DNA from: Mycobacteriales bacterium
GTDB lineage: Bacteria > Actinomycetota > Actinomycetes > Mycobacteriales > SCTD01
DNA: 46,535 bases
Direction: 5' to 3'
NCBI GenBank assembly: GCA_049694795.1
Contig: JBAVRG010000452.1
Location: forward strand, 1 to 46,535
Shown here: piece by piece, positions 1 through 46,535 of the stretch
Position numbering within the stretch: the stretch's first letter is position 1
How the letters are laid out: every line of letters starts with the position of its first letter
Notes under the pieces: model-generated
The model's database searches: none
What the model was told of the DNA's origin: nothing
What the model saw: only the letters and a program-made list of their open reading frames with translations
Translations under genes and position numbers: made by a program

Positions 1-343
1 GGCCGAGCCGGCCGTGCAGGCGCTGGAGCGCCGACTCGCGGCGTCGCCGTTCGCCGCTCCCGAGACGCCAGAGCTGCAGGAGCTCGGGCTCGGGCCGCGC
101 CAGGTCGCTGCGGCCGAGACCGCCGGCCGCCTGTTGCGGGTGGGTCCCGACGTGGTGCTGCTGCCGTCCGCACCGGCCCTCGCGATGCGGCTGCTGGTGG
201 GGCTGCCGCAGCCCTTCACGCTGTCCGCGGCACGGCAGGCCCTCGGCACGACGCGGCGGGTCGCCGTACCGCTGCTGGAGCTGCTGGACCGGCGGGGGTG
301 GACCAGGAGGGTGGACGGGACGTTGCGCCAGGTGACGCGCTGA
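1..343 (+). CDS. selB: Selenocysteine-specific elongation factor SelB, C-terminal winged-helix part (5' end cut by window edge)
   Basis: Frame open from window edge to TGA 341-343. The tail (..LGPRQVAAAETAGRLLRV..TLSAARQALGTTRRVAVPLLELLDRRGWTRRV) looks like the repeated winged-helix mRNA-binding C-terminus of SelB. Confidence 0.6.
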   Translation, partial: AEPAVQALERRLAASPFAAPETPELQELGLGPRQVAAAETAGRLLRVGPDVVLLPSAPALAMRLLVGLPQPFTLSAARQALGTTRRVAVPLLELLDRRGWTRRVDGTLRQVTR

Positions 344-389
344 GGTGCACCGGGGATAGGTTCGGGGCACCCGCAGCCCCCTCACCCCT

Positions 390-453
390 TGATCAACGGA
401 ATCAGAAGGGGTGTCTTGGGTGCCCCGCACGCCCCTTCCGGTTCCGTTGATCA
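390..453. terminator. Long imperfect hairpin between convergent selB and hypE (putative bidirectional terminator or structured element)
   Basis: Perfect 12-nt arms TGATCAACGGAA (390-401) and TTCCGTTGATCA (442-453). Pairing continues inward to 414/429, giving about 24 bp with one mismatch and two G-T pairs, and a 14-nt loop. Confidence 0.45.
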
Positions 454-469
454 CTGGTGGGGGGCGCCG

Positions 470-1552
470 TCAGCAGATGCGGGGCAGCGGATCGCCCACC
501 AGCATGTCGATCATCCGGTGGCCGCCGAACCCGGTCCGCCCCAGGACCCGGCCGGGCGGCTCGTCGCGCACCTCGCCGATGACCGCGGCCTCCGCCCCCG
601 CAGGGACCGAGCGCATCGCCTCGAGCGCAGCGTCCGCCTGCTCTGCGGCGACGAAGGCCACCAGCTTGCCCTCGTTGGCCATGTAGAGCGGGTCGATCCC
701 GAGGATCTCACCGGCTCCCATGACCTCCGGCCGCATCGGCACCCGGTCCTCCGCGATGACGACCCCGACCTCGGCGGCCAGCGCGATCTCGTTCAGCACG
801 GTCGCGACGCCGCCGCGGGTCGCGTCGCGCATGCAGTGCAGCCCCTCGCCGCAGGCGCTCATCAGCGCCGCCGCCAGGTCCCACAGCGGCCGGGTGTCGC
901 TGCGCACGTCGGCCTCCAGGTCGAGCTGCCCACGGGCCAGCAGGATCGCGACGCCGTGGTCGCCGATGGTGCCCGAGACGAGCACCTTGTCGCCGGGACG
1001 AACGAGCGCCGGAGCGAGCACCGCCGTGTCGAGCACCTGCCCGATTCCGGTCGTGACGACGTACATCTGGTCGCACTTGCCGCGCTCGACGACCTTGGTG
1101 TCCCCGGTGACGACGCTGACGCCGGCCGCGGTCGCGGCGGAGGCCATCGCGGCCACCTCGCGCTCGAGCACGTCGGCGGCCAGCCCCTCCTCGAGCACCA
1201 GGGCGCACGACAGCGCCAGCGGCCGGGCACCGGACACCGCGAGGTCGTTCACGGTGCCGTTGACGGCAAGCTCACCGATCGAGCCGCCGGGGAACGCCAG
1301 CGGTCGGACCACGAACGCGTCGGTCGTCATCGCCAGCCGCACCCCGGCGGCGGTGAGCAGCGCCGCGTCGGACAGCTGCGACAGCGCCGGGTTGTCCAGC
1401 AGCGGTACGACGAGACCCTCGACGAGGGCACGCGAGGCCTTCCCGCCGGCTCCGTGGGCCAGGGTGATGCGCTCGTCCTTGAAGCGCGGGCGCCGCCTGC
1501 GCATCGCCTCGATGCGCTCGCCGACCTCGTCCTCGGTGAACTGCCGGGGCAC
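470..1552 (-). CDS. hypE: Hydrogenase maturation protein HypE (carbamoyl dehydratase)
   Basis: 360 aa with an AIR-synthase-like fold signature (ITLAHGAGGKAS..) and the diagnostic C-terminal PRIC. GTG start lies 1 nt after the hypD stop. Confidence 0.95.
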   Translation of the reverse strand: MPRQFTEDEVGERIEAMRRRRPRFKDERITLAHGAGGKASRALVEGLVVPLLDNPALSQLSDAALLTAAGVRLAMTTDAFVVRPLAFPGGSIGELAVNGTVNDLAVSGARPLALSCALVLEEGLAADVLEREVAAMASAATAAGVSVVTGDTKVVERGKCDQMYVVTTGIGQVLDTAVLAPALVRPGDKVLVSGTIGDHGVAILLARGQLDLEADVRSDTRPLWDLAAALMSACGEGLHCMRDATRGGVATVLNEIALAAEVGVVIAEDRVPMRPEVMGAGEILGIDPLYMANEGKLVAFVAAEQADAALEAMRSVPAGAEAAVIGEVRDEPPGRVLGRTGFGGHRMIDMLVGDPLPRIC

Positions 1553-1553
1553 C

Positions 1554-2675
1554 TCACACCTCCAGGTGGAGACGCTGCTTCGCGTACTGCCCGTAGTTGT
1601 AGTAGGCCGCGCACGCGCCCTCGGACGACACCATGCACGTCCCGATGGGGGTCTCCGGCGTGCAGGCGGTGCCGAACACCTTGCACTCCCAGGGCTTGAG
1701 CACGCCCTTGAGGACCTCGCCGCACTGGCAGGACTTGGGGTCGGCGACCCGCACGTTCGGCAGCGCCCAGCGCTTCTCGGCGTCGAAGTCGGCGTAGGCC
1801 GGTGACAGCTGCAGCGCGGAGTGCGAGATGCTGCCGAGGCCTCGCCACTCGAAGAACGGGCGCAGTGCGAACACCTCCGCGAGCACCTTCAGCGCCACCG
1901 GGTTGCCGTCCCACGGGACGACGCGGGCGTACTGGTTCTCGACCTCCGAGCGGCCCTCCGCCAGCTGCTTCATGATCATGTAGACGGCCTGCAGCAGGTC
2001 GAGCGGCTCGAAGCCGCCGCACACCAGCGGCTTGCCGTGCGACCGGGCGATGAAGTCGTACGGCTTGCACCCGATGACCGTCGAGACGTGGCCGGGACCG
2101 ATGAAGGCGTCCAGGCGCAGGTCGGGGGAGTCGAGGATCGCCTTGATCGCCGGGATGATCGTGACGTGGTTGCAGAACACCGAGAAGTTCGTGATGCCGT
2201 CGGCCTTCGCGCGCTTGAGCGTGAGGGCCGTCGACGGCGCGGTCGTCTCGAAGCCGATGGCGTAGAAGACGACCTGGCGCTCGGGGTTCTCCTTGGCGAT
2301 CCGGAGCGCGTCGAGGGGTGAGTAGACCATCCGGATGTCCGTGCCCCGGGCGTTCGCCTCGAGGAACGACCCGCGACCGCCCGGCACCCGCATCATGTCG
2401 CCGAAGCAGGTGAGGATCACGTCGTCCTGCTCAGCGAGGGCGATGCCGTCGTCCACCCGCCCCATCGGGATGACGCACACCGGGCACCCGGGGCCGTGCA
2501 CCAGCTCCACGGTGTCCGGCAGGTGGTCCTGGACGCCGTACCGGTAGATGGTGTGCGTGTGGCCGCCGCACACCTCCATGATCTTGTAGTGCCGGCCGGG
2601 CTCGCACAGCAGCGCGATCTCGCGGCCGAGCGCCTGCGCCAGCTCCGGGTCGCGGAACTCGTCGACGAACCTCAT
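1554..2675 (-). CDS. hypD: Hydrogenase maturation protein HypD
   Basis: 373 aa with MRFVDEFRD.. N-terminus, MEVCGGHTH, GPGCPVCV and the C-terminal Cys-rich FeS motif. ATGA overlap with the upstream hypC paralogue. Confidence 0.95.
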   Translation of the reverse strand: MRFVDEFRDPELAQALGREIALLCEPGRHYKIMEVCGGHTHTIYRYGVQDHLPDTVELVHGPGCPVCVIPMGRVDDGIALAEQDDVILTCFGDMMRVPGGRGSFLEANARGTDIRMVYSPLDALRIAKENPERQVVFYAIGFETTAPSTALTLKRAKADGITNFSVFCNHVTIIPAIKAILDSPDLRLDAFIGPGHVSTVIGCKPYDFIARSHGKPLVCGGFEPLDLLQAVYMIMKQLAEGRSEVENQYARVVPWDGNPVALKVLAEVFALRPFFEWRGLGSISHSALQLSPAYADFDAEKRWALPNVRVADPKSCQCGEVLKGVLKPWECKVFGTACTPETPIGTCMVSSEGACAAYYNYGQYAKQRLHLEV

Positions 2676-2881
2676 GACAGCCTCTCCAGTGCGACTCCGG
2701 CGTGGACGAGGAGCACCTCACCAGGCCGGGAGCCCCCCACGAGCTCGAGCGCGACGAGCTCCTCCCGACCCGATGGGTCCTGACAGCGGGCGTCGGTCCC
2801 GAGGACCTCCACGACCGTCAGGGCGAGCGCGACGTCGCCGCAGGTGATGCAGCTCCCGGAGGCGTCGCAGCTGCTGCTCAC
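2672..2881 (-). CDS. HypC/HupF-family chaperone paralogue with Cys-rich N-terminal extension
   Basis: 69 aa. HypC-like OB-fold core (..VALALTVVEVLG..LVALELVGG..GEVLLVHAGVALERL) is preceded by MSSSCDASGSCITCGD. GTGA overlap with the hypC stop and ATGA overlap with the hypD start. Confidence 0.75.
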   Translation of the reverse strand: MSSSCDASGSCITCGDVALALTVVEVLGTDARCQDPSGREELVALELVGGSRPGEVLLVHAGVALERLS

Positions 2882-3153
2882 TCGATGCTCGACTCTGCGA
2901 CGGCAGCCAGCTCGTCGGTGAAGCTCTGGCCCATCATCTCCAGCATCGACAGGGCTTCTGCGGCCTCCTTCTCGTCGATCCTCGACATCGCGAAGCCGAC
3001 GTGGATGAGGACCCAGTCGCCCACCTCGAGCGTCGTGTCCTCCAGCAGCCCGACGTTGATCTTGCGCTTGACGCCGACGACGTCGACGAGCGCGAGCTGG
3101 TCGAACGTGCCCTCGACGAAGGACACCACCTCACCGGGGATCGCGAGGCACAT
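2878..3153 (-). CDS. hypC: Hydrogenase assembly chaperone HypC/HupF
   Basis: Start re-set to the ATG giving the obligatory N-terminal MCLAIPG. GGAGGGAG lies 5-6 nt upstream, and the ORF-track ATG at 3168 sits inside that RBS. Product is 91 aa. Confidence 0.9.
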   Translation of the reverse strand: MCLAIPGEVVSFVEGTFDQLALVDVVGVKRKINVGLLEDTTLEVGDWVLIHVGFAMSRIDEKEAAEALSMLEMMGQSFTDELAAVAESSIE

Positions 3154-3154
3154 G

Positions 3155-3541
3155 TCAGCTCCCTCCATGGGTGTGCGCGGCCACCGGCTCGCCGGCGCCC
3201 TCGCGGCCGTCGACGTACTCGAGCCACTCGAGCACCACCTCGTCGCCGCCGGTCACGACGACCTCGAGCGAGCCGCAGCGGGGGCAGGCCGAGCCAGGGT
3301 CGGACGTCGTGAAGTCCTCGCTGCAGTCCCAGCAGTGCCCCTGCGCCGGGACGACGGTCAGCTCCGTCAGGGCCTGCTCGGCGACCCCGCCCACAGCGGC
3401 GAGCGCGAAGGAGTGGGCGAACGCTGCCGCCACCACGCGGTGCACGCAGCCGATGCGGACCCCGACGCGTGCCACCCGACGGCCGTGGGCGCGGCGCTCC
3501 ACCGCCTCGAGGGCGGCCTCGGCGTAGCTGAGCTCGTGCAC
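3155..3541 (-). CDS. hypA: Hydrogenase nickel incorporation protein HypA
   Basis: 128 aa with the N-terminal MHE nickel motif and CWDC...CPRC zinc site. GTG start shares 1 nt with the stop of the upstream microprotein. Confidence 0.9.
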   Translation of the reverse strand: MHELSYAEAALEAVERRAHGRRVARVGVRIGCVHRVVAAAFAHSFALAAVGGVAEQALTELTVVPAQGHCWDCSEDFTTSDPGSACPRCGSLEVVVTGGDEVVLEWLEYVDGREGAGEPVAAHTHGGS

Positions 3542-3660
3542 TACATCGACCGGATCCGCAGGTAGCGCTTGATGTCGGGGATGGACCGGACACCGACGAG
3601 GGCGCCGATGCCGGCGGCGATGGCGGCGGCGGTGACGGTGATGATGCCGATGACTCTCAT
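3541..3660 (-). CDS. 39-aa single-pass membrane microprotein (not in ORF track)
   Basis: My translation is MRVIGIITVTAAAIAAGIGALVGVRSIPDIKRYLRIRSM*. Third positions are almost all G/C. GAGGAAGGG lies about 8 nt upstream of the ATG at 3660. The gene fills exactly the gap between the protease stop (3663) and the hypA start (3541). Confidence 0.75.
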   Translation of the reverse strand: MRVIGIITVTAAAIAAGIGALVGVRSIPDIKRYLRIRSM

Positions 3661-3662
3661 GG

Positions 3663-4139
3663 TCAGCCCTTCCTCACAGGGACACCCAGCTCGGAGGTGA
3701 GCAGGGCAAGGACGGCGTCGACGGCGCGCGGGACGGCGTCCGCGACGGGCTCCGACAGGCCGATGTGCTCCTCGAGGTTGCCGGGCTCGCAGCCGACGAC
3801 GAAGGTGCGCGGCAGGTGGCCGCCGAGCTGCCCCAGGCCGGCGAGGACGTCGGTCGGCGTCATGCCGTGCGCGTCCAGCGCTGCCGTGCCGACGTCGTCC
3901 GGCCCGACCTCGAGCACGTGGATGTCACCGGGGCTCCCGTTGCGCGGGAGCGCGTCCACCAGCACGAGCCCGTCGTAGCCGGCCAGCAGGTCGTAGGCGA
4001 GGTGCATGCCGCGGATCCCGTAGTCGACGACCGTGACGTCGGGCGGGAGCATCACCTGCCCCAGCTCGCGGGCCACCTCCGAGCCGAAGCCGTCGTCCCC
4101 CAGGAAGACGTTGCCGATGCCGGCCACGAGGACGGTCAT
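3663..4139 (-). CDS. hupD: [NiFe]-hydrogenase maturation endopeptidase (HupD/HyaD/HybD family)
   Basis: Start re-set to MTVLVAGIGNVFLGDDGFG, the canonical protease N-terminus, with an ATGA overlap at 4136-4139. Product is 158 aa. Confidence 0.9.
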   Translation of the reverse strand: MTVLVAGIGNVFLGDDGFGSEVARELGQVMLPPDVTVVDYGIRGMHLAYDLLAGYDGLVLVDALPRNGSPGDIHVLEVGPDDVGTAALDAHGMTPTDVLAGLGQLGGHLPRTFVVGCEPGNLEEHIGLSEPVADAVPRAVDAVLALLTSELGVPVRKG

Positions 4140-5422
4140 GGCAGCGGCTCGATCTCGTCGGGCCGGAAGTAGCTGAACCGGCCGTACCACTCGTGCAGGT
4201 CGCTCGCCGGGTCGTCGTCCACCGTGACGGCGACGTGGGTGCCCCCGTCGACGTCGCTCAGCACGCTCGTGACGGTGGCGGTCAGCCCGGTGAGGAACAT
4301 GTCCTGGGCGTCACCGCCGGCCCGCGGCCGCAGCCGCACCCGCGAGCCCCTCGCCACCGGCACGCCGTCGACGAGGACGCTGTCGGTCTCGGGGGAGACC
4401 GACGCGTCCTGGCCCGGATCCCACCAGGGGACGTCCTGGGGCGCCCCGCCGGGCAGGTCGCGCAGGGCCCCGTGCAGCCGGGCCATGACCTCAGGCGGCA
4501 GGCCGTCGCAGCGGTCGATGATGGCGGCCGCGCGCGCGTCGGTGCCCCTGGCCGCGACCTTCTCCTCGTCGGTGAGGGTCATGACGCGCAGGGTGAGGAT
4601 CTCGTCGATCTCGGTCGCGTCGAAGAGGTCACCGGCGCTCTCCGGGGCGATCGCCGGGTGGTCCGGCAGGATGATCGGCGAGACCAGTACGGCGTCCTGC
4701 CCGTCGTCGTCGGCGACGAGGACCGGCCAGCAGCGCTCGTTGACGCAGCCGTGGCCCGGGGTCTCCGTGAGGGACAGCGGCCGGCCGCCTCGCACGGTGA
4801 GCAGCAGGTGGGTGCCGACGAAGGACGCGCGCGCGGTGGTGTCCCGGCGGGCGGTGCCGTCCCAGGGCGTGAGGTTCTCGACCCGGACGTGCAGCACGGC
4901 CTGGCGGTCGGCCGCCGGCCGCGAGGAGAGGCTGAGCAGGCCGGAGAGGGGCTGACGGGTGCGGACGAGCCGACCGACGACGGTGCCGTCATGGTGCACC
5001 TGCTCGTGCTCCACGCCGCCGGGGACGTCGACCGGCACGGTCACGCCCTCGGCCAAGGCGCGCAGCGAGGTCCCGAGCACCTGCAGCTCCTGCTCCGTGG
5101 CCTCCTGCCAGGGGATCCAGCAGGTGTGCCCGACCCGCAGCTCCGGGACCGGCACGCCGTCGACCTCGACGGTGCGCTCCAGGACCTGCAGGAAGCGCAG
5201 GTGCACGTCGAGCTGCAGCTCCTGCGTCGCCGCGAGCTCCACGAGGCACTCGGCCTGCATCGCGGGTTGCTCGCCCGCACCACTGGCCTGCGCGCCGGGC
5301 GGCCCCAGGATGCCGAACTGCCAGCGGACCTGGTTCTTGGGCGAGCTGGCGCGGTAGGGGTAGAGCAGGTAGCCCTCGTAGAGCACGGCGTCGGCGACCG
5401 CCCGGGCGGCGGTGAGCGTCAT
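4136..5422 (-). CDS. Hydrogenase-operon protein of unknown function (428 aa)
   Basis: Start re-set to MTLTAARAV.. via the ATGA overlap at 5419-5422. High GC3. No motif I can assign, no signal peptide and no TM helix. Confidence 0.8.
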   Translation of the reverse strand: MTLTAARAVADAVLYEGYLLYPYRASSPKNQVRWQFGILGPPGAQASGAGEQPAMQAECLVELAATQELQLDVHLRFLQVLERTVEVDGVPVPELRVGHTCWIPWQEATEQELQVLGTSLRALAEGVTVPVDVPGGVEHEQVHHDGTVVGRLVRTRQPLSGLLSLSSRPAADRQAVLHVRVENLTPWDGTARRDTTARASFVGTHLLLTVRGGRPLSLTETPGHGCVNERCWPVLVADDDGQDAVLVSPIILPDHPAIAPESAGDLFDATEIDEILTLRVMTLTDEEKVAARGTDARAAAIIDRCDGLPPEVMARLHGALRDLPGGAPQDVPWWDPGQDASVSPETDSVLVDGVPVARGSRVRLRPRAGGDAQDMFLTGLTATVTSVLSDVDGGTHVAVTVDDDPASDLHEWYGRFSYFRPDEIEPLP

Positions 5423-6060
5423 GGGCTGGCCACCTCCTGCCCCTCGAGCAGCGCGGTGACGGTCTGCTCCCAGCTGGTGAGCCCACGCGCGGACCGGTAG
5501 CGCACCAGCGCGTCCAGGGCCTCGCGGTCCAGCCGGATCCAGCCGCTGCCCGGGAACCACTGGTCCATGAGCGCGCCCCACGTGGCCACGGGCATCCGGC
5601 AGGAGGCCTGCAGCGACCACGGCAGCTGCTCGACCGCGAAGCCGGTGCTGCCGCGCGTGAAGACGGTGCCGCCGAACAGCAGCTCCAGCGGGACCTCGCC
5701 CTCGCGCAGCGCCTGGAGGTACTTGGAGGCGGTGACCTCGAAGTCGTAGGTGCAGGCCACCGGCAGGTCCACCTCCTGGACGCCCTGGAAGCCCTGCACC
5801 AGCGTGGAGGCGTGCGCCCACAGGAACGGCTTGAGCGTCTGGAACCACCGCTCGGAGCCCCCGAACAGGTCCACCAGGCCGGCCCGCTCGTCGTCGCCGT
5901 ACGGGCGTCGCTGGGGGTGCACCATGACCTGCGCGCGCAGCGCCAGGGCGTGCACGACGGCGCCGGAGGTCTCGCTGAGCCGGAGCCGGAACAGCAGGTG
6001 CGGCGCGACGGCGAAGGGCTCGGGCAGCACGTCCAGCACCTCGATCGACAGGTTCGTCAT
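5419..6060 (-). CDS. Hydrogenase-operon protein of unknown function (213 aa)
   Basis: Start re-set to MTNLSIEVLDV.. via the ATGA overlap at 6057-6060. High GC3 and no recognisable motif. Confidence 0.8.
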   Translation of the reverse strand: MTNLSIEVLDVLPEPFAVAPHLLFRLRLSETSGAVVHALALRAQVMVHPQRRPYGDDERAGLVDLFGGSERWFQTLKPFLWAHASTLVQGFQGVQEVDLPVACTYDFEVTASKYLQALREGEVPLELLFGGTVFTRGSTGFAVEQLPWSLQASCRMPVATWGALMDQWFPGSGWIRLDREALDALVRYRSARGLTSWEQTVTALLEGQEVASP

Positions 6061-6674
6061 GGCGCCGGCCTCGCCCGTGCGCGGACGTCGGCGAAGAAGG
6101 CGTCGAGCCGGCGGTGCACGTCCTGGCCGCCGTCGAAGCCGCGCCAGAGCCGGCGCAGGTGCCCGACCAGCTCGTAGCAGGCGTCGATCGGCACGAGGAA
6201 GCACTCGGCGGAGCTGTCGGTCGCCCGCAGCAGGAGGGCCTCGACGTCCGGCCTCAAGGTGGCCAGTGCGGGGTGACGGGCGGCGACCCGGTCCCAGCTG
6301 TCGAGCGGCAGCTCCGACTCGGTGGCCCCTGCCGGGCTCGGGTAGAAGGCGACGACCCGTTCGAGGCCGGAGTGCGCGAACAGGAACACCGTCGACACCG
6401 GCACCTGCAGCTCGTCCCACTCCCCGGGAGCGAGCTCGACGTCCGGGAACGACAGGTAGCGGTCCGGAACGGCGCGGTAGGCGAGCGCCGCGTCGTCGTG
6501 CGTGAAGAGCAGGTAGCACGGGCGGCAGCTGCACAGCAGCGCCCGGCTGCCCACGTTGACGACGTGCTGGTGCTGCTCGGCGATCCGCTCACCGCACAGG
6601 TCGCAGCGCTCGCCGGGGTCAGCCTGCGGTCGCGCCGCCGCGAGGCGGGCCAGGACCGACAGGCCGGCGCTCAT
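6057..6674 (-). CDS. Hydrogenase-operon Cys-motif protein of unknown function (205 aa)
   Basis: ATGA overlaps at both ends. Carries CDLCGE...LLCSCRPCYLLF, i.e. CxxC plus CxCxxC. Confidence 0.8.
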   Translation of the reverse strand: MSAGLSVLARLAAARPQADPGERCDLCGERIAEQHQHVVNVGSRALLCSCRPCYLLFTHDDAALAYRAVPDRYLSFPDVELAPGEWDELQVPVSTVFLFAHSGLERVVAFYPSPAGATESELPLDSWDRVAARHPALATLRPDVEALLLRATDSSAECFLVPIDACYELVGHLRRLWRGFDGGQDVHRRLDAFFADVRARARPAP

Positions 6675-7543
6675 GCCAGCGCCGGGCTGGGCACAGCGAC
6701 CTCGACCCGCCCGTCCCGCACGAGCAGGGGGAGCGGCTCAAGGTGCTCGCCGGGGTGGTCGGTGGAGGTCCCCGCCCGCCGCACGTCGTAGTGCGCGCGA
6801 CAGGCCGGGCAGGTCAGCACCGGCTCGCGGCCGCCGACGGTGCGCTCGACCGCGGCCCCGTCCAAGGGGGCGGTGCAGTGCGGGCACTGCGGCCTGAAGG
6901 CGTAGAGGTCCGCGCCGATCCGGGTGGCGACCAGGGTGAGGTCACCGGCCTGCACCGCAGCGGCACGGCCCACCGGGACGTCCTCCGGGGCGCCGACGGG
7001 CTGCCAACGCGCCGGCAGGCGGGCGGTGAGCGCCGCGACGGGGATGACCGCGGGGCCGGCCGGCGCCTCCTCCAGCTCGATGGCCAGGACCTCCGGTGCG
7101 GCGTCGCGGATCGCGCTCTCGACAGCCAGGGTCAGGGTCACCGACGACGACGGGCAGCCGTCGCAGCTGCCCGTCATCCGCAGCAGGGCCACCCCCTCGT
7201 CGGTGACGCCCACGAGGTGCACGTCACCGCCGTGCGACCCGAGGTAGGGACGGACCGCGGCCAGCGCCCTCTCGACGCGCTCCTGGACCGACCACGGGTG
7301 CAGCCCGTGCACCAGCAGCAGGCTCGCCACCAGCTCGTCGCCGGCGAGGTCGTCCAGCAGCTGCTCGGTCAGGGCGCCGCGCTCGTAGGCGAGGTCGAGC
7401 ATCCGCTCGAGCCCTGCGCCGTAGAGGTCGACGACGAGCCGGACCAGCTCCTCGGCCCGCTCCCGGGCCACCGGGCCGCCGGTGGCGCTGGCCTCCAGCA
7501 GCTGCTCGATGCGCTCGCCCGTCGCGCGCGGGTCGGCCGTCAC
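6671..7543 (-). CDS. hhyE: NifU-like plus Rieske-like iron-sulfur protein (HhyE/HucE-type)
   Basis: 290 aa. The central NifU C-terminal domain motif is GGDVHLVGV..LRMTGSCDGCPSS. The C-terminal part has CPH..(25)..CRAH, a Rieske-like CxH / CxxH pair within CPHC / CPAC. It lies immediately downstream of the large subunit. Confidence 0.8.
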   Translation of the reverse strand: MTADPRATGERIEQLLEASATGGPVARERAEELVRLVVDLYGAGLERMLDLAYERGALTEQLLDDLAGDELVASLLLVHGLHPWSVQERVERALAAVRPYLGSHGGDVHLVGVTDEGVALLRMTGSCDGCPSSSVTLTLAVESAIRDAAPEVLAIELEEAPAGPAVIPVAALTARLPARWQPVGAPEDVPVGRAAAVQAGDLTLVATRIGADLYAFRPQCPHCTAPLDGAAVERTVGGREPVLTCPACRAHYDVRRAGTSTDHPGEHLEPLPLLVRDGRVEVAVPSPALA

Positions 7544-7550
7544 ACCGTGC

Positions 7551-9347
7551 TCATTCGGTGCCGGTCGACGCTGCCGTGGGGGTGTGCAGGCGCTCCAGCG
7601 TCTTGCCGCCCCCCAGGTACATGTGGACCCCGCACGGCAGGCACGGGTCGAAGCTGCGGACGGTCCGCATGATGTCGATGCCCTTGAACTTGTCGCGGGT
7701 GTTCTCCTCGAACAGCGGCTGCCCCTGTACGGCGTCCTCGTACGGACCGGGCGTGCCGTAGGCGTCCCGTGGGTTGGCGTTCCAGGGCGTCGGCGGGTAC
7801 GGGTGGTAGTTCGCGATCTTGCCGTCCCTGATCACCATGTGGTGCGACAGCACGCCGCGCACCGCCTCGGTGAACCCGCACCCGATCGCCTCGTCGGGCA
7901 CCTCGAACTTCTCCCAGGTCTTCGTGCGCCCCGCGCGGATCTCGGCCAAGGCCTTCTCCGCGAAGGTGAGGGCGCAGGCCGCCGCGTAGGCCTGGAAGTA
8001 GGTCCGGGCCCTGTTGCGCTCGAGGGTGTTGCTCCACTGCGGGATCTTCCACTCGAGGTCGACAGGGCCCTTGAGCGCGGTCTTGGGCAGGTGGATCTGC
8101 ACGCTGTGCCCGGTGGCCTTGACGTAGTCGGTGCTGACCAGGCCGGCGAGCGCTGTCGACCACAGCCGGGCGAGCGGACCGCCCCCTGTGTCGAGGGCGA
8201 GGTGGTCGCTGCCGTCGAACCAGCGCGGCGACATGACCCAGCTGTACTTGTCGTCGAAGTCGCGCTTCTGCGGCTGGGGGTTGGTGTGCTGGTTCCAGGG
8301 GTGCCGGCGGTCGACCGGGTTGCCCAGCGGGTCCTGGGTCACGAACATCTCCTGGTCCGACCAGTCGTCGTAGAACGAGCTGCCGAGCAGGATCCGGATG
8401 CCCAGGTTGATGTCGACCAGGCTGGTCGTGACGAGGTTGCCGTCGACGACGACGCCGGGGGTCACGAACATCCGGCGGCCCCACTGCTCCATGTCCCTGT
8501 AGGAGAAGTTGCAGACCTCGGGGTCCTGGAACGATCCCCAGCAGCCGAGCAGGGTGCGACGCAGGCCGACCTGCTCGTAGCCGGGCAGCGCGTCGTAGAA
8601 GAAGTCGAACAGGTCGTCGTGCATCGGCACGACCTTCTTCATGAACTCCACGTAGCGCATCAACCGGGTGGTGTAGTCGGTCATCAGCTGGACGGTCGCG
8701 ACCGTCCCCACGCCGCCGGGGTAGAGGGTCGACGGGTGGACGTGCCGGCCCTCCATGAGGCAGAACATCTCCCGGGTCCACCGGCTCACCTGCAGGGCTT
8801 CCCGGTAGAACTCGCCGGTGAACGGGTTGAGCGCCCGCATGATGTCGGCGATGGTCCGGTAGCCGTGCGTGTCCCGCCCCGCGGCCGGGGTGTTCTCCGC
8901 CTTGGCGAGCACCGACGGGTTGGTCTCGGCGACCATCCGCTCGCAGTAGTCCACCCCGACCAGGTTCTCCTGGAAGATGTTGTGGTCGAACATGTACTCC
9001 GCGGCCTCACCGAGGTTGACGATCCACTCGCCGAGGTGCGGCGGCTGGACGCCGTACGCCATGTTCTGGGCGTAGCAGGAGCAGGTGGCGTGGTTGTCGC
9101 CGCAGATGCCGCAGATGCGGCTGGTGATGAAGTGCGCGTCCCGCGGGTCCTTGCCCTTCATGAAGATGCTGTAGCCGCGGAAGATCGACGAGGTGCTGTG
9201 GCACTCGGCCACGGTGTTGTTCGCGAAGTCGATCTTCGTGTAGATGCCGAGGCTTCCCACGATGCGGGTGATCGGGTCCCACGCCATCTCGACGAGGCCC
9301 TTGTCGTCCTTGCTCGTCGTGCCGCGCTGCGGGAGTGTCGTCGTCAT
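7551..9347 (-). CDS. hhyL: [NiFe]-hydrogenase large subunit, group 1h (high-affinity, Hhy-type)
   Basis: 598 aa with L1 motif TSRICGICGDNH and L2 motif SFDPCLPCGVH, followed by a 23-aa C-terminal extension that is the protease substrate. GAGGAAG RBS. Confidence 0.97.
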   Translation of the reverse strand: MTTTLPQRGTTSKDDKGLVEMAWDPITRIVGSLGIYTKIDFANNTVAECHSTSSIFRGYSIFMKGKDPRDAHFITSRICGICGDNHATCSCYAQNMAYGVQPPHLGEWIVNLGEAAEYMFDHNIFQENLVGVDYCERMVAETNPSVLAKAENTPAAGRDTHGYRTIADIMRALNPFTGEFYREALQVSRWTREMFCLMEGRHVHPSTLYPGGVGTVATVQLMTDYTTRLMRYVEFMKKVVPMHDDLFDFFYDALPGYEQVGLRRTLLGCWGSFQDPEVCNFSYRDMEQWGRRMFVTPGVVVDGNLVTTSLVDINLGIRILLGSSFYDDWSDQEMFVTQDPLGNPVDRRHPWNQHTNPQPQKRDFDDKYSWVMSPRWFDGSDHLALDTGGGPLARLWSTALAGLVSTDYVKATGHSVQIHLPKTALKGPVDLEWKIPQWSNTLERNRARTYFQAYAAACALTFAEKALAEIRAGRTKTWEKFEVPDEAIGCGFTEAVRGVLSHHMVIRDGKIANYHPYPPTPWNANPRDAYGTPGPYEDAVQGQPLFEENTRDKFKGIDIMRTVRSFDPCLPCGVHMYLGGGKTLERLHTPTAASTGTE

Positions 9348-9411
9348 GAGGCTGCTTCCTCGAGGTGGGCCGCCCCGCAGGGCGGGAGACGTGGGGCACG
9401 CGGGGCGCGAC

Positions 9412-10467
9412 CTACCAGGTGCGGGTGGCGCCTGAGGTGAGCTGGGTGCCGGGCTTGCGCCACTTGGGCTCGGCGTTCAGCGTCGCGATCGTGCGCGAGC
9501 GCAGCGCGCGGATCGTCTGGCCGTACAGGCCGATCGACGTCGTCGACAGCTTGCCGCCCGGGGGCTCGTCCATGAACGGCATGAACTTGTCCGGGAAGCC
9601 AGGCATGGTGCAGCCGATGCAGATGCCGCCGACGTTGGGGCAGCCTCCGACGCCGTTGACCCAGCCGCGCTTGGGCACGTTGCACTTCACGACCGGGCCC
9701 CAGCAGCCGAGCTTGACGATGCACTTCGGGGTGCCGTGCTCGGTGGCGAAGTCGCCCTGCTCGTAGTAGCCCGCGCGGTCGCACCCCTCGTGCACCGTGC
9801 TGCCGAACAGCCAGGTGGGCCGCAGCTGGTCGTCGAGCGGGATCATCGGGGCCTGGCCGGTGGCCTGGTAGAGCAGGTAGGTGATCGTCTCCGACAGGTT
9901 GTCCGGCTGGATCGGGCAACCCGGCACGCAGACGATCGGCAGACCGGCCTTGGACTTCCAGTCCCAGCCCAGGTAGTCGGGCACCCCCATCGCGCCGGTC
10001 GGGTTGCCTGCCATGGCGTGGATGCCGCCGTACGTCGCGCAGGTGCCCACCGCGAGGACTGCGAGAGCCTTCGGGGCCAGGCGGTCCAGCCACTCGCTCG
10101 TCGTGACCGGCTGACCGGTCATCGGGTCGTTGCCGAAGCCGCACCAGTAGCCGTCGCCGTGCAGGGCTTCGTTGGGGATCGAGCCCTCCACCACCAGGAC
10201 GAAGGGCTCGAGCTCTCCGCGGTCGGCCTTCCAGAACCACTCGAGGAAGTCGTCCGCGCCGCCGGTGGGGCCGCACTCGAAGTCGATGAGCGGCCAGTGG
10301 ACCGCCACTTTCGGCAGCCCCGGCAGGGCCCCGAGGGCGATCTCCTCGATGCTGGGCTGGGTCGCGGCGGTGAGGGCGACGGAGTCGCCGTCACAGCTCA
10401 GGCCGGCGTTGATCCACAAGACGTGGATGAGGGTGTCTTCTGCGGTGATCGCCTCGGCAGTGGGCAT
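9412..10467 (-). CDS. hhyS: [NiFe]-hydrogenase small subunit, group 1h, no Tat signal
   Basis: Start re-set to MPTAEAIT.. with GAGGAGGGGG upstream. Motifs are LWINAGLSCDGD (CxGD where standard enzymes have CxGC), GTCATYGG, GCP and the distal Cys cluster CIGCTMPGF. Confidence 0.93.
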   Translation of the reverse strand: MPTAEAITAEDTLIHVLWINAGLSCDGDSVALTAATQPSIEEIALGALPGLPKVAVHWPLIDFECGPTGGADDFLEWFWKADRGELEPFVLVVEGSIPNEALHGDGYWCGFGNDPMTGQPVTTSEWLDRLAPKALAVLAVGTCATYGGIHAMAGNPTGAMGVPDYLGWDWKSKAGLPIVCVPGCPIQPDNLSETITYLLYQATGQAPMIPLDDQLRPTWLFGSTVHEGCDRAGYYEQGDFATEHGTPKCIVKLGCWGPVVKCNVPKRGWVNGVGGCPNVGGICIGCTMPGFPDKFMPFMDEPPGGKLSTTSIGLYGQTIRALRSRTIATLNAEPKWRKPGTQLTSGATRTW

Positions 10468-10593
10468 GAGGCCCCCTCCTCGCGAGATCCCATGGACCTC
10501 GGTGCGACCCGAACCCGGCGTCGGCATTCGGGCTTGCGGGCCGCTGCCTTCGAGGGATATACCCGGTCACTCACGACTGTCAACGGCGGCGAC
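10468..10593. promoter_or_regulatory. Divergent hhyS / hypF intergenic region (promoters expected)
   Basis: 126-bp gap between divergent start codons, with an AT-richer patch (GGGATATACCC) and a short inverted repeat CCCGAA-N13-TTCGGG. No confident -10/-35 assignment. Confidence 0.4.
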
Positions 10594-12825
10594 ATGACCC
10601 TTACCGGGACAGCACAGCGGATCCAGGTCCGGGTGTCGGGCGTCGTGCAGGGGGTCGGTTTCCGACCGTTCGTCTGGAAGGCCGCGACCGATCTCGGGCT
10701 CTCCGGATGGGTGCACAACGACGCTGAGGGGGTGCTGCTCGAGGTCGAGGGCCCGCCTTCCGGGCTCGACGACCTGGTGCGCGCGCTGGTCGAGCGGCCC
10801 CCTCCGCTGGCGCGCGTCGACAGCGTGCGCGCCCTGCCTGTCGCAACCACCGGGGAGCGCGGCTTCGCGGTCCGCGACAGCCACCTGGAAGGGCCGCGGG
10901 TGGCCCTGGTCGCTGCCGACGCCGCCACGTGTCCCGCCTGCCTCGGCGAGCTCGCCGACCCTGCCGACCGGCGCTACCGCTACCCGTTCGTGAACTGCAC
11001 GCACTGCGGGCCGAGGTACACGATCGTCCGGTCCGTGCCGTACGACCGGGCCCGCACGACGATGGCGGGTTTCGCGCTGTGCCCGGACTGCCGTCGCGAG
11101 TACGACGACCCCGCCGACCGGCGCTTCCACGCCCAGCCCGTCTGCTGCCCGGCCTGCGGCCCGCAGCTGTCCATGCCGGTCACGGAGGCTGCGGACCGGC
11201 TGCACGCGGGGCAGGTGCTCGCGGTGAAGGGGCTCGGGGGCCTGCACCTCGCGGTGCTCGCGTCCGACGAGGACGCGGTCGCCCGGCTGCGGGCCCGCAA
11301 GCACCGGGAGGAGCGGCCCTTCGCCCTGATGGTGCGCGACCTCGCAGCCGCGCTGGCGCTCTGCGAGGTGGAGCCTGCGGAGGAGGCCCTGCTGACGAGC
11401 GCGGCGCGGCCCATCGTGCTGCTCCGCCGACGCGGCTCGGGGGTGGCACCGTCGGTCGCCCCGCACCAGCGGTTCCTCGGGATCATGCTGCCGTACACCC
11501 CGCTGCACCACCTGCTGCTGGAGGCCGTCGACGCCCCGCTCGTGATGACCAGCGGCAACCGGAGTGACGAGCCGATCGTCTTCCGGGACGAGGACGCACA
11601 CGAGCGGCTGGACGGCATCGCCGATGCGTTCCTCACGCACGACCGCCCCATCGAGACGCGGGTCGACGACTCGGTGCTGCGCGTGGTGCGGGGGCGGCCG
11701 GTGCCGATCCGGCGCTCGAGGGGCTACGTGCCCGGCGCTGTCGCGCTGCCGTGGCGGCTGCGGCGCCACGTGCTGGCCTGCGGTGGCGAGCTCAAGAGCA
11801 CCTTCGCCCTCGGCCGCGACGAGCACGCCTTCGTGTCGCACCACATCGGTGACCTCGACAGCTGGACGACCTTCCAGGCCTACCTGCACGGCATCACCCA
11901 CCTGCAGCGGCTCCTGGACGTCCGTCCCGAGCTGGTCGCCCACGACCTGCACCCGGACTACGCGTCGTCCCGCTACGCGCAGGAGCTCGACGGGGTGGAG
12001 CTCGTCGGCGTGCAGCACCACCACGCGCACATCGCCTCCTGCCTCGTGGACAACGGCCGGGAGGGGCCGGTCATCGGGGTCGCCTTCGACGGCACCGGGC
12101 TGGGCGCCGACGGCACGGTGTGGGGTGGTGAGCTGCTCCTGGCCGACCTGCGGACCGCTGAGCGGGCGGGTCACCTGCGCCCGGTGCCGCTCCCCGGAGG
12201 CGACCGGGCCGTGCGCGAGCCGTGGCGGATGGCGGCCGCCTACCTGCAGGAGGCGTACGGCGAGACCCCGCCGGACCTGCCGCTCCGGCACCGGCACCCG
12301 AGGTGGCAGCACGTCCTCGCCGCGGCCGGCGCGGGGGTCAACGCCCCGCCCACCTCCAGCGCCGGCCGGCTGTTCGACGCGGTCGCCGCGGTGCTCGGGG
12401 TGCGCGACGTCGCGTCCTACGAGGGGCAGGCGGCCATCGAGCTCGAACAGCTCGCGGAGCCAGGTGCCGGGGCCTACCCGGTGGTGCTCGACGGCGCCGT
12501 GCTCGACGGCGTCGTGCTGTTCCGGCACTGCGTCGAGGACCTGCTCGCGGGCACGCCCGTCCCGGTGGTCTCTGCGCGCTTCCACGACACCCTCGCGGCC
12601 ACGGTGGCGCATGCCTGCGAGCTGCTGAGGGAGCGGTCCGGCCTGGGCACCGTCGCCCTGTCCGGAGGTGTCTGGCAGAACGCGCTGCTGCTCTCGCGGG
12701 CTCTGGAGCTGTTGGAGGACAAGGGCTTCGAGGTCCTGACGCATCGCCAGGTGCCGTGCAACGACGGTGGGCTCAGCCTGGGCCAGCTCGCGGTCGCGGG
12801 GGCGCTGGACCGCGGGTCCGGATGA
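10594..12825 (+). CDS. hypF: Carbamoyltransferase HypF
   Basis: Start re-set to MTLTGTAQRIQVRVSGVVQGVGFRP (acylphosphatase domain). Two CxxC-X18-CxxC zinc fingers follow (CPACLGE..CTHCGPR, CPDCRRE..CPACGPQ), then YrdC-like and Kae1-like domains. Product is 743 aa. Confidence 0.95.
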   Translation: MTLTGTAQRIQVRVSGVVQGVGFRPFVWKAATDLGLSGWVHNDAEGVLLEVEGPPSGLDDLVRALVERPPPLARVDSVRALPVATTGERGFAVRDSHLEGPRVALVAADAATCPACLGELADPADRRYRYPFVNCTHCGPRYTIVRSVPYDRARTTMAGFALCPDCRREYDDPADRRFHAQPVCCPACGPQLSMPVTEAADRLHAGQVLAVKGLGGLHLAVLASDEDAVARLRARKHREERPFALMVRDLAAALALCEVEPAEEALLTSAARPIVLLRRRGSGVAPSVAPHQRFLGIMLPYTPLHHLLLEAVDAPLVMTSGNRSDEPIVFRDEDAHERLDGIADAFLTHDRPIETRVDDSVLRVVRGRPVPIRRSRGYVPGAVALPWRLRRHVLACGGELKSTFALGRDEHAFVSHHIGDLDSWTTFQAYLHGITHLQRLLDVRPELVAHDLHPDYASSRYAQELDGVELVGVQHHHAHIASCLVDNGREGPVIGVAFDGTGLGADGTVWGGELLLADLRTAERAGHLRPVPLPGGDRAVREPWRMAAAYLQEAYGETPPDLPLRHRHPRWQHVLAAAGAGVNAPPTSSAGRLFDAVAAVLGVRDVASYEGQAAIELEQLAEPGAGAYPVVLDGAVLDGVVLFRHCVEDLLAGTPVPVVSARFHDTLAATVAHACELLRERSGLGTVALSGGVWQNALLLSRALELLEDKGFEVLTHRQVPCNDGGLSLGQLAVAGALDRGSG

Positions 12826-12850
12826 CCCCCCAGAGCACCAGCAGGGCCGG

Positions 12851-14047
12851 CTACTGACCCGCAGCACCCTGGCTGAGGCGGTCCTGCACCGCTTCCCAGA
12901 GCACGTGGTAGAGCGTCGTCTGCACCTCCTGGATGCGGTGCACCGACGAGGACGGGACCACGAACAGGTGGTCGACCATGCCCTGGTCGCGCATCGCGCC
13001 GCCGTCGTAGCCGGCCAGGCCGACCGTGACGAGGCCGAGCTCGCGGGCAGTGCGCAGGCCGGCGAGGACGTTGCCCGAGCCGCCGCTGGTCGACACCGCG
13101 AAGGCGATGTCACCCGGGCGTGCGAGGGCCCGCAGCTGCCGGGCGAAGACCACGTCGAACCCGACGTCGTTGGCGAGTGCGGTCAGCACCGCCACGTCGT
13201 TGGTGAGGCACAGCGCCGGCAGCGCGCGCCCGCGGCTGGGGGCGAGGAACGTCTGGACGACGTCCTGGGTGTCGGTGCTGCTGCCGCCGTTGCCGAAGGC
13301 GATCAGGGTGGCCCCGGCGGCGAAGGCCTCCGCCAGCCGGTCCGCGCAGCGGTCGATCTCGGCACCGTCCAGTGCGGCGCGCAGCTGGGCGACGTCGGTG
13401 AGCTTGTCGCGGCTGGAGGTGGTCGCGCTCGTCTCCAGACCGGTGTGGCTGCTCCCGGACAGGAACGGGTAGAGCGCAAGCGCCGGGTCGTCGTCGACGA
13501 CCGCGGCCGGAGGGTCGAGGAAGACGTGCACCAGCTCCCACAGCAGGTGGTAGGCCGAGACGTGTCCCTCCTTCACCACTCCCGGGTCGTCGCTCGGCAC
13601 CACGACCACGTGGTCGGCCGCGACGGGCGCGGCGGCCAGGGCCACCGTCAGCAGGCCTCGCTCATGTGCCGCCTGCAGACCCTCCAGGAGGGCGCTGTCC
13701 GGCGTGCTGCGGGTGATGGCCAGCGCGATGTCCTGGGGACGGCTGAGGACCTCGAGCTGCGCGGCGAAGACGGCAGTCGGGTCCGTTCGTGCCAGCTCGG
13801 TGAGGGTGGCGACGTCGGCGACGAGGGACAGGGCAGGCAGGGCGCGCTTGCCCACGATCACCGGGTGCAGGAACTCCACGGCCACGTGCTGGGCGTCGGT
13901 GGCGGACCCGAGGACGAGCAGCCGGCCGCCGGCGGCGAACCGGTCGGCCATGTCGCGGGCGGCCGCGGTCAGCAGCTCGGCGTGCGCGCGCAGGTGGTCG
14001 ACCGGGGCGACCCGGCGACCGAGGACCTCGCCTGAGTGCAGCGTCAC
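12851..14047 (-). CDS. Tandem SIS-domain protein (GmhA / phosphoheptose-isomerase-like, duplicated)
   Basis: 398 aa in two SIS halves. The C-terminal half keeps FGNGGSSTD and VSTSGGSGNV. The N-terminal half is degenerate (LGSATD, TRSTPDS). Confidence 0.8.
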   Translation of the reverse strand: MTLHSGEVLGRRVAPVDHLRAHAELLTAAARDMADRFAAGGRLLVLGSATDAQHVAVEFLHPVIVGKRALPALSLVADVATLTELARTDPTAVFAAQLEVLSRPQDIALAITRSTPDSALLEGLQAAHERGLLTVALAAAPVAADHVVVVPSDDPGVVKEGHVSAYHLLWELVHVFLDPPAAVVDDDPALALYPFLSGSSHTGLETSATTSSRDKLTDVAQLRAALDGAEIDRCADRLAEAFAAGATLIAFGNGGSSTDTQDVVQTFLAPSRGRALPALCLTNDVAVLTALANDVGFDVVFARQLRALARPGDIAFAVSTSGGSGNVLAGLRTARELGLVTVGLAGYDGGAMRDQGMVDHLFVVPSSSVHRIQEVQTTLYHVLWEAVQDRLSQGAAGQ

Positions 14048-14083
14048 CCTGCCGAGGTTACGCCCCGGCCAGGCGCCCGGAGG

Positions 14084-14119
14084 CGCCCCTGGGCCGGCGA
14101 CGGCGGCAGCCCAGGGGCG
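14084..14119 (-). terminator. Hairpin just downstream of narK stop
   Basis: 11-bp GC-rich stem, CGCCCCTGGGC (14084-14094) against GCCCAGGGGCG (14109-14119), with a 14-nt loop. It starts 7 nt after the narK stop codon. Confidence 0.55.
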
Positions 14120-14125
14120 AGCTCC

Positions 14126-15457
14126 TCAGACCCCCGCGAGCCGGTGCCTCGGCCGCAGGTAGACCGCCCACGTGACGACCACGCACACCAGGTAGAAGGC
14201 GATGAACGCGAGGTAGGCGCCGTCGGCCCTGCCGGTGTCGAGGAACGACTGGCGGAAGGCGACGTTGACCAGCACACCTCCGAAGGCCCCGACGGCCCCG
14301 GCGATCCCGATGAGGGCACCGGACATCCGACGTGCCTCCGCGTAGGTCGACCGGGTCGCCTTGAAGATGGCCGGGATCATCTTGTACGTCGACCCGTTGC
14401 CGACGCCGGACAGGGCGAACAGCGTCACGAAGCCGACGAGGTACAGGTCGAGCGAGTGCTGCTGCGACGCGGCCAGCACGACCGCCCCGGCACCGGCCAT
14501 GGCGATGAAGTTGAGCGCGGTGACGCGGGCGCCGCCGAACCGGTCGGCGAGCAGGCCGCCGACCGGGCGGATCAGGGAGCCGATCAGCGGGCCGAGGAAG
14601 GTGAGGTAGGCGGCGTCCAGCGGCGTGGCGAACTCGGTCTTGAACTGCACGGTGAGGACCTGGCCGAAGGCGAAGCCGAAGCCGATGAACGACCCGAAGG
14701 TGCCGATGTAGAGCAGCGACATGACCCAGGTGTTCCTGTCCTTGCAGACGTCGCGCATCGCGCGCTTGTCGTTGCGCGCCCCGGCGAGGTTGTCCATGGC
14801 GAACCACGCGAGGCCGGCGGCGAGCACCACGAGCGGGACGTAGCTGCCGATGAGCAGCCGCGGGTGCGCCTTGCCTGCGGTGGCGAGGACGAGCAGGGCC
14901 ACCAGCTGCACGGCGGCCACGCCGACGTTGCCGCCGCCCGCGTTCAGGCCGAGTGCCCGGCCCTTCAGCCGGTCCGGGTAGAACGCGTTGATGTTCGCCA
15001 TGGACGAGGCGAAGTTGCCCCCGCCGACACCGGCCAGCCCGGCCACCAGGAGCAACGTGTCGAGGGACACGCCCGGCTTGAGCACCGCGAGCATCGCGAC
15101 GAGGGGCAGCAGCAGGAGCAGGGCGCTGATCACCGTCCAGTTGCGCCCGCCCAGCTTGGCGACGGCGAACGTGTAGGGCAGGCGCAGCACCGAGCCGACC
15201 AGGGCAGGGACGCTGGTCAGCAGGAACTTGTCGGCGGGCGTGAAGCCGTACTTCGGGCCGAGGAACAGCACCAGCGACGACCACATCGTCCACACCGAGA
15301 AGCCGATGTGCTCCGAGAAGATGGAGAACACCAGGTTGCGGCGGGCGACCCGCTTCCCGGTCGCCTCCCAGAACGCCGGGTTCTCCGGCTCCCAGTCGTC
15401 GATCCACCTGCTGCGCGGCGCCTCTGGGGCGAGGCGGGTCTCCAGCGTTGCCGTCAT
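14126..15457 (-). CDS. narK: MFS nitrate/nitrite transporter NarK/NasA-type
   Basis: 443 aa and multi-TM with a NarK-like N-terminus (..NLVFSIFSEHIGFSVW..GGRNWT..). AGGAGG lies 5 nt upstream of the ATG. Confidence 0.9.
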   Translation of the reverse strand: MTATLETRLAPEAPRSRWIDDWEPENPAFWEATGKRVARRNLVFSIFSEHIGFSVWTMWSSLVLFLGPKYGFTPADKFLLTSVPALVGSVLRLPYTFAVAKLGGRNWTVISALLLLLPLVAMLAVLKPGVSLDTLLLVAGLAGVGGGNFASSMANINAFYPDRLKGRALGLNAGGGNVGVAAVQLVALLVLATAGKAHPRLLIGSYVPLVVLAAGLAWFAMDNLAGARNDKRAMRDVCKDRNTWVMSLLYIGTFGSFIGFGFAFGQVLTVQFKTEFATPLDAAYLTFLGPLIGSLIRPVGGLLADRFGGARVTALNFIAMAGAGAVVLAASQQHSLDLYLVGFVTLFALSGVGNGSTYKMIPAIFKATRSTYAEARRMSGALIGIAGAVGAFGGVLVNVAFRQSFLDTGRADGAYLAFIAFYLVCVVVTWAVYLRPRHRLAGV

Positions 15458-15538
15458 CCGTTCCTCCTGTGCTCGGGAATGGCGGCGAACGCTAGGGACG
15501 GCGGAAGACGCCCAGGTGTCGGCCGACGACCGCCGCGG

Positions 15539-16681
15539 TCACATCTCCCGCACGCCGGGCGACAGGGGCTGTGAGGGCTCGGCCAGCCGGTAGCCGCGCT
15601 TGACCACCGTCTGCACGACCTTGCCCGCCGGGCCGAGAGCGGTGCGCAGCCGGGCGACCGTCATCTCGACGGCGTGCTCGTCGGCTGGTTCGTCACGCCA
15701 GGCCGTCCTGAGCAGCTCGGCCCGGGACAGCACCCGCCCCTTGCTCGACACCAGGGCGGACAGCACGCCGGACTGCCGGGCGGTGAGCTCCACGGGCCGG
15801 CCGTCCACCAGCACGCTGTGCCCCCGCAGCCGCAGCTCGTGCGGGCCTGCCTGCACCGCCCGGGTCCGCCGTACCGGCAGCTCCTCGACGACGGTGCGGA
15901 CCAGCGCTCCCAGCCGGGCGCGCTCGGGCTGCACCGTCGGCACACCCAGCTGCTCGAGCGGTGCCGCGGTGACCGGACCGACGCACGCTGCCAGGACGTC
16001 GCCGCGAAGGGCAGCGAGGAGGGCGTCCCGGCGGCCGTCCTCGGCTGCCACGGACAGCATGCTGGCGACCGCCGGTGCGGAGGTGAACGTCACGCAGTCG
16101 ACCTGGGTGGCCGCCACCTGCTCGACGAGGCGGCGCAGCGGACGGATGTCCTCGGCAGGCACCCACCGGTAGACCGGCACCTGCACGACGGTGGCACCCG
16201 CGCGCTCGAGCGCGGTGACGAAGCCCGGCAGCGGCTCGCCATGCAGCTGCACGGCCACCCGCCGGCCGACCACGCCCTCCGCGAGCAGCCGGGCGAGCAC
16301 CTCCTCCGACGACTCCGAGTCCGGCGACCAGGCCTCGGCCAGCCCGGCGGCGCGCACTGCGCCCTTCGCCTTGGGGCCGCGCACGAGCAGCTCGGCCCTG
16401 GCGAACTGGGCCCGCAGCGGCTCGCCGAGTCCCCAGCCGTCGGCCGCCTCCATCCAGCCGCGGAAGCCGATGCCGGTGGTGGCGACGACGACGTCGGGTG
16501 GCTCCGTGATGCAGGTCTCGGTCGCCGCCCGGAGCAGGTCGTCGTCGCCGGTCGGGATGATCCGGATCGCCGGCGCCTCCGTGACGCGCGCACCGCGGCG
16601 TTGCAGGAGCGCGCTGAGCTCCTCACGACGGCGGGCGGCGGTCACCGCGACGGTGAACCCGGCCAGGGGCAGCTCTTCCAC
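15539..16681 (-). CDS. Uroporphyrinogen-III synthase (HemD)-like domain fused to OmpR/PhoB-type winged-helix DNA-binding domain
   Basis: The N-terminal ~270 aa are HemD-like (LAGFTVAVTAARR.., two Rossmann-like halves). The C-terminal ~100 aa are trans_reg_C-like (LTARQSGVLSALV..VLSRAELL..DEHAVEMTVARLR..VVKRGYRL). There is no receiver domain. The GTG start at 16681 is my choice and is uncertain by a few codons. Confidence 0.8.
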   Translation of the reverse strand: MEELPLAGFTVAVTAARRREELSALLQRRGARVTEAPAIRIIPTGDDDLLRAATETCITEPPDVVVATTGIGFRGWMEAADGWGLGEPLRAQFARAELLVRGPKAKGAVRAAGLAEAWSPDSESSEEVLARLLAEGVVGRRVAVQLHGEPLPGFVTALERAGATVVQVPVYRWVPAEDIRPLRRLVEQVAATQVDCVTFTSAPAVASMLSVAAEDGRRDALLAALRGDVLAACVGPVTAAPLEQLGVPTVQPERARLGALVRTVVEELPVRRTRAVQAGPHELRLRGHSVLVDGRPVELTARQSGVLSALVSSKGRVLSRAELLRTAWRDEPADEHAVEMTVARLRTALGPAGKVVQTVVKRGYRLAEPSQPLSPGVREM

Positions 16682-16703
16682 GCCTCCACCGTGCCTGCCG
16701 CTC

Positions 16704-16812
16704 GTTACCTGGCTGTTTCCGCCGGGTGTCGGCCAGCACCGCACACCGTGAGCCCTGCGGCTTGAGCACCTCGTCACCTGCCTGACACACACGGGACACG
16801 GCTCTGAGACAC
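16704..16812. promoter_or_regulatory. Divergent nitrate-assimilation control region with phased GnnAC pentamer arrays
   Basis: Array 1 reads GnnAC on the minus strand: plus-strand GTTAC 16704, GTTTC 16715, GTGTC 16726, spaced exactly 11 bp. Array 2 reads GnnAC on the plus strand: GTCAC 16773, GACAC 16784, GACAC 16795, GACAC 16808. Confidence 0.5.
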
Positions 16813-16824
16813 CGGCCGCCCACG

Positions 16825-18867
16825 GTGGTCCCCATGCCCGTCCCGACGCACTGCCCCTACTGCGCACTGCAGTGCGGCATGACCCTGAGCCCGACAGGTG
16901 AGGTCGGCGCCGGAGCCGGGGGGCTGTGCCGCAAGGGGTGGACGTCGGCCGACCTGCTCGCCAGTCCCCAGCGGCTGACCACGCCGCTGGTGCGCGATCG
17001 CAAGGGCGGACCGCTGCGGACCGCGACGTGGGACGAGGCCCTCGACCGCGTCGTCGCCGGCATCCGTACGGCGCAGCAGGCCGGTCCGGACGGCGTCGCG
17101 GTCTTCGGTGGTGGCGGACTGACCAACGAGAAGGCCTACCTGCTGGGGAAGTTCGCCCGGGTCGTGCTGCGCACGAGCCAGATCGACTACAACGGCCGCT
17201 TCTGCATGAGCTCGGCTGCCGCCGCTGCCAACCGCGCCTTCGGGCTGGACCGGGGGCTGCCGTTCCCGCTGGAGGACCTGGGGGAGGCCGGCTGCGTGCT
17301 GCTGGTCGGCAGCAACCCGGCGGAGACGATGCCGCCGTTCGTGCAGCACCTCCAGCGGATGCGGGCGGCAGGGGGCTCGCTGGTCGTGGTCGACCCGCGG
17401 CGCACCCCGACGGCGGAGACGGCCTCGCTGCACCTGGCCCCCCAGCCGGGCACCGACCTCGCGCTGGCCAACGGGTTGCTGTTCGTGGCGCTCGACGAGG
17501 GGCTTGTCGACGAGGGCTACGTCGCGGCCCGCACCTCCGGCTTCGACGCCGTCCTCGCGACGGTCGCGGCCTGGTGGCCGGCTCGGGTCGAGCGGGTCAC
17601 GGGGGTCTCCGAGCCGGACCTGCGCCGCACGGTGCGGCTGCTCGCCGGCTCCCCGCGAGCGATGGTCCTCACGGCGCGCGGGGCCGAGCAGCACGCGCAC
17701 GGCGTCGACACGGCGACGGCGTGGCTGAACCTCGCGCTGGCTCTGGGTCTGCCGGGCACGCCCGGCGCCGGCTGGGGCACCCTGACCGGTCAGGGCAACG
17801 GCCAAGGCGGTCGTGAACACGGTCAGAAGGCCGACCAGCTGCCCGGCTACCGCCACATCAGCGACCCGGCCGCGCGGGCCCACGTCGCCGCCGTGTGGGG
17901 GGTCGCCCCCGAGGACCTTCCCGGCCCGGGTCGCAGCGCGTACGAGCTGCTGGACAGCCTCGGCGACGGTGGGGGACCGACGGCCCTGCTGCTGCTGGGC
18001 TCCAACCCGGTCGTCAGCGCCCCCAACGCCCGCCACGTCGCCCAGCGCCTTGCGTCCCTGGACACCCTGGTGGTGAGCGACCTGGTGCTGTCCGAGACCG
18101 CCGCCCTCGCGGACGTCGTGCTCCCCACGACCCAGTGGGCCGAGGAGAGCGGCACCACCACGAACCTCGAGGGACGTGTCCTGCTGCGGCGCAAGGCGCT
18201 CGACGCCCCGCTCGGGGTGCGCAGCGACCTGGAGCTGCTGCACGCGCTCAGCGCGCGGCTCGGCGTCACGACGGGCTTCCCCACGGACGCCCGGGAGGTG
18301 TTCGAGGAGCTGCGCCGCGCGTCCGCCGGTGGCGTCGCCGACTACGCCGGCATCAGCCACGAGCGCCTCGCCGCGGGGGAGCGCCTGCACTGGCCCTGCC
18401 CGTCCGAGGAGCACCCCGGCACACCGCGGCTGTTCCTCGACGGCTTCGCCACCCCGGACGGGCGGGCCCGCTTCGTCGCGGTCGACCAGCCCGAGGAGGT
18501 CGAGCCCGTCAGCGAGGCGTTCCCGCTCCGCCTGACGACAGGAAGGGTCGCCATGCAGTACCAGTCCGGGGCGCAGACCCGGCGCATCGACGCGCTGCCC
18601 GGTGACGCCTACGTCGAGCTGCACGAGGACCTGGCCCTCCGGCTCGGCATCGCCGACGGTGAGCGGGTCAAGGTGACGACGGTGCGGGGGAGCGCGTGGC
18701 TCGCCGCCCGGGTCACCGACGCGATCCGGCCCGACACCGTCTTCGTCCCGTTCCACTGGGCGGGCAAGAAGCGCGCCAACAGCCTCACCGCCTCCTGGCT
18801 CGACCCGGTGTCGAAGATGCCGGCGTTCAAGGCCTGCGCGGCGCGGGTCGAGCGGGTGCACGCATGA
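16825..18867 (+). CDS. nasA: Assimilatory nitrate reductase catalytic subunit (molybdopterin oxidoreductase, NasA/NasC/NarB type)
   Basis: 680 aa with N-terminal CPYCALQCG..C FeS motif, MGD-binding domains and a C-terminal MopB barrel. The start is GTG 16825 or ATG 16834. Confidence 0.92.
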   Translation: MVPMPVPTHCPYCALQCGMTLSPTGEVGAGAGGLCRKGWTSADLLASPQRLTTPLVRDRKGGPLRTATWDEALDRVVAGIRTAQQAGPDGVAVFGGGGLTNEKAYLLGKFARVVLRTSQIDYNGRFCMSSAAAAANRAFGLDRGLPFPLEDLGEAGCVLLVGSNPAETMPPFVQHLQRMRAAGGSLVVVDPRRTPTAETASLHLAPQPGTDLALANGLLFVALDEGLVDEGYVAARTSGFDAVLATVAAWWPARVERVTGVSEPDLRRTVRLLAGSPRAMVLTARGAEQHAHGVDTATAWLNLALALGLPGTPGAGWGTLTGQGNGQGGREHGQKADQLPGYRHISDPAARAHVAAVWGVAPEDLPGPGRSAYELLDSLGDGGGPTALLLLGSNPVVSAPNARHVAQRLASLDTLVVSDLVLSETAALADVVLPTTQWAEESGTTTNLEGRVLLRRKALDAPLGVRSDLELLHALSARLGVTTGFPTDAREVFEELRRASAGGVADYAGISHERLAAGERLHWPCPSEEHPGTPRLFLDGFATPDGRARFVAVDQPEEVEPVSEAFPLRLTTGRVAMQYQSGAQTRRIDALPGDAYVELHEDLALRLGIADGERVKVTTVRGSAWLAARVTDAIRPDTVFVPFHWAGKKRANSLTASWLDPVSKMPAFKACAARVERVHA

Positions 18868-20261
18868 CGCGACTGGTCGTCGTCGGGAACGGCATGGCGG
18901 GAGCCCGGCTCACCGAGGAGCTGCTGCGCCGCGACCCCGGTCTCGACGTCACCGTCTTCGGCGCCGAGCACCGCCCGGCCTACAACCGCGTCCTGCTGTC
19001 GGACGTCCTGGCCGGGAAGCGGCGCGAGACCGACGTGGTCCTGCGCTCTCTCGACGGCGCAGTGCGGCACCTGGGAGCGGAGGTGACGCGCATCGACCGG
19101 GCGGCCCGGACGGTGCACACCGCCGACGGCAGCGCGACCGGCTACGACGCCCTGGTCCTGGCCACCGGCAGCCTGCCGGTGGTCCCGCCGGTGCAGGGCA
19201 TCGCCGGTCCCGACGGAGCCCTGCTCGACGGCGTGTTCGTGTTCCGCACGCTCGAGGACTGCGCCGCCATCGCGGCCCGGGCCCGCCGCGCCACACGCGC
19301 CGTGGTCGTCGGCGGGGGTCTGCTGGGACTGGAGGCCGCCCGCGGGCTGCTGCAGCACGGCCTGCAGGTCGAGGTGGTGCACGGCATGGGCCACCTCATG
19401 GACGTGCAGCTCGACGCTCCCGGGGGTGCGGTGCTGCGCCGGTCGGTGGAGGCGCTGGGCGTCGGCGTGCACCTGGGGTCGTTCGCGTCCCGGGTCCTCG
19501 GCGAGAGGGCGGTCAGGGGAGTCGGGCTCGCGGACGGCCGCGAGGTGGAGGGGGACCTCGTGGTCCTGGCGTGCGGCGTCCGTCCGCACGTCGCCCTGGG
19601 ACGTCAGGCCGGGCTCCCGGTGGAGCGGGGCATCCTCGTCGACGACGAGCTCCGCACCGCCGACCCGCGGATCTTCGCCCTGGGGGAGTGCGCGCAGCAC
19701 CGCGGGGAGGTGTACGGCCTCGTCGCTCCGGCGTGGGAGCAGGCGGGGGTGATCGCCGACATCCTCACGGGCACCCCGGCCCGGTACGCCGGGAGCCGGC
19801 TGGTGACGCGCCTCAAGGCCATGGACCTCGAGGTCGCGGCGATGGGGGAGACCGGACCCGGGCTGGAGGACGTGGGCGACGGGCTGGAGGTCCTCGTCCT
19901 CGCCGACCCGGCCCGGCACGTCTACAAGAAGCTCGTCGTGCGCGACGGCGTGCTCGTCGGCGCCGTCCTGCTCGGCGACCTGGCGACGGCCGGTGCCGTC
20001 ACCCAGGCGTTCGACCGCGGCACGCCGCTGCCGGGGGACCGCACGGCGCTGCTGGTCGCGCCCCGCTCCGGTTCGGGCGTCCTCGAGGACACCGACACCG
20101 TCTGCACCTGCAACGCCGTCACCGCCGGTGAGCTGCGCCGCAGCGGCTGCAGCACCGTCGCCGAGGCGGCTCTCAAGACCCGCGCCACCACCGGCTGCGG
20201 CAGCTGCACCTCCGTCGTCACGACGCTGTTGACCCCCCGCGAGGAGAGGACTGTCGCATGA
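18864..20261 (+). CDS. NAD(P)H flavoprotein with BFD-like [2Fe-2S] domain (NirB N-terminal-like; probable electron-donor subunit, NasB-like)
   Basis: Start re-set to MTRLVVVGNGMAG via the ATGA overlap with nasA. It has FAD/NAD Rossmann motifs and a C-terminal CTCN..GCGSC BFD motif, but no sulfite/nitrite reductase haem domain. Product is 465 aa. Confidence 0.88.
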   Translation: MTRLVVVGNGMAGARLTEELLRRDPGLDVTVFGAEHRPAYNRVLLSDVLAGKRRETDVVLRSLDGAVRHLGAEVTRIDRAARTVHTADGSATGYDALVLATGSLPVVPPVQGIAGPDGALLDGVFVFRTLEDCAAIAARARRATRAVVVGGGLLGLEAARGLLQHGLQVEVVHGMGHLMDVQLDAPGGAVLRRSVEALGVGVHLGSFASRVLGERAVRGVGLADGREVEGDLVVLACGVRPHVALGRQAGLPVERGILVDDELRTADPRIFALGECAQHRGEVYGLVAPAWEQAGVIADILTGTPARYAGSRLVTRLKAMDLEVAAMGETGPGLEDVGDGLEVLVLADPARHVYKKLVVRDGVLVGAVLLGDLATAGAVTQAFDRGTPLPGDRTALLVAPRSGSGVLEDTDTVCTCNAVTAGELRRSGCSTVAEAALKTRATTGCGSCTSVVTTLLTPREERTVA

Positions 20262-22738
20262 GCCGCAAGACGCTGGTCGTGGTGGGGCACGGCATGGTGG
20301 GCCACCGGCTCGTCGAGGTCGCCCTGGAACGCGGGCTCACCGACGAGTGGGACGTGGTCGTCCACGCCGAGGAAAACGTGCCCGCCTACGACCGGGTGGC
20401 GCTGTCCACCTGGTTCGACGGAGCCGCTCTCGCCCTGCCGCCGCAGGCCCATGCCGCCGTCGACCTCCGGCTGGGCGACCCGGTCGTCGCTGTCGACACC
20501 GCCCAGAGGCTGGTCACCAGCGCCAGCGGGCTGGTGACGCCGTACGACGCCCTGGTCCTGGCCACCGGGTCGACGCCCTTCGTCCCGCCGGTGCCCGGCG
20601 CGGAGGGCCCTGGGCGGTTCGTCTACCGGACGTTGGACGACCTTGAGGGCATCAAGGCGGCGGCGGCCTCAGCGACCAGCGGGGCGGTCGTCGGCGGTGG
20701 GTTGCTCGGCCTGGAGGCCGCCAACGCGCTGCAGGCCCTGGGGCTGCAGACGACCGTCGTGGAGTTCGCGCCGCGCCTGATGCCGGTGCAGGTCGACGCG
20801 GGCGGTGGAGAGGCGCTGCGGCGACTGGTGGAGGGCCTCGGTGTCTCGGTGCGCACCGGGGCCTCGACGCAGCAGATCGCCGAGGTACCAGGCGGTCTGC
20901 GGATGACCTTCGCCGACGGCGAGGACCTCGAGGTCGACCTGGTGGTCTTCTCCGCCGGCATCCGGCCTCAGGACGGGCTCGCTCGGGACGCCGGCCTGCA
21001 GGTCCACGATCGGGGCGGGGTCCTCGTCGACAGCGGCTGCGCCACGAGCGCCCCCGACGTCTACGCGGTGGGCGAGTGCGCATCGGCAGCCGGCCGCTGC
21101 TGGGGTCTGGTCGCACCGGGCTATGCCATGGCGGAGGTCGTCGTCGACCGGCTGCTGGGCGGCAGCGGCAGCTTCGAGGGGGCCGACCTGTCGACGAAGC
21201 TCAAGTGCCTCGGCATCGACGTCGCCAGCTTCGGGGACGCCTTCGCCACCGAGCCGGGGGCGGTCGAGCTGGTCTGGGCCGACCCGATCGCCGGGGTCTA
21301 CAAGAAGCTCGTGGTCTCCGACGACGCCTCGCGGCTGCTCGGCGGGATCCTGGTCGGGGACGCGAGTGCCTATGCCTCGCTGCGCCCGCTGGTCGGGAGC
21401 GGGCTGCCGATGAACCCCGCCGAGCTCATCGCTCCTGCCGGTACCGGCACGCAGCTGGAGCTGCCCGACGACGCGCAGGTCTGCTCCTGCCACGCCGTGA
21501 CCAAGGCCGACATCTGCAGCGCCGCCCGGCAGACCCCGGACGTCGCGGCGGTGAAGGAGTGCACGAAGGCCGGCACCGGATGCGGATCGTGCTTGAACCT
21601 CGTGAAGTCCCTGGTGGGCAAGGAGATGGCCGCCCAGGGCATTGCGATGAGCAGCGCGCTGTGCGAGCACTTCCCCTTCAGCCGCTCGGAGATGTTCGAG
21701 GTCGTGCGGGTGAAGGGCATCCGCACCTGGTCGCAGCTGCTCGCGGAGCACGGGACGGGCAAGGGCTGCGACATCTGCAAGCCGACCGCTGCCTCGATCC
21801 TCGCGTCGCTGGGCGGCGGGTACGTGCTCGACGGCGAGCAGGGGTCGCTGCAGGACACCAACGACCACATGCTCGCCAACCTGCAGAAGGACGGCTCGTA
21901 CTCGGTGGTGCCGCGACTGCCGGGCGGCGAGGTCACGCCCGACCAGCTGCTGGCGATCGCGTCGGTGGCCAAGGACTTCGACCTCTACACGAAGATCACC
22001 GGGGGCCAGCGGATCGACCTGTTCGGCGCCCGGGTCGAGCAGCTCCCGCTGATCTGGCAGCGGCTGGTGGATGCCGGGCTGGAGAGCGGTCACGCCTACG
22101 GGAAGTCGCTGCGGACGGTGAAGTCGTGCGTCGGCCAGACCTGGTGCCGCTACGGGGTGCAGGACAGCACGTCGCTGGCGGTGCTGCTGGAGCTGCGCTA
22201 CCGAGGCCTGAGGGCGCCGCACAAGATCAAGCTCGCTGTCAGCGGCTGCGCCCGCGAGTGCGCCGAGGCGCGCAGCAAGGACGTCGGCGTCATCGCCACC
22301 GAGAACGGCTGGAACCTCTACGTGGGTGGCAACGGCGGCTTCACGCCCCGGCACGCCGACCTGTTCCTCACCGACGTCGACACCGACACGCTGGTCCGCA
22401 CCATCGACCGCTTCCTCATGCTCTACGTCTTCACCGCGGAGCGGCTTCAGCGCACCGCGCCGTGGGTGGAGGCCACCGGGCTCGAGCACATCCGGCAGGT
22501 GGTCGTCGACGACAGCCTCGGGCTGTGCGCGGACCTCGACGCGGCCATGGCCCGGCACGTCGAGACCTACAGCGACGAGTGGGCCGACACCCTCGCGGAC
22601 CCCGAGCGGCTGGCCCGCTTCGTGCACTTCGTCAACGCCCCGGACGTCCCGGACCCCTCGATCAGGCGGGTGCGCGAACGGGGTCAGACCCGGCCGGTGG
22701 ATCTCGCCGGCCCGACCCTGGAGGTGGTCCGCGCATGA
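20258..22738 (+). CDS. nirB: NAD(P)H-dependent nitrite reductase large subunit NirB
   Basis: 826 aa with flavoprotein module, BFD motif (CSCH..GCGSC) and sirohaem/4Fe-4S nitrite-sulfite reductase domain (..SGCARECAEA..). ATGA overlap upstream. Confidence 0.96.
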   Translation: MSRKTLVVVGHGMVGHRLVEVALERGLTDEWDVVVHAEENVPAYDRVALSTWFDGAALALPPQAHAAVDLRLGDPVVAVDTAQRLVTSASGLVTPYDALVLATGSTPFVPPVPGAEGPGRFVYRTLDDLEGIKAAAASATSGAVVGGGLLGLEAANALQALGLQTTVVEFAPRLMPVQVDAGGGEALRRLVEGLGVSVRTGASTQQIAEVPGGLRMTFADGEDLEVDLVVFSAGIRPQDGLARDAGLQVHDRGGVLVDSGCATSAPDVYAVGECASAAGRCWGLVAPGYAMAEVVVDRLLGGSGSFEGADLSTKLKCLGIDVASFGDAFATEPGAVELVWADPIAGVYKKLVVSDDASRLLGGILVGDASAYASLRPLVGSGLPMNPAELIAPAGTGTQLELPDDAQVCSCHAVTKADICSAARQTPDVAAVKECTKAGTGCGSCLNLVKSLVGKEMAAQGIAMSSALCEHFPFSRSEMFEVVRVKGIRTWSQLLAEHGTGKGCDICKPTAASILASLGGGYVLDGEQGSLQDTNDHMLANLQKDGSYSVVPRLPGGEVTPDQLLAIASVAKDFDLYTKITGGQRIDLFGARVEQLPLIWQRLVDAGLESGHAYGKSLRTVKSCVGQTWCRYGVQDSTSLAVLLELRYRGLRAPHKIKLAVSGCARECAEARSKDVGVIATENGWNLYVGGNGGFTPRHADLFLTDVDTDTLVRTIDRFLMLYVFTAERLQRTAPWVEATGLEHIRQVVVDDSLGLCADLDAAMARHVETYSDEWADTLADPERLARFVHFVNAPDVPDPSIRRVRERGQTRPVDLAGPTLEVVRA

Positions 22739-23079
22739 GCTGGCACCCCGTCTGCCCCTTCGTCCGCCTCCCGCTCGAGCGCGCGGTCTGCGTGCTGGTC
22801 GGAGGGGAGCAGGTCGCGCTCGTCCGCACCCGCGACGACAGCCTCTACGCCGTGGGCAACCTCGACCCGGTCAGCGGCGCGATGGTGATGTCGCGCGGCA
22901 TCGTGGGGTCGCGCGGGGAGCGGGACGTGCTCGCGAGTCCGATGCACAAGCAGGTCTACGACCTCGCGACCGGTGAGTGCCTGGACCGGCCCGGCGTGTG
23001 GCTCGACGTGCACGAGGTGCGGGTCGTCGACGGTGACGTCGAGATCGCGCTCGCCGAGGAGGTGCGCCGCCTCGCGTGA
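22735..23079 (+). CDS. nirD: Nitrite reductase small subunit NirD (Rieske-fold)
   Basis: 114 aa, MSWHPVCPF..VALVR..VYAVGNLDP.., with an ATGA overlap with nirB. Confidence 0.92.
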   Translation: MSWHPVCPFVRLPLERAVCVLVGGEQVALVRTRDDSLYAVGNLDPVSGAMVMSRGIVGSRGERDVLASPMHKQVYDLATGECLDRPGVWLDVHEVRVVDGDVEIALAEEVRRLA

Positions 23080-23092
23080 CACCATCGGGGCC

Positions 23093-23635
23093 GTGTACGA
23101 CGTCCTGGTCCTCGCCGGCGGCAGCGCCCGTCGGATGGGTGGCGTCGACAAGCCCGCCCTGACGGTGGGGGACCGGACGCTGCTGGACCGCGTGCTGGAC
23201 GCGGTGCCGGCCGAGGCCGGGGTCGTGGTGGTCGGGCCGGAGCGCCCGACCGCGCGGCCGGTGCGGTGGGTGCGGGAGGACCCGCCGGGCGCAGGCCCGG
23301 TGGCGGCGGTGCGGGCCGGGCTGCCGCTGGTCACCGCGGACCTCGTCGTGCTCCTGGCAGGGGACCTGCCGTTCCTGCGTCCGGACGTGCTGCAGCAGCT
23401 CGTCGACGCGGTGGTGAGCGACGGCGCCCTGCTCGTCGACGACACCGGGCGCGACCAGTACCTGTGCTCGGCCTGGCGCACCGGCGCGCTGCGCTCGGCC
23501 GACCTGGGAGCTGACCGGCTCGGCCGGCTGCTCGGGCCGTTGGACGCGGTGCGGCTGACCGCAGCGGGGTACCCGCCACCCTGGACGGACTGCGACACCG
23601 AGGACGACCTACGAGAGGCGAGGGCACGCGCATGA
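23093..23635 (+). CDS. mobA: Molybdenum cofactor guanylyltransferase MobA
   Basis: GTG start giving VYDVLVLAGGSARRMGG.DK, the MobA P-loop-like motif. Product is 180 aa. Confidence 0.85.
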   Translation: MYDVLVLAGGSARRMGGVDKPALTVGDRTLLDRVLDAVPAEAGVVVVGPERPTARPVRWVREDPPGAGPVAAVRAGLPLVTADLVVLLAGDLPFLRPDVLQQLVDAVVSDGALLVDDTGRDQYLCSAWRTGALRSADLGADRLGRLLGPLDAVRLTAAGYPPPWTDCDTEDDLREARARA

Positions 23636-23862
23636 GCACGCTGGACGACTGGATCGACGAGGCCTCGAAGGCACTCGGCCTGACGTCGCAGGTCGACGCC
23701 GCGCTCGTCCTCGACCTGGCGCGCGAGGTGGCCCACGGGGTGGCCCGGCCGGCGGCGCCGCTGACGGCCTACCTGCTGGGTCTCGCGGTCGCCGGCGGCG
23801 CCGACGCCGACACGGCAGCGGCGACCCTGACCGAGCTGGTCCGCGAGTGGCCGCCCGCGTGA
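23632..23862 (+). CDS. Small acidic protein of unknown function coupled between mobA and moeA
   Basis: 76 aa. ATGA overlap with the mobA stop and GTGA overlap with the moeA start. High GC3. Confidence 0.7.
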   Translation: MSTLDDWIDEASKALGLTSQVDAALVLDLAREVAHGVARPAAPLTAYLLGLAVAGGADADTAAATLTELVREWPPA

Positions 23863-25004
23863 CGTCCTGGCCCGAGGCCCACCGCATCGCCCACGGCGCC
23901 GGCGTCCCTGTCGCCTCGGTGACCGTGCCCCTCGAAGGCGCGGCCGGGCGGACGCTGGCAGCCGACGTCGCCTCGCTGCACCGGCTGCCGCACTTCGACG
24001 CCGCCGCCATGGACGGCTGGGCGGTGCGCGGGCCGGGGCCGTGGCGGTGGGTCGGCCAGGTCCTGGCCGGGGACCCCCCTCCGGGCGAGCTGCGGGACGG
24101 TGAGGCGGTCGAGATCGCCACGGGCGCCGTCGTGCCCGCCGGCTGCGAGGGGGTGCTGCCCTACGAGCAGGGCCGGGTCGTGGGCGAGGGGGTCGAGGGC
24201 CCGCACCCGCAGGGTCGGCACGTGCGGCACGCCGGGGAGGAGTGCGGGGCCGGAGAGGTCCTGCTGCACAAGGGATCCGCTCTCACGGCGGCCGCACTCG
24301 GCCTGGCTGCAGCGGTCGGGCACGACCACCTCCCGGTACGGCGGGACGTGCGGGTGCGCTGCCTGGTGACCGGCTCGGAGCTGGTCCGCGAGGGGGTGCC
24401 GTCGGCCGGCCAGGTGCGAGACGCCGTGGGTCCGCTGCTCCGGCCCGCGCTGCTGGCCGCCGGTGCCCGGCTGGTCGAGGTGCAGCACCTGGTGGACGAG
24501 GCGGCGGTGCTCAAGGCCGCGCTGGCGGACACGGCGGCGGACCCGGCGCCGGACCTGGTGGTCACCAGCGGGGCGTCGTCGCGAGGCCCCGCTGACCACC
24601 TCGCGCGGGTGCTCCAGGACCTCGGCGCGCAGGTCCTCGTCGACGGGGTGCTCGTCAAGCCCGGACATCCGCAGCTGCTGGCGGTCCTGCCGGACGGCCG
24701 ACCGGTGGTGGGGCTGCCCGGGAACCCGCTGGCGGCGCTGTGCGCCGTCGTGACCCTGGTGCAGCCTCTGGTGGCGGGGCTGCTGGGCCGGCCGTGCCCC
24801 GAGCCGGTCCGAGGACGGCTGGCGGAGCCGGTGGCGGGCCACCCGTCGTCGTACCGGCTGGTGCCGGTGCGGCTCGAGGACGGCAAGGCGGTGCCGACCG
24901 GCCACGGGGGAGCGGCGATGCTCCGCGGCGCAGCGGTCGCGACGCACCTCGCCGCGGTGGGCCCGGAGGGCGGGAGCGAGGTCGGGCTGCTCGCGCTGCC
25001 CTGA
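23859..25004 (+). CDS. moeA: Molybdopterin molybdenumtransferase MoeA
   Basis: About 381 aa with MoeA motifs (FDAAAMDGWAV, TGSEL, VTSGASS.GP.D, KPG.P, GLPGNP). GTG start at the 23859 overlap. Confidence 0.88.
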   Translation: MTSWPEAHRIAHGAGVPVASVTVPLEGAAGRTLAADVASLHRLPHFDAAAMDGWAVRGPGPWRWVGQVLAGDPPPGELRDGEAVEIATGAVVPAGCEGVLPYEQGRVVGEGVEGPHPQGRHVRHAGEECGAGEVLLHKGSALTAAALGLAAAVGHDHLPVRRDVRVRCLVTGSELVREGVPSAGQVRDAVGPLLRPALLAAGARLVEVQHLVDEAAVLKAALADTAADPAPDLVVTSGASSRGPADHLARVLQDLGAQVLVDGVLVKPGHPQLLAVLPDGRPVVGLPGNPLAALCAVVTLVQPLVAGLLGRPCPEPVRGRLAEPVAGHPSSYRLVPVRLEDGKAVPTGHGGAAMLRGAAVATHLAAVGPEGGSEVGLLALP

Positions 25005-25005
25005 C

Positions 25006-25236
25006 TCAGACCGAGAGCCGCTCGCGCTCGTCGACCGGCTCGTGGTGGGGCTCGGAGGGCGGGCGCGACTGGCTGGTGACCTCGCTGACGACGAGGCCGC
25101 CGAACAGCAGGCACAGGGCGAGCGCGCCGAGCTGGTGGTCGAGGCCGCCGCCGTTGAGCGCGGCGTCGATCCCGAAGACCGACAGCCAGAGCCCGTGCAG
25201 GGCCGATACCGGCCGAGCCCGTCCGTTGCGCGCCAT
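25006..25236 (-). CDS. Small hydrophobic protein, unknown function (76 aa)
   Basis: This is the C-terminal part of ORF 25006..25746. ATG at 25236, high GC3 and two hydrophobic stretches. The rest of the long ORF runs antisense to the GNAT gene. Confidence 0.45.
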   Translation of the reverse strand: MARNGRARPVSALHGLWLSVFGIDAALNGGGLDHQLGALALCLLFGGLVVSEVTSQSRPPSEPHHEPVDERERLSV

Positions 25237-25253
25237 GAGCCCGATCCTACGGA

Positions 25254-25853
25254 TCAGCGCCGGCCACCGCCCGTGCCCTCTGCCCGGGCGTGTCCGACGA
25301 GCCGTTCCTCGAGCCGGATCCGCGCCTGCGGCCACTCGGCTGCGAGCAGGGAGAAGTAGGCGGTGTCGCGGACCGAGCCGTCGCTGCGGAGCCGGTTGTG
25401 CCGCAGCGTGCCGTCGTGCCGGCAGCCGAGCTTGCGGATCGCGGCCTGGGAACGCGCGTTGAGGCCGTCGGTCTTGAGTGTCACCCTCGCCGCGCCGAGG
25501 TCGTCGAAGGCGTGCGCCAGGAGCAGCAGCTTGCAGGTGGGGTTCACCTCGGTGGCCCACAGGTCCTTGCGGTACCAGGTCCAGCCGATCTCCAGGCCGC
25601 TCACCTGGGTGTCCACGTCCAGGTACGACGTGCTGCCCGCGGCGCGGCCGTCGACGACGACCGCCCAGGGCATGCCGACGTGCGTGCGCCGGATGGCCTC
25701 GACGTCCTCGAGCGACTGCGGACGGGCGGCAGGCAGCCACCGCCACACGTCCTCGTCCTGGGCTGCCGTGAGCAGGTCGGCGTCGTGCCTGGGCTCCCAG
25801 GGCTGGAGGCTGACAGGGCCGCGTTCCAGGGTGATCGGAGTCGGGGTCCGCAT
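25254..25853 (-). CDS. GNAT family N-acetyltransferase (RimJ/RimL-like)
   Basis: 199 aa with the typical pattern ..LEIGWTWYRKDLWATEVNP.CKLLLL.HAFD.LGA.RV.LKTD..N.RSQAAI.KLG.. Confidence 0.85.
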   Translation of the reverse strand: MRTPTPITLERGPVSLQPWEPRHDADLLTAAQDEDVWRWLPAARPQSLEDVEAIRRTHVGMPWAVVVDGRAAGSTSYLDVDTQVSGLEIGWTWYRKDLWATEVNPTCKLLLLAHAFDDLGAARVTLKTDGLNARSQAAIRKLGCRHDGTLRHNRLRSDGSVRDTAYFSLLAAEWPQARIRLEERLVGHARAEGTGGGRR

Positions 25854-25908
25854 GCGTGGCAGCCTAGGTTGAGGGCACCACTGGATTTCCCCGAGCGTTG
25901 AGGACGAC

Positions 25909-26280
25909 ATGGAAGAGAAGCGGGCGCAGCGTGTGGTGGACCGGCTCCGTGAGCAGGGCGTCGACGCCCACGTGGAGCGGGCGTCGACGTACCAGTTCGG
26001 GGTGCGCGTGGCGCTGCGTGACGGTCGCGCCGCGGTGTGGGACACCGACGGCACGCTGGGCCTGGAGGCGCAGGTGATGCGTGACGGCATCCTGGTCGGG
26101 TTCGTGCCGCAGCTCGAGGGCTCGGAGGACTTCGACGAGGACCAGACGGTCGCCGCCATCGCCGGCACCGACTACGACCAGCCGATCGCCCGGCGGCGCA
26201 CCACGCCCGCGCCGCCGGCGCCGCCGCTGCAGCGGCAGGGCGGGGTGTTCCGGCGCTTCCTCGGCGGCTTCAGGGAGTAG
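25909..26280 (+). CDS. Hypothetical protein (123 aa)
   Basis: High GC3 with GAGGA 4 nt upstream of the ATG. No recognisable motif. Pro-rich C-terminal tail. Confidence 0.6.
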   Translation: MEEKRAQRVVDRLREQGVDAHVERASTYQFGVRVALRDGRAAVWDTDGTLGLEAQVMRDGILVGFVPQLEGSEDFDEDQTVAAIAGTDYDQPIARRRTTPAPPAPPLQRQGGVFRRFLGGFRE

Positions 26281-27352
26281 CGAGGCCGGCCTCGATCACG
26301 GCCGCGGTCGCGAGGAGCACCTCCTCCGAGCCAGGCCGGCCGACGAGCTGCAGCGAGGCGGGCAGGCCGTCGCGACGGGGCACCGGGAGCGCGACCGCCG
26401 GCAGACCCGCCAGGTTGACCGGCAGCGTGAGCCGCAGCTCGTACATCCGGTCCGGGTCGGTCAGCGCCGCCGGGCTGTCGCGCAGGGTCGGCAGCGCCAG
26501 CACCTCGACCCGCGACAGCGCGAGGTCGACCTCGCGCAGCCAGGCCCGCCGTACCGCCGTGGCCCCTGCCAGCTCCGCCGTCGTGCGTCGGCCACCCGCC
26601 GCCAGCCGGTTCGCCACGTCGTCGCCGACTCGGCCGCCGGCCAGCAGGTGCCCGACCGTCGCGTAGGCCTCCTGCATGAGGAGCACGGTGCAGGCCTGCG
26701 AGGCCGCCTCCCACGAGGGCAGCGCCACGTCGACGGTGCCCACCGCGCGCAGCGCGCGGTCGACCGCCTCGTCCACCCCCGAGGCGGCCGGCGGCCGGAA
26801 GCGGCCGACGGTGACCGCCGGCGTGCCGAGCGCGAACCCGGGCTCGAGCAGCTGCATCCCGGTCACGAGGCCGGACACGTCACGGGCCAGCGGGCCCACG
26901 GTGTCGAGGGAGGGGGCGAGCGGCCAGACGCCCTCCAGGCTGACCCGCCCCCAGGTGGTCTTGAGCCCGGCGACACCGCAGCACGCGGCCGGGATGCGCA
27001 CCGAGCCGCCGGTGTCCGTGCCGATCCCGATGTCGGCCTCGCCGTTCGCGACGACCACCGCGGACCCGCTGGAGGACCCACCGGGCACCAGGAGGGGGGC
27101 GAGCGGGTTCGTGGGAGTGCCCTGCCAGGCGTTGACACCGGTGATCCCGAAGGCCAGCTCGTGCAGGACGGTCCGGCCCGTGATGACCGCCTGGGCCCGC
27201 ACCCCGGCCAGGCACGCCGCGTCCCGCGCGGCGGGCACCGGCTCGACCGCGGGCGAACCCGCCGTCGTCGGCAGGCCCACCATGTCGAGCAGGTCCTTCA
27301 CCGCGACCCGGAGCCCGGGGCCGGTGTCGAGGCGCAGCGCCCAGCCGTCCAT
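26270..27352 (-). CDS. Amidase-signature family amidase (short form)
   Basis: 360 aa with GGSSSGSA and the GTDTGGSVRIPA signature. The N-terminal helical region is shorter than in typical ~470-aa amidases. Confidence 0.85.
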   Translation of the reverse strand: MDGWALRLDTGPGLRVAVKDLLDMVGLPTTAGSPAVEPVPAARDAACLAGVRAQAVITGRTVLHELAFGITGVNAWQGTPTNPLAPLLVPGGSSSGSAVVVANGEADIGIGTDTGGSVRIPAACCGVAGLKTTWGRVSLEGVWPLAPSLDTVGPLARDVSGLVTGMQLLEPGFALGTPAVTVGRFRPPAASGVDEAVDRALRAVGTVDVALPSWEAASQACTVLLMQEAYATVGHLLAGGRVGDDVANRLAAGGRRTTAELAGATAVRRAWLREVDLALSRVEVLALPTLRDSPAALTDPDRMYELRLTLPVNLAGLPAVALPVPRRDGLPASLQLVGRPGSEEVLLATAAVIEAGLATP

Positions 27353-27543
27353 CAGAGCGGATCGACCCGGATCAGGAAGCTGCGGAGGTCGAGGAACTCC
27401 GACAGGTGCGCAAGGTGCTCGTCACAGGCGTGCCACAGCTTCTCGCGGTCCGGCGTGTGCACCTTGGGGTTGTTCCACACCAGCGCGTGCGCCGCCGGCG
27501 CGCGGCAGCCCTTGGCCGAGCAGATCGGGATCTCGCTGTCCAC
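27352..27543 (-). CDS. Small Cys/His-containing protein, unknown function (63 aa)
   Basis: MDSEIPICSAKGCRAP..HACDEHLAHL.., with a possible zinc site. Its stop shares 1 nt with the amidase start (TGATG). Confidence 0.65.
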   Translation of the reverse strand: MDSEIPICSAKGCRAPAAHALVWNNPKVHTPDREKLWHACDEHLAHLSEFLDLRSFLIRVDPL

Positions 27544-27555
27544 CCGGCCATCCTG

Positions 27556-27921
27556 TCAGCCCCCGGCCGGCCCCGCGGTGAGCTCCACCTCGAACCCCTG
27601 GCCGTCCACCAGGTGCACCGCCGTGGCTGTCCGCACCCGCACGCTCCAGCCGTGCGTCAGGGCCTCGGCCGCCAGCGCCTCCGGGTCGGCCACGTGGAAG
27701 GCCAGGTGGTTGAGGCCGGGTCGCATGCGGTCGTGCCCACCCGAGGCGCGCGCCGGGGACTGCTCCACGACGACGTACGTCTCGGCCCTCAGCCAGGACC
27801 GTCCGTGCTCCCAGCTCCGGTACGGCGTCCAGCCCAGGCGCTCCAGCAGCCAGCCGAGGGTGGCCCTCGCGGCGGCCAGGTCGTCGACCCACAGCTCGAC
27901 GTGGTGCAGGGCGCCGTCCAT
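27556..27921 (-). CDS. VOC family protein (glyoxalase/bleomycin-resistance fold)
   Basis: 121 aa with HHVELWVDDL .. GLNHLAFHV. Confidence 0.8.
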   Translation of the reverse strand: MDGALHHVELWVDDLAAARATLGWLLERLGWTPYRSWEHGRSWLRAETYVVVEQSPARASGGHDRMRPGLNHLAFHVADPEALAAEALTHGWSVRVRTATAVHLVDGQGFEVELTAGPAGG

Positions 27922-27941
27922 GGCCGACTACCGTACGGGTC

Positions 27942-28616
27942 GTGGACGTGGAGCTCACCGACTGGCAGCGCAAGCGCGTGGAGTGGCGCTGGCGGCGCGC
28001 GTTCGTGCGCCAGGAGCTGAAGGCGCGCTGGTCGCTGCGGCACGTCACGAAGCGGGGCAAGCGTGCGATCGTGCTCGGCAACCCGGTCGTGGACGCCTCC
28101 GACATGCAGGTGGGCGACGACTTCAAGGTCTGGTCCGGGCACCGCAAGACCCTCATCAGCGGCTGGGGGAAGATGCGGTTCGGCGACCGGGTCTTCGTCA
28201 ACGTCGGCACCACGATCATCGCGGTGGAGGAGATCGTGGTCGGTGACGACGTCGCCTTCGCCAACGAGGTCTACGTCATCGACAGCAACAGCCACGGCAT
28301 CGAGGGCGCGCCGCACGTGCAGGCCCCCATCCGGATCGGCGACGGCTGCTGGATCGGCGCCCGGGCGATGATCCTGCCGGGTGTGACGCTCGGCAGGCGG
28401 GTCCTCGTGGCCGCCGGCTCGGTGGTCACCAAGGACGTGCCGGACGACTCGCTGGTCGCCGGCAACCCGGCCCGGGTGGTCCGGTCGCTGAGCTACCCGC
28501 CGGGCTGCCGCCGGGCGTGGCACGACGAGTGGTGCCCGTGCCCGAAGGTCACGGCTGTCGAGAGCGCCGCCGCGATGGCGGCTGTGCCGGTCCAGGAGAC
28601 CAGCGAGTCCGCCTAG
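27942..28616 (+). CDS. Left-handed beta-helix (hexapeptide repeat) acyltransferase
   Basis: 224 aa with hexapeptide repeats (IGDGCWIGARAMILPGVTLGRRVLVAAGSVVTKDVPDDSLVAGNPARVV). Confidence 0.85.
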   Translation: MDVELTDWQRKRVEWRWRRAFVRQELKARWSLRHVTKRGKRAIVLGNPVVDASDMQVGDDFKVWSGHRKTLISGWGKMRFGDRVFVNVGTTIIAVEEIVVGDDVAFANEVYVIDSNSHGIEGAPHVQAPIRIGDGCWIGARAMILPGVTLGRRVLVAAGSVVTKDVPDDSLVAGNPARVVRSLSYPPGCRRAWHDEWCPCPKVTAVESAAAMAAVPVQETSESA

Positions 28617-28634
28617 CCCGACGACCGGCCGTCA

Positions 28635-28668
28635 CCTCGGGGGACCCGGGTGCCCGGGTCCCCCGAGG
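28635..28668. terminator. Bidirectional hairpin terminator between convergent genes
   Basis: Perfect 16-nt arms CCTCGGGGGACCCGGG and CCCGGGTCCCCCGAGG separated by 2 nt. Confidence 0.7.
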
Positions 28669-28684
28669 GCTCACGCAGCCTTCC

Positions 28685-29995
28685 TCAGCAGCCGGTCGCC
28701 GGTGCGCGGAAGCCTGCGAAGGGGTTGAGGTCCCCCATCAGGGTGTAGCGGCCCACGTTCGTCGAGGGGCTCTGCGTCGGTTCCGAGACGGTGTTGGGTG
28801 CCAGTCGCAGGAACCAGGGCAGCAGCGCCTCGTCCTCCGGGTGGTAGTAGCCGTCGGCGCTCTGGGTGCCGTTCGGGTTCGGCCCTTGCTCGAAGGTGTT
28901 GGTTCCCATCGCGAACCCGATCGCGACCACCGGGTCACCTGTCTCCAGGACCCCGGTGCACCCGTACTGCGGTGCGGTCGGCGTCAGCCAGGGCTCCACC
29001 GTGTTGTTGACGAACGGGTCGTCGGCCCACTCGGCGATCTCGTGGCTGAGCGCGTGGATGTCCTGCAGCGCCCAGTCGGTGCCGCCGTTCGGGCGGGCGT
29101 AGATTCCGGGCTGGACCCAGGACGCCCAGGCGAAGGTCTGCACCTGGGCGTTGCCCTTGCTGTTCGCGCTGCCGACCCCGAGGCCGGTCGCGCGGGTGCC
29201 GTGGAAGCCGATCACGCAGCAGTTCGTCACGTCCGAGCCGACGTGGAGCAGCACGTTGTCGGTCAGGTAGATCGGCAGGTGCGTGGGGTCGGCGCTCGTC
29301 TCGAGGTTCTTGATCTGGGCTGCCCACCAGCTGATGCTGATGTCCGCGAAGACCACGCCCCGCCCGCTCTGCAGGAGGACGCCCTGGTTCTGCGGGACGT
29401 TGATCGTCACGGCAGGGAGCACGTTGGGGTGCAGGCGCAGGTGGTAGCTGCTGGCGCCGGTCTTGTCGAACTGCGCGCGCATCGTGGCGTCCTGCAGCTG
29501 CAGCGCCCTGCCTGCATCGCCCTGTGACAGCGCGCCGCCCGCACCCCGCGGGAGGTTCGCCGCGTTCGCCGTGGCGTACGGCGTCGAGCCGTAGTCGTTC
29601 GTGGCGAACTGCGGGGACGCCAGGGTCGCCGGCAGGACGTCACTGCCGTCGTAGGTGCGGCCGGCGATGTTGACCCTGATCGGCGTGATGTCGGCCTCGA
29701 CGGTCGCGTCGCAGCCTGAGCCTGCACAGCTGTTGGGGTCGGCACCCACCATGTTGTAGCCGTAGGTCACGCCGTTGCTGGGGTCGACCGAGGAGCCCCA
29801 CCAGTGCGCGACCGTCCGGGTGGTCGGGAGCACGTCCGCGCCGCCGAGGGTCGTCGCCATGGCCTGGAGCTTCGAGTCGTCGATCACCTGCGGCTGGACC
29901 GTGGCGGTGCTGGCGCCCGCCGCCACCGCAGGGGCCATGAGGGCGGCTGTCGCCACGCCGACTCCGAGCAGCCGACCGAGCCTTCGATGCTTCAT
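28685..29995 (-). CDS. Secreted protein of unknown function (436 aa)
   Basis: Start re-set to MKHRRLGRLLGVGVATAALMAPAVAAGAS, a signal peptide, with AGGAGG 5 nt upstream. No family recognised. Confidence 0.8.
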   Translation of the reverse strand: MKHRRLGRLLGVGVATAALMAPAVAAGASTATVQPQVIDDSKLQAMATTLGGADVLPTTRTVAHWWGSSVDPSNGVTYGYNMVGADPNSCAGSGCDATVEADITPIRVNIAGRTYDGSDVLPATLASPQFATNDYGSTPYATANAANLPRGAGGALSQGDAGRALQLQDATMRAQFDKTGASSYHLRLHPNVLPAVTINVPQNQGVLLQSGRGVVFADISISWWAAQIKNLETSADPTHLPIYLTDNVLLHVGSDVTNCCVIGFHGTRATGLGVGSANSKGNAQVQTFAWASWVQPGIYARPNGGTDWALQDIHALSHEIAEWADDPFVNNTVEPWLTPTAPQYGCTGVLETGDPVVAIGFAMGTNTFEQGPNPNGTQSADGYYHPEDEALLPWFLRLAPNTVSEPTQSPSTNVGRYTLMGDLNPFAGFRAPATGC

Positions 29996-30015
29996 GGGGC
30001 CTCCTGTCTCAGGGC

Positions 30016-30127
30016 GGGCCCGCGCGGCTGTGCGGGCCCGAGCGGTACGGAGCCGCTGCAAAGGTGCACAACGATCCAGGTGGTACGGAGCACCCACCTG
30101 GTGGGCGTGATACATCTGCATCACGCC
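30016..30127 (-). promoter_or_regulatory. Structured 5' leader: four consecutive hairpins upstream of the secreted-protein gene
   Basis: Stems are 30016-23/30032-39 (8-9 bp), 30041-45/30053-57 (5 bp), 30076-83/30094-101 (8 bp) and 30104-11/30120-27 (8 bp). Hairpins 2 and 3 share the loop sequence TACGGAG, which is CUCCGUA in the mRNA. Confidence 0.5.
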
Positions 30128-30379
30128 GCCCGGTAGGCCTGCTGGGAAGGGGCCAGTCGCTGGTCAGTCGCCGAAGAACTGCTGGTGACGCCCAGCCGGT
30201 CGCCGATCTTCCTCTCGGCGGGCCTGACACGCCGTGCGCGAACCCACCGAGCGGTAGATCACCAGGGGGCGAGAGACGGTCTTCCGCCTGTGGCGCCCGA
30301 CACGCTGGTCACCACCCATGAGCGGAAGATCGTTCCTCGTGGTGGCTGTCCGGCGCGCGGCCGGCGGCGCACCCAGGTG

Positions 30380-31333
30380 TCAGGCGGTGACGTCGAGGAC
30401 GAGCTTGCCCACCGAGCCGCGGCTGCGCAGGGCCTCGTGCGCGGCGGACGCCTCCGCGAGCGGGTAGGTCCCGCCGACGAGCGGCGTGAGCGTGCCGGCC
30501 TCGACCATGCCGAGCAGCTCGGCCATCTGCGGCTGGAGCATCTCGGGACGGCTGAAGCAGTGCGCCAGCCAGAAGCCGATGACGGCCCGGCTGCGTGACA
30601 TGAGCTCCCCGGCGCCGACCGGCTTCGGGGGTGTCCGCGACGCCATGCCGAACGTCACCAGTCGCCCGAACGGCGCGAGCGCGGCCAGGGACGCGTCGAA
30701 GGTCGGTCCGCCCACCATCTCCAGGACGACGTCGACCTTCCTGCCGCCGTTGGCCGCTTCGAGGGCGCTCTTGAGGTCCTCGGTGCCGGCGAGCACGAGG
30801 CTGTCGGCACCGAGGTCCTTGGCGAGCGCGAGCTTGTCTTCGCTGGACGCGACGGCGATCACGTTGCCCGCGCCCCAGGCCTTCGCGAGCTGCACCGCGA
30901 GCGTGCCCACCCCGCCGGCGGCGGCGTGCACGACGACGGACTCGCCGGGCTGGAGGTGGCTGCAGGTGCGGAGCAGGTGCCAGGCCGTGAGCCCCTGCAC
31001 CATCAGCGAGAGGGCCTGCCCGTCGCTGACCGCCTCGGGCAGCGGGAACGCCATGTGCGGGAAGACCAGCGCCTTCTCGCAGTAACCGCCGCCCATGGCG
31101 AACGCCGCGACCCGGGTGCCGTCCGCGAGCCGGCCGACGACCTCGGACCCGGGGACCAGCGGCAGGGTCGCGGGTGCCAGGTAGGAGTTCTCGACCTGGT
31201 GGGTGTCGGCGTAGTTGACGCCGGCGCTCGTCACCTCGACGACCACCTGCCCGCCGCCCGCGACCGGGTCCGGGAGGTCGACGAGCGTCAGGACCTCAGG
31301 GCCGCCGAACTCGGTGATCTGCACAGCTCTCAT
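30380..31333 (-). CDS. NADPH:quinone oxidoreductase / zinc-type alcohol dehydrogenase-like (MDR family)
   Basis: Start re-set to MRAVQITEFGGPEVL. AAGGVG nucleotide-binding motif. Product is 317 aa. Confidence 0.9.
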   Translation of the reverse strand: MRAVQITEFGGPEVLTLVDLPDPVAGGGQVVVEVTSAGVNYADTHQVENSYLAPATLPLVPGSEVVGRLADGTRVAAFAMGGGYCEKALVFPHMAFPLPEAVSDGQALSLMVQGLTAWHLLRTCSHLQPGESVVVHAAAGGVGTLAVQLAKAWGAGNVIAVASSEDKLALAKDLGADSLVLAGTEDLKSALEAANGGRKVDVVLEMVGGPTFDASLAALAPFGRLVTFGMASRTPPKPVGAGELMSRSRAVIGFWLAHCFSRPEMLQPQMAELLGMVEAGTLTPLVGGTYPLAEASAAHEALRSRGSVGKLVLDVTA

Positions 31334-31345
31334 GCCACGGACCCT

Positions 31346-31362
31346 ACCGAATCCGATTCGGT
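31346..31362. promoter_or_regulatory. Perfect 17-bp palindrome in divergent intergenic region (candidate operator)
   Basis: ACCGAATC-C-GATTCGGT is followed by TTTTGG, in the 69-bp gap between the starts at 31333 (-) and 31403 (+). Confidence 0.5.
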
Positions 31363-31402
31363 TTTGGTGATCTTGCTCGAGCCGCGGCGCGGGCCTGGCA
31401 CC

Positions 31403-31807
31403 ATGGGGGCCGTGGCAGACCTGACGACCGTGATCCGCCCCTCCGCCGTGCTCGCGGAGGTCGTCGCGCGCCAGGTGGTGCGCGAGCTCGAGTCCCGTGA
31501 CGTCAGCAAGGGCGGGGTGTGGAGCGCCAACACCGGCCTGTGGCAGCGCTACGACCACGCCTGGGACGGCCCTGGCGGGATGCGGGGCACCGCGCAGCTG
31601 GTCGGCACCATCGGCGCGGTCTACGGCACGCCGTCGAAGTACGACATCACGATCTACCGCGTGACGGTCACCGAGTACGGCCTCACGAAGGGCTGGACGG
31701 TCGACCGGATCTGCGACGACGCGCTCCAGTACGCCGACCTCACCCTCGCCAGCTGCCCGCGCACCTCGCTGACGTCGGCCGCACCGGACCCCTTCCGCAA
31801 GGCCTAG
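31403..31807 (+). CDS. Hypothetical protein (134 aa)
   Basis: ATG in frame with ORF 30926..31807 and downstream of the divergent gene start. High GC3 and no motif recognised. Confidence 0.6.
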   Translation: MGAVADLTTVIRPSAVLAEVVARQVVRELESRDVSKGGVWSANTGLWQRYDHAWDGPGGMRGTAQLVGTIGAVYGTPSKYDITIYRVTVTEYGLTKGWTVDRICDDALQYADLTLASCPRTSLTSAAPDPFRKA

Positions 31808-32499
31808 ACGGGCACCACGTCGCCGGCGCCGTACCGCGTCCGGCCCTCGTGGGTGAGCACCCACACCGACTGCCGGCCGTGGACGGTCCAGGTGCCGTCC
31901 GTGCCGACCAGCGCGGTGTCCTCGTCGACCCCGAGCAGGGTCACGCCGTCGGGCAGGCGCCCCAGGTAGTGGCCCACCAGGTCGGGCATCCACTCCACGA
32001 AGCGGTCGAAGTGCGGGATGACCTGCAGGTGCCCGACGACGCCGAGGCCGGGCTGCGGCTCGGCCAGCGGCTGCCGGATGTCGGGCACCCACGAGGTCAG
32101 CGCCATCGCCCCTGCGCTGCACCCCGCGAGGGCCGCGCCGCCCTCCCAGGCACGCCGGATCGCCTCCCACACCCGGGTCCCACGCAGCGTCGCGGCCAGG
32201 TACGGCGGGTTGCCCCCCGACAGGTAGACCAGCCCGGCGCCGTCCACGAGCGACGCGAGGTCCTCGTTGTCGGCGTCGTCGCGATCGCGCACGACCAGGG
32301 GCACGGCCTCCACGCCCAGCCGGGCCGCCTGCTGGCGGCCGAGGGCCACCCATCGGGCCAGCGACTCGTCGCCCTCGGGTGCGGCGGCGGTCGGCAGCTG
32401 CACGTACCGCGGGGGGCGGCCCTGCAGCAGCAGACCCTCGGTCTCGGTCATCACCGTGAGGTACTCGCCGCTCCCGACGAGCGCGACCGGCCCGCTCAT
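31804..32499 (-). CDS. Peptidase S51 / type-1 glutamine-amidotransferase-like protein (cyanophycinase / dipeptidase E family)
   Basis: Start re-set to MSGPVALVGSGEY via the ATGA overlap at 32496-32499. Motifs are LSGGNP and the GCSAGAM nucleophile elbow. Product is 231 aa. Confidence 0.8.
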   Translation of the reverse strand: MSGPVALVGSGEYLTVMTETEGLLLQGRPPRYVQLPTAAAPEGDESLARWVALGRQQAARLGVEAVPLVVRDRDDADNEDLASLVDGAGLVYLSGGNPPYLAATLRGTRVWEAIRRAWEGGAALAGCSAGAMALTSWVPDIRQPLAEPQPGLGVVGHLQVIPHFDRFVEWMPDLVGHYLGRLPDGVTLLGVDEDTALVGTDGTWTVHGRQSVWVLTHEGRTRYGAGDVVPV

Positions 32500-33224
32500 G
32501 GCAGCAGGCCGAGCCCGCCGTCCAGGACGACGACCTCCCCGGTGACGTAGGCGGCCCGCAGCAGGCCGAGGACCACCTCGGCCACGTCGTCCGGCGTGGC
32601 GCTGCGCCTCAGCGGTGCCATGGCCGTGACCAGCGAACGGAGGTCGTGCCAGTCCTCGGTCCACGGGGTGTCGACCAGACCCGGGGCGACCGCGTTGACC
32701 CGGACGTCGGGACCGAGTGCCTTGGCGAGCAGCCGGGTCTGGTGGTTGAGCGCGGCCTTGCTCGCGGCGTAGGGGATCGAGCTGCCGGTCGGCTTGACGC
32801 CGGCCAGCGACGAGACGTTCACCACGCAGCCCTTGGCGGCGCGCAGGGCCTCCTCGGCGGCGGTGACGAGCACGAACGGCGCGATGACGTTGAGGTCGTA
32901 GAGGCGCCGCCAGATCTCCGGGGTGGCGGCCTTGAGGTCGGTGTGCGGGATGACCTCGGTGACACCGGCGTTGTTCACGAGGACGTCCAGCCGGCCGTGC
33001 GCCTCCAGGACCGCGTCGACCAGGCCGCGCGCGGCGCCGTCGTCGCTGAGGTCCGCCTGCAGGTAGCTGCCCCCGACCTCCGCGGCCACGGCCTGCCCGG
33101 CCTCGACCGAGCTGCGGCTGGTGACCACGACGGTGCACCCGTCGGCGGCGAGCCGGCGCGCGACCTGCGCGCCGATGCCGGAGGAGGAGCCGGTGACGAG
33201 GGCGACCTTCGAGCCGTTGGACAT
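32496..33224 (-). CDS. SDR family oxidoreductase
   Basis: Start re-set to MSNGSKVALVTGSSSGIG. Motifs are NNAG and YAASKAA. Product is 242 aa. Confidence 0.9.
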   Translation of the reverse strand: MSNGSKVALVTGSSSGIGAQVARRLAADGCTVVVTSRSSVEAGQAVAAEVGGSYLQADLSDDGAARGLVDAVLEAHGRLDVLVNNAGVTEVIPHTDLKAATPEIWRRLYDLNVIAPFVLVTAAEEALRAAKGCVVNVSSLAGVKPTGSSIPYAASKAALNHQTRLLAKALGPDVRVNAVAPGLVDTPWTEDWHDLRSLVTAMAPLRRSATPDDVAEVVLGLLRAAYVTGEVVVLDGGLGLLP

Positions 33225-33260
33225 GCCGCCGAACCTACCGACGTGCAGACTGGGCGCGCG

Positions 33261-34298
33261 ATGAGCAGTCACCCGAGCGCCCAGACGAGCAGCGGTCTCG
33301 ACACCCGGCCGGCCGACGTCCCCGCGGTGGACAGCGTCCTGCTGGTGTCCTTCGGCGGCCCTGAGGGGCCGGACGACGTACTGCCCTTCCTGGGGAACGT
33401 CACCCGCGGCCGGGGCATCCCGCCGGAGCGGCTCGAGGAGGTGGCGCGGCACTACCTCGAGGTGTTCGGGGGGGTGAGCCCGATCAACGAGCAGTGCCGC
33501 GCGCTGCAGGCCGCGCTGCAGGGCGCCCTGCCCGAGCTGCCCGTCTACTGGGGCAACCGCAACTGGCACCCGTTCCTGTCGGAGGCGCTCCAGCGGATGG
33601 CCGACGACGGCCGTCGGCACGCCGTGGCGGTGGTGACGTCGGCCTTCCCGTCCTACTCGGGGTGCCGGCAGTACCGCGAGGACATCGCCCGCGCCGCCGT
33701 ACCGGGTGGGCCGGTGGTGACCAAGCTCCGGCACTACTACTGCGAGGAGGGCTTCCTCGCGCCGATGCGCAGGAGCGTCGCCGCGGCCTCGCGCGGGCTA
33801 CGCGCCCCCCGCTTGGTCTTCACCGCGCACTCGATCCCGCTGGTCATGGCCGACACCAGCGGCCCGTCGGGGGGCGCCTACGTCGAGGCGCTGCGGACCG
33901 CCGCCGGCCGGATCGCGGGGGAGCGGCCGTGGGACCTGGTGTTCCAGTCCCGCAGCGGTCCCCCTCAGGTGCCGTGGCTGGAGCCGGACGTGGGCGACCA
34001 CCTGGAGGCGCTGCGCGGCCAGGGCGTGGACGAGGTGGTGGTCGTGCCGGTGGGGTTCACCAGCGACCACGTCGAGGTCGTCTACGACCTCGACGTGCAG
34101 GCTCGTAGCCGGGCGGAGCAGCTGGGACTGACGATGCGACGCGCCGCGACCGTCGGCACCGACCCGGCGTTCGTCGGCATGCTCGCCGACCTGGTGCGGG
34201 AGCGGGCAGCGGCCTCGGAGGAGCTGGCCGACCACGGCTGCGTCGCCACCCACGACCGCTGCCCGGCAGGGTGCTGCCCGCCCCCGCGCCGCCCTTAG
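33261..34298 (+). CDS. hemH: Ferrochelatase (actinobacterial coproporphyrin ferrochelatase type with C-terminal Cys cluster)
   Basis: 345 aa with LLVSFGGPEGPDDV, FTAHSIP and the VPVGFTSDHVEV motif. The C-terminal tail CVATHDRCPAGCC is consistent with a [2Fe-2S] site. Confidence 0.9.
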   Translation: MSSHPSAQTSSGLDTRPADVPAVDSVLLVSFGGPEGPDDVLPFLGNVTRGRGIPPERLEEVARHYLEVFGGVSPINEQCRALQAALQGALPELPVYWGNRNWHPFLSEALQRMADDGRRHAVAVVTSAFPSYSGCRQYREDIARAAVPGGPVVTKLRHYYCEEGFLAPMRRSVAAASRGLRAPRLVFTAHSIPLVMADTSGPSGGAYVEALRTAAGRIAGERPWDLVFQSRSGPPQVPWLEPDVGDHLEALRGQGVDEVVVVPVGFTSDHVEVVYDLDVQARSRAEQLGLTMRRAATVGTDPAFVGMLADLVRERAAASEELADHGCVATHDRCPAGCCPPPRRP

Positions 34299-35080
34299 GA
34301 CCGGCGCTTGTCGGCGACCTTGTCGGGGACCTGGAGCAGCCGCAGCACCGTGACCAGGCCCAGGCCGCCCACCATGTTGCCCAGGACCGCGAAGCCCAGC
34401 AGGCCCAGCCAGTCGACGTACCCGAAGGCGGCGCCGGCGTGCAGCGCGGAGAACGTCACCAACGACGCCACGATCGCGTGGTCGAGCTTGCCCGCGCCCA
34501 GCAGGAACCCCATGGCCACAGAGGGGACCAGCTTCACGCCGTCGCTGTCGGTGGCGTGCTGCATGTGGGTCATGAGCGTGATGACGAAGCCTCCGAGGAG
34601 GGCCAGCGCGAAGGCCTTCCCGCTGACGCCGAGCCCGATGTAGAAGCCCGCGGCCTCGCGGGCGGTGTCGTGCAGCTGCGGGAAGCCCAGCATCACCAGA
34701 CCGGTGATCACCCAGCCGCCGAGGAGGTTGGTGGCCAGGCTCACGCCCCACATCCGCAGCAGCGCGACCAGGCCGGCCTCCCGGGCGACGACGGCGGTGA
34801 CGGGCACCAGGAAGTTCTCCGTGAACAGCTCGCTGCGCGCCAGCGACAGGGCGACGAAGCCGATCGAGAACGCCAGCCCGGCCAGCAGCGGGTTGTGGGT
34901 CTCGTGCTCGACGAGCAGCAGCGCGAGCACCCCGGTGCCGACGTCGAGGCCGCCGAGCAGGCCGGTGGCGACCTGACCCCAGCCGGACCTGCCGAGGCGC
35001 TGGTTGCCCTCGCGCACGAGGCGCTCGAAGGTCTGCTCGCTCTCCTGCTGCGGTACGGCGGGACGGGTGGCGGTGGGCAT
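34295..35080 (-). CDS. Formate/nitrite transporter (FNT) family channel
   Basis: 261 aa with six hydrophobic segments and FNT-like motifs (..SELFTENFL.. and ..AGKLDHAIV..). Confidence 0.8.
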   Translation of the reverse strand: MPTATRPAVPQQESEQTFERLVREGNQRLGRSGWGQVATGLLGGLDVGTGVLALLLVEHETHNPLLAGLAFSIGFVALSLARSELFTENFLVPVTAVVAREAGLVALLRMWGVSLATNLLGGWVITGLVMLGFPQLHDTAREAAGFYIGLGVSGKAFALALLGGFVITLMTHMQHATDSDGVKLVPSVAMGFLLGAGKLDHAIVASLVTFSALHAGAAFGYVDWLGLLGFAVLGNMVGGLGLVTVLRLLQVPDKVADKRRS

Positions 35081-35127
35081 GCCTCCGGTCTGCCCGACGT
35101 GGCCCGGCGTACGCGCGCAGCGCGCCC

Positions 35128-36285
35128 TCAGAGAGCCTGCTCGACCTCGTCGCGGGGGATGCCGAGCAGGAACAGCACGGCGTCGAGGAAGGGCACCGAC
35201 AGGGCGGCGTCGGCGGCGTCGCGCACGACCGGCTTGGCGTTGAAGGCGATCCCGAGCCCGGCTGCCTCGAGCATGTCAAGGTCGTTCGCCCCGTCGCCGA
35301 TGGCGACCGTCTGCTCGGGACGCAGGCCCTCCTCCGCCGCGAACCGGCGGAGCGCCGCGGCCTTGCCCGCGCGGTCGACGACGTCGCCCACCACCTGGCC
35401 GGTGAGGCGGCCGTCGCGGACCTCCAGCACGTTGGCGAGCGCGTGGTCCAGCCCGAGCTGGTCGCGCAGGTCGTCGGTGACGGCGGTGAAGCCGCCGCTC
35501 ACGATGCCGACCGTCCAGCCCAGCCGCTTGAGCGTGCGCACGAGGGTGCGGCCGCCAGGGGTGAGCCGCACGCCGGCCCGCACCCGGTCGACGGCCTGCA
35601 CGGGCAGCCCCTCGAGCAGCGCGACCCGGGCGCGCAGCGACTGCTCGAAGTCGAGCTCGCCGGCCATCGCCGCCGCCGTGACCCGGGCCACCTCGGCCTC
35701 GCAGCCGGCCTCGGCCGCGAGCATCTCGATCACCTCGCCCTGCACGAGGGTGGAGTCGACGTCCATCACGACCAGGCGCTTGGCCCGGCGGTAGATCGAC
35801 GCGCGCTCCACCGCGACGTCGACCTGCTGGAGAACCGCCTCAGCGGCCAGCTCGTGCCGCAGCTGGTGGGTGTCCCCACCGGACACGACCAGCTCGAAGG
35901 ACTGCGCGGGCCACGAGGAGAGCCGCACCACCCGCTCGATGTTGGCGCCGCAGGTCGCGAGCCGGCGGGTGATGCCGGCCAGTGCAGCCGGCGGCAGCGG
36001 GACGCCGAGGACGACGACGTGGTGGCGGTGGGCGGCTTCGGGCTCCGCGTCCTCGAGCGGGGTGAACTCGACCTCCACCCCGAGGGCTGCGGCCGCCTCC
36101 GCGAGGGCTGCTGTGACGGCCGCGCCGTCGCCCTCGCCGGCGATCACGACCCCCAGCAGGAGGCGGCCGTGCACGACCACCTGCTCGACGTCCTCGACGG
36201 TGGCGCCGTGCGCGGTGAGAACGTCCATGAGCGCTGCCGTGACCCCGGGGTGGTCGCGGCCGGTGACGGTGACGAGCAGGCTCAC
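35128..36285 (-). CDS. serB: Phosphoserine phosphatase SerB with N-terminal ACT domains
   Basis: GTG start re-set via the GTGA overlap at 36282-36285. HAD motifs are VVMDVDSTL and GDGANDL, preceded by two ACT-like repeats. Product is 385 aa. Confidence 0.9.
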   Translation of the reverse strand: MSLLVTVTGRDHPGVTAALMDVLTAHGATVEDVEQVVVHGRLLLGVVIAGEGDGAAVTAALAEAAAALGVEVEFTPLEDAEPEAAHRHHVVVLGVPLPPAALAGITRRLATCGANIERVVRLSSWPAQSFELVVSGGDTHQLRHELAAEAVLQQVDVAVERASIYRRAKRLVVMDVDSTLVQGEVIEMLAAEAGCEAEVARVTAAAMAGELDFEQSLRARVALLEGLPVQAVDRVRAGVRLTPGGRTLVRTLKRLGWTVGIVSGGFTAVTDDLRDQLGLDHALANVLEVRDGRLTGQVVGDVVDRAGKAAALRRFAAEEGLRPEQTVAIGDGANDLDMLEAAGLGIAFNAKPVVRDAADAALSVPFLDAVLFLLGIPRDEVEQAL

Positions 36286-37070
36286 GAGGTGCTCGCGTTG
36301 TAGGCCGCGACGCGGGCCCGCCGCACCACGCGGGCGAGCTCGCGCAGCACCTGGTCGCGGGCCTCGGCCTCGCGGGCGTCCACCGCCCCGCCGACGTCCT
36401 GCTGGGCGAGGTGGATGACCGCCGCGAGCTGGCGTGCCCGGACGAGCACCTCGCGGGCCCTCGGGGGCCACGAGCCGGGCAGCTCGTCCTCGTCGATGCC
36501 CCGCCGGGTCGTGCGCCGAAGGTCCTGCAGGGCGTCCCCGATCTCGGGGTTCCAGCGCGCCACGTCGAGGTCCGCCAGCGCGCGGGCGGCCTCGACCACC
36601 CCGACGCGCAGGTCGTGCTCGGCCTCGTGCAGGAACGGCCCTTGGTCCGGCCCGCTGACCTCCACCGGGTACGTCGTCCAGACCACCGTGGTGACGGTGC
36701 CGTCGAGCTCGGACCCGTGGCTGGTGAGGCTCGGCACCAGGCCCGTGCCGGTGCCGTCCGGGCGCAGGGCGAGGACGCCCTCACCGGCGCTCAGGGCCTC
36801 CTGCGTGAACGGTCCCGGGCCGGGCAGGCCGAGCGGGTCGCCGGGGGCAGGCAGCGCGAGTCGCAGGCGGGTGACGCCGTCGGCGCGCAGCCGCCCGACG
36901 GCCTGGTCGAGCTCGAGGTCCTCCACCCACAGCCCCGAGACGGTGTGGTTCTCGTCGTGGGCGGTGACCCGCTCCACCAGCTCGGGCAGCGACGCCTCGC
37001 CTGCCAGCCAGGCGTTCGTCCAGCACGCGAGCAGCGCGCTGCGCGGCGGGACGGGAGCGGACCAGGACAC
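36282..37070 (-). CDS. Hypothetical protein coupled to serB (about 262 aa)
   Basis: This is the C-terminal part of ORF 36282..38030, in frame and with high GC3. Its stop overlaps the serB start. The GTG start at 37070 is provisional because no clear RBS is present. Confidence 0.55.
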   Translation of the reverse strand: MSWSAPVPPRSALLACWTNAWLAGEASLPELVERVTAHDENHTVSGLWVEDLELDQAVGRLRADGVTRLRLALPAPGDPLGLPGPGPFTQEALSAGEGVLALRPDGTGTGLVPSLTSHGSELDGTVTTVVWTTYPVEVSGPDQGPFLHEAEHDLRVGVVEAARALADLDVARWNPEIGDALQDLRRTTRRGIDEDELPGSWPPRAREVLVRARQLAAVIHLAQQDVGGAVDAREAEARDQVLRELARVVRRARVAAYNASTS

Positions 37071-37190
37071 GAGACAGGAGCCTAGGAGGCGCTCCCCGGC
37101 AGCCGCCCACCGCCGTGCCGTTCGGCTGCTGCACGCCGTGCGCCCGTGTCGGTCGCCCCGCGACCGGGTCCTGGCGCCTAGCGTCGCGGA

Positions 37191-37982
37191 GTGCGCTCCT
37201 ACGACGGCATCGACCTCTCGGCCCCGAAGAAGACCCCGCCCCCGGCGGTGCCGGCCGAGGCCGGGCTGGTCGTCGAGGAGGTGCTCTCGGGCTGGTGCGG
37301 CGCGGTCGTGGAGTGCGACAAGGAGCGCGTCAGCCTCGAGGACCGGCGCGGCAAGGTGCGGGTGTTCCCGCTGGGGGTGTTCCTGCTCGAGGGCCGGCCG
37401 GTGACCCTCGTGCGGCCCGTCCGCACCGCCACCAAGGGCCCGCAGCGCACCGCGAGCGGGTCGGTCGCCGTACCGGGGCTGACGGCCCGCGTCGCGCGCG
37501 GCAGCCGCATCTGGGTGGAGGGCAAGCACGACGCCGAGCTGGTCGAGCGGGTCTGGGGCCACGACCTGCGGGTCGAGGGCGTGGTGGTCGAGCCGCTCGA
37601 CGGCGTCGACGACCTGCCGGGTCTCGTGCAGCGCTTCGGTCCGCGCCGCGACCAGCGGCTCGGCGTGCTCGTCGACCACCTCGTCGCCGGCAGCAAGGAG
37701 AGCCGCGTGGTGGCGCAGGTCACCAGCCCGCACGTGCTGGTGACGGGGCACCCGTACGTCGACATCTGGCAGGCCGTGAAGCCCAAGGCACTCGGCATCC
37801 CGGCGTGGCCGACGGTGCCCAAGGGCACGCCCTGGAAGGAGGGCGTCTGCGCGGCCCTGGGCTGGGGCGAGAGCTGGGAGGGCTGGCGGCGCGTACTGGC
37901 CGCGGTCGACAGCTACGCGGACCTGGAGGTGCCGCTGCTGCAGTCGGTGGAGCGGCTCATCGACTTCGTCACAGAGCCCTGA
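37191..37982 (+). CDS. Conserved actinobacterial protein (DUF3097-like)
   Basis: 263 aa with RIWVEGKHDAELVERVWGHDLRVEGVVVEPLDG.DDL, a Toprim-like signature as I recall it for that family. Confidence 0.75.
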   Translation: MRSYDGIDLSAPKKTPPPAVPAEAGLVVEEVLSGWCGAVVECDKERVSLEDRRGKVRVFPLGVFLLEGRPVTLVRPVRTATKGPQRTASGSVAVPGLTARVARGSRIWVEGKHDAELVERVWGHDLRVEGVVVEPLDGVDDLPGLVQRFGPRRDQRLGVLVDHLVAGSKESRVVAQVTSPHVLVTGHPYVDIWQAVKPKALGIPAWPTVPKGTPWKEGVCAALGWGESWEGWRRVLAAVDSYADLEVPLLQSVERLIDFVTEP

Positions 37983-37985
37983 GGC

Positions 37986-38027
37986 GCGACGAAGGGGCGG
38001 CCCCGTCCGGGACCGCCCCTTCGTCGC
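37986..38027. terminator. Bidirectional hairpin terminator
   Basis: 15-bp stem (37986-38000 / 38013-38027, core GACGAAGGGGCGG / CCGCCCCTTCGTC) with a 12-nt loop, between convergent genes. Confidence 0.7.
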
Positions 38028-38030
38028 CAC

Positions 38031-38174
38031 TCACCAGACCCTGCGGCGTGCACCACCCATCGGCACGAAGTTGAGGACCAGGCCCACCAGCAGGAGGATG
38101 ATCCCGAGGGTGAACAGGATGTTCACGCTGGTGACCAGGCCAAGGATGAGGAGGATGAGTCCGAGCACGATCAC
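38031..38174 (-). CDS. Small two-helix hydrophobic protein (47 aa)
   Basis: Start re-set to GTG (VIVLGLILLILGLV..) with AAGGAG 6 nt upstream. The listed 69-aa N-terminal extension is not hydrophobic and lacks an RBS. Confidence 0.65.
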   Translation of the reverse strand: MIVLGLILLILGLVTSVNILFTLGIILLLVGLVLNFVPMGGARRRVW

Positions 38175-38269
38175 GGGGGTCTCCTTCGTCGCTCTGTCTG
38201 CACCTGTTGGTGCTTGACCACGACATGCCCTGGTAGTCAAGGGATCTAACCCTCCCAGGCCCAGGAAGA

Positions 38270-39235
38270 TCAGACTGCGGACAAAGCGGGCACAACCGGC
38301 GCGTCGGCGCCGCTGAGCAGGTCGCGCCAGACGTCCGCGTCGTGCTGCGCGGGACGGGTGGTGGCGAGGAAGGCGCGCACCGTGTCGACGAACTGCTCGG
38401 GACGGCTGCGGTGCGGCAGGTGGCCGGCGCGGGCGACCACCTCGAGCCGCGCGCCGGGAAGCGCGTCGGCAGCCACCCGCGCGTGCGCGACGGGCACGAC
38501 CGGGTCGCGGTCGCCCCAGACCAGCAGCGTCGGGACCGCGGCGGCGAGGTAGAGGCGGTCGCGGCTGGTCACCGCCTGGCCGCGGACGTCGACCACCGAG
38601 CGCAGCGTGCGCAGGAACGCGGTGCGGGTGGCCCGGTCACGCAGCCCCTCCCAGATCGTCGCGACCTCCTCGACGTCGCTGCTGTCCAGCAGCCCGAGCC
38701 GCGCGACCTGCCGGGACAGGGCAAGGACCGGTTCGCGGAAGAGCCGGCGCGAGGTCAGCGCGATGGCAGCGGACGCGCCGGGCACCGCGGAGGCGCGCAG
38801 CAGCGGGTTGACCTCGGCGCCCAGGCCCCCGGACGCGACGAGCACGAGGCGCTCGACCCGCTCGGGGTACTGGTAGGCGAACTGCAGCGCGACCCCACCA
38901 CCGAGGCTGTGCCCGACGAGCGTGGCGCGCTCCACGCCGAGCACCACCATCAGGTCGCGCATGCCGTTGGCGAAGCCTCCGACCGAGTAGTCCGCCCGCG
39001 GTTTGTCGGACTCCCCGTGGCCCAGCAGGTCGGGCGCGACCACGGTGCACCCCTCCGACAGCAGCGGTACGACGTCGTCCCACGTCCGGGAGGAGTCCCC
39101 GATGCCGTGGATGAGCCAGACGACGGGCGCGGTGCCGACCGGCGGCCCGGCCACCAGGAAAGCCCTGCGGTAGCCGTGCACGACCCGGTACTCGCGACGG
39201 AGCGGGACCTGGAGCATGCGGGCATGCTGCACCAC
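38270..39235 (-). CDS. Alpha/beta-fold hydrolase
   Basis: 321 aa with HG oxyanion motif (WLIHGIGDS), GHSLGG nucleophile elbow and the C-terminal Asp/His region. Confidence 0.88.
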   Translation of the reverse strand: MVQHARMLQVPLRREYRVVHGYRRAFLVAGPPVGTAPVVWLIHGIGDSSRTWDDVVPLLSEGCTVVAPDLLGHGESDKPRADYSVGGFANGMRDLMVVLGVERATLVGHSLGGGVALQFAYQYPERVERLVLVASGGLGAEVNPLLRASAVPGASAAIALTSRRLFREPVLALSRQVARLGLLDSSDVEEVATIWEGLRDRATRTAFLRTLRSVVDVRGQAVTSRDRLYLAAAVPTLLVWGDRDPVVPVAHARVAADALPGARLEVVARAGHLPHRSRPEQFVDTVRAFLATTRPAQHDADVWRDLLSGADAPVVPALSAV

Positions 39236-39368
39236 CGGTGTTTCGCGGTGATGTCACGGCGCGCCGGAAGGCACCTGGACGTGCCGCTCGCCTAGTGTCG
39301 TCGGGTCGCTGCCCGGCCCTTCCCCACGGGACGACCTCCAGCGCGCACGCACGACCGGAAAGAGCACG

Positions 39369-41081
39369 TTGACCGTCCCGCAAGCCGTACCCGACGCTCC
39401 CGTCGCGGCCCCTCTCCGGGCCTGGCAGCGCAGTGCCCTCGTGAGCTACCTGCGCAGCAACCCGCGCGACTTCCTCGCCGTCGCCACCCCCGGTGCCGGC
39501 AAGACCACCTTCGCCCTGCGGATCGCCTCCGAGCTGCTCGCGAGCGGGGCGGTGCAGGCGGTCACGGTGGTCGCCCCCACCGAGCACCTGAAGACCCAGT
39601 GGGCGCTCGCCGCGGCCCGGGTCGGGATCATGCTGGACCCTGGCTTCAAGAACTCCATGGGCGCCACCAGCGCCGACTTCCACGGCGTCGCGGTCACCTA
39701 CGCCGGGGTCGCCGCGCACCCGCTGCTGCACCGTGCGCGCACCGAGCGCCGGCGCACCCTCGTCATCCTGGACGAGGTCCACCACGCCGGTGACGCCCTC
39801 TCGTGGGGCGACGCGGTGCGGGAGGCGTTCGAGCCGGCAGCTCGTCGGCTGTGCCTGACCGGGACGCCGTTCCGCTCCGACACCAACCCGATCCCGTTCG
39901 TCCGCTACGAGCGAGGCCCCGACGGCATCACCCGGTCAGCTTCGGACCACTCCTACGGCTACAGCGACGCGCTGCGCGACGGTGTCGTGCGCCCGGTGCT
40001 GTTCCTGGCCTACTCCGGTACGGCGACCTGGAAGACCAGGGCAGGGGAGGAGATCACCGCCACCCTCGGGGAGCCGCTGACGGTCGAGCAGACGGCGCAC
40101 GCCTGGCGCACCGCGCTGGACCCGCACGGCGACTGGATGCCGGCGGTGCTCGAAGCTGCCGACCGCCGGCTGACCGAGGTCCGGCGCGGGATGCCGGACG
40201 CCGGCGGCATGGTCATCGCCAGCGACCACAAGAACGCCAAGCTCTACGCCGAGCTGCTGCAGGGCATCACCGGAAAGCCGCCCGTGGTGGTGCTCTCCGA
40301 CGACCCGGGTGCCTCCAAGAAGATCGCTGCTTTCGACGCCTCCGACGACCGCTGGCTCGTCGCGGTCCGGATGGTGTCGGAGGGTGTCGACATCCCGCGC
40401 CTGGCCGTCGGCGTCTACGGCACCTCGGTGCAGACGCCGTTGTTCTTCGCCCAGGCCGTCGGGCGGTTCGTCCGCAACCGGCGCCCCGGGGAGACGGCCT
40501 CGGTCTTCCTGCCCTCGGTGCCGGTGCTGCTGGCGCTGGCTGCCGAGATGGAGGCCGAGCGCGATCACGCCCTCGACGGGCCGGCGAAGGAGCAGTTCCT
40601 GGCCGACGAGCTGCTCGCGGCCGCCAACCGCACCGAGAAGGAGGGCGAGGACGAACCGGGCTTCGTCGCGCTGCAGGCCTCCGCGCACCTCGACCGGGTC
40701 ATCTACGACGGCGGTGAGTACGGCACCGGCGCGGCGGTCGGCTCCGAGGACGAGCAGGACTTCCTCGGGCTGCCGGGGCTGCTCGAGCCCGACCAGGTGG
40801 CGCTGCTGCTGCGGCAGCACCAGGCCAAGCAGCTCCAGAAGGGCCCGGTCGTGCCGCCACCGGTGGAGCGCGACAAGACTGCCTTCGAGGTGCTGTCGGG
40901 GCTGCGCAAGGAGCTCAACGGCCTGGTGGGGGCGTGGCACCACCGCACCGGCAAGCAGCACGGTGCGATCCACGCCGAGCTGCGCAGCGCCTGCGGCGGC
41001 CCGCCGTCCGCGCAGGCGACCGCGCAGCAGCTGCAGGACCGGATCGAGACCATGCGTCGCTGGGCCCGCGAGCGGCGCTGA
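39369..41081 (+). CDS. Superfamily-2 DEAD/DEAH-box helicase (ResIII-like)
   Basis: 570 aa with Walker A TPGAGKT, DEVHH, TGTPFR and the C-terminal helicase lobe (MVSEGVDIPRL). TTG start. Confidence 0.88.
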   Translation: MTVPQAVPDAPVAAPLRAWQRSALVSYLRSNPRDFLAVATPGAGKTTFALRIASELLASGAVQAVTVVAPTEHLKTQWALAAARVGIMLDPGFKNSMGATSADFHGVAVTYAGVAAHPLLHRARTERRRTLVILDEVHHAGDALSWGDAVREAFEPAARRLCLTGTPFRSDTNPIPFVRYERGPDGITRSASDHSYGYSDALRDGVVRPVLFLAYSGTATWKTRAGEEITATLGEPLTVEQTAHAWRTALDPHGDWMPAVLEAADRRLTEVRRGMPDAGGMVIASDHKNAKLYAELLQGITGKPPVVVLSDDPGASKKIAAFDASDDRWLVAVRMVSEGVDIPRLAVGVYGTSVQTPLFFAQAVGRFVRNRRPGETASVFLPSVPVLLALAAEMEAERDHALDGPAKEQFLADELLAAANRTEKEGEDEPGFVALQASAHLDRVIYDGGEYGTGAAVGSEDEQDFLGLPGLLEPDQVALLLRQHQAKQLQKGPVVPPPVERDKTAFEVLSGLRKELNGLVGAWHHRTGKQHGAIHAELRSACGGPPSAQATAQQLQDRIETMRRWARERR

Positions 41082-41120
41082 CCTCAGCGGGAACGCCTCT
41101 TCGGCGAGGTTGCGCGGCAA

Positions 41121-41163
41121 CGCCTGGCCAGCTGCACGCGCAGGGCGCGCAGCTGGCCAGGCG
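41121..41163. terminator. Bidirectional hairpin terminator
   Basis: 15-bp stem (core CCTGGCCAGCTGC 41123-41135 / GCAGCTGGCCAGG 41149-41161) with a 13-nt loop, between the convergent helicase and DUF2277-like genes. Confidence 0.7.
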
Positions 41164-41189
41164 GTCGGCGAACGGGCCCGCGCCGGGGC

Positions 41190-41411
41190 TCAGCGCGAGC
41201 CGGGGGCGCCGCGGAGCACGAGGGCGTCGAGCAGGTCCTGGGTGGTCGCCGCGACGGCGTCCACGGCGGCCTCGAAGGCGGCGGTGTTGACGGTCGAGGG
41301 CGCGCGCATGCCGGCGACCTTCCGCACGTACTGCAGCGCGGCCGCGTGCACGTCCGCCTCGGTGACCTCAGGGGTCATCGGTGGCCGGAGCGTCTTGATC
41401 GACCGGCACAC
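41190..41411 (-). CDS. Small conserved protein (DUF2277-like)
   Basis: 73 aa with MCRSIKTLRPP..AALQYVRKV.., the N-terminal pattern I associate with that family. Confidence 0.7.
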   Translation of the reverse strand: MCRSIKTLRPPMTPEVTEADVHAAALQYVRKVAGMRAPSTVNTAAFEAAVDAVAATTQDLLDALVLRGAPGSR

Positions 41412-41420
41412 CGCGGGCTC

Positions 41421-41606
41421 CTAGTAGGCGTCTTCCATGATGCGGAACACCCCGCCGGTCACGATGCCCGCGAGCAGGACGACCCCGCCGGCGATCCCGA
41501 GCGCCCCCGAGTGCATGGGCAGCGCGAAGCCCAGCAGCACGCTCGCGATGATGATGAGCGCCACAGTGACCCACGAGGTCGCCTTGACGTTGTGGCCGCC
41601 GGCCAT
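41421..41606 (-). CDS. Small two-TM membrane protein (HGxxPAAW-like)
   Basis: Start re-set to MAGGHNVKATSWVTVALIII.. with GAGGAGG about 6 nt upstream. Product is 61 aa. Confidence 0.65.
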   Translation of the reverse strand: MAGGHNVKATSWVTVALIIIASVLLGFALPMHSGALGIAGGVVLLAGIVTGGVFRIMEDAY

Positions 41607-41747
41607 GGGGTGCCTCCTCGGCATGCAGCTGGAGCTGGGCAGGGATGAGCAGGTCTGACGAGCTCCAACTCTAGCGACGCGCCCGGAGCTCCTCGACGCC
41701 GGGACGAACAGGAACAAGGCGACAGGCCGCCGGAGTTCAGACAGGAC

Positions 41748-42803
41748 GTGAGCACCCTCTTCCAGCCCCTGACCCTGCGTGGCACCACCCTCCGGAACCG
41801 CGTGGTGGTGAGCCCCATGTGCCAGTACTCGTGCGTGGACGGCCTGCCGACGGACTGGCACCTCGTGCACCTCGGTTCGCGGGCCGTGGGGGGCGCCGGT
41901 CTGGTCCTCACCGAGGCCTCCGCCGTCAGCCCGGAGGGACGGATCAGCCCCGACGACGCGGGCCTCTGGGACGAGGCTCAGGCGGAGCGCTGGGCGCGGG
42001 TCACGGCCTTCGTGAAGGCTCAGGGCGCCGTACCGGGGGTGCAGCTGGCCCACGCCGGTCGCAAGGCGAGCACCTATCGCCCCTGGCACGAGAAGCGGGG
42101 CACGGTTCCCGTGGAGGAGGGCGGCTGGCCGACGGTCGCGCCCAGCGCGGTCGCGTTCGGGCGGTACGCCGTACCGCGCGAGCTCGACGCCGAGGGCATC
42201 GCGAAGGTCGTCACGGACTTCCGGGCCGCTGCGGAGCGCGCACAGCGGGCCGGGTTCGAGGTCATCGAGCTGCACGCGGCGCACGGGTACCTGCTGCACC
42301 AGTTCCTCAGCCCGCTGGCCAACACCCGCACCGACGCGTACGGCGGCAGCTTCACGGGCCGCAGCCGGCTGCTGCTGGAGGTGGTGGCCGCGGTGCGCGA
42401 GGTCTTCGCCGGACCCCTGCTCGTCCGCATCTCCGGCACCGACTGGGTCGAGGGCGGCTGGACGGTCGACGACTCGGTCCGGCTCGCCCCGCTGCTGGCG
42501 GCTGCGGGTGTCGACCTGGTCGACGTCTCCAGCGGCGGTCTGCACCACGCCCAGCAGATCCCGGTCGGGCCGGGCTACCAGGTGCCGTTGGCCGAGGCGG
42601 TGCGGGCCGCCGGCATCCCGACCGGCGCCGTCGGGCTCATCACCGAGCCGAAGCAGGCCGAGGAGATCCTCACCTCCGGTCAGGCCGACGTCGTGCTCCT
42701 GGCCCGAGAGCTGCTGCGCGACCCGTACTGGCCGCTGCGCGCGGCGACCGAGCTCGGGGACGAGATCACCTGGCCCAAGCAGTACGAGCGCGCCCGTCCG
42801 TGA
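41748..42803 (+). CDS. NADH:flavin oxidoreductase / NADPH dehydrogenase (Old Yellow Enzyme, YqjM/NamA-like)
   Basis: 351 aa with LRNRVVVSPMCQY, QLAHAGRKAS and ELHAAHGYLLHQFLSP. Confidence 0.92.
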   Translation: MSTLFQPLTLRGTTLRNRVVVSPMCQYSCVDGLPTDWHLVHLGSRAVGGAGLVLTEASAVSPEGRISPDDAGLWDEAQAERWARVTAFVKAQGAVPGVQLAHAGRKASTYRPWHEKRGTVPVEEGGWPTVAPSAVAFGRYAVPRELDAEGIAKVVTDFRAAAERAQRAGFEVIELHAAHGYLLHQFLSPLANTRTDAYGGSFTGRSRLLLEVVAAVREVFAGPLLVRISGTDWVEGGWTVDDSVRLAPLLAAAGVDLVDVSSGGLHHAQQIPVGPGYQVPLAEAVRAAGIPTGAVGLITEPKQAEEILTSGQADVVLLARELLRDPYWPLRAATELGDEITWPKQYERARP

Positions 42804-43591
42804 GCCGCATCGAGGACCCCGCTGACCCGCGGATCGCGGACTACGTCGGGTTGACCGACGTGGTGCGCCGCACCAAGCACGAGCCGGAGAAGGGGTTCTT
42901 CCTGGCCGAGGGCGAGCTCGTCATGCAGCGCGCCGCACGGGCCGGCTACCCGCTCCGCTCGGTGCTGCTCGCGGACAACCGCGTGCTGCCCTCCGGACTG
43001 CCGGAGGCGCCGGTCTACACCGCGTCCTACGACGTCCTCGAGGCCGTCACGGGCTTTCACGTGCACCGGGGCGCCCTGGCGTCGTTCGGACGGCTGCCGC
43101 TGCCGAGCGTCGCGCAGGTGCTCGAGGTCGCGCGGCGCGTCGTGGTGCTCGAGGACGTCAACAACCACACCAACCTCGGGGCGGTGTTCCGCAGCGCGGC
43201 AGGGCTGGGCATGGACGCGGTGCTGCTCAACGAGCGCTGCTGCGACCCGCTCTACCGGCGTGCCGTGCGGGTGTCGATGGGGGAGGTCTTCGCGCTGCCC
43301 TACGCCTACCTCGACAGCTGGCCCGCAGACCTGGATCTGCTGCGCAGCAAGGGCTTCCGCGTTCTCGCCCTCACGCCCGCTGCCGACGCCACCCCGCTCG
43401 ACGAGGTCCGGCTCGACGACGACGACCGGGCCGCGCTGCTGTTCGGTGCCGAGGGTCCGGGGCTCACCGACCAGGCGCTGGGTGCCAGCGACCTGCGGGT
43501 CCGGATCCCCATGGCCCGCGGCGTGGACTCGCTGAACGTCGCCGCCGCCGCGGCCGTGGGGTGCTGGGTGGTGGGTCGGCGACCGCGGTAG
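42800..43591 (+). CDS. TrmH/SpoU family RNA 2'-O-methyltransferase
   Basis: GTG start via the GTGA overlap with the OYE stop. SPOUT motifs are NLGAVFRSA, LLFGAEGPGL and IPMARGVDSLNVAAA. Product is 263 aa. Confidence 0.88.
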   Translation: MSRIEDPADPRIADYVGLTDVVRRTKHEPEKGFFLAEGELVMQRAARAGYPLRSVLLADNRVLPSGLPEAPVYTASYDVLEAVTGFHVHRGALASFGRLPLPSVAQVLEVARRVVVLEDVNNHTNLGAVFRSAAGLGMDAVLLNERCCDPLYRRAVRVSMGEVFALPYAYLDSWPADLDLLRSKGFRVLALTPAADATPLDEVRLDDDDRAALLFGAEGPGLTDQALGASDLRVRIPMARGVDSLNVAAAAAVGCWVVGRRPR

Positions 43592-43617
43592 GTCGGCTGT
43601 CCTGTAGGAAGTGCGGC

Positions 43618-44082
43618 GTGACGCGACTCCTGTGGACCCTGCCCGTGCTCGTCCTGCTCGCCGCCTGCGGCGGTGGTGGGGGTGCGAAGAAGGCCGACTA
43701 CCTGAAGAAGGCCGAGGCCATCTGCAGCAAGGCCAACACCGACCAGGACGCCCTCACCTCGCCGACCGCGGTGGCCGACATCCCGCCGTACATCGACAAG
43801 GTCCTGGCGCTGGCGGACCAGGCCACCTCCGACCTGAAGGCGCTCGAGGTCCCCAAGGGGGACAAGGCCGAGCTGGACAAGAGGTTCCTGGTCCCGCTCA
43901 GCAAGCAGGTGGAGGAGGGTCGGACGTTCGGGGAGAAGGTGACCGCCGCGGCGAAGACGAAGGACAACGCCACGCTGACCAAGCTGATCTCCCACCCGCC
44001 GCTCGCGACCAAGGCCGACCTGACCTGGATGAAGCGCTACGGCTTCAAGGAGTGCGTGAAGGCGGCGGACACCGAGAGCTAG
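43618..44082 (+). CDS. Lipoprotein, unknown function
   Basis: GTG start with AGGAAG upstream, and a signal peptide plus lipobox (LVLLAAC-GGGG). Product is 154 aa. Confidence 0.75.
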   Translation: MTRLLWTLPVLVLLAACGGGGGAKKADYLKKAEAICSKANTDQDALTSPTAVADIPPYIDKVLALADQATSDLKALEVPKGDKAELDKRFLVPLSKQVEEGRTFGEKVTAAAKTKDNATLTKLISHPPLATKADLTWMKRYGFKECVKAADTES

Positions 44083-46451
44083 TCGACGAGGTCCAGCGCG
44101 GCCTCGACGACCGACCGGGCGTCCAGCCCGTGGTGGGCATGGACCTCCTCCACCCCGCCGCCCTGGCCGAAGGTCGACACCCCGAGGCAGCTGACGGGGG
44201 TGCCGGTCACGGTCCCGAGGAACGCCAGGGTGTGCGGGTGCCCGTCGAGCACCGTGACCAGCGGCGCGCGGGCGCCGAAGGCCCTGTCGAGCACGCCCTC
44301 GTCGACCCCGTGCGCCGGCCCGCGAAGCAGCCCGCGGCGGGCCTGCACCGCTCGCCAGAGGCGGTCGTAGGAGGTCACCACCACGACGTCCGCGGCGACG
44401 CCCAGGGACTGCAGCTCGTCCGCGGCAGCAAGGACGTTCGGGACCAGGGCCCCGACCCCGACGAGGGTGACCGCGGGGGCGCCGGTGGAGCGCAGCAGGT
44501 AGGCGCCGGCCAGCACGTCGCGGCGGCGCTGCGCCCGATCCTCGGGCAGGTCCGCGAGGGCCTGGTCGACCGGCCGCGTCGACAGGCGCAGGTAGGCGGA
44601 CTCGCCGTCCGGGCGGCCCAGCCGCGAGAGGGCGTCCAGCAGGCACCACTCGGTCTCGATCGCGAAGGCCGGCTCGTACGCCGTCACCCCGGGCTGCTCG
44701 AGGCCGATCGACGGCGTCCCGATGCTCTGGTGGGCACCGCCCTCGGGTGCCAGCGTCACCCCTGACGGCGTGCCGACCAGGATGCTCTGCCCGCCTGCGT
44801 AGGTGCCGAACGACCACGGCTCCAGCGCGCGCCCGACGAAGGGGTCGTAGACGGTGCCGATGGGCAGCAGCGGCTGCCCCAGCGTGGTCCAGGTGGCGCC
44901 GAGCTCCCCGAGCAGGCCGACCAGGTTGACCTCGGCGATGCCGAGCTCGATGTGCTGCCCGGTCGAGGTCTCGCGCCATCGCACGAGGCGGTCGCCGTCG
45001 GTCGTCGGGTCGTCGGCGAACCAGTCGTGCCGGTCCTGCGGTGACCAGACGCCGACCTTGTTGATCCAGCCGCCCTGGTTGGTCGACGACGCGACGTCGG
45101 GGGAGACGGTGACGAGGCGGGCGGCGACCTCCGGTGCGTCGCGGGCGAGGTCGGTGAGGACCCGCCCCAGCGTGGCCTGCGTGGAGTGCTCGCCGCGATA
45201 GGCCCGTCCCAGCTCCCCCGGTACGGCGGGCACGGCCCCGGCAGGCAGGGGTGCACGCGCCAGTCGCGCAGCCACCGCGGCGCAGAACCGGCCGGCCGGG
45301 GAGTCCTCGGGGAAGGCCTCCCACGGCTCGTCTGCGCAGGTGCCGAGGGCGTCCGCGAGCGCGCGGTACTGCTCCTCGCTGAGCAGTGCGCTGTGGTTGG
45401 ACGGCGAGCCCTCGACCGGCAACCCGTAGCCCTTGATGGTGTAGGCGAAGACCACGGTGGGTCGGGTGTTGTCGACCGCCTTGAAGGCCGCCCGCAGCTC
45501 GGCGAGGTCGTGACCACCCAGGTCGCGCAGCGCCTCGCGCACCTGCTCGTCGGTGAGCGGCTCGAGGAGGGCACCGAGGGGGAGCGAGTCACCGACCAGC
45601 CGGGCGCGCAGCGCCTCCAGCGGGCTGCGCAGCAGGAACTGGTACTCCTCGTTGCCCATCTGGTCGAGGCGCCGGCGCAGCGCCTCGCCACCGGTCCGGC
45701 TGAACAGCTCCTGCAGCCGCCGGCCGTACTTGACCTCGAGGACCTGCCAGCCGGCGGCCTCGAACATGCCCTGCCAGCGGCTGATGGCGATGTCAGGGAC
45801 GATCCGGTCGAGGGACTGCCGGTTGAGGTCGACGACCCAGAGGACCTCACCGAGCTTCTGCACCATCGGGTCGGCGACGCACTCCCAGATGGCGCCCTCG
45901 TCGAGCTCGGCGTCGCCCAGCAGCGAGATCTGCCGGCCGCCGGGTTCGACGTCGAAGTGCGCGCTGACGTACCGGCGGGCGATCGCCCCCCAGACCGGCG
46001 CGGTCGCGCCGATCCCCACCGACCCGGTGGAGTAGTCGGGCCGGTCGGGGTCCTTGGTGCGCGAGGGGTACGGCTGCAGGCCACCGAGCTCTCGCAACCG
46101 CGGGAGGTAGGACGCGTCGAGCGAGCCCAGCAGGAAGCTGAGGGCGTGCAGAACCGGTGAGGCGTGCGGCTTGACCGAGACCCGGTCGGCCGGGGTGAGG
46201 TGCTCCCACCACAGCGCCGTCATGATGCTGACCATCGACGCGCTGGAGGCCTGGTGGCCGCCGACCTTGACGCCGGAGGTGTTGGGGCGCCGGGCGTTGG
46301 CCGCGTGCACGATGCTCGTGGCGAGCCACAGCACCCGCTGCTCGACCTGCTTGAGGACGTCCTCGGGGTCTGTCACGGCGGCATTCAACCAGTCGTCAGC
46401 GGCTCCCACCGGCTGCGGCGCGACGGGCCCGGCGGTGCCCGCCCGCCTCAC
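44079..46451 (-). CDS. Homodimeric-type 2-oxoacid dehydrogenase E1 component / transketolase-like ThDP enzyme (AceE-like)
   Basis: 790 aa with AceE-like N-terminal region (VGGHQASSASM..KPHASP..), the ThDP motif GDAELDEG and transketolase-like pyrimidine and C-terminal domains. Confidence 0.85.
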   Translation of the reverse strand: MRRAGTAGPVAPQPVGAADDWLNAAVTDPEDVLKQVEQRVLWLATSIVHAANARRPNTSGVKVGGHQASSASMVSIMTALWWEHLTPADRVSVKPHASPVLHALSFLLGSLDASYLPRLRELGGLQPYPSRTKDPDRPDYSTGSVGIGATAPVWGAIARRYVSAHFDVEPGGRQISLLGDAELDEGAIWECVADPMVQKLGEVLWVVDLNRQSLDRIVPDIAISRWQGMFEAAGWQVLEVKYGRRLQELFSRTGGEALRRRLDQMGNEEYQFLLRSPLEALRARLVGDSLPLGALLEPLTDEQVREALRDLGGHDLAELRAAFKAVDNTRPTVVFAYTIKGYGLPVEGSPSNHSALLSEEQYRALADALGTCADEPWEAFPEDSPAGRFCAAVAARLARAPLPAGAVPAVPGELGRAYRGEHSTQATLGRVLTDLARDAPEVAARLVTVSPDVASSTNQGGWINKVGVWSPQDRHDWFADDPTTDGDRLVRWRETSTGQHIELGIAEVNLVGLLGELGATWTTLGQPLLPIGTVYDPFVGRALEPWSFGTYAGGQSILVGTPSGVTLAPEGGAHQSIGTPSIGLEQPGVTAYEPAFAIETEWCLLDALSRLGRPDGESAYLRLSTRPVDQALADLPEDRAQRRRDVLAGAYLLRSTGAPAVTLVGVGALVPNVLAAADELQSLGVAADVVVVTSYDRLWRAVQARRGLLRGPAHGVDEGVLDRAFGARAPLVTVLDGHPHTLAFLGTVTGTPVSCLGVSTFGQGGGVEEVHAHHGLDARSVVEAALDLVD

Positions 46452-46535
46452 GCCCAGAGCGGGACGAGCAGGCCGAGCAGCGGGCTGAGCGCCACTGCGG
46501 CAGCGAGCAGGGCCAAGCCGGCCACTGCCCGGCGC
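46448..46535 (-). CDS. 3' end of a hydrophobic protein gene (cut by window edge)
   Basis: My translation is ..RRAVAGLALLAAAVALSPLLGLLVPLWA*. The TGA overlaps the GTG start of the E1 gene (GTGA). Confidence 0.4.
   Translation of the reverse strand, partial: RRAVAGLALLAAAVALSPLLGLLVPLWA

Follow-up and report, generated by a model that had tools for sequence, protein, structure and literature searches.

Group 1h [NiFe]-hydrogenases are counted among the main contributors to the uptake of atmospheric H2 by soils (PMC7174314, PMC6883350). In a contig of a Mycobacteriales bacterium, the core of such a hydrogenase operon contains three consecutive genes, and the question addressed here is what these genes do for the enzyme beside which they are encoded. 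The whole stretch of DNA analyzed, 46,535 nucleotides in length, is referred to as the window. A first-pass annotation had described the three products as conserved hypothetical proteins with three candidate roles, namely assembly of the hydrogenase, delivery of nickel, and coupling to the respiratory chain. The families to which they belong are large and almost always attached to group 1h hydrogenases, and they may bear on assembly in air or on electron transfer to the respiratory chain.

The host operon

The operon encodes a group 1h [NiFe]-hydrogenase. The large subunit HhyL (7551..9347, minus strand) carries the exact L1 motif TSRICGICGDNH and the exact L2 motif SFDPCLPCGVH, as these motifs are defined for group 1h (PMC5364354), together with a C-terminal extension beyond CGVH, and is 78% identical to HofG of the Cupriavidus megaplasmid pHG1 (PDB 5AA5, E=0). 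The small subunit HhyS (9412..10527, minus strand; Pfam Oxidored_q6 and NiFe_hyd_SSU_C) showed no RR motif and no twin-arginine (Tat) signal in a sequence scan. The two motifs and the Tat-less small subunit place the enzyme in group 1h.

Adjoining HhyL is an HhyE-like protein (6671..7543, minus strand), in which an Nfu-type NifU domain with a CxxC at residues 127/130 is followed by a C-terminal Rieske/rubredoxin-like domain with the pattern CPHC...CPAC (Pfam NifU 1.1e-20, Rieske 3.1e-07). On the other side of the trio lies a maturation endopeptidase of the HupD/HycI family (3663..4139, minus strand; Pfam HycI 9e-16). Downstream of the protease, the stretch 470..3541 of the minus strand holds hypA (3541..3155; Pfam HypA), hypC (3168..2878) and a hypC-like gene (2881..2672), both matching Pfam HupF_HypC, hypD (2675..1554; Pfam HypD), and hypE (1552..470; Pfam AIRS/AIRS_C). 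A hypF gene with an approximate start (10600..12825, plus strand; Pfam Acylphosphatase, zf-HYPF, Sua5, and HypF_C) diverges from hhyS; pHG1 HypF matches the window at 10624-12786 by tblastn.

The gene trio and its conservation

The trio lies on the minus strand between the structural genes on one side and the protease and hyp genes on the other. It consists of a 205-aa DUF5947 protein (6057..6674; Pfam PF19372), a 213-aa DUF6084 protein (5419..6060; Pfam PF19562), and a 428-aa protein (4136..5422) from a large family without a Pfam or NCBIfam model. From the re-set starts 6674, 6060, and 5422, each translation runs to a stop codon, and these starts match those of homologues: the DUF6084 model aligned from residue 1, and the three homologue alignments start at the same residues. 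The three reading frames of the first-pass annotation are thus confirmed, and the Pfam matches of the flanking genes bear out their placement between the NifU/Rieske gene and the protease. The minus strand also reads ATGA, as had been claimed, at all four junctions (6674-6671, 6060-6057, 5422-5419, and 4139-4136), the last being the overlap of the 428-aa gene stop with the protease start. Such 4-nt overlaps are not peculiar to the trio, because the HypC/HypC-like and HypC-like/HypD genes of the window overlap alike.

The order hhyS-hhyL-hhyE-DUF5947-DUF6084-428aa-hupD recurs in all 80 related genome loci, as far as their contigs reach, and on both pHG1 and a Methylocystis plasmid. Actinobacterial group 1h hydrogenases, among them those of Mycobacterium, Streptomyces, Nocardia, and Rhodococcus, are accompanied by the trio, as is the enzyme encoded on the Cupriavidus megaplasmid; the first-pass annotation had given this distribution correctly for mycobacteria, streptomycetes, and Cupriavidus. 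In the related loci, the -4 overlap is found at 44 of 76 HhyE>DUF5947 junctions, 59 of 75 DUF5947>DUF6084 junctions, and 66 of 79 DUF6084>428-aa junctions, but at merely 16 of 68 junctions between the 428-aa gene and the protease. HhyE, DUF5947, DUF6084, and the 428-aa protein are therefore encoded by a conserved, translationally coupled four-gene unit, from which the protease overlap is often missing elsewhere. The earlier claim of co-translation with the hydrogenase genes fits this block better than it fits the protease junction; overlaps in 58-84% of loci are compatible with equimolar co-production. Mirror-tree distance correlations across 35 loci were set aside, as shared phylogeny dominates them, with additional noise in the sets of HhyS and HypC.

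The trio is already on record. Its members share 42%, 40%, and 39% identity with PHG067, PHG068, and PHG069 of pHG1 (tblastn E 7e-40, 8e-53, and 2e-71), and to judge by this homology and by the position between a NifU-like gene and hupD, the window set is the PHG067-069 accessory set. PHG066-069 were listed as of 'unknown function' (PMC4377017), and conserved hypothetical proteins named hhaABC in Thermomicrobium roseum (PMC6776052) are, from their description, probably the same trio. According to a citing paper (PMC6883350), an electron-acceptor role has been proposed for PHG067/MSMEG_2717. This is a proposal, and the literature searched assigned no function to the trio, in keeping with the earlier statement that none of the three has an experimentally assigned role. 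The new evidence is that of natural gene fusions.

Searches for known relatives

Sequence and profile searches with all three proteins, and fold searches with the models of the 428-aa and DUF5947 proteins, of the kind that the first-pass annotation had suggested, turned up no counterpart among characterized proteins. In Pfam and NCBIfam, the trio matched no Hyp, Hup, or Hox family (HypA-F, HupF/HypC, HupH, HyaE/HoxO, HybE/HoxQ, HupK/HoxV, and rubredoxin); against locus-built profiles of HypC, HypD, HypE, HupD, and HhyE, hhalign probabilities were at most 1.4%. The impression that no such maturation motif is present was therefore correct. No relationship was detected by hhalign among the three families, nor to HhyE, HupD, HypC, HypD, HypE, HhyS, or HhyL. 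A consensus of weak matches at E<=1, drawn from 43 homologues of the 428-aa protein and as many of DUF5947, returned only the sub-threshold Phage_TAC_7 for the former and zinc-ribbon-like DUFs for the latter. The label of conserved hypothetical proteins stands as regards function, although two of the three are named Pfam families.

The DUF5947 protein and a possible role in electron transfer

The DUF5947 model is matched at 249.4 bits against a cut-off of 25 (E 2.2e-74; residues 23-200 on model positions 1-176/177). Near its N-terminus, the protein carries a Cys5His2 pattern, C24-x2-C27-x7-H35-x-H37-x10-C48-x-C50-x2-C53, which contains the motifs CDLCGE (C24, C27) and LLCSCRPC (C48, C50, C53); a further cysteine is C166. 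The five cysteines and both histidines are invariant in 43 of 43 database homologues and in 78 of 78 aligned sequences (the window protein and homologues from related genome loci), and the pattern is retained in the pHG1 and Methylocystis homologues. The motif on which the first-pass annotation had based a likely metal or Fe-S site is thus firmly conserved, but it matches no Pfam Fe-S domain (ferredoxin, Rieske, or rubredoxin). Weak matches to zinc-ribbon-like DUFs occur, for example to DUF7576 in 24 of the 43 members at E~0.05, and the sequence is compatible with Fe-S, Fe, or Zn at this putative site. The AlphaFold2 (AF2) model has a pLDDT of 68 with low confidence in the cysteine region, and Foldseek returned no match for it at E<0.05.

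These residues could serve a redox function, in which a DUF5947 Fe-S cluster would be reduced by the distal HhyS cluster and the soluble enzyme would be docked to the membrane or menaquinone by DUF6084 and the 428-aa protein. In addition to the seven invariant residues, this proposal draws on published suggestions for PHG067/MSMEG_2717 and for the hypothetical proteins of the operon, as relayed by PMC6883350 and PMC7174314, and on the position of the trio ahead of the protease gene, alongside the structural genes. Without having transmembrane segments, Hhy associates with the membrane (bioRxiv 10.1101/769216). However, canonical ferredoxin, Rieske, and cytochrome domains are absent from the trio in Pfam and NCBIfam, and no hydrophobic or amphipathic membrane anchor is apparent: no 19-residue window in any of the three exceeds 1.6 on the Kyte-Doolittle scale, and a sequence scan found no twin-arginine motif. 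These scans agree with the earlier view that the 213- and 428-aa proteins have no transmembrane helix or signal peptide. The partner protein HhyE also points away from electron transfer, as the nearest solved relatives of its NifU domain are Nfu-type Fe-S scaffold or carrier proteins, not electron carriers. By phmmer and hmmsearch, none of the trio matches a PDB chain, whereas PDB 5AA5, the only solved group 1h structure, matches the large subunit; despite the 39-42% identity to PHG067-069, no chain corresponds to the trio, so that it is not part of the crystallized Cupriavidus enzyme. Respiratory coupling is the main live alternative, though on balance less likely than a role in assembly.

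The DUF6084 and 428-residue proteins and the nickel-supply proposal

The DUF6084 model is matched at 291.4 bits against a cut-off of 25 (E 4.7e-87; residues 1-210 on model positions 1-210/213), and the family comprises 2021 homologue clusters; neither sequence nor profile found a PDB match. The 428-aa protein has no match above cut-off in the Pfam and NCBIfam copies searched, yet its family has at least 4626 representatives at 50% identity, with members of 430-470 aa. After an invariant N-terminal motif, the AF2 model (pLDDT 77) predicts a beta-sandwich at about residues 54-250 (mean pLDDT mostly 80-97), a helical segment, and a C-terminal SH3-like barrel. The invariant segments 15-34 and 261-279 fall below a pLDDT of 50; the most conserved parts of the protein are thus predicted to be disordered in isolation, as would be expected of partner-binding segments.

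Several candidate relatives of the 428-aa protein were rejected. DrmA was retrieved by Foldseek from the PDB at E 1.6e-5, with an uninformative TM of 0.22 and rmsd of 24 A. The phage tail assembly chaperone family Phage_TAC_7 scored 19.9 bits against a cut-off of 25 over residues 268-317 only and appeared in 13 of 43 homologues, in every one below the cut-off. Foldseek against viral structures gave nothing useful, and the phage reading is accordingly left without support from the viral fold library.

Invariant histidines and acidic motifs of this protein (H205, H317, H396, DATEIDE, DAQD, and DVDGxTH) could be read in favor of nickel supply, in which the trio would stand in for HypB and deliver Ni to HypA or HhyL. 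A tblastn search with pHG1 HypB detected no hypB in the 46.5-kb window, as the first-pass annotation had stated. Since hypA-hypB lie beside hhyS in 50 of the 80 related loci with the same trio, the trio is no HypB replacement and the nickel argument drawn from this absence is weak. A hypB3 gene is likewise present in the pHG1 cluster, Pfam shows no P-loop GTPase or CobW/HypB domain in the trio, and the window derives from an incomplete metagenome-assembled genome (MAG), so that hypB may lie elsewhere in the genome. Nickel supply by the trio is very improbable.

Natural gene fusions

Among the top 150 representatives, in-frame fusions of the 428-aa protein with a HycI/HupD protease occur in seven distinct clusters at 50% identity. 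Four of these clusters contain two or three members of full length, and one of the four draws its members from both JGI and NCBI. In one locus (L083), no protease gene other than the fusion was called on the 18-kb stretch examined. A DUF6084::428-aa fusion of 765 aa (P0491) represents a cluster of 28 members, and an HhyE-like::DUF5947 fusion of 375 aa represents a cluster of 22 members from one lineage. Three apparent fusions were discarded. Those in L003 (a frameshift within DUF6084) and L057 (displaced matches that suggest frameshifts) come from MFD-named MAGs. The DUF5947-DUF6084 read-through in L036 is a probable error, as it is the sole fused member among the 15 listed of a 23-member cluster, the other 14 being 217-221 aa long.

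Among the three candidate roles, the fusions favor assembly, and they suggest that the trio helps to assemble the enzyme rather than to carry its electrons; the recurrent union of the 428-aa protein with the protease in particular argues against the redox proposal. Proteases of the HycI/HybD/HupD type have a single known substrate, the nickel-loaded large-subunit precursor. Neighboring operon genes can also fuse without a direct mechanistic link, which counts against a maturation role.

A proposed late maturation and assembly complex

As the best interpretation, the trio and HhyE are tentatively taken to form a soluble, group-1h-specific complex for late maturation and assembly, an interpretation whose likelihood lies just short of even. 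DUF6084 and the 428-aa protein would together provide a scaffold to which the large-subunit precursor binds, at work beside the HupD endopeptidase, which removes the 23-residue C-terminal tail of the precursor. During assembly of the enzyme in air, DUF5947, through its invariant Cys5His2 pattern, would cooperate with the Nfu-type HhyE in holding and passing on, or in protecting, an Fe-S cluster or a metal destined for the small subunit. In the operon of the Cupriavidus membrane-bound hydrogenase, extra maturation genes, hoxLOQRTV, occupy the corresponding position. It is conceivable, though still short of probable, that the four proteins constitute an undescribed maturation machine, physically coupled to the endopeptidase and specific to the O2-insensitive group 1h enzymes that oxidize atmospheric H2.

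Several observations weigh against maturation. HhyE is reported to co-localize with HhyL and HhyS on native gels, and an electron-acceptor role has been put forward for PHG067/MSMEG_2717 (PMC6883350). A plain role of HhyE as an Fe-S carrier is weakened by the loss of the NifU CxxC in one fused HhyE-DUF5947 lineage. Methylacidiphilum fumariolicum SolV is reported to have an active high-affinity group 1h enzyme without homologues of the trio or hhyE (PMC7174314, PMC6688271), so these genes are not universally required for 1h assembly. Its operon instead contains two hypothetical membrane proteins (PMC7174314), which could be a functional replacement and would then suit the redox proposal. Dispensability in SolV (PMC7174314) also fits another hydrogenase-linked role, such as stabilization or storage during dormancy, protection from or repair of O2 damage, or control of the oligomeric state. 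Group 1h enzymes work in starved, dormant cells (PMC6883350, PMC6776052), and the models of the 428-aa and DUF5947 proteins gave no informative fold matches. The protease and Nfu-like fusions point to biogenesis, which makes such a role improbable. If true, a four-protein maturation machine would explain how group 1h enzymes are assembled in fully aerobic cells. The fusions point first to large-subunit processing and small-subunit cluster insertion, and they indicate which proteins to co-express in heterologous production of group 1h hydrogenases.

Comparison with known systems

The closest counterpart is PHG067-069 of pHG1, in which the same three families occur in the same order between a NifU-like gene and the protease and retain the Cys/His motif and the 428-aa-family motifs. 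The window set is another instance with no difference in kind, except that PHG066 lacks the C-terminal Rieske-like domain present in the window HhyE. HhyE and HucE, putative iron-sulfur proteins of the mycobacterial Hhy and Huc enzymes, are related to the trio by context: the gene lies immediately before the trio with translational coupling, and in one lineage its product is fused to DUF5947. By genetic evidence, M. smegmatis needs these proteins to oxidize H2 (PMC6883350). HhyE has recognizable NifU and Rieske-like domains, whereas the trio has neither. For roughly 80 residues at its C-terminus, the 428-aa protein has a predicted small SH3-like barrel like that of PetP, a cyanobacterial cytochrome b6f subunit (target TM 0.65-0.75, Foldseek against the PDB), and the C-terminal domain of the nitrile hydratase beta subunit, a likeness of shape in a very common fold (identity 13-25%, E 0.02-0.1) and not one of homology or function.

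The O2-tolerant group 1d hydrogenases, such as the Cupriavidus membrane-bound enzyme, employ HoxL/V, HoxO/Q, HoxR, and HoxT as class-specific helpers beside the general Hyp proteins. These 1d proteins have no sequence relationship to the trio (by Pfam, for the trio and for two sets of 43 homologues, those of the 428-aa protein and of DUF5947), and HoxO/Q-type chaperones would find no Tat signal on the 1h small subunit. The resemblance is a functional analogy: the trio adjoins the protease, as do the extra 1d maturation proteins (the HoxL/HoxV scaffold, the HoxO/HoxQ chaperones, the rubredoxin HoxR, and HoxT, with HupF-K in Rhizobium), and the cysteine-rich DUF5947 is possibly analogous to a rubredoxin such as HoxR.

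The operon in the window

A complete hydrogenase operon lies on the minus strand of the window. It encodes the small subunit HhyS (10527-9412), the large subunit HhyL (9347-7551), a NifU plus Rieske-like protein, HhyE (7543-6671), three proteins of 205 (6674-6057), 213 (6060-5419) and 428 aa (5422-4136), and a HycI-family maturation protease (4139-3663), after which hypA, hypC, a second hypC-like gene, hypD and hypE continue the operon. The first-pass annotation had assigned it to group 1h, with ATGA overlaps at the four junctions from HhyE to the protease. Reading the minus strand confirms the overlaps, translation confirms the three lengths, and the large subunit matches exactly both group 1h/5 signatures quoted in PMC5364354, TSRICGICGDNH and SFDPCLPCGVH. 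The large subunit is 78% identical to HofG, its counterpart on Cupriavidus necator pHG1, and in the PDB its sole relative of known structure is 5AA5. The window small subunit has no twin-arginine motif.

Family identity and predicted structure

The 205-aa and 213-aa proteins belong over their full lengths to the Pfam families DUF5947 and DUF6084, respectively, and the 428-aa protein has no match above cut-off in Pfam or NCBIfam. The latter family comprises no fewer than 7998 clusters at 90% identity and 4626 representatives at 50% identity (E≤1e-3), 1614 of them at E≤1e-30; it thus has thousands of members, yet no model in the Pfam (2025) and NCBIfam (2026) copies searched. The claim that the trio contains no recognizable Hyp/Hup/Hox family is upheld because database, homologue and profile-profile tests were all empty: no PDB chain matches any of the three in sequence or profile searches, a Pfam scan at E≤1 of the 428-aa and DUF5947 families (43 homologues each) returned sub-threshold noise only, and comparison of the three family profiles among themselves and against HhyE, HupD, HypC, HypD, HypE, HhyS and HhyL gave probabilities of at most 1.4%. 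The absence of transmembrane helices noted for the 213- and 428-aa proteins also stands, as none of the three has a hydrophobic stretch of transmembrane grade.

Seven residues of DUF5947 (C24, C27, H35, H37, C48, C50 and C53) never vary, either in the database homologues (43/43) or in a second alignment that sets the window protein beside homologues from related loci (78/78); they are kept in the Cupriavidus and Methylocystis proteins, and C166 is nearly invariant. For DUF5947 AlphaFold gave a mediocre model (pLDDT 68, with low confidence in the cysteine region), which has no significant fold match. In the model of the 428-aa protein (pLDDT 77), a helix at the N-terminus is followed by a beta-sandwich predicted with confidence (about 54-250), then by a helical segment, and the C-terminus forms an SH3-like barrel; this barrel superposes with weak E-values on PetP and the C-terminal domain of nitrile hydratase beta. 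H205, H317 and H396 are invariant and the cysteines are not. The most conserved stretches, AVLYEGYLLYPYRASxxKNQVRWQFG and APESAGDLFDATEIDEILTLR, coincide exactly with predicted pLDDT below 50, and therefore suggest that folding may depend on a partner.

Distribution and gene order

Searching genomes with the 428-aa family detected more than 583 loci. Gene order and overlaps were counted in the best 80 of these, wherever the contig extends far enough; nearly all are from Actinomycetota, including Mycobacterium, Nocardia, Rhodococcus, Arthrobacter and Frankiales. Every locus long enough to show it has the order hhyS-hhyL-hhyE-DUF5947-DUF6084-428aa-hupD, and the identical order is annotated on pHG1 (PHG064-PHG070) and found on a Methylocystis parvus plasmid. 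With further plasmid matches from Streptomyces, Kitasatospora and Embleya, the association of the trio with group 1h genes that the first-pass annotation gave for mycobacteria, streptomycetes and Cupriavidus holds.

Overlaps of -4 are kept from hhyE to DUF5947 (44/76 loci), from DUF5947 to DUF6084 (59/75) and from DUF6084 to the 428-aa gene (66/79), whereas only 16/68 loci have one before hupD and 38/68 have a gap above 100 nt there. Coupling is therefore conserved across a four-gene unit, hhyE through the 428-aa gene. In nine loci (L004, L005, L010, L021, L023, L038, L040, L043 and L052) an additional ORF separates the 428-aa gene from hupD; it is small, acidic and of low complexity, has the shared motif PPYEGRKESADV ... 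GGA ... TPRGAxASPADEQPA, and is not present in the window.

The window has no hypB, from which nickel delivery by the trio had been proposed. This role is highly improbable because hypA-hypB adjoins the same trio in 50/80 related loci and the pHG1 cluster, too, contains hypB; the missing hypB probably reflects only the gene arrangement of the clade or MAG incompleteness.

Other neighbors vary. The second HypC-like gene (69 aa, 2672-2881, minus strand), in 4-nt overlap with the preceding hypC, has a match in about a dozen of the 80 loci, mostly with the window's gene order. A tandem SIS-domain protein (12851-14047, minus strand) adjoins hypF. A SIS-domain gene also lies inside the pHG1 and Methylocystis hyp clusters and within 10 kb in 25/80 loci (compare L081 13939-14628 and L082 932-1621). 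Outside the hydrogenase cluster, 14126-22738 resembles a nitrate/nitrite assimilation cluster. It encodes an MFS transporter, a uroporphyrinogen-III synthase (HemD) with a fused OmpR-type DNA-binding domain, and two reductive-type enzymes, a molybdopterin oxidoreductase and a nitrite/sulfite reductase of NirB type.

Natural fusions

Ten clearly overlong proteins from the top 150 representatives of the 428-aa family were scanned. Seven (P0379, P0381, P0402, P0424, P0428, P0443 and P0439), each from a different 50%-identity cluster, join the 428-aa protein in frame through a short linker to a HycI/HupD protease domain. Four of these clusters have two or three full-length members, in one case from both JGI and NCBI. 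In locus L083, such a fusion is the only protease gene called in the fetched 18-kb stretch of an otherwise normal 1h operon. P0491 (765 aa, cluster n=28) fuses DUF6084 to the 428-aa protein, and its lineage encodes after hhyL a 375-aa protein that starts with ~165 residues of HhyE homology (E 3e-9) and for the rest is DUF5947 (cluster n=22, 15/15 listed members of 375 aa). This lineage therefore makes the four proteins as two polypeptides, and others link the last of the four to the protease.

The HhyE-like half of the 375-aa fusion at L085 3035-4162 lacks the NifU CxxC (GPGAGSRG instead of GSCDGCPSS), and its DUF5947 Cys/His cluster is intact. In fused-gene lineages (L083 9935-10565; L084 4252-4873), two genes separate the protease from hypA, one encoding a 34-aa DUF6893 protein and the other a YceI-like protein. 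YceI-like proteins are lipocalin-type binders of polyisoprenoids or quinones, and this gene could bear on quinone coupling. Three apparent fusions were set aside, in L003 (8699-11368) for a visible frameshift, in L057 for suspected frameshifts and in L036 as an isolated read-through. Several loci from MFD-named MAGs contain frameshifts inside these genes (L003) or displaced matches suggesting them (L017, L057); these can mimic fusions, hence the need for caution when counting fusions from such assemblies.

Proposed role and comparison with known systems

The only job known for the HycI/HybD/HupD protease is to remove the C-terminal tail from the nickel-loaded large-subunit precursor. Repeated, viable fusion of the 428-aa protein to it thus fits a partner in maturation better than a permanent subunit for electron transfer. 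The NifU domain of HhyE is closest to Nfu-type Fe-S scaffold/carrier proteins, and the fusion partner of this Nfu-like protein is the Cys/His-rich DUF5947. The crystallized Cupriavidus enzyme lacks the trio counterparts PHG067-069, as no PDB chain matches them. These three observations lead us to favor, at somewhat short of even confidence, a group-1h-specific late maturation and assembly complex, in which DUF6084 and the 428-aa protein would form the scaffold and protease side and HhyE and DUF5947 the metal or Fe-S side. The main rival, a redox or membrane-coupling module, is less likely. In its favor, proposals of this kind are already published, the group 1h enzyme Hhy is membrane-associated without transmembrane segments, and the operon of Methylacidiphilum fumariolicum SolV has two hypothetical membrane proteins in place of the set (PMC7174314, PMC6688271).

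The literature searched in the available library assigns no function to the trio, in agreement with the first-pass annotation. HhyE is genetically required for Hhy activity in M. smegmatis (PMC6883350). In Thermomicrobium roseum, starvation-upregulated "conserved hypothetical proteins hhaABC" lie downstream of hhyLS (PMC6776052), and acidobacterial clusters also contain "conserved hypothetical proteins" (PMC5900883). Given these earlier mentions, the trio is a known unknown and not a discovery. The fusions, as new evidence on an already known gene set, make the question of its role more sharply testable. The feature is real and was correctly described; it is ordinary in being another instance of a known, uncharacterized accessory gene set.
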